From Candidatus Thalassarchaeum betae (GTDB lineage Archaea; Thermoplasmatota; Poseidoniia; Poseidoniales; Thalassarchaeaceae), in contig PSPG01000007.1 in assembly GCA_003193925.1 (NCBI GenBank), positions 13,612 to 77,611 of the forward strand: a stretch of DNA of 64,000 nt, in the 5' to 3' direction. The notes beneath the pieces are model-generated. The model did not search any database and was not told the origin of the DNA. It saw only the letters and a program-made list of their open reading frames with translations. Shown piece after piece: positions 1 through 64,000 of the stretch. Position numbers and translations under genes: made by a program. Numbering within the stretch: position 1 is the first letter of the stretch; each line of letters begins with the position of its first letter.

Positions 1-246
1 AAGGGTGACCACTGGCTAGCAGACCGTGTTTACTCCGGGGTCCCGGCGGCCGACTACGGACTCCAGCAGGTGATCCGCATCGGGCACATGAGCGGGCGCT
101 CGAACATCATCTGGTGGCTGCAACAGAACGGCTACGAAGTGACGGACGACCTGATATCGCACATGCTCGAGGTCGCCAAGGGCCAACGCAGGCTGATGAC
201 CGACGGAGAGGTCCGCGCTGCCATCTCAGAGTTTCATGCCTCGTGA
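1..246 (+). CDS. LeuA-family (2-isopropylmalate synthase-like) protein, 3' end only
   Basis: Frame 1 reads KGDHWLADRVYSGVPAADYGLQQVIRIGHMSGRSNIIWWL...EFHAS* (TGA 244-246). This resembles the region after the catalytic barrel of LeuA/HCS enzymes. Truncated by the window edge. Confidence 0.65.
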   Translation, partial: KGDHWLADRVYSGVPAADYGLQQVIRIGHMSGRSNIIWWLQQNGYEVTDDLISHMLEVAKGQRRLMTDGEVRAAISEFHAS

Positions 247-286
247 AGCAGCGGCTTCACGCTTCAGACGAATGGCTAAATGGTGA

Positions 287-3200
287 ATGCAGTCGGGGTC
301 GACCATGCGTACGGCACTTGCCGTCCTCCTCGTCCTACTAATCGCTCCCTTGGGGGGAGTTGCGTCGGGATCTCCGGGTGCTCCGGTCGATCTCGAGATC
401 GAAGGCGACGAGATCATGCCGACCTACTCGAGGTCGGTCCAATTGGGCTTCAACCGTGTGGAGGATCTAAACCAGTACACCGAGGAGCAGTTGTCTGAAA
501 CCAATGAGTGGCTCGTAGTCACTCGAGTGCCAATCCACAGGCACTTGTGGACCAAGGCGGCACCTGAGCTCAGTGAGCCCGCCCCCATCCTGCGTGGTGC
601 ATACATCTGGCACTTCGAGGAGCCACTGAAGGCGCTCCCGCAGTTACAGAAATCGCTGGAGGCAGGAGAGATTGAGTCGTTCTCGCCACTCGTGCTGAAG
701 AAGCAGAATCCGAGGACCATCCCCAACGACACCGACTTCGACGACCAGTGGCACCTCGAGAACACCGGCCAGACCAACGGCGTCTCCGGCGAGGACGCCA
801 ATGTGACCGGTGCCTGGGACACCTACACGGGCACGGGCGTGGTCATCAGCGTGGTCGACGACGGGCTTGACCACGCTCATGCAGACCTCAGCCCGAACTA
901 CTCCCCCCTACTGTCGTACGACTGGTGCAACGATGACGAAGACCCGAGCCCCTCCAGCTGGAACGGTCACGGGACAGCTGTCGCCGGCGTCGCCGCTGCG
1001 GTTGGCAACAACTCCCTCGACGTCACCGGCATCGCCTTCGACGCCACCATCGCGGGCTCGACGCTCATCGCCTGCTGGGCCGGGGACTCGCTCGAGGCGG
1101 ATGCGCTTAGCTACGAGAACGACGACATCGACATCTACACCAACTCATGGGGACCGGTCGACGACGGTCAGACCCTCGAGGCCCCCGGGCCGCTGACGCT
1201 CGCGGCCTTCGAGTACGACGCCTACCAGGGGCGTGAGGGCCTAGGCAACGTGATCACCTGGGCCGCCGGCAACGGGCTGGGCTCCAATGACAACTCGAAC
1301 TACGACGGCTACGCCAACAGCCGCTACACCATCGCCGTGACAGCGATCAACCACAACGGCGAGCAATCTTACTACGCCGAGCCCGGTGCCAACATCCTGG
1401 TCGCCGCTTACTCGAACGGAGACGGCGAGGGGATTACCACCACTGACATCACGGGCTCGGGCGGCTACAGCAACGGCAACGTGACGCATGACTTCGGCGG
1501 CACTTCGAGCGCCACGCCCCTAGCCGCCGGCATCATTGCGCTAATCCTCGACGCCAACGGGAACCTGACTTGGAGGGACGTACAGCACGTCCTCGTCAAC
1601 AGCGCGCGCATGAACGATGCTAGCGACTCGTCATGGGAGCTCAATGGGGGCGGGCACGACGTCTCCCACAAGTACGGCTTCGGAGTGGTCGATGGCGGCG
1701 CAGCGGTATCCGTCGCAGAGAACTGGCAGAACGTGGGAGAGGAGCTCAACGCCACCTACGGCCCGTACACGCCGTCCATCGACATCCCGGACGATTCGAC
1801 CGGCTGGACCGAGGTGACGACCGTCGTGACCCAGGAGTACTCACTCGAGAGCGTCGACGTGGCCGTCGACATCTCACACACTGCCCGGGGCGATCTCGAC
1901 ATCGTGCTGGTCTCGCCCTCGGGAACGGAGTCGTGGCTGGCCGAGTCGCGCAACGACAACGGCAACCACTACTCCGACTGGATGTTCAGCACCGTCAGGC
2001 ACTGGGACGAGTCATCGCTCGGGACCTGGACGCTGAAGGTCCGGGACACCGATTCGGGCACTAACGGCACCCTGAACTCGTGGGAGCTCATCCTGCACGG
2101 TGTCGACGTGGACTACGACCACGATGACGACGGGCTGTCCGACGAGAACGAGACGCTGGTCTACGGAACCGATCCCTACAACCCAGACACCGACGGTGAC
2201 GGTCTGAACGACTACGACGAGGTCATGGTCTACGGAACCAACCCGCTGCTCACCGACACTGACCTCGACGGGCTTACCGACGCAGCCGAGGTGTTCAGCA
2301 CCGGCACGGACCCGCTCGATTCGGACACCGACGACGACGGTCTCAGCGACGGTGCCGAGGTGAACTACTGGCTGAGCGACCCGCTGGTCTACGACCCGGA
2401 CGCGGACTCGGACCTGTTCTACCACTTCAACGACTGCAACGACACTAATCCCGACGTCAACCCGGGCAAACCCGAACTGCTGAACGGGATCGACGACGAC
2501 TGCGACGACTATATCGACGAGGGTTACAACTTCACCGACAGGGACAATGACGGCCTTATGGACTGGGACGAGTACCACGTCCACGGAACCGACTACATGG
2601 ACGAAGACACCGACGACGACGGTCTTTATGACGGCGAGGAGGTCAACATTTTCGCCTCTATGGGGGCGGACCCGCTGGTTTACGACCCGGATGACGACAA
2701 TGACAGCTGGTACTGGTTCCAAGACTGCGACGACGAAGACGGAGAGCGCTCGCCGGGACATCCCGAGTTACTCGACGGCTTAGACAATGACTGCGACTTC
2801 CTGATCGACGAGGACTACTGGACACTGGACACGGACAACGACGGACTCTACGACTACGACGAGTTCCACAACATCACCACCGACCCGCTCGACGGCGACA
2901 GCGACGGTGACGGCCTTCCTGACGGTTTGGAGTACAACGAATACGCCTCGCTGGGAGCCGATCCGCTGGTCTACGACCCAGACGCGGACAGCGACGGCTG
3001 GTACTGGTTCCAAGACTGCGACGACAACGACTCCGACCGCTCTCCGTCCAAGCCGGAGGTGCTCGACGCCAAGGACAACGACTGCGACGGGGTCGTCGAC
3101 GAGGACTTCTTTGAGCTCGACAGCGACGGTGACGGTCTGACAGACTATGAGGAGTACCACAACGTCACCAGCAACCCAGGGCTCGCCGACAGTGACGGCG

Positions 3201-4063
3201 ACGGTCTGTCTGACGGTTACGAGGTCAAGGTGACCGGCTCCGACCCGGTGAAATTCAACTTCGACAGGGATGAAGACGGGTTCTACGACTTCGAGGACTG
3301 CGAGGACCTGGTGGACACGATCAACCCCGACGGCATCGAGGCGTGGAACGGCTGGGACGACGACTGCAACGATGCAGTGGATGACGGACTGGACCGACGC
3401 ACTCTGGTGACTACCGAGCCGGACTTCAAGCGCGTTTACGCCTGGGACGCCGTCAATGACACTCTAGTGCTGACGATGAGCGCCATCCCACCTCAGGTCG
3501 AGGCAAGTATCTCCTGGCAGTTCGGGGACTTCACCCTGACCGACAATGTGAGTTCTGACGGCAAGACGGTGGTCATACGGCCGATTGACTGCGAGGTGCG
3601 CAACGGCACCCTGACGATCTACCTGTGCGACCAAGGGAGCGGTCCCCAGCAGGTCACTGCGACCATGGTGGACTCCGGGATCACCACCGTATTCGTCTGG
3701 GACCTCGACATGGAGGTCTGGATCCCTCCACCGACCCTGCTCGAGAGACTGTTCTCTTTCATCGTCAGCCCCATTGGCATCGTTGTCACCCTCGTGCTGC
3801 TGCTGACCGTCCTAGTCGGTGGTGTTTACGCTGGAATGAGGTTCTCGCACAACCGCAAACTCAAGGACGCCTACCAGGCATACGACCTGAAGTCCGAGAA
3901 GTTCGCCCTCTCGCCCGAGCTCGGGCAGTACGAGCTGCCATCAGCGCCGGACCTAGGCTCGCTGATAGGGCAACAGAACACCCCCGTCGAGCTCCCTCCA
4001 TTGCCTGCTCGCCCGGTCGAGGAGAGCGAAGACGGCATACCGAGAGCGCCGGACTTGGACTGA
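287..4063 (+). CDS. Membrane-anchored S8 (kexin/furin-like) serine protease with P-domain and Ca-binding/MopE-like repeats
   Basis: Signal peptide (alternative start 305). Triad motifs VVDDG, GHGTAVAG, GGTSSATP and oxyanion AAGNG. P-domain SHTARGDLDIVLVSPSG. Many DxDxDGLxD repeats and four DCxD...NGxDxDCD repeats. C-terminal TM helix. Confidence 0.93.
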   Translation: MQSGSTMRTALAVLLVLLIAPLGGVASGSPGAPVDLEIEGDEIMPTYSRSVQLGFNRVEDLNQYTEEQLSETNEWLVVTRVPIHRHLWTKAAPELSEPAPILRGAYIWHFEEPLKALPQLQKSLEAGEIESFSPLVLKKQNPRTIPNDTDFDDQWHLENTGQTNGVSGEDANVTGAWDTYTGTGVVISVVDDGLDHAHADLSPNYSPLLSYDWCNDDEDPSPSSWNGHGTAVAGVAAAVGNNSLDVTGIAFDATIAGSTLIACWAGDSLEADALSYENDDIDIYTNSWGPVDDGQTLEAPGPLTLAAFEYDAYQGREGLGNVITWAAGNGLGSNDNSNYDGYANSRYTIAVTAINHNGEQSYYAEPGANILVAAYSNGDGEGITTTDITGSGGYSNGNVTHDFGGTSSATPLAAGIIALILDANGNLTWRDVQHVLVNSARMNDASDSSWELNGGGHDVSHKYGFGVVDGGAAVSVAENWQNVGEELNATYGPYTPSIDIPDDSTGWTEVTTVVTQEYSLESVDVAVDISHTARGDLDIVLVSPSGTESWLAESRNDNGNHYSDWMFSTVRHWDESSLGTWTLKVRDTDSGTNGTLNSWELILHGVDVDYDHDDDGLSDENETLVYGTDPYNPDTDGDGLNDYDEVMVYGTNPLLTDTDLDGLTDAAEVFSTGTDPLDSDTDDDGLSDGAEVNYWLSDPLVYDPDADSDLFYHFNDCNDTNPDVNPGKPELLNGIDDDCDDYIDEGYNFTDRDNDGLMDWDEYHVHGTDYMDEDTDDDGLYDGEEVNIFASMGADPLVYDPDDDNDSWYWFQDCDDEDGERSPGHPELLDGLDNDCDFLIDEDYWTLDTDNDGLYDYDEFHNITTDPLDGDSDGDGLPDGLEYNEYASLGADPLVYDPDADSDGWYWFQDCDDNDSDRSPSKPEVLDAKDNDCDGVVDEDFFELDSDGDGLTDYEEYHNVTSNPGLADSDGDGLSDGYEVKVTGSDPVKFNFDRDEDGFYDFEDCEDLVDTINPDGIEAWNGWDDDCNDAVDDGLDRRTLVTTEPDFKRVYAWDAVNDTLVLTMSAIPPQVEASISWQFGDFTLTDNVSSDGKTVVIRPIDCEVRNGTLTIYLCDQGSGPQQVTATMVDSGITTVFVWDLDMEVWIPPPTLLERLFSFIVSPIGIVVTLVLLLTVLVGGVYAGMRFSHNRKLKDAYQAYDLKSEKFALSPELGQYELPSAPDLGSLIGQQNTPVELPPLPARPVEESEDGIPRAPDLD
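2395..3395 (+). repeat. Intragenic ~291-bp (97-aa) super-repeat in the S8 protease stalk
   Basis: GCTGGTACTGGTTCCAAGACTGCGACGAC occurs at 2706 and 2997 (291 bp apart). Four Cys-containing units alternate with DTDxDGL units. Confidence 0.85.
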
Positions 4064-5446
4064 TTAGGACCATCTGGGGTCAGCCTCGCCCGCTTCGTCG
4101 TCCGCGATGTCATCATCGTTACGCCCCCACTCGGCGTCTGGCGAGCCGCCGGACCACTCTCCCAAGACTGAGATGTCCTCGACATCCTCGTCTTCGCGCC
4201 ACGGCGGGTCGCCGTCGGAGCCACTGGTGACGAGACAGCCCTCGGGATCGAGTCTCTTCCTCAGCGTCTTAACACCGCGAGTCACCGGCAGGAGGTGTCC
4301 TATCGGGGTACCAGCGTTGACGAAAGGATGGGTGGCCGTGGAGATCAAGAGTCCCCTTGTCGGAGCGAGGACGTCGTAACCATCGCCCGGCCTCTCCGGA
4401 TCGGTCACGGTAGCCACCGTCTCGCCCTTCTCGACGAAGCTGCCAGCCGGGGTCAGCACGTCCAGCAGGCCGCCTTGGTCGGAGCGGATCCAGACCGAGC
4501 CTGAGGCCAGAATCCTGAATCTGGGACGGCTGGGGTATCCTGGTAGCACCTTGAGGCTGCGAAGCACGTTCAACACGCCGTAAATCGCCACTTGCACGGA
4601 CTCGGGGTCGGCCTCGTTCGGGCCACCGCCCTCGTAGGTGATGGCGCCGATACCGGAGTCGTTGGCCATTCTACGTAGAGAGCCCTTCGGGCCTTCGTTG
4701 TCGAGTATCGCCTCGATGCCGAAGGCCCTAGCGATTCTATTGCTGGCACGGTGGGCGAGGTTAGCGCGTATTTGCGGCATGTTGGTGCGACCCACGGCGG
4801 CGGTGTGCAGGTCGATCACGTGGTCGCTGCCTGAGATGACCTTGTTCCACAGGCGGTGAGCCACCCTGGAGGTTGTGTTGCTGTCGGGCTTGCCGGGGAA
4901 ACTGCGATTCAGATCCCTGCCGTCGGCCATGTACCTGCTCTGACGCCGATAGCCCGGGAGATTCACCACAGGGACGATCCGCAACGTGCCGGCCATGGCT
5001 GCAGGGTCGATCGCCTTGTCCTCGCCGAGGATGTTGGGGCCGCAGAGGTAAGTCAGGGCCAGCGGCCCGACGAGCTCGTTGCCGTGAAGAGCCCCTAGGA
5101 TGGTGACCACTGGCCCGGGCCTGGCACCGTGGACCACGGTGATAGGAATGGGCCATGACTCCCCGATGTCGACTTCCAGCAAGTCGAACTCGATCTGCCG
5201 GACGGTGCCGGGGTTGATTCTCTTCCTGAGGAACCTGTGATACTTCGGGCCGTCCTTCCTGGACCACCTCTTCGGTGTCCCGGAGCTGTCCTCGAGGGCC
5301 TTCTCGATCTCCTTCCTGCGGCTCTGGGGAATCTGATTGGCGACCTTCAGGGGCTGCGAGCGCCTGCGCTTGGCCCTCGGCGCCGCGGCCTCGGCGGGCT
5401 TGGCGGACTCCTTGTCATCTACATCTGAACGCTTGGCTGGCAACAA
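4064..5446 (-). CDS. Succinylglutamate desuccinylase/aspartoacylase family (M14-like) protein
   Basis: Motifs LHGNE, DLNRSFPG, IDLHT, ITYEGG. C-terminal biotinyl-like domain. Basic N-terminal extension. Confidence 0.88.
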   Translation of the reverse strand: MLPAKRSDVDDKESAKPAEAAAPRAKRRRSQPLKVANQIPQSRRKEIEKALEDSSGTPKRWSRKDGPKYHRFLRKRINPGTVRQIEFDLLEVDIGESWPIPITVVHGARPGPVVTILGALHGNELVGPLALTYLCGPNILGEDKAIDPAAMAGTLRIVPVVNLPGYRRQSRYMADGRDLNRSFPGKPDSNTTSRVAHRLWNKVISGSDHVIDLHTAAVGRTNMPQIRANLAHRASNRIARAFGIEAILDNEGPKGSLRRMANDSGIGAITYEGGGPNEADPESVQVAIYGVLNVLRSLKVLPGYPSRPRFRILASGSVWIRSDQGGLLDVLTPAGSFVEKGETVATVTDPERPGDGYDVLAPTRGLLISTATHPFVNAGTPIGHLLPVTRGVKTLRKRLDPEGCLVTSGSDGDPPWREDEDVEDISVLGEWSGGSPDAEWGRNDDDIADDEAGEADPRWS

Positions 5447-5529
5447 CCCACGGAGCAGGTCCTTCGATTAAGAGCATGCGTTCTCAGAACTCTAGGAATT
5501 TTCATTTCCCAGTGGCCCTCCCCGGAGTC

Positions 5530-6006
5530 ATGGCAGGGGAGCGCGGCCCATCGGTGCAGGAGGAGCACGCACCGAACAGTATCTGCTTCGGTTGCGGTCC
5601 CGCTAACGAGAAGGGGCTCAGAATCCGCTCTTTCCGCTCCGAGGGAGGCTTGCAGATGGAATTCGCCCCCTGCGAGGAGCATCAGGCGTTCCCGGGCATG
5701 GTCAACGGTGGCATAATCGGCACTCTGCTAGACTGCCACGGTAACTGGACGGCAGCGATTGCACTGATGGATCAGGCAGGCGACTCAGAGGCGCCATGCA
5801 CTGTCACGGCCTCCTACAGCATCCGGCTGAGAAGGCCTACTCCCTATGGCGTCATACTGCACGTCAGCTCCGAGGTCGAGGAGATAGGGGATGACAGGGC
5901 CAAGGTGCGATTGGCACTCACTGCAAATGGCGACCTGTGCGCCACCGGAGAGGGACTCTTCGTGGCGGTAAAGGAGGGGCATCCGGCCTTTCACCGTTGG
6001 AATTAG
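5530..6006 (+). CDS. PaaI/hotdog-fold thioesterase
   Basis: CFGCGPANEKGL, PGMVNGGIIGTLLD, VTASYSIRLRRPTP. ATG at 5530 is in frame with the ORF track. Confidence 0.85.
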   Translation: MAGERGPSVQEEHAPNSICFGCGPANEKGLRIRSFRSEGGLQMEFAPCEEHQAFPGMVNGGIIGTLLDCHGNWTAAIALMDQAGDSEAPCTVTASYSIRLRRPTPYGVILHVSSEVEEIGDDRAKVRLALTANGDLCATGEGLFVAVKEGHPAFHRWN

Positions 6007-6053
6007 CGCTAACTCCTCGGCATCCTTTAGAACGGCCGAATCGAAGACCGTAC

Positions 6054-8603
6054 GTGGCGCAGTCATCAGACCAGCCCTCGCGCAGGCTCGAGGACTTGAA
6101 TCTCGACGACAGGATCGTGGAAATGCTGCGTGACCAGTGGGGCATCGAGGAGCTCTTTCCGCCTCAGGCCGAGGCCTTGCCCCCCGCCCTCTCTGGACGC
6201 AACGTGATGCTGACGATCCCCACTGCCAGCGGCAAGTCGCTGGTCGCGCACCTGACCATTGTGCACCGACTCACTACCGACTTGGAGGGAGCGCGGGCGC
6301 TGTACATAGTACCGTTGAAGGCGCTCGCCACAGAGAAGGTCAAGGAACTCAGGGCAATCGCAGGAAGCGTTGGACTGCGAGTTGGCCTAGCGATTGGCGA
6401 CAGAGATGGTGAGACCGGGCTGATCGAGGATTCGGACATTCTCGTCTGCACCAGCGAGAAGCTGGACTCGCTGCTCCGGACCCGCTCGGAGCTGATGGAC
6501 AAGGTCGGGATAGTGGTCAGCGACGAGTTCCACCTCCTGCACGACCCGGGCAGGGGTCCGACCCTCGAGATCCTGCTCTCCCGCATCAGGCACCAGCGAC
6601 CGGAGGCTCAGATCATCGCCCTCTCAGCCACTGTCGGCAACTCCGAGGAGATGGCCGAATGGCTGGATGCCGAGTTGATCGTCTCCGACTGGCGCCCGGT
6701 CACGCTCCGCTACGGCACGCTCACCGGCCTGGATGTGAGCGTCCACCGGGTCGACGGCAGGGGTGACGAGGAGTTGCCTGAGCCGCGTTCGATAGAAGGC
6801 AAGTCGACTCATCCCCTGCAGGCCGTCCTCGAAGACACGGTGCGAGACGGGGGTCAGCTCCTCGTCTTCGTCTCGTCGCGAGCCTCCGCCCAGAAGGAGG
6901 CGCGCGAACTCGCCAGGCACACTCGCAGGAGACTGGTCGAAGGCAGTGACGCGTTCAATCCCGGCTTGACGGAGCATTGGGATCGGATTGCCGACAGACT
7001 GGCTAGGCGGAATGACGACTCTGCGATGGTCAAGGCCCTGGTCACCTCCGTCAGAGGAGGTGTTGCCTTCCACCATGCCGGGCTCACGAGCGGGCAGCGC
7101 TGTCTGATCGAGGAGGCGTTTCGCGAAGGCTGGCTCCTCTGCGTTGTCGCGACTCCGACCCTCGCGCAGGGCGTCAACCTCCCTGCCCGGCGCGTCGTGG
7201 TAAGAGACCTGAGGCGCTGGAGCACGGTGGCGGGCAGGACCATGCCACTGCCGGTGATGGAGGTCAGGCAGATGATGGGCAGGGCTGGCAGGCCGAAGTA
7301 CGACGATGTCGGAGATGCCTGGCTGCTCGCCAAGAGTCGCGAGGAGGAGGCCGACCTCGTCGACCTCTACCTCCTCGGGGCTCCCGAGGAGGTGACTTCG
7401 AAACTGGCCAATCCAACAGCTCTGCGCGCCGAAGAGGACCCAGCGCTACTGACTCACGTGCTCTCCATGGTTGCGACCGGTGGCACCGATGACCGAGACG
7501 CCTTGGGACGTTTCTTCTCGAAGACATTCCTCGCCACCCAAATCGACTCTGAGTCGCTGGCCGCGAGGATCGACGATGTCGTCAGCTGGCTCGCTGCCAA
7601 TGGGATGGTCGACAGGCTAGGCGAGTCTGACGAGGTCAAGGCGAGGATGCTGGAGGAGGAGCCAGTCCAGGAGCCGGAGGAATGGGAGGACGAGGTGCCC
7701 TCGTGGGTCGGCTCGGCCTCCGAAGTCACCGGCCTCGACGTCGCTTCTGGACCAATCAGGAGATACGGCGAGAAGCCTCGCAGGGGCCCGCCGATCTTCG
7801 GCTTCCGCAAAGCCAGCATACATGATTCGTACGAGCCTGACCCGCCCGAATCGCCTTCGATGACTTACAAGGCGACCGCTCTCGGAGAGAGGGTCGCTCA
7901 ACTCTACCTCAATCCGATATCAGGGCGCATCATCCGTGACGGCTTGGGGCGGGCCATGGCCATCCTGACGGGAGAGGACAAGCACGGGCAGGTCTCGCCA
8001 CTCAGCCTCTTGCATCTGGTCTCCTGCACGCCCGACTTCATGCCGCTCTGGCCTCGCAAGGACGACTACGACGCCATCCAGGCCGCTTTGCACGGGCACG
8101 AGCGCGAGTTCCTAGCCGAGCCCATCGACTTGGACGAGGAGCGGCGGATGAAGGGTGTGCTCGTCCTGCAGTCGTGGAGCGACGAGTCGCGCGTAGATCA
8201 CATTGAGCAGGAGTGGAACGTCCAGCCGGGGGACCTGCACGGGCGGGTCGAACAGGCCGAGTGGCTGCTGTACGCCACTCGGCGTATCCTCGCGGAGGAC
8301 AAGGAACTGGCCTCTCTCGACAAGGGTGCACACCGCACTCTCGTCGAAGCGGTCGACGAGATGCACAGGAGGGTGCGATACGGCTGCAGGGCCGACCTGC
8401 TGGGCCTCGTCGCCCTGCGGGGGGTCGGCCGAGCCAGAGCAAGGCAGATGGCCGACCTGCTGGGAGTCTCGAACGCCGCGGACGTCGCTGCGCTAACCGA
8501 GAGGGACCGCGAGAGGCTGTCCGACCTGCGGGGATGGAGCCCTCAGCTGGTTGAGAACCTGGTCGCGGGGGCCGGGCGGTCCATCAGACGCCGCTCCCGC
8601 TAG
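6054..8603 (+). CDS. hel308: Ski2-like DNA helicase Hel308/Hjm
   Basis: LFPPQ Q-motif, PTASGKS, DEFH, LSAT, AFHHAGL, TPTLAQGVNLPA, QMMGRAGRP, C-terminal LRGVGRARAR. Probable GTG start at 6054. Confidence 0.92.
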   Translation: MAQSSDQPSRRLEDLNLDDRIVEMLRDQWGIEELFPPQAEALPPALSGRNVMLTIPTASGKSLVAHLTIVHRLTTDLEGARALYIVPLKALATEKVKELRAIAGSVGLRVGLAIGDRDGETGLIEDSDILVCTSEKLDSLLRTRSELMDKVGIVVSDEFHLLHDPGRGPTLEILLSRIRHQRPEAQIIALSATVGNSEEMAEWLDAELIVSDWRPVTLRYGTLTGLDVSVHRVDGRGDEELPEPRSIEGKSTHPLQAVLEDTVRDGGQLLVFVSSRASAQKEARELARHTRRRLVEGSDAFNPGLTEHWDRIADRLARRNDDSAMVKALVTSVRGGVAFHHAGLTSGQRCLIEEAFREGWLLCVVATPTLAQGVNLPARRVVVRDLRRWSTVAGRTMPLPVMEVRQMMGRAGRPKYDDVGDAWLLAKSREEEADLVDLYLLGAPEEVTSKLANPTALRAEEDPALLTHVLSMVATGGTDDRDALGRFFSKTFLATQIDSESLAARIDDVVSWLAANGMVDRLGESDEVKARMLEEEPVQEPEEWEDEVPSWVGSASEVTGLDVASGPIRRYGEKPRRGPPIFGFRKASIHDSYEPDPPESPSMTYKATALGERVAQLYLNPISGRIIRDGLGRAMAILTGEDKHGQVSPLSLLHLVSCTPDFMPLWPRKDDYDAIQAALHGHEREFLAEPIDLDEERRMKGVLVLQSWSDESRVDHIEQEWNVQPGDLHGRVEQAEWLLYATRRILAEDKELASLDKGAHRTLVEAVDEMHRRVRYGCRADLLGLVALRGVGRARARQMADLLGVSNAADVAALTERDRERLSDLRGWSPQLVENLVAGAGRSIRRRSR

Positions 8604-8636
8604 AGACCCTTCTTCAACCGGAGGCTATCGCGTGCC

Positions 8637-9206
8637 ATGGCGGATGCTCACTTGGTGCCTTGGTTCCCCGCATGGGGCGTCAGCATGCCCGAGCCGATTG
8701 GCGAACCGGCTGATGTCGTCGCGTTGTTCAACGAGTGGAGACCGAGCGAGCGATGGCTGCTGCTGGCCTACGAGGCCGCCTGCAGCGAGATTCGGCTCTG
8801 GACTGCCTGGTCGGCGCTGAGGCGCCGTGAGAAGGAGGGCAGGATGGTCGCTAGGACCTGCGATGCCGAGTTCCTCAGACTGATCTCCGGCACGCACCAA
8901 CTGAGCACCGCCTTCGAACGCGCCGGGATTAACAGCGGTGACGAATTCGCTTGGATCGTCTACCTGCCTGAGTTCGGGGAGGGTGAGGGGTTCGGCGAAA
9001 TCAAGATCCCCCGCTCGACGTATCTCAACAACGACTTGGGGGCTACGAGACTGATCGAGCACCTCGGGGGTACGCTTCTGGCCCGAAGGCCGGTACCCTC
9101 AGAGGAGGGTCTGCTCAGGCTGGGTGCTATCGAGCCTGGAGATTCGATACAGGTAACCAAACAAGAGGACGCTTACCTGCTCCACACCGCACTCGCAGAC
9201 ATGTGA
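8637..9206 (+). CDS. cgi121: KEOPS complex subunit Cgi121-like
   Basis: ARTCDAEFLRLISGTHQLSTAFERAGI matches the Cgi121 core. Its position downstream of hel308 is typical for euryarchaea. Confidence 0.7.
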   Translation: MADAHLVPWFPAWGVSMPEPIGEPADVVALFNEWRPSERWLLLAYEAACSEIRLWTAWSALRRREKEGRMVARTCDAEFLRLISGTHQLSTAFERAGINSGDEFAWIVYLPEFGEGEGFGEIKIPRSTYLNNDLGATRLIEHLGGTLLARRPVPSEEGLLRLGAIEPGDSIQVTKQEDAYLLHTALADM

Positions 9207-9271
9207 TGGTGCATTGACCCCTTCGGGGTCAAACTCATAGGTGAGCACCCTGAGGGCGGTGCGGCGATACG

Positions 9272-9517
9272 ATGGGGAAATTCTACGGTTTCCGGCACTG
9301 CGTGACCTGCAAGGTCGACTGCACAGCGGGTAACTTCATCGACTTCGAGAGCAAGAGATACTGCACGGCGTGCTGGATACAGAGTAACAATCCCGACCAC
9401 CCTGAACTCGAACAGATCAGGGAGCAAGTGAAGGATGCTGCTGAGCAGTGGAAGTGCCTCAGGTGGAGTCGCGAGGAAGGCCCTCTTCCCGATGGCCCAA
9501 AGCCGGTACGCCGATGA
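9272..9517 (+). CDS. Small putative zinc-finger protein
   Basis: 81 aa with CVTCKVDC and CTAC. Fills the gap between co-directional genes. Confidence 0.65.
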   Translation: MGKFYGFRHCVTCKVDCTAGNFIDFESKRYCTACWIQSNNPDHPELEQIREQVKDAAEQWKCLRWSREEGPLPDGPKPVRR

Positions 9518-9526
9518 GGTGAGAGA

Positions 9527-11233
9527 TTGACCTCGAGTTTCGTAACCGAGGACTTCGATGCGTCAAAATGGGAGAACATCGAGCCCTACGCCAACGACCT
9601 GCTGACTAGGGAGCTGACCTGCTCAGGATGCCTCGAGAGGCTGATAAAGGACAGTTCGACGCTCGCTGAGCACGTCTCGGAAGCAGGCACCCTGCTCAGC
9701 ATCGCGATGACCTGCGACACCGAGAATTCCAGCAAACTGCAGTCCTACCTCGACTTCGTCGAGAACGTCCAGCCGAAGCTGTCCGAGTTCGCTGACGCGC
9801 TCAACAGGAGGATGGCAGGGCATCCCGCTGTCGAGGAGTTACCCTCCCGCTACGACCTGATGATCAAGTGCATCCGCACCGACATTGGAATCTTCAGGGA
9901 GGAGAACATCCCGCTTCAGGTCGAGGAGGCCAAACTCGAGACCGAGCATAGTACCATCACCGGGGCAATGATGGTCGAATACGACGGCGAGGAGAAGACC
10001 CTGCCACAGATGGCGATCTACCTCGAGGACACCGACCGCAGCGTCCGCGAGTCGGCTTGGCGGGCAATCACAGCCAGGATGGAGCAAGATGCAGAGCGGC
10101 TCTCGGAGATTTACGATGAACTGATTCGAATCCGCCATCAGATCGCCACCAATGCCGGATTCGACGACTACCGTTTCTACATCTTCGAAGCCAAGCATCG
10201 CTACGACTACTCTCTAGATGACTGTCTGCAGTTCCACGACTCGATCGAGAGCGTGTGCGTGCCTCTGATGCACCAGATACACGGGGAGAGGCGCACTGCC
10301 TTGGACGTCGAGGCCCTGCGCCCGTGGGATGTCGGTGAGAAGTCTGGCGGCGGGGTCGATATCCACGGCAGGTCGCCCCTGCAGCCTTTCGATACCGTGG
10401 ATGAGCTGATCTCCGGCTGCTCGAACATCTTCCACAGCATGTCGCCCGAGCTCGGAGGGATGTTCGACATGCTGAAGGAGAGGGACTCACTGGACCTCGA
10501 GAGCAGGAAGGGAAAGGCTCCGGGCGGGTACCAGGCTAATCTCGAGAAGACCCGAATCCCGTTCATCTTCATGAACGCAGCAGGAACCCAAGGCGACCTG
10601 ATGACGATGGTACACGAGGCGGGGCACGCCTTCCACTCGTGCTACAGCTCGGAGTTGGACCTCATCGACGAGCGCAACCCGCCACTGGAGTTCGCTGAGG
10701 TCGCTTCGATGTCGATGGAGTTGATGAGCCATCCTGAGTGGGGCGAGTTCTACAGCGAGGAGGAGGCTCGCAGGGCCAAGGCGGACCACTTGGAGAAGAT
10801 CGTCTGTTTCATGCCGTGGATGGCGACTATCGACGCCTTCCAGCACTGGGTGTACGCGAATCCGGAGCACTCCCGCGAGGAGCGCGCGGAGCACTGGCTG
10901 GAACTGAGGCGGAGGTTCGGGCCCAAGACCGACTGGAGCGGCTTCGAGGACCTGAAGGAGACTTCGTGGCAGGGCCAGCTGCACCTGTTCCAGGTGCCAT
11001 TCTACTATGTGGAGTACGGAATAGCGCAACTCGGGGCGCTGCAACTGTGGCAGTACCACAGGAGGGACGCCTCGGACGCGCTCTCGCGCTACGCTCGGGC
11101 GATGAGCCTAGGCAACACTAAGCCCCTGCCAGAATTGTTCGGAGCAGCCGGCCTGAACCTCGGTTTCGGCGAGGAGCACGTAGGCTCCCTAATCGGTGAG
11201 TTGAACGAGGCCCTGACAGAGATCCAGGCCTGA
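9527..11233 (+). CDS. pepF: M3 family oligoendopeptidase F
   Basis: HEAGHAFH zinc motif, RKGKAPGGY, EFAEVASMSME, PFYYVEY. GAGGTGA RBS upstream. Confidence 0.92.
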   Translation: MTSSFVTEDFDASKWENIEPYANDLLTRELTCSGCLERLIKDSSTLAEHVSEAGTLLSIAMTCDTENSSKLQSYLDFVENVQPKLSEFADALNRRMAGHPAVEELPSRYDLMIKCIRTDIGIFREENIPLQVEEAKLETEHSTITGAMMVEYDGEEKTLPQMAIYLEDTDRSVRESAWRAITARMEQDAERLSEIYDELIRIRHQIATNAGFDDYRFYIFEAKHRYDYSLDDCLQFHDSIESVCVPLMHQIHGERRTALDVEALRPWDVGEKSGGGVDIHGRSPLQPFDTVDELISGCSNIFHSMSPELGGMFDMLKERDSLDLESRKGKAPGGYQANLEKTRIPFIFMNAAGTQGDLMTMVHEAGHAFHSCYSSELDLIDERNPPLEFAEVASMSMELMSHPEWGEFYSEEEARRAKADHLEKIVCFMPWMATIDAFQHWVYANPEHSREERAEHWLELRRRFGPKTDWSGFEDLKETSWQGQLHLFQVPFYYVEYGIAQLGALQLWQYHRRDASDALSRYARAMSLGNTKPLPELFGAAGLNLGFGEEHVGSLIGELNEALTEIQA

Positions 11234-11281
11234 ACCGGCAGTATATTGCCACCAACGACCTAGCGGCGCAGAGGTGAGAGG

Positions 11282-12583
11282 TTGGAGAGCGTGGCTGAAG
11301 TCAGTTACTTCGGACGGCTGAGGCAGTTCAGCCGCAATGCGAGGCTGTACCTGCTCCACATCATCGGGATGGACCTCATCCACGGGGCGTGGGAGGTCCT
11401 GTTCAACCTCTACCTGCTAGCAGTGGGGTTCGATGTCAGGTTCGTCGGAATCAGGATAGCGGTACTCGGGATCGCCGGCGCTCTGGCTTCGGTTCCCGCG
11501 GGCCGTCTCGCAGACCGCATTGACCGCAAATGGGGATTCATCATCGGCGATGGCGGCGGGGCGGTTTGCGCCTTGGTCCTCATCATGTCAACTGACGCGA
11601 CAATGATCCTTGCCTTCTCGGCCGTCTCGGCCTGCTTCAGCGCTCTGCATCGCGTGACCGAGTCGCCGTTCATGGCCGAGAACTCGGAGCCCGAGGAGAG
11701 GATACACTTGTTCAGCGTGGAGCAGGGACTGTCCACCCTTGCTGCTATGGCCGGGGCCCTGATCGCAGGGTTCCTTCCAAGGTACCTGATGAGCTCGGAG
11801 GGCATGACTCTGATCGAGGCATATCGCTGGGCTGTCCATATCGGAATCGCCTGGTGGTTCCTTTCGCTGATACCGGCTATCATGCTCAGGAGGTACGTCT
11901 CGGAGGAGGTGGCCCGAGCCAGAGCCGAGGTCGAGCAGGAGAAGCGCGGCGGTTGGCTGTCTGCGATACGGACCCCGAAGACGGTGTACCACTTCGTCGT
12001 GATCGGCACCCTGCTCTCCCTAGGAGGGGGCTTCGTGCTCCGTTTGGCGAACATCTTCTTCCACTACGACCTGCATGCGCAAGAGCACCAAATCGGCATG
12101 GTGTTCGCAGCGGGCTCGTTCTTCTTAGCCATCGGTGCCTTCGCCGTGCCTCTTGTCGTAGAGAGGCTGGGGGAGGTGGCCACGATCGTGTGGACGAGGT
12201 TCGCGGCAGTCCCGTTCATCCTTCTGATCGGGTACGCACCGGAACTCGCCACGCCAGAGACAGTGGTCTCGCTGGCTGGTCTGGCTTGGGTTCTGAGAAC
12301 CACGCTGTTCAATATGTCAGGCCCGGCGTTCGAAGCCTTCAGCATGGGTCAACTGCATCCCACTGAGAGAGCGACCTACATCGGCATCTCGCACCTGTTC
12401 GGAAGCGCTATGGTTGCTGTCGGAGGCTATCTGGGGGCCGTCCTGATGGACAGCGGGGACTTCCGCACGCCATTCCTCGTGATGGCGGTGCTGTACGCCA
12501 TCTCGACTGCGTTGTTCATGCGCTGGTTCAAGGGCGCTCCGGGCCTTTCGGACCCGAGCAGCCTACGGGAATCAGTCCGTTAG
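11282..12583 (+). CDS. MFS transporter
   Basis: About 12 hydrophobic segments. Motif A-like [10 protein letters not shown]. Confidence 0.88.
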
Positions 12584-13573
12584 GCCCTCGGATGTCACGG
12601 TGAAGACCGCCTCGCCATCAGGCAGGTTGGGGCTGTCGACAAGGCGGGCTATGCGTCGGCCCCCCTTCGACTTCCTGAGGTACAAGCGGAATGTGCTGGC
12701 GTGTGCGACGATGTGGCCGCCAATCGCCCTAGTGGGGTCCCCCCACATGGAATCGGGCTTCGACATGACCTGGTTGGTAACCAGAATCAGAGCGTTCTGG
12801 ACGTCTGCCAGCTGCTTGAGTTCCTTCATGTGGCGGTTGAGTTTCTGCTGCCTCGGAGCGAGCATGCCGCGGCCGATGTACTCGGCCCGGAAGTGACTCG
12901 TCAGCGAGTCGACGATGACCAGCTTGACGTCTATGTTCTTCGACATCCTCTTGATCTCGTCAACGAGAAGGGTCTGGTGCGCTGAATTGTACGCGCGGGC
13001 AACGTGGATCCTGTCAAGCGCGTCCTGCGGGTCGATGCCGACCCCTTCGGCCATCTGCGCTATGCGCTCGGGCCTGAACGTGTCCTCGGTGTCGATGTAG
13101 AACACCTCGCCATCGAGGCCTCCCTGGTCGAGAGGCAGGATCGTGTTGACGGCGAGCTGGAGCGCAATCTGGGTCTTTCCGCTGCCGAACTCACCGTACA
13201 CCTCGACGATGGCCTGAGTCTCGAATCCCCCCCCCAGCAACTCGTCCAGGGAGGAGGAGCCGGAAGTCAGTTTCTTCACCCGTCGGCGACGATCCAGCAG
13301 GGCTTTGCCGCTGATGAAACCGCCGATGTTGGCTATCTTCTTGGCGCCCGCGATGATCTTGGCGGCGACGGCCTCGCCCAACTCGGCCTGCTCAGCCAGC
13401 TCCACCGGGCTCATCACCGCTATCGCGAGCAACTCCTCGAATCCGGCCTCACGCAGTTTCTCCGCGGTCGCGGGACCCACTCCTGGGAGATCCTCTATCG
13501 TGTTCTCCGGCTCATCCACGTCAATCACTACCTCCTCTTCCTTTACACTCTCACTTGCAGTCTTCTTGGTCAC
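12572..13573 (-). CDS. radA: DNA repair and recombination protein RadA
   Basis: N-terminal Hh[60 protein letters not shown] start at 13573 follows an AGGTGA RBS. Confidence 0.97.
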
Positions 13574-13711
13574 TTCTCTCACCTGTATGGCCGATATCGG
13601 GCTTCGATAGTATTTGAACAAACGATGGACCCCCTAGGGCGGTTGAAAGTGCTTCACACTGCGTACTTCCTAGGAGTGCGGCATTTTTCACTTTCAGTTC
13701 AGATTCGTTCG

Positions 13712-13789
13712 TGGTAGCGGATGGTGGATTTGAACCACCGGTCTCCGGGTTATGAGCCCGACGAGATAACCTGGCTACTCCAACCCGCT
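13712..13789 (-). tRNA. Initiator tRNA-Met (CAT)
   Basis: Reverse complement is AGCGGGTTGGAGTAGCCAGGTTATCTCGTCGGGCTCATAACCCGGAGACCGGTGGTTCAAATCCACCATCCGCTACCA. It has A1:U72, three G:C pairs in the anticodon stem, a CAT anticodon, encoded CCA and no intron. Confidence 0.96.
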
Positions 13790-13904
13790 TCGGACCCGCC
13801 GTAAACGGTTGGTTATATGAACAGCACCTTAGACGGAGGGAAGGCATGAGCGCGCATACGAACAGTCATGGGACTTCTCGCGCCGCAGCCTTTCAGGTGA
13901 GAGC

Positions 13905-15278
13905 GTGGCCGGGGACCTGCTGATTCGCAATTCTGTGATGATAGTGGGTGGGCGTGCCGTTGACGGCGATATGCGGGTGGTCGACGGGCTCATCGGCAGC
14001 ATCGCTCCTGGAGGCGGTCTCGAGCCCCGCGACGGCGAGTTGGTCATCGATGGCGATGGCTTGCACCTGCTACCCGGCGCCATCGACCCGCAAGTGCATT
14101 TCCGCGAGCCCGGGCAGCCGGAGAAGGAGGATATCGAAAGCGGCAGCAGGGCCGCTGCTGCTGGGGGGGTCACTGCCTTCCTCGACATGCCGAACAATGT
14201 CCCCATCGCGACCAGCATGGCTGCGATGCGGGACAAGCTAGACTCGGCCGCGCGCACCGCGGTGACTCATCACGGGTTCTTCATCGGGGCCACGCCAAAC
14301 AACGTCAGCGAACTACAGGCAGCGGTAGGGTCCCCCGATGCGCCCTCGCCGAGCGCCGGCATCTGCGGAATAAAGGTCTTCATGGGGAGCAGCACGGGCG
14401 ACCTGCTGGTCCACGAGCAGCAGCACCTGGAGGGCATCTTCGCTGGCACGGCGGGCATCATCGCGGTGCACGCCGAGGACGAGGACAGGCTCAACACGCG
14501 CAAGCCGGACTACGAGGACAGGACCGACGTCGCCGCGCATGCCGAGTGGCGGGACAGCGAGACCGCGTTCATCGCGACCCAGCGCGCCGCTGGGCTCGCC
14601 AATGACCATGGGCACAAGCTGCATGTCCTTCACCTGACCAGTGCACTGGAGGCAGACTGGCTGGCGAGCAACAAGGGCAGCCTGATTACCACTGAGGTCT
14701 GCCCCCAGCACCTCACTTTCGACGACAGCGACGTGGCCGAGCGTGGCACCCGCCTGGTGATGAACCCGCCAATCAGGTACGCGGGGGACCGTGAGACGCT
14801 ATGGCGCCGGCTCAAGGACGGCACCATCGACTGCATCGCCACCGATCACGCACCCCACACCCTCGACAACAAGGCCCTCGGCTTCCCCCACGCCCACGCC
14901 GGGATGCCCGGGGTGGAGAGCTCGTTGCCGCTGATGCTGACTCACGCGGCCGACGGGAGGTGCAGCGTCGCTGATGTGGCCCGCTGGATGTGCGAGGGAC
15001 CCGCACGCGTGTACGGGATGAGGGGCAAGGGCCGGCTCGAGGAGGGCATGGACGCCGATCTCGTGCTCGTCGACATGGAGACCCGCAGGTCCTTCTGCGA
15101 CGCAGACACCTGGACGCGGGTCGGCTGGACAGCTCTCGACGGGATGTCGTTGATAGGCTGGCCGATGTTCACCATCGTGGACGGCGAGGTCGTCCATTCG
15201 CGTGATGCGGGCGGGCCTCTGCGCGGAAACGCGGTCGCTTCACCCGGCTCAGTCGGGCGGGCTCTGGAATTCTCCTAA
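13905..15278 (+). CDS. pyrC: Dihydroorotase (amidohydrolase family)
   Basis: DPQVHFREPG, DMPN, VHAED, HVLHLT, EVCPQHL, MNPPIR, ATDHAPH. Confidence 0.82.
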   Translation: MAGDLLIRNSVMIVGGRAVDGDMRVVDGLIGSIAPGGGLEPRDGELVIDGDGLHLLPGAIDPQVHFREPGQPEKEDIESGSRAAAAGGVTAFLDMPNNVPIATSMAAMRDKLDSAARTAVTHHGFFIGATPNNVSELQAAVGSPDAPSPSAGICGIKVFMGSSTGDLLVHEQQHLEGIFAGTAGIIAVHAEDEDRLNTRKPDYEDRTDVAAHAEWRDSETAFIATQRAAGLANDHGHKLHVLHLTSALEADWLASNKGSLITTEVCPQHLTFDDSDVAERGTRLVMNPPIRYAGDRETLWRRLKDGTIDCIATDHAPHTLDNKALGFPHAHAGMPGVESSLPLMLTHAADGRCSVADVARWMCEGPARVYGMRGKGRLEEGMDADLVLVDMETRRSFCDADTWTRVGWTALDGMSLIGWPMFTIVDGEVVHSRDAGGPLRGNAVASPGSVGRALEFS

Positions 15279-17720
15279 TCAGCCTTCTACGGTTGCCGAG
15301 TCCTGGTCTTCCTCACCGGGATCTTCCTCGCCGTCATCGACTTTGGCTTCCTCGTCGTCATCCTCGTAGTAGTAGGTCTCGGGAGTCTCGTAGCCGGGAA
15401 GTTCGAGCTCGACCATGAGCTCGAGGTTGTCGGTCCTGTGGACCGAGGCGCCGGCGGTGGAGAAGGCGTAGACGTAGTCGCCCATGAAGATGGAGCGTCG
15501 GATGCTGGTGGAGCCGCCCCACCAGCCCGAGAGGCCGTCCTCGTTGTAGAAGTCGGAGTGGTTGACCATGCCGTGGATGCCGAGGGTGCCGTTCTCGGCG
15601 TCGACGTCGATCAATTGCAGGGTGGAGGCGAACTCGTAGCCCGAGTAGGTGTAGACGCGGCCGTCGATCTCTACTTGGTCGTACGTGTATCGATAGGTGG
15701 AGAGCGGTACAGCGAGCAGTTGCTCGGGCGCCCAGTAGGTGAACGCCTTGTGCTCGTAGGTGGCCTCGGAGTAGGACCACGACCAGCCGCAGCTCCACTC
15801 GTCGCAGTTCTCGTCCTCGTAGCCAGGCGAGAGCGGCAGGGCGTCAGCGAGGACCGGGTTGGTCGGGTCGCTGACGTCGAAGAGCGAGATCTGGGTCACG
15901 GACCAGTCGAGCCCGAGTCCGTCCGGGCCTGGCCCGATGCCAATGGTCAGGAGCGTGTCGGCGTCGATCGGGTGGATGTAGGTGGAGACGCCGGGGATCT
16001 CGAGCTCGCCGAGGATCTCGGGGTCGGTTGGGTCAGAGAGGTCGATGACCCACAGCGGGTCCATGTTGCGGAAGGTCACGAGGTAGGCGCGGTCGCCCAC
16101 GAAGCGGGCGCTCCAGATGCGCTCTCCGGCGGCGATGTCGCCGACGTGGCCAATCTCCACAAGCTCCGAGGTCTCGTCCTCGCAGCCCTCGGGAATCATG
16201 CACTCGGTGGCTGCGAGCGTGAACACGTTGTTCGTCGGCCCGGTCCACTCCTCGGTCTCGAGCCACCAGCGGCCCCAGGCGTCCTGGGTGGTAGCCACGC
16301 GGATGATGCCGTTGAGCTCAGAGAGCGAGAACTGGTCCTGCACCGTACCGTCGACCCTGCCAGATGCGACGTAGGTGGTCTCAGACGGGTCACTGATGTC
16401 GAAGATGTGAATGTTGGTCGCGTCGTCCCAGCCGGAATTGCGCCAGAACCACCACCAGTCGTTGGCGGGCTCGGCCAGAACCATGACGTCCTGAGAGGCG
16501 TAGACGTGGGCCCAAGACGAGGTGATGTGGTCGACTTCCAAGTCGACGTCGTCGCTGAACATCTGAATCGTCATAATCGTGGTGAAGCCGCGGCCGGCGC
16601 TGTCGGCGCTGGCGGCGAATTCGCTGCAGTCGCCAGAGCTGGTCGGGTGCTGGAACAGGCCCTGCGAGCCGATCTCGTAGATGTGTGGGGCGAAGTCATC
16701 CAGAGTTAGGTCATAGATGATCGCCGTGTTGGATGCTATGGTCTCCTCCATGCTCTCGTTCCAGATTTCCATCCTCTCCTCGTCGCTCTCGACGTTCCAG
16801 TAGTCCTCGGGCAAGTAGACCCAGGTACGCAGTCCCTCGATGTAAGTCCACAGGTGAGTCACCGAGCGGACGGTGCCGTCAACTAGTCGGGCGGTGTGGT
16901 AGTTGCCCTCGACGTAGATCTCGCGCTCCACCAAGGGAGCGGTTCGGTCGCTGACGTCGATGACGGTGTACTTGACTAGGTTCTGCACGCGCGTGTAGGT
17001 GTAGGAGTACTCTTCCTGACCGGGATAACTGACCGTCACCTCCTCGGACATGAACTCCCTGAGGGGGTCGTCCTGGTCGAGGCTCCAGTAGTAGATAGCC
17101 GATGCGACCACGAGCCGGTCTCCGTCGAGCATCATCTGCATCGGATAGCCCTGGATGCTCATGTTCGACTCGAGCGTGAGCTCGCCGAACTCTGGCACTC
17201 CCATAATCACCAACAGGTTTCCGTTGAGCATGTAGATGTGGTAGCCGTCGGTCTTGAGGAAGTCAGCCTCATCGACGCCCTCCTCCTGGTTGTTGGTCTC
17301 GGAGTACTCGCCCTCGCGACTCGTATCGGCGCTGTTGGATGAGCCGGCGTCGCCGTCTGCGCTGGCCACGGGAGCGCCTTCCATCATCACGTCGTCCTCC
17401 ATCCAGACGCCGCCGCCGCGCCAGACCGGGCCCGCCCAGTGCCAGTAGGACTCCTGGTCGAGCGCGACCAGCATCTCGTTGTTCACGGAGCCCTGTAGGT
17501 CAGCGAGGAGGAGTTCGCACTCGTCGTAGTTGTCGAGGACCGGCGAGGTGCGCTCGCGGGTCGGCAGATCCAGTCCGGGGTACTCCCCCTCGAGCCAGTC
17601 GAGAACGGGGTCGATCACTACGTCGTCGATATCGTCGACAACGTCGTCCATCAGGCCTAGGCAGCCTGAGCTGAGCATCATCACAAGCACCAGCATCGTA
17701 GCCGTGGGGCTTCTGTTCAT
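15279..17720 (-). CDS. Secreted beta-propeller domain lipoprotein (Beta_propel/PF09826-like)
   Basis: Lipobox SSGC, YSETNNQEEGVDEADFLKTDG, QFSLSE, GERIWSARF, YLVTFRNMDPLWVIDLSDP, LGELEIPG. ATG at 17720. Confidence 0.88.
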   Translation of the reverse strand: MNRSPTATMLVLVMMLSSGCLGLMDDVVDDIDDVVIDPVLDWLEGEYPGLDLPTRERTSPVLDNYDECELLLADLQGSVNNEMLVALDQESYWHWAGPVWRGGGVWMEDDVMMEGAPVASADGDAGSSNSADTSREGEYSETNNQEEGVDEADFLKTDGYHIYMLNGNLLVIMGVPEFGELTLESNMSIQGYPMQMMLDGDRLVVASAIYYWSLDQDDPLREFMSEEVTVSYPGQEEYSYTYTRVQNLVKYTVIDVSDRTAPLVEREIYVEGNYHTARLVDGTVRSVTHLWTYIEGLRTWVYLPEDYWNVESDEERMEIWNESMEETIASNTAIIYDLTLDDFAPHIYEIGSQGLFQHPTSSGDCSEFAASADSAGRGFTTIMTIQMFSDDVDLEVDHITSSWAHVYASQDVMVLAEPANDWWWFWRNSGWDDATNIHIFDISDPSETTYVASGRVDGTVQDQFSLSELNGIIRVATTQDAWGRWWLETEEWTGPTNNVFTLAATECMIPEGCEDETSELVEIGHVGDIAAGERIWSARFVGDRAYLVTFRNMDPLWVIDLSDPTDPEILGELEIPGVSTYIHPIDADTLLTIGIGPGPDGLGLDWSVTQISLFDVSDPTNPVLADALPLSPGYEDENCDEWSCGWSWSYSEATYEHKAFTYWAPEQLLAVPLSTYRYTYDQVEIDGRVYTYSGYEFASTLQLIDVDAENGTLGIHGMVNHSDFYNEDGLSGWWGGSTSIRRSIFMGDYVYAFSTAGASVHRTDNLELMVELELPGYETPETYYYEDDDEEAKVDDGEEDPGEEDQDSATVEG

Positions 17721-17756
17721 GCGGTGGGCGAATCGCTGGACGGATATCAAGCGGTT

Positions 17757-17776
17757 GGTGAGATGATTGGACAATT
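17757..17776 (-). promoter_or_regulatory. Shared upstream motif, copy 1 (beta-propeller gene)
   Basis: + strand GGTGAGATGATTGGACAATT begins 37 bp from the ATG. It overlaps the perfect palindrome GGACAATTGTCC (17769-17780). Confidence 0.6.
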
Positions 17777-17797
17777 GTCCGGCCTCAGGCCTCGAAT

Positions 17798-18001
17798 TCA
17801 AACCATGGGCTCGCGTGGGAAGAACGGGAGAACCAGCGCATTGCGCAGCATTGGGGCAGGGATCGGATCCTCAGTATCCTCCTCCTTCCGGGTCATGGCG
17901 TTCGTCGTTCCAACGTCTCCCTCTTCGGTACCGGAGACGAGGCCTTGCGTGCCGCTCAGGAAAATCAGCGCGGCGATGTGTAGGTCCAGGTTTCGGTCCA
18001 T
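17798..18001 (-). CDS. Small protein or gene remnant paralogous to the N-terminus of the double-dockerin protein
   Basis: First 36 aa are 25/36 identical to the N-terminus of 19759-20388. The upstream DNA is also similar. No dockerin follows. Confidence 0.6.
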   Translation of the reverse strand: MDRNLDLHIAALIFLSGTQGLVSGTEEGDVGTTNAMTRKEEDTEDPIPAPMLRNALVLPFFPREPMV

Positions 18002-18060
18002 GAACAGCAATCATCTGCATACCCGACATAAGCGGCTTGGGTCCATGAGTCACTCTTGCA

Positions 18061-18699
18061 TCAACTCCCGACCAAAGGCACGAAGCGGACGCCGCATACG
18101 TCGCTTCGGTGCAGTGCGCCGTCCTTCTCCTGCCACTTCGCCAGACGCTGCCTCCTCCACCTGCCTATAGGTGCCACTATGGTGCCGCCAGGGGTTATCT
18201 GCTCGGGCCACGCCGCGGGCAGTCTCTTGGCGCAGGCGGCTGCGATGATCGCTTCGTACGGAGCGTGCTCGATCAGGCCCGTCTGCCCGTTGGCTGCTCT
18301 CAGCGAAGCAGGGGTGAGATCCAGTTCCTCCAGAGTCGTCCTCGAGGCCTCGGCGAGCTTCGGCAGAATCTCGATCGCGTGCACCTCTAGGCCCATGTGG
18401 ACGAGAATGGCGGTCTGGTAGCCGGAGCCCGAGCCGATCTCGAGCACCTTGGCCCCCTCTTCGAGTTCGCTCAGGAGGCTGCTCATCATCGCGACGATAT
18501 ACGGCTGGCTGATGGTCTGGCCGCTACCGATGGGAACGGGGCGGTCGCCGTAAGCCAGCCCGAGCTTGCTCGAAGGCACGAAGCGGTGACGGGGAATCTC
18601 CCTCATTGCAGCTAGGACGCGCTCGTCGCTGATTCCCCGCGCCACCAGCTGCTTGTCCACCATCGCCTCCCTCTGGGAGCGTATGGCGGCGTCGCCCAT
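18061..18699 (-). CDS. pcm: Protein-L-isoaspartate O-methyltransferase
   Basis: PRHRFVP, GSGQTISQPYIVA, VLEIGSGSGYQTA, APYEAII, VRFVPLV. Confidence 0.93.
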   Translation of the reverse strand: MGDAAIRSQREAMVDKQLVARGISDERVLAAMREIPRHRFVPSSKLGLAYGDRPVPIGSGQTISQPYIVAMMSSLLSELEEGAKVLEIGSGSGYQTAILVHMGLEVHAIEILPKLAEASRTTLEELDLTPASLRAANGQTGLIEHAPYEAIIAAACAKRLPAAWPEQITPGGTIVAPIGRWRRQRLAKWQEKDGALHRSDVCGVRFVPLVGS

Positions 18700-18793
18700 C
18701 GGAGCACCTCTGGGGCGAGTTCCGCGCCTCCGGACTTGACCTTGACGGTGCGAAGTAGAAAGAAAGAAGGGGTCCGGCGATGCACGCAAGCGC

Positions 18794-19741
18794 ATGGAAG
18801 CGCCGCCGAGCCTCGCGGACGGCAGGGTAGGCAAGATCGAATACCCATCGGCCAACCCTTTCGAGATTCATCACATCCTGCGCAAGATGGACTCGGTGCC
18901 GCCCCACCCCGTATTCGGCTCCCTGCTGGTGCCCGAGCACCCGGTCAGCGAGCCAATGCCGTGCGTGGTCGCCATGCACGGGAGCCTGAACTGGTGCGGC
19001 CACCACCACGAGCACATCGTGGGCTGGCTCGAAGCCGGCTTCGCCGTCTTTAGGGTGCACAGCTTCGACTCGCGCCGCATCTGGTCCACGGTCGAGCGCC
19101 AGATGAAAGTGACATACGCCATGATGCTGACGGACGTCTTCCAGGCCCTCAGGATGTTATCCACCCACCCAGCGGTAGATCCCACCCGCATCGGGATCGC
19201 CGGGTGGAGCCTCGGCGGCACGGTCGCCCTGTACTCGGCCTGGGAGCCCATCGCCGAGGCGCTGGCACCCGGCGGCGAGCGCTTTGCAGCGCATCTCTCC
19301 TTCTATCCCGCAGCGCACCTGCGGATGGATGAGCAACGCTGGTCGCAGAGCCCCATCCTGGTACTGCACGGCTCCGAGGACGACTGGGTTCCGCTGAGCC
19401 TGGTCGAGGGGCTGGTCGAGGACATCAGACCGCACGGCGCGAACATCGAGGTTCACGTCTACGAGGGCGCGCAGCACTCGTTCGACTCGGTCGAGCCGCT
19501 GACCTTCGAACCCAAGGCCATCAGGCTGGACGGCCACATGACCGTCCGCATCGACGTGGAGGGCGACATGTCGTCGGAGATCATGCCGGGCGTGGTTATT
19601 CCGCTCAACGAACCCGAAGAGCGGTTGGCGGCCTTCGCGACCGCCCCCAACCTCGGAATCCACAAGGGGGGGCAGTGGACGGCGCGAAGGCACGCGCTTG
19701 GTTACAGCACTGAGTTCTTCCAGAGGAATCTCAGCGTCTAG
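18794..19741 (+). CDS. Dienelactone hydrolase-family alpha/beta hydrolase
   Basis: Nucleophile elbow GWSLGG, LHGSEDDWVP, YEGAQHSFD (Ser-Asp-His triad). Confidence 0.85.
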   Translation: MEAPPSLADGRVGKIEYPSANPFEIHHILRKMDSVPPHPVFGSLLVPEHPVSEPMPCVVAMHGSLNWCGHHHEHIVGWLEAGFAVFRVHSFDSRRIWSTVERQMKVTYAMMLTDVFQALRMLSTHPAVDPTRIGIAGWSLGGTVALYSAWEPIAEALAPGGERFAAHLSFYPAAHLRMDEQRWSQSPILVLHGSEDDWVPLSLVEGLVEDIRPHGANIEVHVYEGAQHSFDSVEPLTFEPKAIRLDGHMTVRIDVEGDMSSEIMPGVVIPLNEPEERLAAFATAPNLGIHKGGQWTARRHALGYSTEFFQRNLSV

Positions 19742-19758
19742 TGGTGGCTCGTCCCGCC

Positions 19759-20388
19759 TCAGCAGCGCTCGCACTGAGCGCCCCAGAGGTGGTTGGCGAG
19801 AAGCACCAGGTCGAGCACGTTGACCGCGTGGTCACCGTTGATGTCGGCCCCTGCCATCGAAGCAGGTGCGTCCCCGTAGCCGAGGATATACTGCACCATG
19901 ACGATGAAATCGCCGAGGTCGACGCTGCCGTCGCCGTTCGCGTCACCGCGAAGCGTGCGCACGGGCTGCAGCTCGGAGATCGCTACCACAGGCTTGTCGG
20001 CCTTGCTAGCGCTGGTCTTGGCCCGGCTGTCCAGCGACTGCGCGCCGGAGTCGGACTCGTCCTCCCCCCAGAGATAGTCAGCCAGCAGCACCAGGTCGGC
20101 AACGTCGACCGAGCGGTCGCCGTTGATATCGGCCTGTGCCATCGAAGCAGGTGCGTCCCCGTAGCCGAGGATATACTGCACCATCACGATGAAGTCGCCG
20201 ATGTCGACGCTTCCGTCGTCGTTCGCGTCACCGCGGAGGTAACGCACGTCGAAGGGAGCAGCCTCAGCTGACTCGCCATCCATGTCTTTCGTCGTTTCAA
20301 CGTCCCCGATGTATTCACCAGAGACGAGGCCTGCCGTGCCGGCCAAAAAGATCAGCGCGGCGATTGTTAGGTCCACTGTTCGGTCCAT
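19759..20388 (-). CDS. Secreted protein consisting of two dockerin type I-like domains
   Basis: Hydrophobic N-terminus. Two copies of GDANxDGSVDxGDFIVMVQYILG...ADINGDxxVxVxDLVLLAxxLWG. Ends in CERC. Confidence 0.85.
   Translation of the reverse strand: MDRTVDLTIAALIFLAGTAGLVSGEYIGDVETTKDMDGESAEAAPFDVRYLRGDANDDGSVDIGDFIVMVQYILGYGDAPASMAQADINGDRSVDVADLVLLADYLWGEDESDSGAQSLDSRAKTSASKADKPVVAISELQPVRTLRGDANGDGSVDLGDFIVMVQYILGYGDAPASMAGADINGDHAVNVLDLVLLANHLWGAQCERC
19780..20240 (-). repeat. Intragenic tandem duplication of the dockerin domain (285-bp period)
   Basis: 48 bp are identical at 19852-19899 and 20137-20184. Confidence 0.9.
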
Positions 20389-20425
20389 GAAACAACCCCA
20401 TCGGTGTACTAGACATAAGTAACTT

Positions 20426-20445
20426 GGTTCAATGATTGGACATTC
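20426..20445 (-). promoter_or_regulatory. Shared upstream motif, copy 2 (dockerin gene)
   Basis: + strand GGTTCAATGATTGGACATTC begins 38 bp from the ATG. 15/20 identical to copy 1, including 11 contiguous bases (ATGATTGGACA). Confidence 0.6.
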
Positions 20446-20458
20446 TTCAACGCCGAGA

Positions 20459-20725
20459 AGGTGAATCAGAGGGTAGGGAATCCACTACCGAGCAGTCACT
20501 CGGTGGGTATGCAGCAGAATTGGTTGGTTGGGCTTACCGAGGCACCCATGAAACTAGCAACCAATGGATAGGGTTCACCTAGGAACCCACGCGACCACTA
20601 GTGGTTAGTTGGGTTCCCTACCTACTACCCGTGGTTGATAGGGCCCCCCCATACCCCATTCAACCACCCGTGATGGATAGGGGGCCCCTTGCAACCTACC
20701 ATTCAAGCAGGGCACCCCCTTCTGC
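20459..20725. other. Non-coding cluster of inverted repeats (candidate structured RNA or DNA element)
   Basis: At least five stems, including the dyad GGAACCCA-N4-ACCACTAGTGGT-N4-TGGGTTCC (20582-20617). GATAGGG occurs three times. Confidence 0.55.
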
Positions 20726-20729
20726 AATC

Positions 20730-20861
20730 GTGGCCAAGGACGACACTAGCACGATGTTCAAGCTCGGGACATTCGACGGTTTGAGCCCACGATCTCTCGT
20801 GCTGCAAGGCTTGGGCTTGGGCGTAGTGGCTGCCGTATTGTGGTGGTATCCCGGTCCATGA
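20730..20861 (+). CDS. Putative small single-TM protein
   Basis: (VAKDDTST)MFKLGTFDGLSPRSLVLQGLGLGVVAAVLWWYPGP*. The stop overlaps the GNAT start as ATGA. Start is 20730 (GTG) or 20754 (ATG). Confidence 0.45.
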   Translation: MAKDDTSTMFKLGTFDGLSPRSLVLQGLGLGVVAAVLWWYPGP

Positions 20862-21334
20862 TCCGTGAATGCCTCGAAGACGATTTTGAAGCGATCTACG
20901 AGATCATCAACGACGCCGCACAAGCTTATCGGGGAATCATCCCACCCGACCGTTGGCACGACCCGTACATGCCTCGAGGAGAACTTCGGGAGGAGATATC
21001 GGCCGGGGTCGCTTTCCTGGGTTATGAAAAAGAGGGGGAGTTGGCCGGGGTGATGGGGACACAAGACGTTCAGGACGTGACGCTGATCCGTCACGCCTAC
21101 GTGCGCACCGCGCATCGCAACCAGGGCATCGGCGGGGAGCTCTTGGGCCAGATTATGGACGGGGCAACCCGTCCGGTCTTGATAGGCACCTGGGCCGATG
21201 CGTTCTGGGCGATCCATTTCTACGAACGCCACGGTTTCACAGTGGTCTCACCGGGGGAGAAGGAACGGCTGCTGCGGAAGTATTGGAGCGTGCCAGACCG
21301 TCAGATTGTGACGTCCGTGGTGCTGGCCGCCTAG
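20858..21334 (+). CDS. GNAT family N-acetyltransferase
   Basis: Acetyl-CoA motif YVRTAHRNQGIGGELL and WAIHFYERHGF. Confidence 0.9.
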   Translation: MIRECLEDDFEAIYEIINDAAQAYRGIIPPDRWHDPYMPRGELREEISAGVAFLGYEKEGELAGVMGTQDVQDVTLIRHAYVRTAHRNQGIGGELLGQIMDGATRPVLIGTWADAFWAIHFYERHGFTVVSPGEKERLLRKYWSVPDRQIVTSVVLAA

Positions 21335-21338
21335 TGAT

Positions 21339-22181
21339 TCAGGCTGCAGCCTCGACCCGGGCGACCTCTCTGGAGGAGATCAGCACGTTCTTCCCGGTAT
21401 CGGAGAGTCGCCACTTGGGGCGTCTGGCCTCCGTGGCTGGCTCGACCATCCTGCCGTTGCGCAGCTCGCTCAGGTGGTGGCTCAGCAGCTGCCGCGAGAT
21501 GGCCAGCTTAACGCGGATCTCGGTGCCCGAGAGCCCGATGTTGCCCGACTCCGCCAGCACTTCGAGGATCGCCAGGCGGGTGCCGGCGATCGGGTTGCGA
21601 ATCCGGCTGACCGCCTCCTTGGTCAGGCTGGCGATGGCGTAACGGCGCAGCTTGCCGTCCCTCCACGAGATGATTTGGCCTTGTGACTCGAGGGTGTGGA
21701 GGTGGTATGCGGTGACTCCGTTGGCAAGGCCCAGGGCGTCACGCAGGGCGGAGAAGTGGATTCCCGCGTTCGCCTCGAGGTAACCGAGCAGCCTACCGCG
21801 GGTGAGCATGTCATCGCGGTTGCTCTTCATCCTAGCGAGCATCGGGGAGACCAGTGCGACGAGCACGGTGACCCGCATCACCTCGAACAGGATCGAGCCG
21901 AGTGCAAGCGAGCCGAGAGCGCCCACCCCGCCGGCGAGAAGTCGGGCGGGCAGGTCGGAGGCGGAGTCGTCGTCCTTCTCCCCGCGCTTCAGTACGGGCC
22001 CCCCGTCCGAGCTCTCCGAGTCCCCCGAAGAGTCCTCTTCGGCAAACGTGGGGGCCGTGCCCCTATCGTCATCGACGGTGTCGACGATGTCGTCGACGGG
22101 GGCGTTCATCATCCAGCCCCCGGCGAGCATCGCAGCCACCGCCAGAGCGGTCACGAAACGCACCGTCCGGACGCCTTCCAT
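21339..22181 (-). CDS. Membrane-anchored transcriptional regulator with two winged-helix domains (COG3398-like)
   Basis: Two hydrophobic segments flank an acidic linker. RGRLLGYLEANAGIHFSALRDALGLANGVTAYHLHTLE is followed by a second HTH, LAISRQLLSHHLSEL. Confidence 0.82.
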   Translation of the reverse strand: MEGVRTVRFVTALAVAAMLAGGWMMNAPVDDIVDTVDDDRGTAPTFAEEDSSGDSESSDGGPVLKRGEKDDDSASDLPARLLAGGVGALGSLALGSILFEVMRVTVLVALVSPMLARMKSNRDDMLTRGRLLGYLEANAGIHFSALRDALGLANGVTAYHLHTLESQGQIISWRDGKLRRYAIASLTKEAVSRIRNPIAGTRLAILEVLAESGNIGLSGTEIRVKLAISRQLLSHHLSELRNGRMVEPATEARRPKWRLSDTGKNVLISSREVARVEAAA

Positions 22182-22217
22182 CACTCTGCGCAACCCTCCT
22201 TCACCTATGACTGCCGT

Positions 22218-22237
22218 GGTGAATTGGTTTGACAAAT
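22218..22237 (-). promoter_or_regulatory. Shared upstream motif, copy 3 (wHTH regulator gene)
   Basis: + strand GGTGAATTGGTTTGACAAAT begins 37 bp from the ATG at 22181. 15/20 identical to copy 1. Confidence 0.5.
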
Positions 22238-22283
22238 CAGAGTGGTGTTGAATAGTGGAACTCCCATCACGGGCCGAGCAGCG

Positions 22284-23315
22284 ATGGCCGAGGAGTCAGA
22301 TGTTACCATTGGTGACGACGACGAGCGAGCGGAGGCCATGCTTACCGCAGCCCGCTCTGTAGTGAGGACCTGTATGCAGGTCCGGCCTCACGAGCACGTG
22401 CTGGTGGTCACCGACCCGTCGACTTCCAAGGTCGGGCGCTCCTTGTACGAGGCAGCGGCTGAGGTCACCGATAGGATACTCATGATGATGATGCCGCGCA
22501 GCCACAGGCAGGGCAACGAGCCACCTTCATCCGTCGGCGACCTGATGCGTCGCCAGAACGTGGTACTGCTCGCCACTCGCAATTCCCTGACCCACACCCG
22601 TGCGAGAATCACCGCCTCACGAGAGGGAGCTAGGATAGCCTCGATGCCCGGCATCGATGAGGAGATGCTGGCAATCGGCGGGATGACCGCTGACTACAAC
22701 GCCCTGCAGCGTGAGATATCGGGCCTCAACCCAATACTTCGCAGGCGTCGCGACGTCCGTGTCACGAGTCCGGCCGGGACCGACGTCAAATTCCGCACCG
22801 GCGCCAGATGGGTCTTGGAGGACAACGGCATCTGCAACCGGCCGGGACAGATCGCCAACCTGCCTGCAGGGAAGGTGTTCGTCCTCCCGAAAGAGGGGTC
22901 GATGAACGGCAAGGTCGTAATAGACGGCTCGTGGGAAGGGGAACTGCTCGATGAGCCGTTGATTTTCCTCGTAGAGGACGGTCTGGTCGTAGGCATCACA
23001 GGCGGCGAGCTCGCTGAGAGCGTCCAATCTGTCCTGGACGAGGCCAAGGTCGGGCTGCGCCAGTCCAAGGCCGGCCTGGTCAACACGGTCGCCGAGTTCG
23101 GCTTCGGGATGAACTCACGAGCCAGACTGACCGGAAACAGGCTCGAGGATCAGGTGGTTCGCGGCTCCGCTTACTTCGGATTCGGCGACAACACCGCCCT
23201 CGGTGGGAGTGCGAATGTCGGAGTGCACATGCGCGGTGTCATGCTCAAACCGAGCATCGAGCTCAATGACGTCGATCTCGTGCTCAAGGGCAAGGTCACT
23301 GCCCGCAAGAGGTGA
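22284..23315 (+). CDS. M29 (aminopeptidase T/II-like) homolog with degenerate metal site
   Basis: Family features GARIASMPGI, VTSPAGTD, NLPAGKVF, AEFGFGMN, FGFGDN. Several ligands are substituted. Confidence 0.8.
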   Translation: MAEESDVTIGDDDERAEAMLTAARSVVRTCMQVRPHEHVLVVTDPSTSKVGRSLYEAAAEVTDRILMMMMPRSHRQGNEPPSSVGDLMRRQNVVLLATRNSLTHTRARITASREGARIASMPGIDEEMLAIGGMTADYNALQREISGLNPILRRRRDVRVTSPAGTDVKFRTGARWVLEDNGICNRPGQIANLPAGKVFVLPKEGSMNGKVVIDGSWEGELLDEPLIFLVEDGLVVGITGGELAESVQSVLDEAKVGLRQSKAGLVNTVAEFGFGMNSRARLTGNRLEDQVVRGSAYFGFGDNTALGGSANVGVHMRGVMLKPSIELNDVDLVLKGKVTARKR

Positions 23316-23935
23316 TGCCAGTGCGAGCTCTCCTCTGGTGCAACGGCCAGCAGCCATCCTCGCATGTCGCAGAGGCCCTGCTGCAGGCCGGCTCGACGCC
23401 CTTCGGGGTCGATGGTGGTGCTGACAAGGCCGCTAGGGCGGGAATCGTGGTCGAGGAGGTCCTCGGTGATCTCGATTCGGTGGAGCTCGGCCAATGGGAG
23501 GGCAGGACCCACGAACTGCCCGACGACTCCAGCAGCGACTTGGCCAAGTCGATTGCGCTGCTCATCGAGCGGGGCTACAGCGAGATTGACGTGGTGGGCT
23601 CCGACGGAGGCTCGACGGACCACGTCTTGGGAAACTGGGCTGCGCTCTGCGAGGCCCCGGGAGGGGCTCGCATCCGCCTTCATCACGAGGATGCCGTCAC
23701 CCACCGGCTCCACCCACAGGATGGTGGCTTGGAGCTTGAGATCAGAGAGGGCAATGAGTTCTCAGTGTTCGCTCTGAGCCCCTGCAGCAGCGTCCATCTG
23801 CAAGGAGCCGAGTGGAATCTGGACGGAGAGGCTCTGAGCCTCTCCACCAGAGGGTTGCACAACCGAGGCACTGGAGACGTCGTTCGGATTCAGGCCGACG
23901 GGATTCTCGCCGTAATCGTCCCGAGATGGGAATGA
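23312..23935 (+). CDS. thiN: Thiamine pyrophosphokinase
   Basis: VDGGAD, LGDLDS, SSDLAKSI, GGSTDHVLGN, TRGLHN. Confidence 0.82.
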   Translation: MMPVRALLWCNGQQPSSHVAEALLQAGSTPFGVDGGADKAARAGIVVEEVLGDLDSVELGQWEGRTHELPDDSSSDLAKSIALLIERGYSEIDVVGSDGGSTDHVLGNWAALCEAPGGARIRLHHEDAVTHRLHPQDGGLELEIREGNEFSVFALSPCSSVHLQGAEWNLDGEALSLSTRGLHNRGTGDVVRIQADGILAVIVPRWE

Positions 23936-25006
23936 TCACTCCTCTTCGGCTACCTTCGGGTCGCGTGAGAGCATCATCGCGATCGGCCGGGTCCTCGGGT
24001 CGGACTCCAGCGCGATTTTCATGATGACTGCTAGAGGCACACCGAGTACCATTCCCATGATGCCCCACGCCCAACCCCAGAAGGCCACTAGCAAGAGCAG
24101 TACGATCGGTGACATGTCGAGCCTCTGTCCGGCTAGCTGGGGCTCGACCAAGGCGCCCCATACCTGCTGGTTGGTCACGAGTACCACGATGAGTATGATG
24201 GCCCATGTCGGTGAGAGGATGATGAGGCCCAGTAAGATCGGTGGAATCAGGGATATCAGCGCCCCGACGTAGGGGATGAAATCCATCATGAAGGTGATAG
24301 AGGCCCACATGAACCAGCCGGGGACATCGAGATACCAGAGCATTATCCCGGCGATCACGGCCTGCCCGAAGGCTACGGTGGCCCTCGTCACGACGTAGGT
24401 GTTGATCCCCTCCCCGGCGTTGCTCGTGATGTCCTCGATGCGCTCGGCGTCACTCGGGTATGCCGCCTTGACCCTGCGTGGGAGGGTCTCGGCCTCGAGT
24501 ATGATGAAGAGCAGGAAGATGAAGACGGTGGCCACGTTTACGGTGAAACTCGCGAGAGAGCCTACGAACGAGGCGATGTACTGGTCGATGGTCTCCACAG
24601 AGAAGAGTTCCGTCAGCCCGCTGATGTCGAAACTGTAGCCCATTATCGAGATTCCCTCGAGCCACGTGACCTTGTCGTTGAGTTGTTGGGTCAACATAGG
24701 GACCTCATCGGTGAAGGCCGTGAGGTTGGCGTACAGGAGCTGCGAGGCCATCCACAGCACGAGGAAGAGCATGGCCACCAAAACGCCGTAGGGCATCAAT
24801 GGATGGGCGTACTTCCCCTGCATCAGCGGCCGCTCCTCCAGCCATTGCGCAGCAGGCCGTATCAGTAGGAAGAGCAGCACAGCGATCACCAGTGGCTGTA
24901 TGACCACTTGGAGGCGGGTAATGGCCAAGACCGAGACCAGCAGGATGATCGCTATGTTCGCCACTGTGGCAGACTGCAAATCACTCAGGCTCTGTCCCTT
25001 TCCCAT
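23936..25006 (-). CDS. AI-2E (PerM) family transporter
   Basis: FIPYVGALI, VEPQLAGQRLDMSP, WGWAWGIMGMVLGVPL. Confidence 0.88.
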   Translation of the reverse strand: MGKGQSLSDLQSATVANIAIILLVSVLAITRLQVVIQPLVIAVLLFLLIRPAAQWLEERPLMQGKYAHPLMPYGVLVAMLFLVLWMASQLLYANLTAFTDEVPMLTQQLNDKVTWLEGISIMGYSFDISGLTELFSVETIDQYIASFVGSLASFTVNVATVFIFLLFIILEAETLPRRVKAAYPSDAERIEDITSNAGEGINTYVVTRATVAFGQAVIAGIMLWYLDVPGWFMWASITFMMDFIPYVGALISLIPPILLGLIILSPTWAIILIVVLVTNQQVWGALVEPQLAGQRLDMSPIVLLLLVAFWGWAWGIMGMVLGVPLAVIMKIALESDPRTRPIAMMLSRDPKVAEEE

Positions 25007-25060
25007 GCTCTCCCCCGTCTGCGCTAATGCGTACTACGCATCAATAATTCCCCGGCCCCT

Positions 25061-26302
25061 TCAGCTCCCGGATGCCCTTTCGTATATCCCGATGAAGCGC
25101 TCTGCATCGTAATCGTAGGTGAATCGATCTAGAACTCTGCGACGCCCGGCTTCGCCCTTCTCCAGCATAGTCGCCCTATCTGACATCTCTGTTAGGATGG
25201 CATCGGCCATCGAGTCCGCATCTCCCATGGTGAACAGTCCGCCGACGCTGTCGTCGACCATCTCGGGCAGCGGTCCGTGATCCACTGTCACTACCGGCGT
25301 GCCAGATGCCATCGCCTCCAGCGGGATGAGGCCCTGGCCTTCGTAGTACGAGGGGTAGACGACCAGGTCGGCCGAGCGGAACAGCGCGGCGAGCTCCTCG
25401 AACGGCATCCCGGACTCTATGGTCACCGCGTCGCCGATCCCGAGTTTTCTCGCCTGGCTCTCCAGACGCGAGCGCAGATGTCCCCTGCCGACGATCACCA
25501 AGCGGGCGGCCGGGGCAGAGACGCGGACCTTGGCGAAGGCCTTCAGGAGCGAGCCGTGGCCCTTCCTAGCAGCTAGTCTACCGACTGCGAGAAGGAGGGT
25601 GGAATCGCTTGACTGAGCGCCAAATCTCTGGCGAATTGCTGCGTGTCTCGACATCGCGTCCTCGTCATCGCGGTGCAGCGGGAAGAACATGCTGGTGTCG
25701 ACACCCCAGTGAACCACCTCGCAGTCCCAGTCAGGTGGTGGCGAGTACCGGGACTCGAAGTCGCGCTTGGTGGCGAGCGAGTTCGAAACGCAGACATTCG
25801 AGCCGTTGATGGCGGCTCGCTCGTAGCCGGCGTAGTGCTTGGCGGTGAGGAGTATCGCGAGGTCGTTTGGATTGGCCCACACCGCCGCTTCTCTCTGCTC
25901 TGAGGCGGCAACGAGGCCATCGCGCTCGCCCAGCCACGAGCCGTGCAGCGAGGATACGACCGGGGCGACGTTGTCGCGGCAGCGGGCGAACTGCCCCGCG
26001 CTCCAGGATATCATCGGGCAGTGGAGGTGGACGATGTCGACAGGTGCCCTGGCATGCAGGCGCTTCAGTGCACGCATCGCGCTGCGGCCGTACGAGCGGG
26101 TGAAGGCCATGGGAATCGGGACCCAGCCCACGGTCAGCACCTCGACCCCCTCGATTCGGGGCGGCTGGCCGCCTCCGCCGGAGCGCGTGATCACCGTGAC
26201 TCGGTGCCCCTTCGCAGCGAGCGCTGTCGACAGATGGTACACAGTGGAGCCCATTCCGCCCCAACGGGGCGGATATTCGGCTGACAGCATGGCAATGTGC
26301 AT
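25061..26302 (-). CDS. Glycosyltransferase family 4
   Basis: EYPPRWGG, VGRLAARKG, PSYYEGQGLIPLEAMASGTPVV. Confidence 0.92.
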   Translation of the reverse strand: MHIAMLSAEYPPRWGGMGSTVYHLSTALAAKGHRVTVITRSGGGGQPPRIEGVEVLTVGWVPIPMAFTRSYGRSAMRALKRLHARAPVDIVHLHCPMISWSAGQFARCRDNVAPVVSSLHGSWLGERDGLVAASEQREAAVWANPNDLAILLTAKHYAGYERAAINGSNVCVSNSLATKRDFESRYSPPPDWDCEVVHWGVDTSMFFPLHRDDEDAMSRHAAIRQRFGAQSSDSTLLLAVGRLAARKGHGSLLKAFAKVRVSAPAARLVIVGRGHLRSRLESQARKLGIGDAVTIESGMPFEELAALFRSADLVVYPSYYEGQGLIPLEAMASGTPVVTVDHGPLPEMVDDSVGGLFTMGDADSMADAILTEMSDRATMLEKGEAGRRRVLDRFTYDYDAERFIGIYERASGS

Positions 26303-26408
26303 CGCTACCCTCCGCTTTGCGCTCAGACCCCCGCCTTTCAAGCGAACGGACTCAGGGCAGGTATTCGCATCATTCAAAGCAGGACCTCCGGTGGCCCGCC
26401 CTGATAGC

Positions 26409-27140
26409 ATGGCCGAGATCCTGCCCGTCCATGTCACCGTGGTCATCCCCACTCGCAACGAGGAGGCCGCCATCGTGGACACCATCCGATCGGTGCCGAA
26501 TGACGGCTGGTGCGAGAAGCTGGACTTCCTCATCATTGACGGCAACTCGACTGATCGCACCCGAGAGCTGGCAGAGGGCGAGGGGGCGGCGGTTTACCTA
26601 GAGTCTCGCAAGGGCTACGGTAGGGCCTACAAGACAGGCTTCGCGGTGGCCCCCGGCGAGATCATCGTGACCATGGACGCCGACTGCACCTACCCGGGTG
26701 AGGAGGTTCCCGGACTCGTACGCAAGCTGCTCGACGAGGGTCTGCAGTGGATCACCTGCGACCGTCTCCGACGCGCAGAGGAGGGGGCGATGCCCGGGGT
26801 GCACGGCTTCGGCAACTGGGTCCTCTCGACAACTGCCACTGTGCTGTACTGGTACGGCATCCACGACTCCCAGAGTGGGATGTGGGTGTTTCGCAAGTCA
26901 ATTTTCGAGGACGAGCACGTACGCCCCAAGCACGACGGCATGCCGCTCTCTCAGGAGTTCAAGATTCGAGCTCGCCGTTATCTAGGCAAGCAGATGACCA
27001 CCGAGGTCAGCGTCCCATACCGCCCGCGTGTCGGGGAGGCTGAGATCAACACCTGGGGGGACGGTCTTCTCAATCTGAGATTCCTGTTTACACACAGGCT
27101 AGGTCTGACCCGACAAGTCACGCCTTGGGGCCCTGAATGA
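26409..27140 (+). CDS. Glycosyltransferase family 2 (DPM1-like)
   Basis: VVIPTRNEE, IDGNSTDRT, GYGRAY, MDADCTYP, DSQSG, YRPRVGE. Confidence 0.9.
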   Translation: MAEILPVHVTVVIPTRNEEAAIVDTIRSVPNDGWCEKLDFLIIDGNSTDRTRELAEGEGAAVYLESRKGYGRAYKTGFAVAPGEIIVTMDADCTYPGEEVPGLVRKLLDEGLQWITCDRLRRAEEGAMPGVHGFGNWVLSTTATVLYWYGIHDSQSGMWVFRKSIFEDEHVRPKHDGMPLSQEFKIRARRYLGKQMTTEVSVPYRPRVGEAEINTWGDGLLNLRFLFTHRLGLTRQVTPWGPE

Positions 27141-27156
27141 CGGAACATAGGGTACC

Positions 27157-27414
27157 CTATGGAACAGTTTGCCGATCCAGCCGCGCTCCATCGATCTGCG
27201 GCGCATGCCGCTTGACGTCGACCCACCGGGCCAGCGGCCCATCGACTGAATCGATCACCATGGCGACGAACATCCAGAAGAAGGCCAGCCGGTAGTTCTC
27301 GACGAAGATCGCTTCCAACGACAGCAGCGCCCAGAGCGCACCGGACGCCGTGCCCAGGTGCACAGACATGGCGAGTGCTCGCCATTGCGGGCTGGTGCCG
27401 TTGTCTTGGCTCAC
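27157..27414 (-). pseudogene. Truncated phosphatidylcholine synthase (Pcs)-like CDP-alcohol phosphatidyltransferase
   Basis: VHLGTASGA...IDSVDGPLARWVDVK...DGARLD, then RQTVP*. It lacks the fourth Asp of the CDP-alcohol phosphotransferase motif and the remaining TM helices. Confidence 0.72.
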
Positions 27415-27450
27415 GGGCTTCTGCTGCTGCTCCGACCCCTTGAATCCTCG

Positions 27451-30400
27451 TCAATCGTCGAACTCCTCGTCTAACTCGCGCGGGTCGAAACCGGACCACG
27501 ACTCGATCATCTCGAGGTCCTTCGATATCTGCCTCCTGCGGGTCCCCGCATAGGCGATTCCCACCATGATGATGATTGTGAGTGCCACAATCAGGAAAGG
27601 CAGGCCACTGCCCAGCAGCCAGTCGAACAGGCCGGTGTCCTCAGGCGACTCTATCGGGATGATCTCGATCAGACCGGGGCTGACCATGTCGCCGTCCAGC
27701 GCCCACACCTCGATCCTCGCGCTGCTCCCGGTGAGCGTCCAGACCGACCTGTACGTCCAGATGCCGTCACCGGCGAACAGGTCTCCCTCCATGCCGTCGT
27801 CGCGGAACTCCAGCGCTTGCGACACGCCGCCGGCGCGCAATTCACCTTGGACCATGTCGGTCGTGCCGTCGGGGTCGAGGAGCCTGACGGTGAGGAAGAC
27901 AGAGGTCGGCTCCTCGAGATCGATGCTGGATGGGGAGACCGAGAACTCGTACAGTTGCGGCGAGCTGGAGCCGATGGTGAGGTTGATCGAGACTGACGAA
28001 GCGGCCCCACGGGAGTCCTTGACCAGGAGGTCGATCTGGACGGGGCCCGGCGGGAAGCTGGCGGAGTGGACCATCTTGTCACTCAGGAGAGTGCCGTCGC
28101 GCAGGCTCCACTGGTAGAGCACGATGTCGTCGTCGTAGTCGTACGAGCCCGAGGCGTTGAGCACCACTGGCTCGCCCGGTGGGATGTACTGCCCCTCAGA
28201 CAGTCCGGTGATGACCGCCACTGGGCCTGTCTCGAGCACTGTGAGGGTCTGCGAGTGGGTCCGCTGCATCCCGTTGGAGTCGATGAGCTCGAAGCGCAGC
28301 GTGTGGACCCCGGCGGGCAGGTAGTCGTTGTACCAGTACTCGGTCGTCTTGTCCTCGAGTATCGGCTCAGCGAGCAGGTCGGAGTACACGCTGACGGTGA
28401 AGTCGTCGCCGTCCGGGTCGAACGAACGCCGGAAGTCGAACAGGACGGGGAGGTTGGAATAGACCTCGATGTCGGGTATCGGGGAATCCAATATCAGCAC
28501 CGGAGCCGACTCGTCGACCCTGACCATGATCTCGGCGACGTCCGAAGCGCCCGAGCCGTCCTCGACGGTGAGGGTGACTTGGTGCACGCCCTCGGGCAGC
28601 CTCGTCTCGAGCACCCAGCCGCTTCCCATCGGCTCGCTCAGAATATCACTCTCCCAGAGCACGCTGACGAGGTCGGTGCTGGTGTCTGTCAGCGGGTTGC
28701 ACACGAGCCCGCTGCCGTTGCTGGGCAGGTCGGAGCAGGCTGTGTCCCAATCGCCCGAGCCGGTCGCGTCGAAGACCAGCAACTCGCCGGAGTCGGTCAG
28801 TATGCCGTCTGTGGGGCTGGCGATCAGAGCCACCGGTGGAGAATTAGCAACACTCAACTCCACTGAGGCCGAATTCCACATCCCAGCGTGGTTCGGGCGG
28901 TTGTCGCTGGCGTACATCGTGATGATGTGGTCGCCCTTTGACAGCGTGCCTATCCACTCGACTGCCGAGTCTGGGGTGACTCCGGATGCCAGCAGGCCGT
29001 CGCGGTCGCTCCAGAACTCGAACTTCACCTCGTCACCCTCTGGGTCGAAGGTGTTGGTGCCATCGAGGTGCACGGTGGCTGAGGAGGCCTCACCGGTGCG
29101 GGAGACCTCCATGACGGCGAGCGGAATCTCGTTGTACAGCTCGACGTTGAACGTCCATGAGACAGGCACGTTGACCCCGTCAGAGGCGTAGACAGTGACA
29201 GAGAACTGGTTCGGAGCGCCCGGGAAGGTGCGGATGATGGTGTCTGGGCACTCCGGGTCCCCCGCTGGAGGTTGGCCGGAGCCCGACTCGTAGGAGGTCT
29301 CGACCCAGCAGTTCAGTTCGTCGCCTTCCGGGTCGTAGGTGCCTCCGAGGTGGATGGTGGCGTTTGCCGTGATACCGAGGTACAGCGTGCCCCAAGCCGA
29401 GATGGCAGGTGTCGTGCCCACCGAGAGCACGGGGGGCAGGTTCACCAGCTCAATCTCCCTGTTCTCCCAAACGCAATGGCCCTCCGTGTCGCACACCTCG
29501 AGCGTAATCTGGTGGGTCCCGTCGGAAAGACAGGTGGCCTGGCCGACGGCGTTGGCGAGCAGGTAGGAGCCGTTGCCCGAGCCTGTCGCAGTGCAGGCGG
29601 AGAGCAGCTCGCCGTCGATGCTACTGGTCCAGCTGTAGGTCAGCTCGTCATAGTCGAGGTCCCACGATTCATTCGCATCGAAAACCACCTCGCCACCGCT
29701 GGCGTAGACGCCCTCGTCCTCGGGCGAGTCCCACAGGATGAATGGCGGCTGGTTGGATAGCTCGAGCAGGCAGGTGACAGAGACGTCGGCATCCAGCGAG
29801 ACCGCGGCGGAGTCGTTGTGGACCCCGTCGTAGTCGCACCCGGTGTGGACGGTGTTCACGTCCGACCATCCCTGCATAGGCGTCCAGCGCTCGCCGATGA
29901 AGGGGCCGAACGAGTCCTGTCCGGAGTAAGGCAGGGTGTCGTTGTAATCCGCTCCGTGCAAGTCGAAAGTCAGGTTGATGTCGGCGTAGGGGATGTGACG
30001 GAGGTGCTGGTTGATCGCATGCACCTCCACGAACCACATCACGTCGAGGATGTTGTCCTGACTTGCGTACGTCGGCGTGTCGAGCGGAGCGGAGGAGATC
30101 CAGCGCAAGTGGCTGTCGCCAAGCATCTCGAATCTGTCTGCGTAGCCGCTGGTGAACCAAGAGCCAGTGAAGTTGGTGAAACTCGACGAGATGCTGGCGG
30201 GAGCGCTGGGGTCGCAGCCCAAACCGACGTTATAGACGAGCAACTCGGTCTGGTCGACCATGTCGAAGCAGGAGTTCTCGTTGCCCCAGATGACGCTGTT
30301 CTCGAGGTATGACGGCTCCTCGCCGTTGGCATCCCAGAGCATGCCCCCGTTGTCGCCGTTGAGGTCCAGTCCGCGGACCAGCCCGTCGACCTCGACCAGC

Positions 30401-32097
30401 TCGACGGCGCGACCGGTCGAATTGAGATCGATCTTCATGTCATCGATGATGATGGTGCCGTCATGCGTCATCCCGGTGTTGTCGATGTCGAGCGCGGGCG
30501 CGTTGACCGAGTCCCTGATCTCGGTGGCGATCAGTTGCAGGTCAATGCTGTCGCGCACCACGATCCCGTGCTGGTCCTCGATCGATGTGCACTCGATGCA
30601 ACTCGCGTTCTTGCCGCCGCTCATGACGTCGTTCGTCTCGTCGAAGTAGATGCCTGCACCCAATTCGGGCAAGGCAGCGCCGATGCCGTTGCGGTAGGTC
30701 GTCACATACGAGAGTTCGACGTTGCTTGAGTCACGCACCGAGACACCGTGCCCGCCGTTGTCCATGCTGAGTATGACTGAGAAATCAGGGTGGAACTCGC
30801 GCAGGTCGACCCCGGTGGCCCCGTTGTCGGCTATCACCCAGTTCGAGCCCTGCGCGCCGCCCTTCCAGAGGAGGACTCCGGGACCAGAGGAGTTCCGAAC
30901 TTCGAGGTCATTGATCGTCGGTGCCCAGTTGGCGCTGCGCATGAACATGCCAGCCCTGTCGTTGAGTGGCGCTGTGGCGCTGGTCCTGCCGTTGCGCAGT
31001 AGAGTGACGTCGTTGAGGATTGTGGAAGGGCCGATCATGTAGGCCTTGAAGCCGACCACTGGATTGTCCTCGATCAGGGCCCCGTCGATGTGGACGCCGC
31101 TGGTGTTGACCTCGAAGGCGGCATATCCAAGACCCGGGGTCTTGGCGCCCGGGCCGCCCGTCCCGCGTAGCTCTAGGTCGTCGAAGACGGCGTTGTAAGG
31201 TGCGTTGGTATACAGGCTGCGGTTGTACTGCTCGACCATGATGCCGCGGTACTGGCTGTCCTCGACGGTAGCTCTCACGAAGGTCGGGCGGGTGGTCCAT
31301 CCCTGCGTGATGTGCCGGACGAAGATGCCGTTGTCGCAGCGGGTGATGTCGGAGTCGGAGATTAATGGGCGTGAGTCCTCGACCCATATGCCAGCTGCGA
31401 CGGCCAAGGTGGCGCCGCTGATGTTGGAAATCTGCAGATTCGAGATCAGGCCGCCGGAGTTGCCCCAGTAGTTGAGGCCGCGTGTGATCAGTCCGTCCAT
31501 CGTCACGCCGTTGACTATCGGCGCGGAGTAAGCGCCCACTGATAGGCCGATTCCGTACCTCCATGTCGTCGAGAACGCGTGCACGTCCTGACCGCCGCCG
31601 TCTATCACGAGGTCGTTGATCCTCGGTGATGCGCTGCTGAACAGGTCGACTGCGACATTGTCTGCGTTTATCACCGTCAGATCGTTGAGGATGGGGTCGC
31701 TACCGTAGACGGTCACACCGTACTCGGCGTCGGTGATTGTGAGGTTCTCCAACTTGGAGCCGAGGCCGTCACTGGTCGAGTTGAACACAATGCCGTCGTG
31801 GTTTCCCATGATCGATTCCAGCAGTACCGGCGATGTCGTCGTTCCCTGAATGGTGAGTCTGCCATCGACGGTGATGGTCTCGTCATCGCCGAGTTGGATG
31901 GTGGTGCCCGATTGCACGACGAGCACGTCGCCGCTCTCGACGGTGTAGCCGTCCTGCAGGACGACGGTGTCTGACCAAATGGTGGTCGTGCGCGCCCCGG
32001 CTCCAGCCGCAGCGGGGACGAGCGGTGCGGCGGAAACCAGCAGCAGCAGGACCAGTGCGACAGCAAGCCTGTGGGCTGCTGAAACGGGAGCGTGCAT
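27451..32097 (-). CDS. Giant membrane-anchored surface protein: parallel beta-helix + multiple PKD/Ig-like domains
   Basis: Signal peptide. Beta-helix repeats in the N-terminal half. Repeated FDAxxSxDxDxD...W PKD motifs. FRDDGMEGDLFAGDGIWT (choice-of-anchor X-like). C-terminal TM followed by RRR. Confidence 0.85.
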   Translation of the reverse strand: MHAPVSAAHRLAVALVLLLLVSAAPLVPAAAGAGARTTTIWSDTVVLQDGYTVESGDVLVVQSGTTIQLGDDETITVDGRLTIQGTTTSPVLLESIMGNHDGIVFNSTSDGLGSKLENLTITDAEYGVTVYGSDPILNDLTVINADNVAVDLFSSASPRINDLVIDGGGQDVHAFSTTWRYGIGLSVGAYSAPIVNGVTMDGLITRGLNYWGNSGGLISNLQISNISGATLAVAAGIWVEDSRPLISDSDITRCDNGIFVRHITQGWTTRPTFVRATVEDSQYRGIMVEQYNRSLYTNAPYNAVFDDLELRGTGGPGAKTPGLGYAAFEVNTSGVHIDGALIEDNPVVGFKAYMIGPSTILNDVTLLRNGRTSATAPLNDRAGMFMRSANWAPTINDLEVRNSSGPGVLLWKGGAQGSNWVIADNGATGVDLREFHPDFSVILSMDNGGHGVSVRDSSNVELSYVTTYRNGIGAALPELGAGIYFDETNDVMSGGKNASCIECTSIEDQHGIVVRDSIDLQLIATEIRDSVNAPALDIDNTGMTHDGTIIIDDMKIDLNSTGRAVELVEVDGLVRGLDLNGDNGGMLWDANGEEPSYLENSVIWGNENSCFDMVDQTELLVYNVGLGCDPSAPASISSSFTNFTGSWFTSGYADRFEMLGDSHLRWISSAPLDTPTYASQDNILDVMWFVEVHAINQHLRHIPYADINLTFDLHGADYNDTLPYSGQDSFGPFIGERWTPMQGWSDVNTVHTGCDYDGVHNDSAAVSLDADVSVTCLLELSNQPPFILWDSPEDEGVYASGGEVVFDANESWDLDYDELTYSWTSSIDGELLSACTATGSGNGSYLLANAVGQATCLSDGTHQITLEVCDTEGHCVWENREIELVNLPPVLSVGTTPAISAWGTLYLGITANATIHLGGTYDPEGDELNCWVETSYESGSGQPPAGDPECPDTIIRTFPGAPNQFSVTVYASDGVNVPVSWTFNVELYNEIPLAVMEVSRTGEASSATVHLDGTNTFDPEGDEVKFEFWSDRDGLLASGVTPDSAVEWIGTLSKGDHIITMYASDNRPNHAGMWNSASVELSVANSPPVALIASPTDGILTDSGELLVFDATGSGDWDTACSDLPSNGSGLVCNPLTDTSTDLVSVLWESDILSEPMGSGWVLETRLPEGVHQVTLTVEDGSGASDVAEIMVRVDESAPVLILDSPIPDIEVYSNLPVLFDFRRSFDPDGDDFTVSVYSDLLAEPILEDKTTEYWYNDYLPAGVHTLRFELIDSNGMQRTHSQTLTVLETGPVAVITGLSEGQYIPPGEPVVLNASGSYDYDDDIVLYQWSLRDGTLLSDKMVHSASFPPGPVQIDLLVKDSRGAASSVSINLTIGSSSPQLYEFSVSPSSIDLEEPTSVFLTVRLLDPDGTTDMVQGELRAGGVSQALEFRDDGMEGDLFAGDGIWTYRSVWTLTGSSARIEVWALDGDMVSPGLIEIIPIESPEDTGLFDWLLGSGLPFLIVALTIIIMVGIAYAGTRRRQISKDLEMIESWSGFDPRELDEEFDD

Positions 32098-32215
32098 GGC
32101 TTCTCCGCTCTCCCTCTGCCTGTTATCCCTTGCGTACACATGGGCGCGCGCAAACCTACCAACAGCAGAGGTCATAAACGACAACCAAGCGCGAGGCTCG
32201 TCAAGAGGCCTGAGA

Positions 32216-32449
32216 ATGAGTACCGCCTTCGTTCTAATCGAGGTCGAACCGGGCTGCGAGCGCGACGTCTACCTTTCTCTCCTGGACATAGACAGCGTCA
32301 GCGAGACGCACGTCGCATACGGCGAGTACGACCTCGTAGCGCGCATCGACTTCGATGACGAGAGGGAGATGGCTCGAACGCTCATAGGGAGCATGCGCTC
32401 CATCTCCGGGGTCATCAAGACAGAGACCTTGATTGCTGTGGAGGTGTGA
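32216..32449 (+). CDS. Stand-alone Lrp/AsnC ligand-binding (RAM) domain protein
   Basis: AFVLIEVEPG, YGEYDLVARI, ISGVIKTETLI. No HTH. Confidence 0.85.
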   Translation: MSTAFVLIEVEPGCERDVYLSLLDIDSVSETHVAYGEYDLVARIDFDDEREMARTLIGSMRSISGVIKTETLIAVEV

Positions 32450-32685
32450 TGATGCCTGTCGGATTCGTGCTCATCACCACTGAGACCGGGGCTGAGGTCC
32501 GCGTTCACGAGGCGGTCAGCAAGATCACCGGAGTCGTCGGGCAGTGGATGATCTTCGGCTCGCACGACTTGTTCGTCAAGGTCGAGGCAGAGGACGAGGG
32601 CGAGTTGACCAAGTGCATCGTACAGGGAGTGCGTGGCGTCCCCGGAATCATCGAGACTCGTACCCTTATCGGCGCTGAGATCTAA
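32446..32685 (+). CDS. Second stand-alone Lrp/AsnC RAM domain protein
   Basis: GFVLITTETG, FGSHDLFVKVE, VPGIIETRTLI. Overlaps the upstream stop. Confidence 0.85.
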   Translation: MMMPVGFVLITTETGAEVRVHEAVSKITGVVGQWMIFGSHDLFVKVEAEDEGELTKCIVQGVRGVPGIIETRTLIGAEI

Positions 32686-34850
32686 ATCAAGCGCGTCATC
32701 CTCTGCAGCAGCTCGGAGGCAGCCGAGTTGCATTCCGCAGTCCTGAAGCGGCTTATCGCCTCGCGCCAGTGAGAGAGTCTGCGCTCGGGCTCCAGCACCC
32801 CTCTCCAGTACCAGCGCTGGGCGCACAGCCGCCGTTGCATCGCCTGGTCCTCTCGCAGAGGCTCGGTGGCAATCGAAGCGTGAGCCTCGACCAGCCATTC
32901 GGGAGGGCTTCCGGCGGACTCGAGCGTGGCGTGGATGATTCGTATCCTCTCAGGCAGTTCGTCGCAGGAATCAATGTGAAATCTAGCCGAGGCTACCGCC
33001 TCGTCGGACGCCCTGCCGTCGATGCGCGCTGCCAGTCGGGCGCGTAGGTCCAGCACCTCCACGTTGGGGTGGTTCGGGCCCAATGCGGATTCAAGGGCAC
33101 TGCGCGCCCTCGCGGCAGTCGGCACATCGCCGGTGTCGAGGGCGAGTCCGTGTCGGAGCAGCTCGAGAGCGAGACTGGCAGCGCTGCGATCGCCCTCGGG
33201 CAGGGTGGAGAGGTCGACTGCTTCGATGGCCCGAGCCAGTTCGTCTGCGAGGCTGGCTCTGATCGGCCCAGGCAGCCGGTCGTCATAGCGCCGCACAAGG
33301 GACGAGATGGTCCGTCTGGCGCGCTCGGCGGGCGGCAGTTCGGCGAGTGCTCTGGCCTCCATCTCGCCAGCGGCTCTTGAATCCCCGCGCAGGCGTGCGA
33401 GCCGCGCGGAGCGCAGCTTCCTACTCGCTCCGACCGTTAGATTCTCGATGTGCGACTCGGCGATCGCTGCCTCGCCGCGCTCTAAAGCCAAGTCGGCAGC
33501 AGCCTCGCGCAGCGATTCCTCGTCGCTGAGCCCGACCGCCTGCTCAATCAGTACCGCTGCGGCCGCGCTGTCCTGCTCGGCGATGCTCGGCAGGTGCTCC
33601 GCCAGCCACTCGGGGTCGGGCTCGCCCGAGTTCAGGAGGTGGTGGCCCTCCATCCTGCGCGCCCTCGCGCCTTCTCGGACAGCCCACTTGCGCGCCGCTT
33701 CGGAGTGAAGAGTCGATGCCTCCTCCTCGGACCACGAGCCACGCCTGACGTTCCGGATCAGGTGATGCGGCTCTACCATGACCCCGCTCCATCTGAGAAT
33801 GGCTGAGTCTTCCAGCTCGTCGGTTCCATCTCCGTCGAAGAGTTCGCCCGTCTCGAGGGCGACTGGTGCGAGGCACAGTTCGTCCAAGGTGCCGACGCCG
33901 CGCTCGCTGAGACGTCGGATGACCGTTGCCTCAACGTACTCCTGAACGGCCTTGCCCTTCTCCGGGATGTCCTCCTCGGGCGACCACAGGTGAAGAGCCA
34001 ACGGGTGACCTCCGAGCGCCTCGGCCACCTCCCTCGCCGTACCTCGATCGGTGTCCTCCGGGAGCAGCGATGTCGCGTGCTCCGGTGAGAGGCCCTCCAG
34101 CCTGACCTCCTCGAAGCCGTCGGGGATTCCGAATGGGCTGGGCGCCCTGACGACTGCCAGAACCGAGCCGTCACCCGAGCAAGTCTCGCCTAGAAGTTTC
34201 GCCACGCCTCTGGCGTGGCGTGAATGCAGCTCCTGGGCCTCATCCACCACCAACAGCGTCCGGGCGGCGTCTGCCGCGGCGGCGATGGCGGAAGCCGAGG
34301 ACGGCGAGCCACCCCCGAGCCACATCTCACCGATTGCGGCAGCGTCGGTGTCAGCGTTGCACGACGCCCATCGCACGGTCCAGCCCTTGGCGAAGGCTTC
34401 CTCGGCCGCGGCGCGAGCGAGGCACGACTTGCCGATTCCCGGGAGGCCGCTGAGGATGATGCTGGAGCCCCCGAGCAGAGAGGAGGAGAGCGCGCGGGTG
34501 TCATCATCCCTGCCGTGGAGAGCGATCGCATCGGGGAGGGGCCCGAAGCGGCGCCCGCGACGCGCTGTGGGAGGGGCCTCGTATCCCGAGAGGGCCTCGC
34601 GACCGGATCCTGTGATGTGAACGACGGTGCGGCGGCGCGAGCCGCCGCCGATGACGTGCGTGCTACGTGTAGTCACGTGTCCCTCGGCCTCGAGAGCGGA
34701 CAGCGGCGTGTGGAGGGCCGAGCGAACCACTCCAAGGGACTCGGCTAGGCCCGGCAGGGAGAGCGCCCGGGGGACGTCCCACGCGCCCTCCAACTCGGTC
34801 CCGAACTCGGCCAGGCGGGCTAGGATGCGCAGTTGCGCCTCGGAGAGCAT
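32682..34850 (-). CDS. wHTH + STAND/NB-ARC-like P-loop ATPase + helical repeat protein
   Basis: N-terminal SLPGLAESLGVVRSALHTPLSALE, LHGRDDD, Walker A GLPGIGKS, Walker B LLVVDE, GGHPLAL (GxP). Ala/Leu-rich helical C-terminus. Confidence 0.8.
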   Translation of the reverse strand: MLSEAQLRILARLAEFGTELEGAWDVPRALSLPGLAESLGVVRSALHTPLSALEAEGHVTTRSTHVIGGGSRRRTVVHITGSGREALSGYEAPPTARRGRRFGPLPDAIALHGRDDDTRALSSSLLGGSSIILSGLPGIGKSCLARAAAEEAFAKGWTVRWASCNADTDAAAIGEMWLGGGSPSSASAIAAAADAARTLLVVDEAQELHSRHARGVAKLLGETCSGDGSVLAVVRAPSPFGIPDGFEEVRLEGLSPEHATSLLPEDTDRGTAREVAEALGGHPLALHLWSPEEDIPEKGKAVQEYVEATVIRRLSERGVGTLDELCLAPVALETGELFDGDGTDELEDSAILRWSGVMVEPHHLIRNVRRGSWSEEEASTLHSEAARKWAVREGARARRMEGHHLLNSGEPDPEWLAEHLPSIAEQDSAAAAVLIEQAVGLSDEESLREAAADLALERGEAAIAESHIENLTVGASRKLRSARLARLRGDSRAAGEMEARALAELPPAERARRTISSLVRRYDDRLPGPIRASLADELARAIEAVDLSTLPEGDRSAASLALELLRHGLALDTGDVPTAARARSALESALGPNHPNVEVLDLRARLAARIDGRASDEAVASARFHIDSCDELPERIRIIHATLESAGSPPEWLVEAHASIATEPLREDQAMQRRLCAQRWYWRGVLEPERRLSHWREAISRFRTAECNSAASELLQRMTRLI

Positions 34851-34906
34851 GGCGCGCGAGCGAAGGCACGGGTTCATGGGCGTTCACCTGCAGCGCATCA
34901 ACCGAC

Positions 34907-36634
34907 ATGGCCGTTGACCCGACGAATCTGGACTTACCCAGCAAGCCCGGAGTCTACCTTTTTCGAAGGGCGGACGACCGAGTTACTTACGTCGGGAAGG
35001 CCACTGACCTGCGTTCGCGCGTGAGGTCCTACTTCGCGCCCAACCCCGACCGCGAGATGGTCCCTCGGCTGGTAGGTGACTCGGACCGCATCGACTTCAT
35101 CGTGACCAAGAACCCGAGCGAGGCCCTGATTCTCGAGCGGCAGCTGATCCGCGAGCACAAGCCGCGCTACAACTCGATGCTCAAGGACGACAAGTCATAC
35201 CCTTTCATCGCCCTGACCTCGCACGAGCACCCTCGCATCATCTACACCCGGCATCCACCCGAGGACGCACTTCGCTGGGGACCGTTCGCGGACGCCGGCG
35301 CGGCCAAGCGAGTCATCCAGCTGCTAAGACGCCAGTTCGGCATCCGCGACTGTCCTGAGCTGCTGCCTCAGGGATGCCTCGCGATGCACATAGGGCTATG
35401 CCACGCGCCGTGCATCGACCCCTCCGGCTACGACACCCAGGTGAAGGCTGCCGTGAGTGTGCTGGACGGGAATGCCGGAGTTCTCGTCGAGGCCCTGCAG
35501 GGAGAAATGGACCAGGCCTCGGATGGCCTCGACTACGAGGACGCTGCCAAGACGAGAGACCTGATAGGCGCGGTCCAGAGGACCGTCTCGCAGCAGGTCG
35601 TCCACAGCCGGTTCTACCAAGACTGCGATGCTATCGGCTTCGCCTCCCGCGGCGACACCGGCGTCGTGGTAGTATTGAATGCCAAAGACGGGGTCGTACA
35701 AGGCCAGTTGGAGTACCCGCTAATCCACCGTGGCGACATCGCCGAATCGGTGGCTTGCGTACTGGCCGAGCACTACGCGGGCACCCGCCCACCGCACATC
35801 GTGCTGGTCCCGGCCCCCATCGGCGAGTCGATGGGTGACTGGCTCGCAGAGCGGCGCGGCGGCGCGGTCGAGGTCAGAGTGCCGCAGCGCGGCGAGTTGG
35901 CGCGGCTGCGCAGGATGGCTGACCAGAACGCCGACATCCAGGTCGTGCGCCACCAGAAAGGGCGCTCCGGCAGCCTCGAGCAGGCTGCCGCTGACGACGG
36001 AGCCGGGATGCTCGGATTGGACTCCCTCGACCACATCGTCTGCTTTGACATGGCTCAGTTGCAGGGCGAAGAGCGGGTCGGCGCCTCGGTGGTGCTGCGC
36101 AAGGGCCGCCCTGCCAAGAAGGAGTACAGGACCTATCGAGTCAAGACCGACGCACCCGACGACCTGCGAATGATGGTCGAAGTCGTCGAGCGCTGGCTCA
36201 AGCGCCAGGACGGCTGGCCAGACATGCTGCTGCTCGACGGCGGCCAGACCCACCTCTCGGCCATCCAGAGGATGCTCGACGGCCACGGTCTGACAGGACG
36301 CTTCCCTGTGGCCGCCCTGGCCAAGCGCGAGGAGACCCTTCACATGGAAGAGCGCGAGCCTCTCGTCCTAGGCAGGCACGGCAGGGTACTCGTGCACGCT
36401 CGCGACGAAGCACATCGCTTCGTCAACCGCTACCACAGGAAGCGGCGCGGCAAGGGCGCCATGGACGACCCGCTAGAGGAGATCGAGGGCTTGGGCGCGA
36501 AGAAGATCCAAGCGCTGCTGCGCCACTTCGGGGGCAGGAGGGGGATCGATCACGCGAGCGTGAGGGAGTTGCGCGAGGTCCCGGGCATAGGCAAGGCGAT
36601 GGCGGAGCGGATCCACGGTCATCACAACGGCTAG
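34907..36634 (+). CDS. uvrC: Excinuclease ABC subunit C
   Basis: PGVYLF/YVGKA GIY-YIG, KPRYNSMLKDDKSYP, Cys cluster, LLDGG, RDEAHRF, HhH pair. Confidence 0.96.
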   Translation: MAVDPTNLDLPSKPGVYLFRRADDRVTYVGKATDLRSRVRSYFAPNPDREMVPRLVGDSDRIDFIVTKNPSEALILERQLIREHKPRYNSMLKDDKSYPFIALTSHEHPRIIYTRHPPEDALRWGPFADAGAAKRVIQLLRRQFGIRDCPELLPQGCLAMHIGLCHAPCIDPSGYDTQVKAAVSVLDGNAGVLVEALQGEMDQASDGLDYEDAAKTRDLIGAVQRTVSQQVVHSRFYQDCDAIGFASRGDTGVVVVLNAKDGVVQGQLEYPLIHRGDIAESVACVLAEHYAGTRPPHIVLVPAPIGESMGDWLAERRGGAVEVRVPQRGELARLRRMADQNADIQVVRHQKGRSGSLEQAAADDGAGMLGLDSLDHIVCFDMAQLQGEERVGASVVLRKGRPAKKEYRTYRVKTDAPDDLRMMVEVVERWLKRQDGWPDMLLLDGGQTHLSAIQRMLDGHGLTGRFPVAALAKREETLHMEEREPLVLGRHGRVLVHARDEAHRFVNRYHRKRRGKGAMDDPLEEIEGLGAKKIQALLRHFGGRRGIDHASVRELREVPGIGKAMAERIHGHHNG

Positions 36635-39594
36635 TCTTCCCGCCAGTCGGGCGGTTTCTCGGATTCCTCTTCCTCGAAGTAAGCCTCGTCCACAACCACG
36701 ACCTTGTCGTCGAACTTACCGAACTCGGCCTCCATGGCCAGTTCGGCCAGCCTCTGCTCCTCGGCGGCGGTCGTCTCCTTCCGCTCCTCCTTGCGCTCCT
36801 TCCTGAGCCTCCTGCGTCTGCTGATGAGCATCCCGATTGCGAAGAGTAGGACGAAGATGTAGGGAGCGAGCTCGCCGAGCACGAACATCCAGCTGACCTC
36901 GACTGTGTAGGTCACCGTGTCCGTGTTCTTGCTGCACTGCGCCCAAGTCGTCGCATCGGGGCATACGGGGGTCCTGTAGATCACCACCTGCCTTCCGTCG
37001 ACCTCGGTCAGCTCTCCGAGCCCCATCTGGCTCTCGAAGGTGAGCAGCCTGATCGAGCTCGGCAGGTGAATCTCAATCCTAGCCGAGGAGCGGATAGTGC
37101 CGAAGACCATGTCCTCCATGATCGGTGGAATCTCGATGTAGCCCACCGCGTCCTCGACCTGGATTCCCGAGTCGGTGAATACCGGCGATCCGAAGGCCAT
37201 CGACAACCTGTTGGCAATCGCGAGACCGATTGCGGCCGGCTGCACTCTGACGTCGATCCCATCACCGTGCAAGGAGGCTCTTACTAAGGCGTCGTCAATC
37301 TTCGAGCCGAGGCGTAGTGGCACGCTGTCACCGACCTCGGCGTTGCTGGGCATGGTGATGGTGTCGAACGAGGCGACGAACGGAGTCGCGGTGAAATCAC
37401 CCTCGAAGGTGTACTCTCCGAAACCGAAGTCCATCGGCACCGTCGTGATTGGCCCGTAGGACGCGATGAGGTCGCTTGACATCGAGGTTATCGTCTCGGC
37501 GAGCTGCTGCATCCCCTCGTTGGAGATCTCGACATCGATGATGTCGCCCACGCCGAGGTCGAGGGGTGCCTCGAGGTCGGAGCCCGCGAGCAGCCCACCG
37601 ATGCGACGGTCTCCGATCACCATCATCCTCCTCAGTAGGTCTGAAGGCACCGGATGGAGTTGTATCCCCTCTTCGTCGAAGTCGATCCCGAGCCTGTAGA
37701 TTTCGAGCACGACCTCGGCTGAGAACTCGACCTCCACTGCGAATCCGGTCTCTCGTATCGCGAACTTCTCGATGTCGACCCTGATGTCAAATGAGACACA
37801 GGTCTTCTGATTCGATCCGCAAATCAGGTCGGAGCTATCGTCCTCGCAGGGGTCTGACTCGATGCAGATGGGGTGCCTCCAGTCGAACAGCCTGGTCCCG
37901 GTGAAGCCGAATTCCTGCTCACCGCCACCGCTCATGGGGGCGTGGATGACCACGGTTGACGAATCGCCGATGGTGGATTCTATCCACTCGGGCAGATGCA
38001 GGGTGAGCCTGAACTCGGTGCTGGGCATGTCGTCTGGTAGCAGGTCCTGTAGCCAGCCCGTGTCGGATGAGAGTTCGACCTCGACCACGTTCATCATCGA
38101 GGCCATGTCCTCGTCGGTCACAACCGAGAGGTCGATGCTGGTGATGTCGCCGCCGCTGTTCTCCAGCATGTTCTGGATCACCGTGGTAACGCGCATCGGG
38201 GTGGATTGGGAGGTGGTCTGCAGCACCACGGGCCAAGTCCCGTCCATGGCATGCCGCCCGTCGATGCAGTACCTGACTTCGAGGGACTCGTCGCAAGTCT
38301 CGCCCGGGGTGTGATGGAAGCCGAGGCCCCCCTCGTCGTCTGCTTCGGCGAATTGCGGGGTGCCGAACCAGATGTCGGCACCGAGGGCGTTGGAGAAGGC
38401 CGTCGACATCTCCTCGATGGGGATTCCCTCGAGGATGGCAGTGAGGTCCTCGTCGACCTCCTGATCGAGCATCCTGATGCCATCGGAGGTCACCCAGGGG
38501 AATTCGATGGAGCCATCGTGGAGTTCCGCGCCCCACTCGTCGAGCGTCTGCGAGCCCAGATGGTGGATGGCTATCTCTAGGTCGAAGCGCGAGTTCTGAG
38601 TGTCGGTGGCATCAACGATCAGGTCGATGACGAGCGAGGGCTCGGTCGGGTCGATGCTGGCCGTCGGGGTGTCGAGCTCGCGGTGGACGAGCCTCGAGAC
38701 CAGTTCCACCGCGTTGGTGTTGGCCTCTGTGACGGCCTGGGTGTTGTCGATATGCAGTATCGAGTACATCTGGGGGTGGCCGTCGAGCATCCTCGCCCTC
38801 CTAGCACCGGGAGGCTCGACGCTCTGCACGTTGGCGTAGGGAGGGGGGAAGACCGAGAGTTCGATGGAGTGGCCCATCGGGGAGCTAGCGGAGAAATCGG
38901 AGTTCAGGGTCGCCCCCATGGTTAGCAGCCCCTGCATCATGCGGTTGATGTCAGAGGTCTCGGGCTTGAGCCCGAAGGAGTTGGAGTCGACTTCCATCTG
39001 CAGTACGGCCTCGAAGCAAAGGGGCGGGTGGAACGGGTCGTTGTCGAAGCCGTTGACCTCGTCGATAGAGTCGGAGTCAGGATTGTAGACGCAGGTGGCG
39101 TCCGGCTGCGACTTGAAATCGATCTCTGACACCGTCGTGATGGTGGTCGTGTTGACGTTCGGGAAGTTGATGTCGATGAACTCCTCCATTATCTCCTCGA
39201 CCCTCTCCAGCATCAGCTCGGAGACCGTGTCGCCGCCGCGGTCCAGGCTCTGGTAGTTCCGGATGTAATCAGCGGGTATGCCGTCCCAGGGCTTGCTATC
39301 CCCCCCGAGGTCGAGGTCATCCAGCCCGAGGTCTTCCCTCGACATCTCGTGGACCACCAGACCCACGCTCATCTCGACCATCTCCGCGTCCTCGATGTCG
39401 ATCTCCACAGAGCTCCTCATCCACTCGTCACCCGGAGTGTGGTCAAGCGCCGAGTCGTAGTCGTCGCAGACGCCGCTCGCGCTGTTCCAAGTCGAGCAGA
39501 TGTCGTTCTCCACATCGGGCTGTCCGGGTGGCGGGTCAGCCACGGCCAGAGGTGCTAGGAACAGCAGAACCAACAGCACGGCGGCGCGCTTCAT
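36631..39594 (-). CDS. Large acidic secreted protein with C-terminal membrane anchor, unknown function
   Basis: Signal peptide MKRAAVLLVLLFLAPLAVA, paired Cys, C-terminal TM followed by RRRRLRK. No recognised domain. Confidence 0.8.
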   Translation of the reverse strand: MKRAAVLLVLLFLAPLAVADPPPGQPDVENDICSTWNSASGVCDDYDSALDHTPGDEWMRSSVEIDIEDAEMVEMSVGLVVHEMSREDLGLDDLDLGGDSKPWDGIPADYIRNYQSLDRGGDTVSELMLERVEEIMEEFIDINFPNVNTTTITTVSEIDFKSQPDATCVYNPDSDSIDEVNGFDNDPFHPPLCFEAVLQMEVDSNSFGLKPETSDINRMMQGLLTMGATLNSDFSASSPMGHSIELSVFPPPYANVQSVEPPGARRARMLDGHPQMYSILHIDNTQAVTEANTNAVELVSRLVHRELDTPTASIDPTEPSLVIDLIVDATDTQNSRFDLEIAIHHLGSQTLDEWGAELHDGSIEFPWVTSDGIRMLDQEVDEDLTAILEGIPIEEMSTAFSNALGADIWFGTPQFAEADDEGGLGFHHTPGETCDESLEVRYCIDGRHAMDGTWPVVLQTTSQSTPMRVTTVIQNMLENSGGDITSIDLSVVTDEDMASMMNVVEVELSSDTGWLQDLLPDDMPSTEFRLTLHLPEWIESTIGDSSTVVIHAPMSGGGEQEFGFTGTRLFDWRHPICIESDPCEDDSSDLICGSNQKTCVSFDIRVDIEKFAIRETGFAVEVEFSAEVVLEIYRLGIDFDEEGIQLHPVPSDLLRRMMVIGDRRIGGLLAGSDLEAPLDLGVGDIIDVEISNEGMQQLAETITSMSSDLIASYGPITTVPMDFGFGEYTFEGDFTATPFVASFDTITMPSNAEVGDSVPLRLGSKIDDALVRASLHGDGIDVRVQPAAIGLAIANRLSMAFGSPVFTDSGIQVEDAVGYIEIPPIMEDMVFGTIRSSARIEIHLPSSIRLLTFESQMGLGELTEVDGRQVVIYRTPVCPDATTWAQCSKNTDTVTYTVEVSWMFVLGELAPYIFVLLFAIGMLISRRRRLRKERKEERKETTAAEEQRLAELAMEAEFGKFDDKVVVVDEAYFEEEESEKPPDWRED

Positions 39595-39655
39595 ACTGTT
39601 AGACACGCACTTCTGACCATAAGTCTGAATCCAAAATGCTTCAGCCTCAGGTCAG

Positions 39656-40546
39656 ATGCGCAGGGAGGACCCGCACCGCCGTCTGGCCGAAGCGGTGGGC
39701 GGGCTGCTCGCGGAGCAAGGGGCTTCGGATGAGGAGTGCATAGCACTCCTCGAACTGCTTCCGAGCAAGTGGGAGAGGTTCTCCGACGTCGTCCTGCTGC
39801 CGAGTTCGGCGTTCCGCGAGGAGTGGGATGAATACACCTCGGACGGCCTCTGGAGGGCTGTGGCTGGGGCAATCGGGGCCGACAGGGTCGGCAGGGTGGG
39901 CGAAATCTCGGGCGAGATGCGCGAGAGCTCGGCGGAGATGCTGCTGGGTGATGACGACTGGGTGATGCGCCGCGAGAGCGGGGTCGAGTACGGCTACAAC
40001 CTCACCCGGTGCATGTTCTCTGCTGGCAACATCAACGAGCGTCGCAGGATGGGCGAGGCGGCCCTCGCCGGTGAGGTCGTCGTCGACCTCTACTCGGGCA
40101 TCGGCTACTACACGCTGCCGATGCTCGTCCACTCGCAAGTCGAGCACGTCCACTGCTGCGAGTGGAACCCAAATGCGGTGCGGGCGCTCGGTTCGAACCT
40201 CGAGAGCAACGGAGTGGCCGAGCGCTGCACCATCCACGTCGGTGACAATCGGATCACTGCGGCAAACCTCATCGGGATAGCTGACCGCGTCGTGCTGGGA
40301 CTGCTGCCGACGTCGGAGGATGGTTACGAGGTCGCCATGGCTGCCCTCGGGCCATCCGGTGGGACCCTGCACGTCCACGGCGTGGCAGCAGCGGACGATC
40401 ACGCCTCCTGGGCCCGGGGAGTCAGGCGGAGCCTGCAGGAAATCGAGCCCGGCTGCTCGCTCGAGGCTGGGCGGCCGATCAGGGTGAAGAGCTATGCTCC
40501 GCACTGGGACCATATGGTGCTTGACGTGGCGGTGTCCCGTCTCTAG
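39656..40546 (+). CDS. taw2: tRNA(Phe) wyosine-pathway aminocarboxypropyltransferase Taw2/TYW2 (Trm5/Met-10 family)
   Basis: CMFSAGNINERRR, VDLYSGIGYYTLP, CEWNP, DRVVLGLLP, VKSYAP. Confidence 0.8.
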   Translation: MRREDPHRRLAEAVGGLLAEQGASDEECIALLELLPSKWERFSDVVLLPSSAFREEWDEYTSDGLWRAVAGAIGADRVGRVGEISGEMRESSAEMLLGDDDWVMRRESGVEYGYNLTRCMFSAGNINERRRMGEAALAGEVVVDLYSGIGYYTLPMLVHSQVEHVHCCEWNPNAVRALGSNLESNGVAERCTIHVGDNRITAANLIGIADRVVLGLLPTSEDGYEVAMAALGPSGGTLHVHGVAAADDHASWARGVRRSLQEIEPGCSLEAGRPIRVKSYAPHWDHMVLDVAVSRL

Positions 40547-40583
40547 CCGTCGAACTCAAGGCGAGCGACCCTAGCCCGCAGCC

Positions 40584-41267
40584 ATGGTCGCAGACTGGTT
40601 GCTCGAGGCTGCAGCGCAGTACAACGAGCAGTCGCTCGAAGGCAGGGACGCCTACCCCGCGCACATACTGATGCCGGTCGAGGCACTCGCGCAGATACTC
40701 GACTGGACCTTCCAGTCCCTGCCCGACGAGATACTCGTGGGAATGGACGTGAATGCCGAGATGCCGCACAGGAGGGAGGTCGAAGACGCGTACTGCGGCG
40801 TCGACTTCGAGAGTGGGCTGTTCTCGGGGCAGGGATTCGTGCTCGGCGAACCGCATCTGGTCAACCGCGGCGACTCGTACTCGGTCCACCACGTCCCCGA
40901 GGAGTGGATGGATGGCCTGTTCTCCGAGGACCGGGGCGTGCGCGGCGGTCGCTTCTCGCACTGGCTGCACACCCACCCCAACGCCCCGGCGATACCCAGC
41001 GAGGCGGACGCCGAGGCCGCGCAGTGGACCGAAGGAAGTGACATGATCCTTGGCGTTCGCTACTCCCCCGAGGGGATGCTGCCGTGGTTCGACGACATCG
41101 AGGGCGAGCGCAGAGAGCTGTCACCCGAGGAGGACGGTCGTCCCGTCATCGGCAGGGCGATCACCGGTCACCTGATCCACGGACTGGAGCTGATCTCCTT
41201 CCACAGGAGGGGTTTCGCGGTGAACGTGGTGCTGACCGATACTGAGGGCTTGCCAATCGGTTGGTAG
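40584..41267 (+). CDS. JAMM/MPN+ metalloprotease
   Basis: LPDEIL (catalytic Glu) and HTHPNAPAIPSEAD (HxH-x7-S-x2-D). Confidence 0.82.
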   Translation: MVADWLLEAAAQYNEQSLEGRDAYPAHILMPVEALAQILDWTFQSLPDEILVGMDVNAEMPHRREVEDAYCGVDFESGLFSGQGFVLGEPHLVNRGDSYSVHHVPEEWMDGLFSEDRGVRGGRFSHWLHTHPNAPAIPSEADAEAAQWTEGSDMILGVRYSPEGMLPWFDDIEGERRELSPEEDGRPVIGRAITGHLIHGLELISFHRRGFAVNVVLTDTEGLPIGW

Positions 41268-41285
41268 ACTCTCGTGAGTTCGGAC

Positions 41286-41831
41286 TCACGAGGATTGGTC
41301 TCTGAAGACGTGCTCGCGGTAATGCTCCAATTCGGCTATGCTGCCTCTGATGTCGTCGAGTGCGCGGTGCCCTGCTGGCTTGGTCGCCCGGGGGAGGTCG
41401 GGGTACCACCTGTCGACCAGTTGCTTGATCGAGGTCACATCGACGCTGCGGTAGTGGAAGAAGGCGTGCAGCTCGGGCATGTACCGGCGCAGGAAGCGCC
41501 TGTCATGGCTGATGGTGTTGCCACATAGAGGGGGGACCCCCGCTATGCAGTGATCATGCAGGAACTCGAGGGTCAGAGCCTCGGCCTCGGCCATCGGCAT
41601 CCCATCGTTCCTGACCCTGTCGAGCAGCCCGTTCTCGGTATGGTGGGTGAGGTTCCACTCGTCCATCTTGGCCAGCTCCTCCTCGGGCTGGGCTATCGCG
41701 ATGGCAGGCCCCTCGGCGACCACGGTGAGGTCGCCCTCGGTGACTATGGTAGCGATTTCGATGATCGTGTTCTCCTCCGGCTCCAGCCCGGTCATCTCGA
41801 GATCGATCCAGACCAGTCGCTCGTCGACCAT
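41286..41831 (-). CDS. orn: Oligoribonuclease (DEDDh)
   Basis: WIDLEMTGL, IIEIATIV, PLCGNTISHDRRFL, FFHYRSVDVTSIK, HRALDDI. Confidence 0.95.
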   Translation of the reverse strand: MVDERLVWIDLEMTGLEPEENTIIEIATIVTEGDLTVVAEGPAIAIAQPEEELAKMDEWNLTHHTENGLLDRVRNDGMPMAEAEALTLEFLHDHCIAGVPPLCGNTISHDRRFLRRYMPELHAFFHYRSVDVTSIKQLVDRWYPDLPRATKPAGHRALDDIRGSIAELEHYREHVFRDQSS

Positions 41832-41911
41832 GCGACTGGCGCTGGCGGGACGGTCTTAGGGGTTCTCATCCCAGGGCGAGTATCATAGCGCCCGGACCGT
41901 GCGCATGGGCG

Positions 41912-43174
41912 ATGAGCGGCATAGGTTACATCGAACTGCTCAGGAGGAACGCCCCCTTCCGCCGTCTCTTCGCCTTCAACGAGATCTCGTTCATCGGCGA
42001 CTGGTTCACCGTCATCGCCCTGTTCATAATGGCTGGGCAGGCCACCGACAACTCGCCTTTGGCAATCGCGGGCGTGCTGGCCGCGAGGAGTTTCTCGCTG
42101 GCGCTGGCCACGCCGTTCACAGGCATGCTCGCTGACCGGTACTCACGCAAGGGGCTCATGGTGGGTGCCAATGTCGCTTCCTTCGTCGTGCTGGTCGTAG
42201 TGCTGGGATTCGACCTGCTGGAGAGCCTGACATCGGTGTACGCCCTCGCTGTGGTGATGGTGGCTGCGAGGGCGATGTTCGACCCTGCTGAGTACGCCTA
42301 CCTGCCGAACATCTGCGACGAGCAGGAGCTCCTGACGGCCAACGCCCTGACCTCGGGGGGCTGGTCGGTCGCCTTGGGCGTGGGTTCCGCAATCGGCGGC
42401 CTGACCATCTCGCTCTACGGCATCGAGACCGCCTTGTGGATCGACACGGCGACCTTCGCTGTGGCCGCTCTGGGAATCATGACCCTGCCTTCTGGCGGGC
42501 CGGACACCTCGGAGCGCAAGGCGGCGAGACTAGGGGTTGTGCTCGGGGAGATGACGGCGGGATGGAGGCACATCCTCGAGAGCCCGCCGCTTCGCAGGGT
42601 GGTCTTCGCCAAGGGGCTGTGGGCATCCGGTGGCGGGGCACAGGTGTTCCTCCTCATCATCATCGGCATGGAGGCCGGCTTTGGGGATATGGCGGCCGGC
42701 ATAGGCATCCTGTTCATGGTTAGGGGCTTCGGTTCCGGGTTCGGGCCCGTGGCGGGCCGGCCGCTGATGGAGAGCCCGAGGCTGAGGCCCTACCTCATCG
42801 GGCTGTCCGTCGGCGTCAGTGGCCTCTTCTACATCGCCGTCTCTGCCGTGGAGTGGACCGATTTCATCCTCGTTCTGGTGTTCCTCGCCCACGCCGCCAG
42901 CGGCTTGAACTGGGTGCTGTCAACCACTTTCCTGCAAGAGCGGACGGCGGACGAGTGGCGGGGCAGGGTCGCGGGCACCGACCATTTCGGGATCACCCTG
43001 ATGATGGGCGTCTCCGCGTTGGCGGCGGGGCTCATCATGCAGTACGAGCTGCTCGGTCTCAGGGAAGTCATCGCCCTGACCGGTATGGTGCAGATCACCC
43101 TCGGGCTGGTTTGGATCGCACTGGCATCTCCCCATGAGAGGAAGATGCTAGACCAGCCTCTGCAGTCCGGCTAG
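41912..43174 (+). CDS. MFS transporter
   Basis: GMLADRYSRK and about 12 TM segments. Confidence 0.88.
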   Translation: MSGIGYIELLRRNAPFRRLFAFNEISFIGDWFTVIALFIMAGQATDNSPLAIAGVLAARSFSLALATPFTGMLADRYSRKGLMVGANVASFVVLVVVLGFDLLESLTSVYALAVVMVAARAMFDPAEYAYLPNICDEQELLTANALTSGGWSVALGVGSAIGGLTISLYGIETALWIDTATFAVAALGIMTLPSGGPDTSERKAARLGVVLGEMTAGWRHILESPPLRRVVFAKGLWASGGGAQVFLLIIIGMEAGFGDMAAGIGILFMVRGFGSGFGPVAGRPLMESPRLRPYLIGLSVGVSGLFYIAVSAVEWTDFILVLVFLAHAASGLNWVLSTTFLQERTADEWRGRVAGTDHFGITLMMGVSALAAGLIMQYELLGLREVIALTGMVQITLGLVWIALASPHERKMLDQPLQSG

Positions 43175-43957
43175 GACTAGCAGAGGCGCGATCGAGAAGG
43201 CGATGTCGCGTATGAGCGAGCGAGTGGACGCGCGGGCGCGGGCTGTGATTCGCGCCTGGATGTCCTTGTCCAGCCTGTCCATGGCCACCGAGGCGGGGCC
43301 CCTGACCTTTTCCAGCACTGACTCGATAGCGTCCGCGCCCATGTCGAGCAGGTTGGAGACCAAGTCGGTGACAAGGTTCTGTCGAGGGGCCGGAGTGAGC
43401 TCGCCATCGACCATGTGCTCGACGTCGATGATGTTCCTCCACGGGCGCGGTATCTCGATCTCCTTGACTCCCTTGAGTATCTCGCGCCCGACCACCGCCG
43501 TCTGTACGACCAACTTGGCGGTGCTGAGGTTGTACTTCGCGAGCGTCTGAATGTCCCGGCGCGAACGTGTGACCTTGTTGAAGTCGGTGATCAGCCAAGC
43601 GGCCCCAGCTACGAGCAGTAGGATGACGCCGATCTGCGGCGTGTTCTCCCAACTCGGCCATCCGATGGGGCCGAACCAGACGCGGGCGCCGACGGCGACT
43701 ATCGCAGGGAGCATGAAGGCGAGGACCTCGTTGGTGACGATCAGCCAGAAGCCCTCGATCGGCAGTTGCTTCAGCCTTGCGAAGAACCACTTGACGTGCT
43801 TGGTCCTCTCACCGGGTGGGGCATAGGTGTTGACCAGGTCGACGAGCGGAGGAGCGACGAAGACTATCCTCATGATGAACGGAATGGCGAGCATCAGCAG
43901 GTAGGCATCCCAAGGCGAAGCCGGGGGCAGGCTGGGAAAGGCGATGGCCTCTGCCAT
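43148..43957 (-). CDS. Hypothetical membrane protein
   Basis: 3-4 hydrophobic segments. Long ORF filling the gap between genes. Confidence 0.7.
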   Translation of the reverse strand: MAEAIAFPSLPPASPWDAYLLMLAIPFIMRIVFVAPPLVDLVNTYAPPGERTKHVKWFFARLKQLPIEGFWLIVTNEVLAFMLPAIVAVGARVWFGPIGWPSWENTPQIGVILLLVAGAAWLITDFNKVTRSRRDIQTLAKYNLSTAKLVVQTAVVGREILKGVKEIEIPRPWRNIIDVEHMVDGELTPAPRQNLVTDLVSNLLDMGADAIESVLEKVRGPASVAMDRLDKDIQARITARARASTRSLIRDIAFSIAPLLVLAGLQRLV

Positions 43958-43999
43958 GGACTGCAATGGCAACTGACTGCCATCAACCTCACTACGGCT

Positions 44000-44434
44000 T
44001 CACATCGATGATTCGCGCAAGGTCGCTGCTTGGGTCATAGCCGACCTGACCAGCACGAAGGCGATTATCGCGCCGCCGCCGAAGGCCAAGCCGATGTACC
44101 GGTGTGTGTCGAAGAACAGCAGTGCGATCCCGACCAGAGACAGGTACGAGACCATCTGGCAGATGAGGGAGAGCCTCAGGAGCATGATGTACTCGATGTC
44201 GTGGGCGTTCTCGAACTCGTGGATGTAGGAGTTGATGAGGAAGAAGATGGCTTGGAACGGGAGGGCAGCGGCCAGAATGGCCAGACCGACAACAGTGAGC
44301 ATGTCGGGATTGTCCTTGCTCAGTTCCAAGCCCCGGAACAGCAGGTAACCCGTGTTCAGTCCTATGATGGCGGCGTGGATGGCCCACGCCTTGTCCGAAG
44401 TAGGGCTCTCGGCTCGGGCGCTTTCGGGAACCAC
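44000..44434 (-). CDS. Hypothetical 4-TM membrane protein
   Basis: Four hydrophobic segments and coding-like codon usage. Confidence 0.7.
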   Translation of the reverse strand: MVPESARAESPTSDKAWAIHAAIIGLNTGYLLFRGLELSKDNPDMLTVVGLAILAAALPFQAIFFLINSYIHEFENAHDIEYIMLLRLSLICQMVSYLSLVGIALLFFDTHRYIGLAFGGGAIIAFVLVRSAMTQAATLRESSM

Positions 44435-44546
44435 GAGCGCTCTCGGCTTCGTGGCACAGTTGAATATTACTCTCGATGAGTCGGCCTCTAGTGGTGTTAT
44501 CGGGGAGGTGCTTGCTCATCCAGCACTTCCAGACAGGTGGAATCCT

Positions 44547-45986
44547 TCAGGGAATATCCCCCACATGACCATCCGCTTCCAGCAGCGCCGCCGTCCAGTC
44601 ATTTTGAAAGACGCCTTGCGGATCAAGCGTATTGCAGACGGTGCGGAAATCATCGAACCGGGGGTAGAGAGAGGTCAGCTCGTCGGCCTCCAGTGGGCAG
44701 ACTTTGCCCCAGTGCGGGCGCGCATGGAACAGTCGTGACATGCTTCGGGCCATGAAGCTCGCGAACAGGGAAAAACCAGCACGCCGTGCTGGCCTCGCGT
44801 AGCTGATGAAACTCAGCGCGTACCAGTCCTGCTCCCCGCCGCTGGCCATCGAGATCAAGGTGTCATCGGGAAGCACCCGCCGCACGCAGATGGGGTAGTG
44901 GTGGCAGTACTTGTCGTGAAGCTCGGCCAGAGCCTCTTGCATGCCGAGCTCCTCGATTCGCTGCTGGTTGTCTGCGGACAACGCTGACTCCCTCCCGCCA
45001 GCAACCTTGATGACTTCTTGGGCAAACCCGAGCGCGTCCACCAACTGGTCTCTGAGCACGAACAACTCGATCTCAATGTGCCGAAAGGCCTCGTGCCTCA
45101 TCACCAGCATGGACGAGGAGCGGTCCGTGACCTTCCAGTTGCGAATCAGGAATACCGGGACGAGGCGCCGAAAGTAAAACCGGACCAAACGCCGACTTCG
45201 CAGCACGCGTTCCAGGAACAAGATCGGAAGGTGCAAGCCATAGTCCATCACCCCCAGCCAGTAGAGCCGGTACAGCCTGGCGAGGCGGGAACGCGGCCGG
45301 TCATGCTCACGCCGGTGTTGGCTGAAGTAGGACCAGTGCCAGGGGACGAGGTAGAACTGCTGGAGCGGAAATGACGCTTCGGCATCCAGGACGTCCGACA
45401 GCCGACGGGACTCGGTGAAATGCTCCTGTACGTTGTACTGTGCGCGGCAGCGGAGCTTCACGGCCAGGATGATTCCGAGCGAACCCAGTGAACAGCGAGC
45501 TGCCTGCAGCGGTTCTCCGGCGCTCAACTCCTCGATGATCGCCTGGCCGGTGGAAGCGTCATAGCGCGCCAGCCGCACCCCCACCACATAGTGCGACATG
45601 CTCTGGCGTCCCGAACCGTGAGTGCCGGTGGAGATCGCCCCGGCGATCGTCTGGGCCGTGATCAGACCCAGCGAATGCAGGGTGGCGCCGTCGCGATCGA
45701 GCTCTTTGAGAAGGCGCTTGATCTGGCATCCGGCCCCAACCGTGGCAACGAACTGGTCGCCGTCGGGCTCGAGCAGGACGTCGTTCAACCGTCGCAGGTC
45801 CAGCAGCACGCCGTCGCCGAGGACCGCATCGCTCCAGCTATGCAATCTGCCGACGGCGCGGATGCTCTGGCCGCGGTGCCTGTCGAGGATCTGCAGGACT
45901 TCCTGCTCGTCGGCTGGGGTGTAGGCCGCCGAAGGCTTCAGCACCTGGTTGCGGCCGAAGTTCTTGCGATGCACGCCCTGAACCAC
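44547..45986 (-). CDS. FAD-linked oxidase, L-gulonolactone/D-arabinonolactone oxidase family
   Basis: RAVGRLHSWS, QTIAGAISTGTHGSG, SLGSLGII, RPHWGK, LDPQGVFQN. Confidence 0.88.
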   Translation of the reverse strand: MVQGVHRKNFGRNQVLKPSAAYTPADEQEVLQILDRHRGQSIRAVGRLHSWSDAVLGDGVLLDLRRLNDVLLEPDGDQFVATVGAGCQIKRLLKELDRDGATLHSLGLITAQTIAGAISTGTHGSGRQSMSHYVVGVRLARYDASTGQAIIEELSAGEPLQAARCSLGSLGIILAVKLRCRAQYNVQEHFTESRRLSDVLDAEASFPLQQFYLVPWHWSYFSQHRREHDRPRSRLARLYRLYWLGVMDYGLHLPILFLERVLRSRRLVRFYFRRLVPVFLIRNWKVTDRSSSMLVMRHEAFRHIEIELFVLRDQLVDALGFAQEVIKVAGGRESALSADNQQRIEELGMQEALAELHDKYCHHYPICVRRVLPDDTLISMASGGEQDWYALSFISYARPARRAGFSLFASFMARSMSRLFHARPHWGKVCPLEADELTSLYPRFDDFRTVCNTLDPQGVFQNDWTAALLEADGHVGDIP

Positions 45987-46024
45987 GCACCTGCGAAGGA
46001 CGGATCAGTATTGAAATCCTCGAC

Positions 46025-46546
46025 TTACCCATAGAGGTGCGAGAACTTGGCACGCACCTTCGCCAACTTCGGAGACACCACCATCTGACAGTACGGGTTC
46101 ATGGGATTATTTGAGAAATAATCGACGTGATAAGTTTCTGCCGGCCAGAACCTCTCCAGCGGCACTACCTCGGTGACGATGGGGTCGGTGTAGTGGTCCG
46201 AGTAATCCTCGATAACGGCTAATGCCTCCTCGCGTTGTTCTTGGTCGAAGTAGAGTATGATGCTCCTGTATTGGGGACCCACGTCATTCCCCTGTCTATT
46301 GAGTTGTGTACTATCATGGATGCAGAAGAACACATCGAATAATTGTCTGCGGGAGATCACCCCGGGGTCGTACGTGATCATCACGACCTCGGCGTGCCCG
46401 GTGCGCTTGTCGCAGACCTGCTCGTAAGTCGGGTTGTCGACGTGCCCACCGGAGTATCCCGGCACCGCCTCGCTGACTCCGCGGAGTCCCTTCAGCGCTC
46501 CCTCGACGCACCAGAAGCAGCCGCCGCCGAGAACGATGCTCTCCAT
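46025..46546 (-). CDS. msrA: Peptide-methionine (S)-S-oxide reductase
   Basis: GGCFWC, GYSGG, TGHAEVV, RQGNDVGPQYRS, AETYH, PYC. Confidence 0.96.
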   Translation of the reverse strand: MESIVLGGGCFWCVEGALKGLRGVSEAVPGYSGGHVDNPTYEQVCDKRTGHAEVVMITYDPGVISRRQLFDVFFCIHDSTQLNRQGNDVGPQYRSIILYFDQEQREEALAVIEDYSDHYTDPIVTEVVPLERFWPAETYHVDYFSNNPMNPYCQMVVSPKLAKVRAKFSHLYG

Positions 46547-46550
46547 CGCC

Positions 46551-48014
46551 TCACCTGCGGTAATTGGGCGCCTCGCGGGTGATCTCAATGTCGTGGACAT
46601 GGCTCTCGGAGAGGCCCGCGTTGGTGATTCGGACGAAGTTGCAGTTGACCTTCATCTCGGCGATGGAGCCGTTGCCGGTGTAGCCCATTGACGAGCGCAG
46701 CCCACCGATCATCTGGTAGAGGGCGTTCTCAACTGGCCCCCTCGCAGGCACCCTGCCCTCGATGCCCTCGGGGACGTACTTACGGGTGTCGTCCTGTTCG
46801 GACTGGAAGTATCTCTCGTGCGCTCCCTCGCTCATCGCACCCAGCGAGCCCATTCCCCGATAGACCTTGTACGAACGGCCCTGGTAGAGGATTATCTCGC
46901 CGGGCGACTCGTCGGTGCCTGCCAGCAGCGAGCCGGCCATCACTGAGTCGGCGCCAGCGGCGATTGCCTTGGCGATGTCGCCGCTGTACTTGATGCCGCC
47001 ATCGGCGATGACGGGGATGCCGTGCCGGCTGCAGACCTCCACGACGCTCTGGACGGCGGTCAACTGCGGCACGCCGACCCCGGAGACTATCCTGGTCGTA
47101 CAGATAGAGCCCGGCCCTATGCCGACCTTCACCGCGTCTGCACCGGCCTCGATGAGCATCTCGGCGGCCTCCCCGGTGGCGATGTTGCCGGCGATGATCT
47201 GAGCGTCCTCGGGAGCCTGCTCTCGAATCGCCCTGACCGCGTCGATGACGCCGTGCGAGTGGCCGTGGGCGGTGTCGATTACCACGGCGTCAGCGTCGGC
47301 CTCGTACAGCGCCAGCGCACGCGCCACGCCCTTGTCGCCGGTGCCGGTGGCGGCTGCGACCCGCAATCGGCCCCGAGAGTCCTTGCAGGACTTCGGATTA
47401 TCGCGACTGCGCTGGATGTCCAGAACCGTCATCATCCCGGCGCAGCCACCGTCATCGTCCACGACGATGAGCCTCTCGATGCGGTGCTGGTGCAGGAGCT
47501 TCTTGGCGAGTTCCGGGTCGACGTGCTCGGGGACGGTGACAACCTCAGTGGTCATCATCGTGGAGACCTTGACCGAGTCGTCGGAGACGAACCTGATGTC
47601 GCGGTTGGTGATGATGCCGGCCAGAGTGCCTGAGTCGTCCACCACCGGGAAGCCGGAGAAGCCGTGCTGGGACTTGACAGCCCTGAGCTCACCGATGGTG
47701 CTGTCGGGTGAGATGCTGACCGGGTCTAGGACGAGCCCGGATTCGAATCTCTTGACGCGGTAGACCTCGGCGGCCTGCGCCTCCGCGCTCATGTTGCGGT
47801 GGATCACGCCGATGCCGCCGGCCTGTGCCATGGCGATGGCCATGCCGCTCTCTGTGACGGTGTCCATCGCCGCTGAGACCAACGGGATGTTGAGCGAGAT
47901 GGAATTGGTCAGGCGCGTGCCGGTGTCTACCTCTGCGGGGAGGACCGCCGATTCGGCTGGGAGCAGGAGGACGTCGTCAAAGGTCAGTGCCTCGGGTATG
48001 CCGTCTTGCGCCAT
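46551..48014 (-). CDS. guaB: IMP dehydrogenase with CBS pair
   Basis: [48 protein letters not shown]. Confidence 0.97.
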
Positions 48015-48208
48015 TAGGTATGGCCTATGGCAACTCTACTTGAACGATTCTGCCACAGTGCCTGAATGTGCTGTTCGAGAGCTCGGATTGGTCGGAATCG
48101 CTGCGGAAATATCGCTTCGCAGGAGCGCCCCTCCACGAGCAATTTCCCGTAGTCCCGCCGTCGACTTCAAGAACCCCTTATGGCCGCGCCCGGCCAAGAG
48201 AGATTGTC

Positions 48209-48652
48209 ATGTACGAGCTCGCAATGATAGGCTGGCGCGAGTGGGTCGGGATACCCGAGCTCGAGGACGAGCCGCTGCTCGCCAAGATGGACACCGGAGC
48301 GTGGTCGAACACCCTCCACGCGAGTGACATCGAGGTCGTCGAGTCGGACATCGAGACCCGTGTCAGGTTCCGCCTCTCGAAGGACGGCGATTGGGTCGAG
48401 CGGCCGCTCGCCGACTGGCGTCGCGTGCGCGATACCGGGGGCCACGACACCATGCGCCCGGTCATCCGCACCACCCTCGAGATCGCAGGCATGGACTACG
48501 ACATCGAGCTCTGCCTGAAGGATCGCTCGCTGATGCGCCACAGGTTCATCCTTGGCAGGAAGTTCCTGCGCCACGGCTTCTGCGTCCACCCGGGGCGGCA
48601 GTGCATCCACTCTAGCGCGCGCTCGTTGCCCAGGATAGTCATGCAACTCTGA
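48209..48652 (+). CDS. RimB-like retropepsin-type (putative 'ATP-dependent Zn') protease
   Basis: [33 protein letters not shown]. Confidence 0.85.
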
Positions 48653-48703
48653 GCCCCGCTGGCGAGTGCTGAAATGCTCTTGCGAGTACGGCTGAGCGTG
48701 ACG

Positions 48704-49363
48704 ATGGATGGCAGGGAGTCTGCTTACAGCCTGGTCAGCGAGCCTTCGCCGTGGTGGCTGCGTGGCCTTGCCATCATCATGGCTCTCCTAGTCATAATGA
48801 TGGCGTTGGGGGCTCTCTCAGGCATCCTCACTCCCATGCTCATCGATAGGTATCTTCCCGATGACTGGGAGGAGATCGAGCCCTACCCCGAGGACGGGAC
48901 GGAGGAGGATATCGCCAACTGGACTGAGGACAAGAAATTCTGGGACGAGTTGGTTGATTACATGGACGGCATGATGGGGGTGTTGGAGTTCTCCGCCTTG
49001 TACAGCGGGTTGCTCGTGATTCTGGGGCTGTTCTGCATCCCTGTTCTGTGGAAGGGCGATCGCGAGCTCGGAATCAAGCTGGTTGGAGCCTGGATAGGAA
49101 TCAACCTGCTAGGAGGAGTAGTGATGATGTGGATGGTGTCTAAGGTCGGCTTCTACCCGCAGCTCGACTTCGGACCGGAGGCTGGTGGAACTGAGATTCC
49201 TGAGGCCATCAACACGCTCAGCGCGATTGCGAGCGGCGCTCAGATTGTCATCTGCAACGGAATCCTGCTCGCTATCCTCGTCCTCGTCGCGAGTAAGTCC
49301 AAGCCCGAGACATCCTTCGACATTCCCTCTGGATTCCGTCCGAGCGAGCCTCCCCAATCTTGA
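48704..49363 (+). CDS. Hypothetical 4-TM membrane protein
   Basis: Four hydrophobic segments with an acidic loop. Confidence 0.72.
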   Translation: MDGRESAYSLVSEPSPWWLRGLAIIMALLVIMMALGALSGILTPMLIDRYLPDDWEEIEPYPEDGTEEDIANWTEDKKFWDELVDYMDGMMGVLEFSALYSGLLVILGLFCIPVLWKGDRELGIKLVGAWIGINLLGGVVMMWMVSKVGFYPQLDFGPEAGGTEIPEAINTLSAIASGAQIVICNGILLAILVLVASKSKPETSFDIPSGFRPSEPPQS

Positions 49364-49389
49364 AGCATCTATCACTGCGTGGTAGGAGC

Positions 49390-49725
49390 ATGGAACCGAT
49401 GGTACAAGGCATACTAGTGGTGAATACGGAAACGATACCGGGCATGATGATCACCGAGACTCTCGGCGTGGTCAGCGGCTCGACGGTGAGAGCGAAGAAC
49501 GTCTTTAGAGACTTCACACAGGGACTCAGGAACGTCGTGGGCGGCGAGCTCGTGAAGTACACCGAGTTGCTCGAGGAGTCGCGCAATGAGGCAATCGGTC
49601 GGATGGTGTCAGATGCGACGTCCAGAGGTGCGACAGCGATAGTCAACGTCAGGTTCGCGACCTCCGCTGTAACGGCGGGTGCTGCTGAGCTATTCGCCTA
49701 CGGAACCGCCGTGAAGGCAGAGTGA
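49390..49725 (+). CDS. YbjQ family protein
   Basis: LGVVSGSTVRAKN, GGELVKYTELL, ELFAYGTAVK. Confidence 0.88.
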   Translation: MEPMVQGILVVNTETIPGMMITETLGVVSGSTVRAKNVFRDFTQGLRNVVGGELVKYTELLEESRNEAIGRMVSDATSRGATAIVNVRFATSAVTAGAAELFAYGTAVKAE

Positions 49726-50378
49726 GAGCCGAGGTGATTCAGGTGATCGATAGCGACGCTCCCAGACGGAGGGTGCTGGCCATCACAGCGCTGCTCTTGG
49801 TGGTAGGCTTCGCTGGCGTGGTCTCCGCCGCAGAACATGGGGGCGGTGGTGAAAGTGGATTGGAATGGCTTCTTTGGGGCCCCTTGATTCTGTTTGGTAT
49901 TATTATCACGATTATTGGCATCGTCTGGGTGGTCGGCTACCCGATTTTGCTCGCCTGGGCAGTTCTGTTCAGCGGCAAGAAGCTGGATGACCAGATTGCC
50001 GACACTGTGCAGAGGGAGGGGCAGACGCTCGCTACTCTGGGAAGAGACCCTCTGACAACCATAGACGGCGGCTATCGCACGGACATCACATCGTGCGGCA
50101 TCGTCTGGGCGGGTGTGGTCTACGGGCCCAGTCACTGGTTCCTATTGCGCGGGTTTCTGAACAATCTGATCGGCGGCTCGATAGACGTCTTCCAGAAGGT
50201 CGTCTCAGCCGGTAGAGCCGAGGCCATGCAGCGGCTGCGCGAGCAGGCGGTCACCCACGGCTATGACGATGTGATCAACGTACGCATAGACACTTCTAAC
50301 ATGGCGCCACAGGGAGCCAAGAGCTTGGTCAAGGCCGTCGAGATCTTCGCCTACGGCACCGGCGTCAAGTACGGCTAG
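49722..50378 (+). CDS. YbjQ family protein with N-terminal TM segments
   Basis: GRAEAMQRLREQA, VINVRIDTS, VEIFAYGTGVK. GTGA overlap with the upstream gene. Confidence 0.8.
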   Translation: MRAEVIQVIDSDAPRRRVLAITALLLVVGFAGVVSAAEHGGGGESGLEWLLWGPLILFGIIITIIGIVWVVGYPILLAWAVLFSGKKLDDQIADTVQREGQTLATLGRDPLTTIDGGYRTDITSCGIVWAGVVYGPSHWFLLRGFLNNLIGGSIDVFQKVVSAGRAEAMQRLREQAVTHGYDDVINVRIDTSNMAPQGAKSLVKAVEIFAYGTGVKYG

Positions 50379-51856
50379 GACTCGTCGTAGATCGGCGTCT
50401 CGTCGAGGTACATCGCCAGATCGAACAGCCACCAAGTGATCAGATCGAAGGATTCCACAAGGTTCTGCACCCCTGTGGCGTTGTCGGTCACCATCATGTC
50501 GATCATCGTGTCGAGCGTGTCGCAGGGTGCGTGGTAGCAGTCAGAGCCTCCTGTCAGGGAGCCGAAGTCCATCGATACCACACCGAGCTGGTCAGCTACC
50601 CTCTCGTAATCGCTCCTGCCCCTTTGCGACTCGTGCACCGATATCGAGAGCCTCTTCTGGTCGCTGGAGTCCACGTCCTTCATCGAGGCGTAGCCCTCGG
50701 TGTTGTAGATCTCCCTGCCTAGGCGCAGAGCCTCGGCGATGTCATTGTTGTTCGAGCCGACCCACTCGGTCAGCCTGATCATGGGCCACTGCTCGTTGAT
50801 CTGGTTGTCAGTCTCAGGTATGATATCGACTACGAGGGTGTAGTAACCCGGCCAGTTGGTACCGACTGCGTCCGCGTTGAGGTAGTTCGACAGGGTGACT
50901 CCCGACGGGATGTTCTCTATCCATCTGTCGACGCCGTCGTAGCCGTTCTCCTCGTTGGACCAGAAGCACACGACGAGGGTCCTGCGGTGGTCGAACTGCG
51001 CGAGGCCCCTGGCTGCCTCGAGTACCAGAGCCACGCCAGCGCCGTTGTCGTGCGCTCCGATGTGGGTTCCGCCGCCCGGCGGGCTTCCCGCCTCGGCGAT
51101 GTCGAGGTGCGCGCCGAGGACTAGCCACTCGTCGGGGACCATTGTTCCCTCCTTGTAGCCGCAGACATTGACCGCGTAGGAGAAGTCGGAGATCCAGTAA
51201 CGGTGGATTTGCGTGTCGTAGCCCATCCCCTGCAGCTCGCCCTGCATGAAATTCACGGCCCTGATGTACGTCGGATCGTACAGCGTGAACGGGCCCCAGC
51301 GCTCGTTGTACCCCGAGTCGAGATCGGTGAAGACCTCCATCCACTCGTAGATGCTCAGCCCGTCGATGATGCCGGTGCTGTGCAGAGCCCCCTCCTCAAC
51401 CGTGTAGCCCGACTCGTTCTCCCTCAGCACCGGGTGCTCGAGGTAGGGGTACGCCGAGTCATCGAACTCGCTCGAGTTGAACCACTCGGACCAACTCTGG
51501 TTGGTCGCTCGCAGCGGCCAGCCATCGCGGCCGAGCTCGCCGAGCAGGAAGTGTGCCGAAGCCAGATTCGACGGCGCCAGCATCTCGATGGTGGTCGTTC
51601 CCGCCCCATCGAAGTCGAGCGTCGTCCCGTTGACGACGTATCCCGATTCGGCGTCGATGACGAGGTAGGGGACATGGACGCTCATAGAGCTGGAAGAGCT
51701 GAACTCGACTGACTGGAAGTGCGCGCCCAGCAGCACCTCGGGAGATATGCTGAGGTCCTCGGAGCGTATCGAGGATTCCTCCTCGAAGGAGTAGCATCCG
51801 GAAAGGGAAGTGGCTAGGATGACGAGGGCGATGCAGAGCGCTGCGATACGAGGCAT
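50375..51856 (-). CDS. M28 family metallopeptidase, lipoprotein
   Basis: Lipobox LSGC, LGAHLD, GAHDNGAG, NEENG, YHAPCDT. Confidence 0.88.
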   Translation of the reverse strand: MPRIAALCIALVILATSLSGCYSFEEESSIRSEDLSISPEVLLGAHFQSVEFSSSSSMSVHVPYLVIDAESGYVVNGTTLDFDGAGTTTIEMLAPSNLASAHFLLGELGRDGWPLRATNQSWSEWFNSSEFDDSAYPYLEHPVLRENESGYTVEEGALHSTGIIDGLSIYEWMEVFTDLDSGYNERWGPFTLYDPTYIRAVNFMQGELQGMGYDTQIHRYWISDFSYAVNVCGYKEGTMVPDEWLVLGAHLDIAEAGSPPGGGTHIGAHDNGAGVALVLEAARGLAQFDHRRTLVVCFWSNEENGYDGVDRWIENIPSGVTLSNYLNADAVGTNWPGYYTLVVDIIPETDNQINEQWPMIRLTEWVGSNNNDIAEALRLGREIYNTEGYASMKDVDSSDQKRLSISVHESQRGRSDYERVADQLGVVSMDFGSLTGGSDCYHAPCDTLDTMIDMMVTDNATGVQNLVESFDLITWWLFDLAMYLDETPIYDES

Positions 51857-51981
51857 CGTCTGCGGATTGGCGCTGGCTGTATATCAGTTGAGTCGGACAG
51901 GGCAGTTTCAAGACCGAATGTCCCTACGCGAGCCTGCCCTGACACCGCCCCTCTGGGGGGTGCGGAGTCGGAGGTGAGGAC

Positions 51982-52998
51982 ATGCAGAGCCCGATAACGC
52001 GCATAGAGCCGAAGATAGCGGCGCGTCTGTCCAAGCAGAAGTACCAGCTCGTCGGTGAGCACGGTGGCGTCAAGGTCTGCCACTGGACCAAGCAGAGCCT
52101 GATCAACGACCGCTCGTGCTACAAGGGCACCTTCTACGGCATCGAGAGCCATGGCTGCATGCAGATGGCTCCCAACGTGGATACCTGCAACCTCGCCTGC
52201 ACATACTGCTGGAGGGAGCCTCACTCGGACACGCTGCACAAGATCGACGACGACCCGTACGAGCTGTTCCTCGAATCGGTCCGCGGCCACCGTCGCCTCC
52301 TAACTGGATACGGAGGCAATCCGAAGGCCGACCCCGAGAAGTTTCGCGAGGCGCAGAACCCCAAGCACGTGGCCATCTCACTCAACGGCGAACCGACGCT
52401 CTACTCTCGTCTCGGGGAGTTCCTCGATATCTGCCACCAGCACGGAGTCTCGACCTTCCTCGTCACCAACGGCAGCCTGCCCAAGGTCATCGAGAGACTC
52501 GACCCTCTGCCCACTCAACTCTACGTCAGCGTGGATGCGCCCAACAAGGAGATCTTCGACCGGCTTTGCAAACCGAAGTTCGACAAGGCCGCGTTCCACA
52601 AACTGGAGCAGACTCTGGAACTGCTACCGAGCCTCGACACCCGCACCGTGTGCCGCCACACACTGATCAAGGGTGAATCGCTGGGCCACCACGAGGACTA
52701 CGCGCGCCTCGACAACATCGCCGACCCGGATTTCATCGAGGCCAAGGGGTACGTGTACGTCGGCAACAGCCGCAACAACCTGGTCATCGAGAACATGCCC
52801 AGCCATCAGGATGTTCTCGACTTCTCGCACCGCCTAGCGCCACTCATCGGCCGAGAGGTGCTCTCTGACCGCAGGGAGAGTCGAGTTGCACTGATTGGTA
52901 AGGAGATGATCCCGATTACCCTGCCAGAGAAGGTGCGCGAGCTGCCGAGGGACCTCGGCATCGCCAAGCCGCAGCGATATGTGCTGCCTCAGGCCTGA
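51982..52998 (+). CDS. taw1: 4-demethylwyosine synthase Taw1/TYW1 (radical SAM)
   Basis: VKVCHWTK, CYKGTFYGIESHGC, CNLACTYCWR, ISLNGEPTLY, FLVTNG, PTQLYVS. Confidence 0.95.
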   Translation: MQSPITRIEPKIAARLSKQKYQLVGEHGGVKVCHWTKQSLINDRSCYKGTFYGIESHGCMQMAPNVDTCNLACTYCWREPHSDTLHKIDDDPYELFLESVRGHRRLLTGYGGNPKADPEKFREAQNPKHVAISLNGEPTLYSRLGEFLDICHQHGVSTFLVTNGSLPKVIERLDPLPTQLYVSVDAPNKEIFDRLCKPKFDKAAFHKLEQTLELLPSLDTRTVCRHTLIKGESLGHHEDYARLDNIADPDFIEAKGYVYVGNSRNNLVIENMPSHQDVLDFSHRLAPLIGREVLSDRRESRVALIGKEMIPITLPEKVRELPRDLGIAKPQRYVLPQA

Positions 52999-53991
52999 TC
53001 ATTGCTTGGGCCGCGACGAGCCGCAATCCGGACAGCGGTTCGAATCATCATCGGCGTACTCGTGACCGCAGGCCGGGCAATTCTCCACGTAGGCCCGGTC
53101 TGAACCAGCTGCTGCTGTGGCTGCCGCGTCCTCTGATTGCAGAACTATCCGACCCGGCTCCAATTCGCCCACCGTGTAGCGCCCGGGCCCGCCGAGCTCT
53201 AGGAGGATGTCTGGCGGGAAGCTGACTGTCCCGAGTTCGTCTACCAACAATTCACGGCTCTGGCTGAGGGCATCAAACTCCACTCCCTCGCCATGCTGAG
53301 CGACGAAGCGGCCGTCGCGCAATTCGAGTGAGCGATCAGCGAAATCACCTACATCTCGACTGTGTGTGACCATCAGGAAGGCTACATCCTCCTCCTCGTG
53401 CAACTCGCGGAACAACTCGAGCACGCTTTGTGAAGTGAACGGATCCAGAGATCCGGTGGGCTCGTCAGCGAGTATCAGGCGTGGCTTCGTTATCAGCGCC
53501 CTCGCGATAGCGACACGTTGCTGCTCACCACCCGACAAGTGTTCGGGCAGCGCCTTCATTCGCGGAACCATCCCGAGCCTGTCGAGAACAGCGATGGCTC
53601 GCCTCTTCGCCTCGGGAGCAGGCACACCGGCATGACGCAGTGGATGCATCACATTGTCCAAGCCTGAGAGGTGTGGCAGTAGGTTTCCCTCTTGGAAGAT
53701 GAACGAGACTGTCGAGCGACGATGCTCGACCAAATCGCTGCCTTCCAACTTCGTCAGATCGGTTCCACCGAGGAACACCCGCCCGGCGGTGGGAGTCATG
53801 AGCCCACCGAGGGATTTGAGCAGGGTCGACTTGCCTGAACCGGAAGGTCCGACGACTGCCACGGCCTCACCTTGGCCAACCTCGATGGATAGTCCGCGCA
53901 GAGCCACGACATTGCCTTCCTCCGACTTCGATTCATAGACGTGGTACAGCGAATTGGCTTCGAGAATCGGAGTCGGGTTGACCATCTTCAC
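52999..53991 (-). CDS. ABC ATP-binding protein (LolD/MacB-like) with C-terminal extension and Zn ribbon
   Basis: GPSGSGKST, LSGGEQQR, ILADEPTG. Tail has CPAC...CPDC. Confidence 0.92.
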   Translation of the reverse strand: MKMVNPTPILEANSLYHVYESKSEEGNVVALRGLSIEVGQGEAVAVVGPSGSGKSTLLKSLGGLMTPTAGRVFLGGTDLTKLEGSDLVEHRRSTVSFIFQEGNLLPHLSGLDNVMHPLRHAGVPAPEAKRRAIAVLDRLGMVPRMKALPEHLSGGEQQRVAIARALITKPRLILADEPTGSLDPFTSQSVLELFRELHEEEDVAFLMVTHSRDVGDFADRSLELRDGRFVAQHGEGVEFDALSQSRELLVDELGTVSFPPDILLELGGPGRYTVGELEPGRIVLQSEDAAATAAAGSDRAYVENCPACGHEYADDDSNRCPDCGSSRPKQ

Positions 53992-56900
53992 TCCCCCTTC
54001 AGGACCGTTGCCAGATCCGCGCCTATCGCCTTACGAGTAGTTATCACGAGAGCCACCAGAACCGCCAGCAGCAGGATTCCCCCGACTTGCAGCAATTCTG
54101 CGAACGGCCAGACCAGATCCCGATTGATCAGGCTGGTCGAGCCTCCAAAGACTTGGAAGATGAGCCCGAAGAGATTGAACAAGCCATTGAACGAGTATGA
54201 GATTCCGATACCGAGAAGCCCTCCGAGAGCCATGCTGACGATTGTAATCGATAGAATCTCGAAGAGCACTAGCCGCATCACCTGAGATGGGCTCGCGCCA
54301 ATGGCCTGCAGGATGCTGAGCTCCTTGCGGCGCTGGCTGAGAACCAGACTCAGGAAGACGAATGACGAAGCGACTGCAGCCAGCGCTGAGACGACGAATT
54401 GCAGGCTCAGCAGGCCGGGTGTTCCATAGATTAGCCCACCATTCTTCTCGACGTCTCGGTGGGCTGAGGACCAATCCTGAACGCTGGCCACCGAACTATC
54501 GGTCGAAAGTTGGACAGAGAGGTCGCGCAGGTGCTCGCCATCGTCGTCGTAAGCGTTCTGTCCGAGGTCGAAGAACCAGATTGTCGAGAGAATCTGATTG
54601 TCCGCAGGGACGAGCGGTCCCGCCCATGCTCGAGCGGTCTCTTCGCCGATCAGAATCGCATTTTCCGCTCCGGACAGATCCATTCCGGGAACCCAATTGT
54701 GGTTGCCGACGTCCTCGAGGGTCATATTGGTGGTCTCACCGGAGAAGAAATTTTCCAAAGCAAATGAGTATGAGTTTCCGGTGCTGACATCGAGTGACCA
54801 TCTAGCTTCATCGCCATGGGTGAATGTGCCGATCCTCCTCAGATCCGCCTTGGCCGCGTTCAGGTCATCACCCGGCAGAGCCTGTGCTGTCCAATACAGC
54901 ATGTCCAGTGCTTCATCTGTAACAATCCAGACAGGGGCGCCTACGAATTCATCGTCTGTCAAAGTGGCATAGTATTGCAGGACCGTTGCTGCACTGACCG
55001 TTGCTGAATGAGAACTGTCTCCGGAATCCCATGCGGTTGTCACCATCGAGATGGCTTGGGATTCGAACACCGGTGATGCGAACACGACCTTGAGGTCGGC
55101 TCCGACTGCTTGGTCAGCCGTCTTCTCATCGACCGCCGTGCCAGTGTACCCCTGGACGGCTGCCATAGTCACGATGGAAAGAGTCAGTACGATAATGAGC
55201 GCCAATCGCCCGACTCCTTCGGCCGAGCCCGAACCCGAAAGGCCGCGTTTGACGTCCTTCAGAAGCGGAGTCTGGCCGAGTAAGTACTGCATCAGTTCAG
55301 GACCGCGCGAACCTAGACGGGAGAGCACGAGCGCCCCGCCGATCCACAAGAGGAATGGTCCGAATACTGCAAGCAGACCGTCGGCGAATGCATTGATGAT
55401 GATGCCTCCGCCGCTGTTGTAATCAGCGAACATCCTCCATTCCTCCATCACCGAATCGGTGAGGGCGATCAATCCGAGGCCGAATACAATCCAGTGCAGC
55501 CAATATCTCGGCTCCTTCTTCGCCGCGACATTGGCGACGCCCTCGCTGATCTCTGTCTCGAGGAAGGCCTTGGTACGCGCCCGCCCGAACAGCAGGGCGA
55601 TACCGACCGTAACCACCATGGTGCTGATCATCGCCTTGGTCGACAGCACCGGTGGGGGTCGCATGTCATCGAATCTGAATTCCATGAAGCCCGTCGCCGA
55701 GAGGACGAATGGGATCGCTGCGATCGCCAGCAGGTAACCCGCCAACCAGGCTGTCACCGAGAATACACCCATCTCGGCGAGGACCATCTTCGACAATCCG
55801 GCCGAAGAAGCTCCCATCACGCGATTGATGGCCACTTCTCGGCGGCGTTGCTCGAGGGAGAGGTGTAAACCGTAGATGAGTACTGCAAGGCTCAGGACGA
55901 TGATTGGGATCATGATGATGTAATCGAATCCCTGAACGAAGTAGAGTATGATGGTGAAGAAGCTGATGACCGAAGCCACCATGTCAACGGCACGCAGTTT
56001 CACGGTTTCCCCCGCGACCTCGTACTCACCTCCAATCTCTGACTGCCAGCCCCTCAGTTGGGACTCGGCCTCGGCGATGCTGCTCGTCGGCAGTGCGGAT
56101 CTGTCCATAGCGACTGCGAGATACGCGTGATCCCCAGCGATGATCTCCGACTTGTCATCCAGACTTATGAGATCCCAGGGCATGTAGACCGGCTGGTTGG
56201 AAATCAGTGGGCTGCTGAATGTCCTATCATCGTAGACAGCAGCCACTGTCAAATTCTCCAGAGTTATTGTGACTCGGCAATATTCGTGATCGTCGTTCTC
56301 CCTGTCGTTGAAGAGGTACTCGTAGACACCGATGGGATTGTCACCCTCGCATGGATCCGTTGTGTTCGCAGCATATGTGAAATTCAGTATAGTGAAGGTG
56401 TCTCCTACTTGCACCGACCCTGCTGCTGCGAGTGCCACGGGGATCACAACGCTGCGGTTGGTTACCGCCTCGGCGCCGGTCGAAGGCCATTCGCCTGAAA
56501 TGGTGCGGCTGGAATGTCGAGCATGCAATTCGCCATCGTATCCGCCATCACCGATGAGGCGAATCGGGCGGAAACCATTGGTGGGAGGTCCGTTCTCCCC
56601 CGATTCGGGAAACATGATGTCTACGTTTTCCCAATTACTGTCGGTGCCATTGATAGTCGTCAGTTGTAGAGGTTGAGCGTGGAATTGCCGATTTCCGAAG
56701 AAGCCAGCTCCGTATGTCGCTTGGCGGCCGGCGGCGATGGTGCAATCGAGTGCATCATCGATTTCCATTATCTGATCGCATAACGATTCCATCGCAATCG
56801 GATCGGTGATTCGCAAATTTGACAGCGAATGAAATTCGACGCGGTAATCGTACTCCTCGCCCTTTGTTCCCTCTTCTAGGAATGCGGACATCAGGCCCGA

Positions 56901-57050
56901 GCCGTATGCCAGCACGGTTGTGATAACTAGGCTTGCGAGAAAGACCCCGGAAAAGACAGCAGCCCCGCGTGCGCGCCCGCGCCAAGCGCTCAGCACAGCG
57001 ATTCTTGTCGCATCGGGCAAAGAAGCGATTCGGTCCTTGAAATCCATCAC
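53988..57050 (-). CDS. FtsX/MacB-like ABC permease (duplicated architecture, two large extracellular domains)
   Basis: EQRRREVAINRVMGAS and QRRKELSILQAIGAS motifs. About 10 TM segments. Confidence 0.9.
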   Translation of the reverse strand: MMDFKDRIASLPDATRIAVLSAWRGRARGAAVFSGVFLASLVITTVLAYGSGLMSAFLEEGTKGEEYDYRVEFHSLSNLRITDPIAMESLCDQIMEIDDALDCTIAAGRQATYGAGFFGNRQFHAQPLQLTTINGTDSNWENVDIMFPESGENGPPTNGFRPIRLIGDGGYDGELHARHSSRTISGEWPSTGAEAVTNRSVVIPVALAAAGSVQVGDTFTILNFTYAANTTDPCEGDNPIGVYEYLFNDRENDDHEYCRVTITLENLTVAAVYDDRTFSSPLISNQPVYMPWDLISLDDKSEIIAGDHAYLAVAMDRSALPTSSIAEAESQLRGWQSEIGGEYEVAGETVKLRAVDMVASVISFFTIILYFVQGFDYIIMIPIIVLSLAVLIYGLHLSLEQRRREVAINRVMGASSAGLSKMVLAEMGVFSVTAWLAGYLLAIAAIPFVLSATGFMEFRFDDMRPPPVLSTKAMISTMVVTVGIALLFGRARTKAFLETEISEGVANVAAKKEPRYWLHWIVFGLGLIALTDSVMEEWRMFADYNSGGGIIINAFADGLLAVFGPFLLWIGGALVLSRLGSRGPELMQYLLGQTPLLKDVKRGLSGSGSAEGVGRLALIIVLTLSIVTMAAVQGYTGTAVDEKTADQAVGADLKVVFASPVFESQAISMVTTAWDSGDSSHSATVSAATVLQYYATLTDDEFVGAPVWIVTDEALDMLYWTAQALPGDDLNAAKADLRRIGTFTHGDEARWSLDVSTGNSYSFALENFFSGETTNMTLEDVGNHNWVPGMDLSGAENAILIGEETARAWAGPLVPADNQILSTIWFFDLGQNAYDDDGEHLRDLSVQLSTDSSVASVQDWSSAHRDVEKNGGLIYGTPGLLSLQFVVSALAAVASSFVFLSLVLSQRRKELSILQAIGASPSQVMRLVLFEILSITIVSMALGGLLGIGISYSFNGLFNLFGLIFQVFGGSTSLINRDLVWPFAELLQVGGILLLAVLVALVITTRKAIGADLATVLKGE

Positions 57051-57745
57051 GCCTCACTCCACCAGGCTTCCTTGATGTCCGAAGCGGCTACCTTGCCGTC
57101 CCTCAGCAGAAGCATACGGTCCGCCTTCGAGGCTAGAACTGGATCGTGTGTGACCATGAGGACAGAAATCGCATCCTCGTGACAGAGTTCCTTGAACAAC
57201 TCAAGGGTCTCCTTGCCTGACTTGATGTCGAGATTGCCCGTCGGCTCGTCTGCTAGCAGGAGCGGGCGCGAGCCAGCGATGGCTCGTGCGATTGCCACGC
57301 GCTGGCGTTGGCCGCCGGACAATTCGTCCGGCTTGAACGTCTCACGATCGCCGAGGCCGACCCTATCGAGGGCGGTGCGTGCTTCCTCCTCGGCTGCACT
57401 CGATTCGAGTCCGGAGAGTTCGAGTGCGAGTGCGACATTGTCGAGTGCTGACAAGTGGTCGAGGAGATGGAAATCCTGGAATACCCAGCCGACTCCGTGG
57501 CGTCGAAGTTCAACCAGATTACGCGGGTGATCCATGCCAAAATGGAATTCAGCCAAATCAATCGAACCGGCGTCGGCCTCGAGCAAGCCGCCGATGATGT
57601 TGAGCAGGGTCGACTTTCCGCAGCCAGACGGACCCATGAGGGCCACTAGCTCACCTGGCTTCACCTCGAGGTCGATGCCTTCGAGAACTTCCAGTCTAGT
57701 GGCACCTGAACCGAAGCCCTTTCGCAGGTCCTCGACGCGCAGCAT
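57047..57745 (-). CDS. ABC ATP-binding protein (LolD-like)
   Basis: GPSGCGKST, LSGGQRQR, LLADEPTGNLD, MVTHD. Confidence 0.93.
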   Translation of the reverse strand: MLRVEDLRKGFGSGATRLEVLEGIDLEVKPGELVALMGPSGCGKSTLLNIIGGLLEADAGSIDLAEFHFGMDHPRNLVELRRHGVGWVFQDFHLLDHLSALDNVALALELSGLESSAAEEEARTALDRVGLGDRETFKPDELSGGQRQRVAIARAIAGSRPLLLADEPTGNLDIKSGKETLELFKELCHEDAISVLMVTHDPVLASKADRMLLLRDGKVAASDIKEAWWSEA

Positions 57746-57856
57746 GCTACCTCCCAATACAAACGGATAATTGCTGTTTCCCCAACACTATTCAGCGATT
57801 ACAAGGAGATTGACAAGAATGCCCCCCCTCCGGATGATGACTGTAGCCAAAGTGAG

Positions 57857-58936
57857 TCACTTGCATGCCGTATCATAAGCCCTGGAGAGTGCCTCGCCCT
57901 GTGCTTTCGGGCTCAGCGACGCCGTGACGTGTTCGATTAGTGATTCGTCTGGGTGTCTCGGTACCCCGCCCGCACGCTTCCATTCAGCGTGTATCCGGAC
58001 TACCTCATCCACCCAGGCCATCAAGTCGGTGGCAGACAGCAGGCACCTGTCAGGTATGACCTCGTTGTGCGCGGGAAGATTGGCTGCGATGACGGGGCAT
58101 CCGGCGGCCATAGCCTCTGCCGGAGGGTAGCCGAATCCCTCGGAGATGCTCGGGAACAGCAGCGCTTCGGCGTGCTGTAAGGCAGCGACGAGCTGTTCGT
58201 CAGACAACTCCACCTCGCTGCCGATGTGCAGCATGTGAATGTCCTGCGCCACCTCCTCGGGCAGGCTGGTGATGACGTCGCGCACGAAGTCCAGTCGCTT
58301 ACGTGGCTCGTCGCTTCCGACAGTGATGAGTAGACACTTCGAGTCGTCGTCGTGCTCGGTGAGTAGATCGCGTGAGCGCGGGTTGCCCTCTGGGTCCCAG
58401 TAGTCGAGGTCTATCTGGTGTCGGACTAGCGCGGTCGGCTTGCCCGGGAACATGCGCTCGACGTCCCTCTTCGTCATCTCTGAGATGCACATCAGGAGGT
58501 CCGCCCGCTCCAGCCCGGCCTTGAGGCGCTTGAGGTCGCGACGACGTAACAGACCTGGCCTCTGATCACCCACCGGGACGCTGATGTCGCCGGCCTTGAT
58601 CTCGCGGGGCCTGAGGTGGAAGAGGTCGTGGACGGTCACGACCACGGGTAGCTCACAATCCTCCGGGACGAGGTGGGCCTGCTCTTGGTCAGTGATGTGC
58701 AGGATGTCGGCATTCGAGCCCTCCATCGAGGTGGAGACGGATGCCGGGTGCTTGCGCCATCTGGTGAGCAGGCGGCTGGGCGCGAAATGCAGGATGGCGT
58801 GCTCGAGAGTGATGACCTTGGTCCAGCCTGGCACCAGAGCGCTTTGGAGCAGTGACTCGATTGCGTGGTGGGCGCGTCCCAGACCTGTGCTTGATGGCAG
58901 GGCAGCGCCGCGAGCCAGTACAACCCGCTTGACCAT
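57857..58936 (-). CDS. Glycosyltransferase family 4
   Basis: VVTVHDL, VGSDEPRK, FPSISEGFGYPPAEAMAAGCPVI. Confidence 0.88.
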   Translation of the reverse strand: MVKRVVLARGAALPSSTGLGRAHHAIESLLQSALVPGWTKVITLEHAILHFAPSRLLTRWRKHPASVSTSMEGSNADILHITDQEQAHLVPEDCELPVVVTVHDLFHLRPREIKAGDISVPVGDQRPGLLRRRDLKRLKAGLERADLLMCISEMTKRDVERMFPGKPTALVRHQIDLDYWDPEGNPRSRDLLTEHDDDSKCLLITVGSDEPRKRLDFVRDVITSLPEEVAQDIHMLHIGSEVELSDEQLVAALQHAEALLFPSISEGFGYPPAEAMAAGCPVIAANLPAHNEVIPDRCLLSATDLMAWVDEVVRIHAEWKRAGGVPRHPDESLIEHVTASLSPKAQGEALSRAYDTACK

Positions 58937-58987
58937 GTGGCCACCAAGGCGTATCGGACTTAAACGAGGGCGGGTGATGGGTCAGGT

Positions 58988-60217
58988 ATGAAGAGTAATG
59001 GCGAGGGGGGTGCTGCGGTGGGCGAGCTCGTCGTGGCCAAGGGCAGTTTCGCAGCGATGGGCGGGGCTGAGCGCGACCTGATCCGCAACCTGCCGGCGCT
59101 CTCTCGGACGTTCTCGGTCAGCGTGGCTACGCTTCACCCGGTCCCCGAGCTGGAGTCCATTTGCTCGGAGCTCGGAGTTCACCTCATCAGCCCCAAGCAA
59201 CCATGGGAATTGCCCACCGGAGCCTTCGCTACCGTACTGGACACTGGGATGGACAACGCATCCGATGCTTGGGCAGGATGCCCCGGCCTGCTCGACGAGA
59301 TCGCCGGCTCGGATGCCGTGCACCTCGTGAGCGGTGACGGCAGCCTCGCGCTGCTCGAGCACGTGCCCGAGACGGTGGCTGTCCACCTGCACCTGCTCGA
59401 GCCGCATCGCGGACTGCACGAGGATGTGCTGCACCGCGAGGTCGACGGCTCGCCCAAGCGCAGCCTCGGCCTCACCAGCGCCCTGCTTTCGAGGGCGAGG
59501 CGGCGTGACATCGACGCCATCCGCGGCCTGAGCGACAGGCCTCGCTCTGCTATCAGCGGCAACTCGAGTTACACGGCCAGCCGCATCGGCGAGGTCTACG
59601 GCATCGAGGCGGGAGTGCTTCTGCCGAGCGTGGTCGCAGACGAGTTCCCTGTCAGGGCTTCCTCGGACGAGCCCGCCTCGGTGGGCGATATGTCCGGGCC
59701 GTACGTGGTCAGCGTCGGCCGAGCCAGTTGGGTCAAGGGTACTTGGGAATCCATCTCGATGCTTGCCGGCAGTGGCCTGGCGCTGGCTCACGTCGGGGGC
59801 GGAGATGACGGTGATCTGACCCGCCTCCGGGATTACGCCGAATCGTGCGACGTCGGACTATGGGTCGCACCGCATCTCAGCTCACTCGAGATGGCTTCGC
59901 TGATGCGTGGCGCCAGAGCGGTCGTCAGCATGGCGCACGCCGAGCCCTTCGGACTCACCCCTATCGAGGCGTTCTCCGTCGGTACACCAGCCCTCTTCGT
60001 CGATGAGGGTGGCTTCCGCGACACGGTGGTCGACGGTGTCAACGGCCGCCTTCTGGTACGCGACGACCGAGCGGCTTGGCAGGACGCGCTGGAGCAAGCC
60101 GCGGATGCGGAAACCCGTGCTCGCTGGGCCAAATGGGGGCGCGCTAGCATAGCGGAGCTTGGCCTCAGCCCGGAGGCGCATTCCAACCGCTTGACGGCGA
60201 TTCTAGGCGTCCTTTGA
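58988..60217 (+). CDS. Glycosyltransferase family 4 (ALG2-like)
   Basis: MGGAER, NSSYTA, EPFGLTPIEA, GGFRDTVVDGVNG. Confidence 0.88.
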   Translation: MKSNGEGGAAVGELVVAKGSFAAMGGAERDLIRNLPALSRTFSVSVATLHPVPELESICSELGVHLISPKQPWELPTGAFATVLDTGMDNASDAWAGCPGLLDEIAGSDAVHLVSGDGSLALLEHVPETVAVHLHLLEPHRGLHEDVLHREVDGSPKRSLGLTSALLSRARRRDIDAIRGLSDRPRSAISGNSSYTASRIGEVYGIEAGVLLPSVVADEFPVRASSDEPASVGDMSGPYVVSVGRASWVKGTWESISMLAGSGLALAHVGGGDDGDLTRLRDYAESCDVGLWVAPHLSSLEMASLMRGARAVVSMAHAEPFGLTPIEAFSVGTPALFVDEGGFRDTVVDGVNGRLLVRDDRAAWQDALEQAADAETRARWAKWGRASIAELGLSPEAHSNRLTAILGVL

Positions 60218-60220
60218 TGT

Positions 60221-60239
60221 CCTGACACTGTGTGTCAGG
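60221..60239. promoter_or_regulatory. Operator-like palindrome CCTGACAC-N3-GTGTCAGG
   Basis: Perfect 8-bp arms ending 11 bp before TTGATAT (60251) and about 40 bp before the ATG at 60281. Confidence 0.45.
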
Positions 60240-60280
60240 TGTGGCCAGCGTTGATATGGAGTCAGCGGGGCAGCGGTTCC

Positions 60281-61072
60281 ATGCACGGCGAGAGTGATGG
60301 AAGAACTCGAGACCGCTCAACCCAGATCGCCCTGACCCTGGGACTGCTGCTCTTCGCGTCGGTCATCCTCGGCTCAGGTGCTCTTGGAGACGCGAATGAC
60401 CTGATTGCCTCGGATGAGAATTTAGATGCCGACCGCGATGACGCGAATGACCGCGTAGACTTGGAGATGGACCGAGAGCTCGGCCGAGAGAATGACGAGT
60501 GGGGCATGGCCAAGAATGACCGCGACTGGGAGGAAAATCGGATTGACCCCAAGGTCCGGCAGGAAATGGCCTACATGAGGTGCCATGACCACGTCTTCGG
60601 GACTTTCTGGGAGAACACTGGAGACGTCCTCGAATTGGAGGACGGTTCCGGCTTCGAGATTACCATATACGACGATGAGGGCAACGAGGAGGGCTGGTTC
60701 CTCCCCCCCGATGCGATGTGGCAGATAACTTCCGGGCTAGACGCTCTCGTCGACTCCTGTGCTGACATGAAGATGCAGAAGATGGATCGCGGAATGGACA
60801 GGGACGACCGCCGAGGCCACGACCGCCACAGGATCGACTGCGACCGGATCGACTGGGACGAGGATGAGCCCCGGGACACCAACGACGAGGAGTCGGATCG
60901 AGTGGACGAGGATGACAGGCGAGACCGCATCCACCAGATGATCCGAGAGCGGTGCGCTGACCGCGGCGACTGGGATGGGGACTGGGACCGCGAAGACTGG
61001 GTCGACGAGGACGGGGAGACCGATGAGGTTGACTCCGACGAAGACGAGAACGAGAACGAGCCCCGGGACTAG
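60281..61072 (+). CDS. Asp/Arg/Glu-rich low-complexity protein with N-terminal TM/signal
   Basis: One hydrophobic segment followed by DR-rich tracts and four Cys. Confidence 0.7.
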   Translation: MHGESDGRTRDRSTQIALTLGLLLFASVILGSGALGDANDLIASDENLDADRDDANDRVDLEMDRELGRENDEWGMAKNDRDWEENRIDPKVRQEMAYMRCHDHVFGTFWENTGDVLELEDGSGFEITIYDDEGNEEGWFLPPDAMWQITSGLDALVDSCADMKMQKMDRGMDRDDRRGHDRHRIDCDRIDWDEDEPRDTNDEESDRVDEDDRRDRIHQMIRERCADRGDWDGDWDREDWVDEDGETDEVDSDEDENENEPRD

Positions 61073-61629
61073 TCGAGCGAGATGCGCTCTGCCTTAGGGC
61101 CGAGCCGGAACACCACGACCAGAGCCACTATGCCGATGAGCAGCAGCACGGCTGAGATTATCGGGTTCAGCACTGTCGCCGAGTCGGAAGGCAGCCATAT
61201 CGGCAGGATGTCGAACAGCGACTCGTCGCGCACCAGCTTGCCGCCTATCGACGAGGCCATCGTGGTCATCAGGAAGGCCATCACGGCCGTGAGTCCCTGC
61301 AGCGCGCTGAGAGGGCGCACGTAGGCGGCCCAGAACCCCAGTGCGAGGCCACTGTAGACGAACTTGTTGTACAACAGGGCGTTGGTCACCGCGTTGTCGG
61401 CGGCGAACGAGCCGCTCAGCATGGCAATCGGCATGAAAGCGAGGCCGAGCGAGGCGCCGGCGAGGGCGGCCTTGTCCATCGTACTCATCATGCTCTCGGA
61501 GGAGAGCCTGCCGGTCATCCCCGGGAACAAGCTCGCCACGGTGCAACCCACTGCGCAGAGAGTTGCCAGCACCATCGTGCCTACGACGATCTCGCCCATC
61601 ACCGCGTGGAAGGTCGCTGCGCTGATCAT
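61069..61629 (-). CDS. Multi-pass membrane protein (weakly DUF2231-like)
   Basis: About 5 TM segments, N-terminal FHAVM, ASSIGGKLV. Overlaps the upstream stop. Confidence 0.65.
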   Translation of the reverse strand: MISAATFHAVMGEIVVGTMVLATLCAVGCTVASLFPGMTGRLSSESMMSTMDKAALAGASLGLAFMPIAMLSGSFAADNAVTNALLYNKFVYSGLALGFWAAYVRPLSALQGLTAVMAFLMTTMASSIGGKLVRDESLFDILPIWLPSDSATVLNPIISAVLLLIGIVALVVVFRLGPKAERISLD

Positions 61630-62765
61630 CAGTCATCGCCTCCCGGCGGGTTCTCTGGGTCTGCCACCCACTCCTCCTCCACTGGATCCCACAGCCACCC
61701 GGGGGCCTCCTCGGATGACACGAGCCTCGACCAGTAGTCGTCTGCCGGCTCCGGCTCTAGACCGGGCGGGGGCGGCGGGACTTCCTCGGCCTGCGCCGCC
61801 TCGACCTCCTCGGTGTGGTCTAGCTCGGGCCTTCCCTCCCATGGTGAGAGGCGGGTCTGGAGTGCCACGAGGAAGGCGAGCACAAGGAAGGCGAAGGCGA
61901 GGGACTGCAGGCGGGCATCCCATATCCCCCCGTCGAAGGGCGGTGGCTTGGTCCCCACGGTCAGCCACGGCTGCACGATCGAGAACTCCCCGTTCGAGGT
62001 CGTCACCTGATACTGCATCCTAGTGTCACCTATGGTCGCAGGGAGCATGACCGCCCAGACGTCGTCCTCGACCATCTGGGCCTCGGCGTCGTGCGGCACC
62101 CACTCGCCATCGAGCATCCACTGCACGGAGACCGAAGTCGCGTTCTTGGTGCGAATGACAGTCGGCGAATCGTCGCCGGTCACTCTCATCTCGGGGGTCC
62201 AGTCGAAGGAGAAGCCAGGCAGATTCTCCGGCACCGGCTGGACATCGACCGAGTAGCCCATGGTAAGAGCGGAATAGGCCCAATTGTTGGGGTTCGGGTT
62301 GACCCCGTGATGAATCGAGGCGAACAGGTTCTGCATCCCTGCATGCTCCGGTGCCAGCATCACCCAAGTGAGGGTTATCGAGCCGCTCGGCGGCACGACG
62401 ACTAGGACGTAATTGTGCAAGCCGCCGTTGGGGTCCTGCAGGATGTGCCACCCGTGATCCTCGGGTCGGTCGTCGTTGCCATTGGCCGAGCCGAGCAGGA
62501 AGACGCCAAGCAACCGGTTGCCGGACAGGCTCATCCCGCTTGCCGTGACATGGATCGCGATCGCGGTGCCGGTGAACGCCATGGAGTCCACGGAGATCGT
62601 CACTGTGCCGTCAGAGGGGCTGCTCAGGGCCGGGTCGCCGTGGCACGAACCGCCGCAGGTGTAGTCCCTGCCGGCATCGCTCTCCCCACCGGGGTTGGCG
62701 ACGCCCGCACTTGTTGCGAGCAACAGTGCGATGACTGCGAGGACCGCGGCGCGCGAGCGCATCAT
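61629..62765 (-). CDS. Membrane-anchored protein with Reeler/choice-of-anchor V-like domain (CxxxCH)
   Basis: Signal peptide, NPGG...TCGGSCHG, LTWVMLAP, TM segment, cytoplasmic GWLWDPVEEEWV tail. Confidence 0.7.
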   Translation of the reverse strand: MMRSRAAVLAVIALLLATSAGVANPGGESDAGRDYTCGGSCHGDPALSSPSDGTVTISVDSMAFTGTAIAIHVTASGMSLSGNRLLGVFLLGSANGNDDRPEDHGWHILQDPNGGLHNYVLVVVPPSGSITLTWVMLAPEHAGMQNLFASIHHGVNPNPNNWAYSALTMGYSVDVQPVPENLPGFSFDWTPEMRVTGDDSPTVIRTKNATSVSVQWMLDGEWVPHDAEAQMVEDDVWAVMLPATIGDTRMQYQVTTSNGEFSIVQPWLTVGTKPPPFDGGIWDARLQSLAFAFLVLAFLVALQTRLSPWEGRPELDHTEEVEAAQAEEVPPPPPGLEPEPADDYWSRLVSSEEAPGWLWDPVEEEWVADPENPPGGDD

Positions 62766-64000
62766 GCACCCCTCCTGCGGCTCTCTGCGAGTGTGAGCCC
62801 GATGGCCGCCGCACCGAGCAGGAGCAGCAGCGCGGCTATCGGGATTGCGAGCAGCTTGGGCGAGCCGGTCGGGTCGGTGTCTACCGAGTCAGCCGCAGTG
62901 GTGGCATCGACGCTGACCATGTTCACCCCGTCGACGATCCAGACCACCTCGTTCCCGTCGACCACCGTGGTCACCGCGTAGTACAGCACCGAAGCGACTG
63001 GGGCCGTCTCGCTCCAGGTGGTGTCGCTCGTCACGCCCGCTGGCTCCATGTCGAGCGGGACGGGCTCGCCCCAGAGGGGGACTTCGTCCATCGAGGTCAG
63101 ACCGACCACGGTGGTGATCGGGCTGGTTGAGCGGTAGACCCTGTACTCCGACGAGGAGCCGGACCAAGCGAGGTGGACGGTGGAACCGTCGAGGCTGGCG
63201 GAGAGCGAGGAGACCATAATCACAGAGCCGAACACGATGTCGTTCTCCAGCGTGTCAGAGCCGCCCATGTCGTCGATGACGGTGAGGGAGACGGTGTGCA
63301 CGCCTCCCGGGAGCAGGACACCTATCGACTGGCCGGCGAGCTCGACACCGTTGATCGTCCAGAACCAAGTGACTACCTCGCCGTCGGGGTCGGACGAGTT
63401 CGAGGCGTCGAAGCTCGCCATCGCACCGGGTACAGGTGGCTCGGGCGAGGTCGACCAGAACGCGGTGGGGGGCAGGTTGGCGATAGTGACGCTCTGCGAG
63501 GCCGAGCTCGACAGCCCCCAAGGGTCGTTGGCGAACACCGTCACGCCCCATAGTTGGCCGGGCTCGAGGCGCGAGGCTGGGACGAGCGAGGCGCCATCGA
63601 ATTCAGGCACGTGGAATCCGTTCCTCGACCACTGGTAGTCGAACAGCACTATCTCCTCATCGGGGTCCTCTGAGTATGCCTCGGCCGCGAGGTCGTGTAG
63701 CGAGTCCGGAATGCCGATGCTGCCGGAGAAGTCCCCGCCGAGGGTGATCTCTGGCGCGCTCGGGGGGGCGTTCTGGATGGCGCGCGCGTTGGTCTTCATC
63801 GAGGAGCCGAGGTCCTCGCCGTCGCCGGGAACCACCTGCACGGACCAATGCTGGTCTCTGACCGTCTCAGAGGCGGGGATGGTGGTCATCCCGTCGTAAT
63901 CCCGCTCCCACTCGCCGTTGACCCACCAGCGGATCTCGCTGTTGGACTCGGCGTCGCCGTCTATGTCCGTCTGCTCCCACACCACTGAGAGGTTCGTCGT
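62762..64000 (-). CDS. PKD/Ig-domain surface protein, 3' part (5' end beyond window)
   Basis: FDASNSSDPDGEVVTWFW, GVHTVSLTVIDD, C-terminal TM followed by RRR. Frame is open to the window edge. Confidence 0.85.
   Translation of the reverse strand, partial: TTNLSVVWEQTDIDGDAESNSEIRWWVNGEWERDYDGMTTIPASETVRDQHWSVQVVPGDGEDLGSSMKTNARAIQNAPPSAPEITLGGDFSGSIGIPDSLHDLAAEAYSEDPDEEIVLFDYQWSRNGFHVPEFDGASLVPASRLEPGQLWGVTVFANDPWGLSSSASQSVTIANLPPTAFWSTSPEPPVPGAMASFDASNSSDPDGEVVTWFWTINGVELAGQSIGVLLPGGVHTVSLTVIDDMGGSDTLENDIVFGSVIMVSSLSASLDGSTVHLAWSGSSSEYRVYRSTSPITTVVGLTSMDEVPLWGEPVPLDMEPAGVTSDTTWSETAPVASVLYYAVTTVVDGNEVVWIVDGVNMVSVDATTAADSVDTDPTGSPKLLAIPIAALLLLLGAAAIGLTLAESRRRGA

Follow-up and report, generated by a model that had tools for sequence, protein, structure and literature searches.

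In bacteria, ToxR and CadC pass a signal to a promoter within a single membrane-tethered protein; their winged helix is N-terminal and of the OmpR type, and their periplasmic sensor is folded. They are often autoregulated and control envelope or secreted proteins. In archaea, the activators Ptr2 and TFB-RF1, which are soluble and belong to other families, recruit TBP or TFB from sites immediately upstream of BRE/TATA, and the regulator ArnR is ordered with an N-terminal helix-turn-helix (HTH) followed by C-terminal transmembrane (TM) segments. ArnR and ArnR1 of Sulfolobus acidocaldarius are described as membrane-bound activators of archaellum and pilus genes (PMC6396743). Transmembrane transcription regulators (TTRs), as characterized in the survey by Demey et al. 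(2023, PMC10269533), are one-component regulators that combine a predicted DNA-binding domain and predicted transmembrane segments in one protein and act from the membrane; archaea are reported there to encode them widely, with about 4 per genome.

Marine Group II (MGII) archaea are abundant and uncultured, and in the literature searched we found no description of a transcription-factor operator or regulon in this group. Here we analyze a 64-kb window (the whole stretch of DNA under study) of Candidatus Thalassarchaeum betae, in which a short box precedes the gene for a predicted membrane-anchored regulator, a beta-propeller gene, and a dockerin gene. From the comparison with related genomes, we consider it likely that an autoregulated transmembrane regulator with tandem winged helices controls a small surface-protein regulon. 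The box is conserved across MGII archaea and is therefore probably the regulator's own binding site, and it probably marks a small, previously undescribed cell-surface regulon.

The predicted regulator and its relation to known families

The regulator (21339..22181, minus strand; 280 aa) consists of TM1 (approximately residues 7 to 25), an outside loop, TM2 (approximately residues 89 to 116), and two winged-helix domains that are predicted to be cytoplasmic. Kyte-Doolittle windows of 19 residues with values above 1.6 begin at residue 7 and at residues 81 to 98, and the AF2 model has helices at 2 to 25 and 77 to 116. In an alignment of 19 orthologs, both TM segments are conserved and wHTH1 is nearly invariant, while the outside loop is short, acidic, and variable and shows no recognizable sensor domain. 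Residues 127 to 183 match PF24266 (the HVO_0163-type N-terminal HTH; 48.3 bits versus a cut-off of 31), and residues 201 to 253 match PF12802 (MarR_2; 31 bits versus 27); PF13412 (33.4 bits versus 21.9) and PF01022 are matched as well. We found no functional literature on HVO_0163. The two hydrophobic segments, together with PF24266 and PF12802, agree with the membrane-tethered double-wHTH architecture of the original prediction. The start at 22181, which had been assumed, is also supported, in that MEGVRTVR is conserved from this ATG in 20 genus orthologs, with the TATA-like GTCATAG at -30 and a fixed distance to the box.

Both a DNA-binding domain (by Pfam) and at least one transmembrane region (by hydropathy) are predicted, and in this combination the regulator resembles the TTRs as the survey characterizes them. 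It differs from that account in that its DNA-binding part is C-terminal and made up of two unlike winged-helix domains and in that its loop lacks a recognizable sensor. Likewise, ArnR and ArnR1, as far as their description goes, offer a parallel as archaeal, membrane-bound proteins that act on surface-structure genes from promoter-proximal sites, with membrane action and targets being inferred for the regulator studied here. However, this protein is not of the ArnR type: the order is reversed, with the membrane segments (TM1, loop, TM2) preceding the two winged helices, the Pfam scan gave no common family beyond the generic HTH fold, the organisms belong to different phyla, and the box is asymmetric and not an inverted repeat. 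With ToxR and CadC it has in common a single membrane-tethered chain, predicted autoregulation, and candidate envelope or secreted targets, but it does not belong to their type, having no Trans_reg_C Pfam match at an E value of ≤0.01. The site immediately upstream of the core promoter recalls Ptr2 and TFB-RF1, which are, however, soluble and of other families, whereas the regulator is predicted to be membrane anchored and activation is here only a candidate sign.

The second domain matches the MarR_2 and ArsR-type models, with PF12802, the MarR winged helix, above its cut-off, and among solved structures, ArsR, HlyU, and MarR proteins come closest in sequence and in fold. MarR and ArsR/SmtB proteins are small soluble homodimers with palindromic operators, whereas the regulator has two unlike domains per chain, membrane segments, and a non-palindromic box. 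A MarR-type palindromic or pseudo-palindromic operator does not describe this box, which is asymmetric and has a start codon downstream at 126 of 130 sites, and the ArsR/SmtB subfamily model NF033788 (NCBIfam) scores 51.6 bits, below its cut-off of 55. In the literature searched, we found no operator or regulon for the regulator's family.

The box and its promoters

The three 20-mers on which the original prediction was built, at 17757, 20426, and 22218, read on the plus strand exactly as given; a recount returned 15/20 identity to copy 1 for both copies 2 and 3, and the spacings of 37, 38, and 37 nt to the ATGs at 17720, 20388, and 22181 were recovered. Their common core is GT[CA][CA]AA[TC]CA-N4-ACCA plus a trailing (A). 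Annotated at 17 bases (the information footprint given below was computed over 21 nt), the box reads TGTCCAATCATCTCACC at the propeller promoter (copy 1; 17757..17773; PWM score, 27.5), TGTCCAATCATTGAACC at the dockerin promoter (copy 2; 20426..20442; PWM score, 33.0), and TGTCAAACCAATTCACC at the regulator's own promoter (copy 3; 22218..22234, at -53 to -37 from the ATG; PWM score, 27.9), in each case on the minus strand. It is asymmetric, bipartite, and fixed in orientation, with the centers of its two conserved blocks approximately 11 bp apart. With at most one mismatch, the consensus TGTCMAAYCANNNNACC finds these three sites and no others in the window, where shuffling predicts 0.15 sites and 0 of 100 shuffles give three, a test that is partly circular because the pattern came from these very sites. 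A half-degenerate copy had also been proposed before a small ORF. A related element is indeed present there (18036..18053, minus strand; GTGACTCATGGACCCAAG, followed by CTTATG), but it is a distinct variant, GTGACTCA[AT]GG[AG]CCCAAG, which is conserved within the genus and scores negatively with the PWM.

A gap of 5 to 6 nt separates the box from a TATA-like element at -30 from each ATG. On the minus strand, these elements are TTGATAT at the propeller promoter (17744..17750; TTGAT at -30), CTTATGT at the dockerin promoter (20413..20419; TTATG at -30), and GTCATAG at the regulator promoter (22205..22211; at -30 and conserved in orthologs). A TATA-like element at this distance from the ATG is typical of promoters in this genome and implies leaderless mRNAs. 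The elements had been called weak; they are present, but TTGAT, TTATG, and TCATA are ordinary words here that peak at -30 to -26 like TTCAA and TTCAT, the positions at which TT[CGA]A[AT]-type words are most frequent across the genome. By the standard of this genome, the three promoters are not unusually weak.

Given its place directly upstream of a TATA-like element, at the BRE position, the box could be a general promoter element of the organism, e.g., an extended BRE before most genes. However, no box-like consensus appears upstream when promoters are aligned on TTCA[AT] (n = 100), and related genomes each contain only 1 to 9 matches to the strict pattern. Scanned with the PWM, the entire 1.48-Mb genome has four sites above the control (33.0, 27.9, 27.5, and 21.5), after which the score falls to 16.7 for the next match, with the best reversed-PWM control at 17.5. 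Each of the four sites precedes an ATG with a TATA-like word at -30. Within this genome, the box is specific to its few promoters, and a general element, contradicted by both the aligned promoters and the scan, is hardly credible.

Conservation of the box among relatives

The box is kept upstream of the orthologs of the regulator, propeller, and dockerin genes. In 78 of 80 species-level loci, the regulator gene is preceded at -53 to -55 by a site with a score of 15 or more. Propeller orthologs across the order retain the box down to 40% protein identity (range, 40 to 50%), and within the genus it stands at -55 in all 12 distinct upstream regions of dockerin orthologs. Across 80 related loci (501 kb), 130 matches reached a PWM score of at least 18, versus 0 for the column-reversed PWM, the PWM having been built from sites in some of the lineages later scored; 126 of these 130 are followed at +51 to +55 by the start codon of an ORF no shorter than 50 aa. 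Each position of the 21-nt box carries on average 1.50 bits of information across 74 distinct regulator promoters (effective n, 24); the means are 0.20 bits for the 25 nt preceding the box and 0.32 bits for the stretch from the TATA element to the ATG.

These figures bear on whether the similarity reflects selection or was inherited when genes and their upstream regions were duplicated as a unit, or arose by chance. The dockerin gene, the 67-aa ORF, and the gene for a 105-aa protein on contig C12 are in fact paralogs that have their first approximately 40 codons and much upstream sequence in common, as inheritance would have it. However, the regulator, propeller, and dockerin proteins are unrelated and yet have the same box at the same offset, and the box outlasts flanks that have become randomized and persists across orthologs at 40 to 50% identity. 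Contradicted by this ortholog conservation, by the footprint, and by the counts against the control PWM and at +51 to +55, inherited or chance similarity is very improbable.

Genes downstream of the box

Copy 1 precedes the gene for an 813-aa Beta_propel protein (15279..17720, minus strand), which covers model positions 1 to 494 of 495 of PF09826 (E value, 1.9e-115). A hydrophobic N-terminal segment is followed by the lipoprotein-type signal LSSGC, whose G19 and C20 do not vary among all 16 orthologs compared. By this signal, the protein is a predicted lipoprotein; the PF09826 match and the invariant lipobox Cys bear out the earlier call. The gene was found in 40 of 41 relatives. Copy 2 precedes the gene for a secreted protein of 209 aa (19759..20388, minus strand) that does carry the two dockerin type I modules ascribed to it (PF00404; 7.9e-23, in two stretches); matches at an E value of ≤1e-5 came from 17 of the 41 genomes searched, all in genus g1. 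The dockerin module of a cohesin-dockerin pair is therefore present, and the cohesin partner PF00963 had no match in the window's own genome (92% complete). The 67-aa secreted-type ORF (17798..18001, minus strand) has its first approximately 40 residues in common with the dockerin protein, and its length is steady in the genus (66 to 67 aa across 12 distinct loci).

The targets would include the regulator's own gene and the conserved Beta_propel lipoprotein gene. In this genus, they would extend to genes for small secreted proteins, namely, the double-dockerin protein and its 105-aa paralog encoded on contig C12. Secreted-protein genes also appear to be targets in the sister family, among them genes for collagen-repeat and C-type-lectin proteins.

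Linkage of box and regulator, and a paralog with its own box

Outside the genus, the regulator and propeller genes adjoin on the same strand in 10 of 20 relatives. Of the 75 loci with enough flank, 36 have the propeller gene directly downstream of the regulator, and a further 15 of the 80 loci have it at another position no more than about 3 kb away. In 29 of 30 regulator-bearing genomes, the propeller promoter has a PWM score of at least 17, and in the exception, G027, the second propeller copy has a site scoring 33.0. Among eight genomes without a detected regulator, six score 11.1 or less at the propeller promoter, with the box decayed or missing in at least five, and two have a site of at least 17; G029 (94% complete) and G001 (67% complete) have no detected regulator ortholog, yet their propeller box is intact. 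Genomes with and without the regulator differ in this way within genera g7 and g8 as well. The strict pattern has a mean of 3.86 matches in regulator-bearing genomes (n = 65; control pattern, 1.91), where the regulator's own site contributes part of the excess, versus 2.12 in Poseidoniales genomes without the regulator (n = 41; control, 1.56), and these statistics overstate the case because the genomes are related. None of 45 genomes from the two remaining families of the class yielded the regulator, and none of the 10 pattern matches inspected in those families was promoter-like. Overall, the occurrence of the box follows that of the regulator.

A second protein built like the regulator, encoded on contig C6 (45.1 bits against PF24266), comes with a variant box, TGACAAA[TC][CG]C-N4-ACCCA, before its own ATG (+53) and before the adjacent gene for a 992-aa PKD lipoprotein (+54); the variant is present at both promoters in 11 of 11 loci of the genus. 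The recognition helix of wHTH1 reads NHQAVHHL in this paralog versus NGVTAYHL in the regulator.

Possibly, the box is a real regulatory element that is read by a different factor, such as another transcription factor or a variant TFB/TBP, and the winged-helix gene is merely a member of the regulon. Binding of the box by the regulator is itself a prediction, the box abuts the BRE/TATA region in which general factors act, and most relatives have a further class of paralogs of about 850 to 980 aa with the same winged-helix region. Moreover, box-type sites occur without a detectable regulator ortholog in G029 and in G039, where a box-like site precedes a lectin-domain gene with its ATG at +51. In contrast, the regulator gene is itself preceded by the box in 78 of 80 loci, the propeller-promoter box is decayed in six of the eight genomes without the regulator, and the genome holds four sites only. 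The variant that the paralog has at its own and its neighbor's promoter in all 11 loci likewise counts against a shared general factor because such a factor would not predict it. We regard reading by a different factor as unlikely.

Mechanism and implications

In the preferred reading, the box is the putative operator of the membrane-anchored protein encoded at 21339-22181. One regulator molecule might set its two unlike winged-helix domains on the two half-sites and, bound beside the TFB and TBP sites, would set the initiation rate. The assignment of two domains to two half-sites rests on Pfam and the alignment because the AF2 model is poor for wHTH1 (pLDDT, 40 to 55). We lean somewhat toward activation over repression; because the box lies over the position where a BRE is expected, the geometry fits repression as well as activation. 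What the sequences show is the box with its specificity, position, and conservation, together with the gene linkage and the variant box of the paralog; that this protein binds the box, whether it activates or represses, that it works from the membrane, and which signal it answers to are inferred. The autoregulation and surface-module control that had been proposed draw their support from comparison, that is, from box conservation and specificity, synteny, the variant box of the paralog, and co-occurrence.

Conceivably, though we are doubtful of it as a whole, these features belong to a lineage-specific MGII family of membrane-anchored tandem winged-helix regulators, in which each paralog would read its own asymmetric two-part box and, from the membrane, drive leaderless genes that encode its cognate surface lipoprotein and other secreted proteins. 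In the Poseidoniaceae, the targets would include collagen-like surface proteins; collagen-like proteins, by name, are among the most highly expressed MGII mRNAs (Hou et al. 2016). Promoters held at the membrane would couple transcription, translation, and export, and the family would be a master switch of the cell-surface proteome in the ocean's most abundant planktonic archaea.

In summary, our study supplies a concrete putative operator, a candidate binder with an expressible soluble domain, a paralog whose variant box provides an internal control for specificity, and a small set of candidate target genes for surface and secreted proteins. With these, how the MGII cell surface is regulated becomes testable in vitro without culture, and the poorly understood archaeal transmembrane transcription regulators may gain a defined candidate DNA site.

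Gene neighborhood and encoded proteins

The source genome (1.48 Mb; G+C content, ~62%) is distributed over 23 contigs, and the window forms part of contig C1. Relatives of the regulator gene that bear names are Marine Group II archaea (Poseidoniales, Thalassarchaeaceae), the nearest of them carrying the label Candidatus Thalassarchaeum betae; for the Poseidoniales, 203 stretches that encode the regulator were seen. The four proteins of interest are all encoded on the minus strand, between 15279 and 22181 of the window. The largest, of 813 aa, is a Beta_propel protein (PF09826; E, 1.9e-115) that bears the lipoprotein-type signal LSSGC. The others are a small secreted-type ORF of 67 aa (17798 to 18001); a double-dockerin protein of 209 aa with two modules (19759 to 20388); and a 280-aa regulator (21339 to 22181), in which a pair of winged-helix domains (PF24266/HTH_24 and MarR_2/HTH_5) comes after two hydrophobic segments. 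Interspersed among these are unrelated genes that code for an isoaspartyl methyltransferase, a GNAT acetyltransferase, and a protein resembling dienelactone hydrolase. Elsewhere in the assembly, contigs C2, C15, and C22 are short (4.3 to 7.4 kb), have a G+C content of 45 to 46% versus 57 to 63% in the other contigs, and may be foreign or mis-binned.

In databases, the regulator is labeled "hypothetical protein," "predicted transcriptional regulator," or "ArsR family." Its AF2 model has a mean pLDDT of 58.5, with a good model for the second winged helix alone. A Foldseek search of this model against the PDB gave generic MarR/ArsR winged helices only and nothing at an E value of ≤0.001, and a profile search of PDB sequences returned only ArsR and HlyU proteins (best E, 9.7e-5). 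In the ortholog alignment, the first winged helix is almost invariant across the order, and the outside loop is short, acidic, and variable, which makes a folded sensor unlikely. This tandem winged-helix region is also shared by a third class of proteins, 814 to 980 aa long, which occurs in most genomes of the order (E, ~1e-11 to 1e-20; relatives G021 to G040). For the propeller protein, a sequence search found no solved relative, and a search for cohesins in the window's own genome was negative.

The 67-aa and 209-aa proteins and a 105-aa protein encoded on contig C12 (10964 to 11281) are nearly identical over their first ~40 residues and divergent beyond. Their common N-terminal module, MD..(D/E)L.IAALIFL.GT.GLVSG followed by E.IG.VETT, is genus specific among the genomes searched. 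The length of the 67-aa ORF is constant in 12 distinct loci.

A bipartite box before ordinary core promoters

The original prediction placed three similar 20-mers 37 to 38 nt from the ATGs of the propeller, dockerin, and regulator genes (17720, 20388, and 22181, respectively), and these positions proved exact. On the coding strand, the core of this box reads TGTC[CA]AA[TC]CA-N4-ACC; with at most one mismatch, it occurs three times in the window versus 0.15 times expected by chance. Because this pattern had been derived from the same three sites, independent evidence was sought.

We surveyed the promoters of 556 genes that begin with ATG and have 60 nt or more of intergenic sequence upstream, as called by a simple, and hence crude, codon-usage model. 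A+T content is highest at −35 to −26, and the bin from −30 to −26 contains a sharp peak of TTCAA (30 occurrences), TTCAT (19), TTGAT (13), TTATG (9), and TCATA (7). Across contigs C1 to C23, TTCAA, TTCAT, TTGAT, or TTATG at this distance from the ATG replaces the canonical TATA box. The peak of TATA-like words so close to the start codon implies, on promoter geometry, that the mRNAs of this genome would be mostly leaderless. The propeller, dockerin, and regulator genes carry TTGAT, TTATG, and (G)TCATA, respectively, at −30. Since these words match the genome-wide peak, the three core promoters, originally described as weak, are ordinary for this genome.

The same survey bears on whether the box is itself a general promoter element. 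When 100 promoters were aligned on TTCA[AT], no conserved sequence appeared at the position of the box; this, together with the presence of only four sites in the genome (see below), led us to reject that explanation.

Short RNA-library contigs from three studies partly cover four of the genes (propeller, dockerin, small ORF, and regulator) at 90 to 99% identity; none spans a predicted start, and they give neither transcript starts nor levels. Two further features of the intergenic regions deserve mention. Divergent from the regulator is an M29-peptidase-like gene (ATG at 22284) with a conserved TTGAATA on the opposite strand, ~12 nt from the regulator's box (22237 to 22290), and this box could affect that gene too. 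Separating the dockerin promoter from the GNAT gene is a 470-nt spacer that contains degenerate direct repeats of ~26 to 27 nt (ACCACCCGTG.T.GATAGGG-like; 20470 to 20700) and an 18-nt inverted repeat. Contigs from other samples end loosely within this spacer, which therefore seems variable between strains. An Rfam search of 13000 to 25000 at the gathering threshold identified tRNA only and nothing in the spacer.

Conservation and genome-wide specificity of the box

The expectation that the box would be kept upstream of orthologs was borne out for all three genes, at a fixed distance. Regulator orthologs are present in 19 of the 20 genomes of the genus and, at 40 to 52% identity, in sister families. 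The box stands at the same distance in 27/30 regulator loci as aligned; in the other three, truncated alignments misplaced the start, and one of these (from relative G031) has the box in a separate look. The propeller gene occurs in 40/41 relatives, and its box, in the form GT[CA]AAATCA-N4-ACCAA-N4-TT[CA]ATA, is kept down to 40% protein identity despite large shifts in base composition. Matches to the dockerin gene (E ≤ 1e-5) were found in 17/41 genomes, all of the window's genus. In all 12 distinct upstream regions of its orthologs, the box is at −55 and the sequence farther upstream is free to vary.

A 21-nt weight matrix was trained on 54 different sites taken from related loci (effective number, ~10); like several of our counts, it rests on related genomes. 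When 80 species-level regulator loci of a public collection were scanned, 78 showed a site with a score of 15 or more whose distance from the ATG was −53 to −55; both exceptions had partial protein matches. In 74 distinct regulator promoters (effective number, 24), information content averages 1.50 bits over the 21 box positions, 0.20 bits in the 25 nt upstream, and 0.32 bits between the TATA element and the ATG. The 80 loci (501 kb) contain 130 sites scoring at least 18, versus none for the column-reversed matrix. The predicted peak in position was also evident: after 126 of the 130 sites, an ORF 50 aa or longer has its start codon at +51 to +55. This constraint on position and orientation is independent of the training of the matrix. 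Chance, or a pure relic of duplication, is thus rejected as the origin of the box, which is kept across orthologs while its flanks are randomized.

Scanning both strands of the 23 contigs of the window's genome, we found the best sites before the dockerin (33.0), regulator (27.9), and propeller (27.5) genes and a fourth (21.5) on contig C12, upstream of the 105-aa ORF, which is similar to the dockerin protein over its first ~40 residues. The runner-up scored 16.7, and the best match of the column-reversed matrix scored 17.5. Four sites thus stand above the control.

Co-occurrence of regulator and box

With an ortholog criterion of E ≤ 1e-30, the regulator is patchily distributed in Poseidoniales (27/40 and 37/65 genomes of two families), and 45 genomes from two other families in the class yielded no ortholog. 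We compared this distribution with the propeller promoter in 38 genomes. Among the regulator-bearing genomes, 29 of 30 have a propeller-promoter box with a score of 17 or more; in the remaining one, G027, the other propeller copy has a site scoring 33.0. In that genome (loci L052/L094), the propeller paralogs are in tandem, the upstream copy with the perfect box and the second without a box.

Where no regulator was detected, the propeller promoter scored no more than 11.1 in six of eight genomes. The left half of the box is gone from three of these (G033, G039, and G021), the box of G028 is degenerate, and none is seen in G024; the low score of G025 comes from a matrix scan around a start that was estimated (the query alignment begins at residue 54), and just ~30 nt upstream of its ATG were inspected by eye. 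Among the six are members of genera g7 and g8, in which sister genomes possess the regulator as well as the box. G039 has kept a box-like site before a lectin-domain gene. The remaining two genomes, G029 (94% complete) and G001 (67% complete), have an intact box and no detected regulator. Upstream of the propeller in G029 (L055/L216) lies a gene for a receiver-domain-like protein that has a hydrophobic segment at its C-terminal end.

The strict pattern GTMMAANCANNNNACCA gave 3.86 matches per genome versus 1.91 for the reversed control in 65 regulator-bearing genomes and 2.12 versus 1.56 in 41 Poseidoniales genomes without the regulator, a comparison whose P values are overstated because the matches include the regulator's own site and the genomes share ancestry. 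In other families, recurrent strict matches lie inside coding sequence, and none of 10 inspected had a start codon at the right distance.

Linked genes and further candidate targets

Outside the genus, 10 of 20 relatives (G022, G023, G026, G031, G032, G034, G036, G037, G038, and G040) have regulator and propeller genes side by side on one strand. In 75 of the 80 loci, 400 nt or more of sequence follows the regulator; 36 of these 75 have the propeller gene immediately downstream, with an intervening box in 29. In 15 further loci the propeller gene is elsewhere, ~3 kb or nearer to the regulator. In the window's genus, intervening genes have been inserted and the distance between the two is 3.6 to 9 kb.

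Five genomes from other genera, in the sister family, gave 21 strict matches versus 13 for the control, and an ATG follows at +50 to +52 after at least 12 of the 21. Further genes behind the box encode a collagen-repeat/DUF7151 membrane protein, a secreted protein with a C-type-lectin domain, and a large secreted repeat protein. According to Hou et al. (2016; PMC5069720), "collagen-like cell surface" and other disordered proteins dominate Marine Group II (MGII) mRNA in a Red Sea sample; their resemblance to the box-preceded collagen-repeat genes is one of name. Two loci, L068 (G031) and L087 (G026), have a conserved G+C-rich leader of ~130 nt (GGCC..GGGCCGAAGGCCC) after the box and TATA element, ~60 to 190 nt downstream of the box and before a secreted-protein gene. 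This leader may be a structured 5' UTR or a small RNA; Rfam at the gathering threshold identified nothing in either locus.

A paralog with its own box

Outside the window, the minus strand of contig C6 (~966 to 4992; loci L217 to L227 across genomes) encodes a paralog of the regulator, 331 aa long when counted from MERAPAH, with the architecture TM1, a conserved outside domain of ~90 aa, TM2, and PF24266 and MarR-type domains. The conservation of this outside domain is unlike the variable loop of the regulator. Directly after the paralog lies the gene for a 992-aa PKD-domain lipobox protein. The promoters of both genes carry a variant box, TGACAAA[TC][CG]C-N4-ACCCA, followed by a TTAA-type element and an ATG at +53 or +54, and this pair of variant boxes is present in all 11 loci examined, one in the window's genome and the others in ten genomes of its genus. 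Recognition helix 1 differs between the two proteins (NGVTAYHL in the regulator versus NHQAVHHL in the paralog), and recognition helix 2 is nearly the same (SRQLLSHHL versus SQQLVSHHL). Each protein is thus associated with its own box type, at its own promoter and that of a neighboring lipoprotein gene, as autoregulated site-specific factors predict. A shared general factor would be hard to reconcile with such paralog-specific boxes.

Relation to known systems and proposed mechanism

By the operational definition of Demey et al. (2023; PMC10269533), the regulator is a transmembrane transcription regulator (TTR). That study puts the number of TTRs in an archaeal genome at about four and, in its introduction, cites archaeal examples that control motility and pilin genes. 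ToxR and CadC carry an OmpR-type domain, which the regulator lacks. Unlike MarR/ArsR dimers, it has two domains in one chain and a predicted site that is asymmetric. In ArnR, the order of the domains is the reverse. Our search of the literature on MGII promoters, regulons, and winged-helix proteins yielded no description of such a motif, and the searched part of Hou et al. (2016; PMC5069720) mentions no MGII promoter motif. In the literature searched, we found no description of the box, of the targets of this regulator family, or of any MGII regulon.

The two blocks of the box, GTCAAATCA and ACCA(A), have centers ~11 bp apart and hence face the same side of the helix. The box lacks palindromic symmetry and is always oriented towards the gene; its asymmetry across the 74 regulator promoters led us to reject a palindromic dimer operator. 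In the simplest reading, one regulator molecule, with its two unlike winged-helix domains in one chain, would cover both half-sites. As the box ends 5 to 6 bp before the TATA-like element, it reaches the BRE position, and regulator bound there could either aid or hinder TFB and TBP. Archaeal activators typically sit just before the core promoter, at a BRE-adjacent position, and for this reason we lean towards activation rather than repression. We infer that the regulator is anchored in the membrane and acts from there, as we do any signal to which it may respond.
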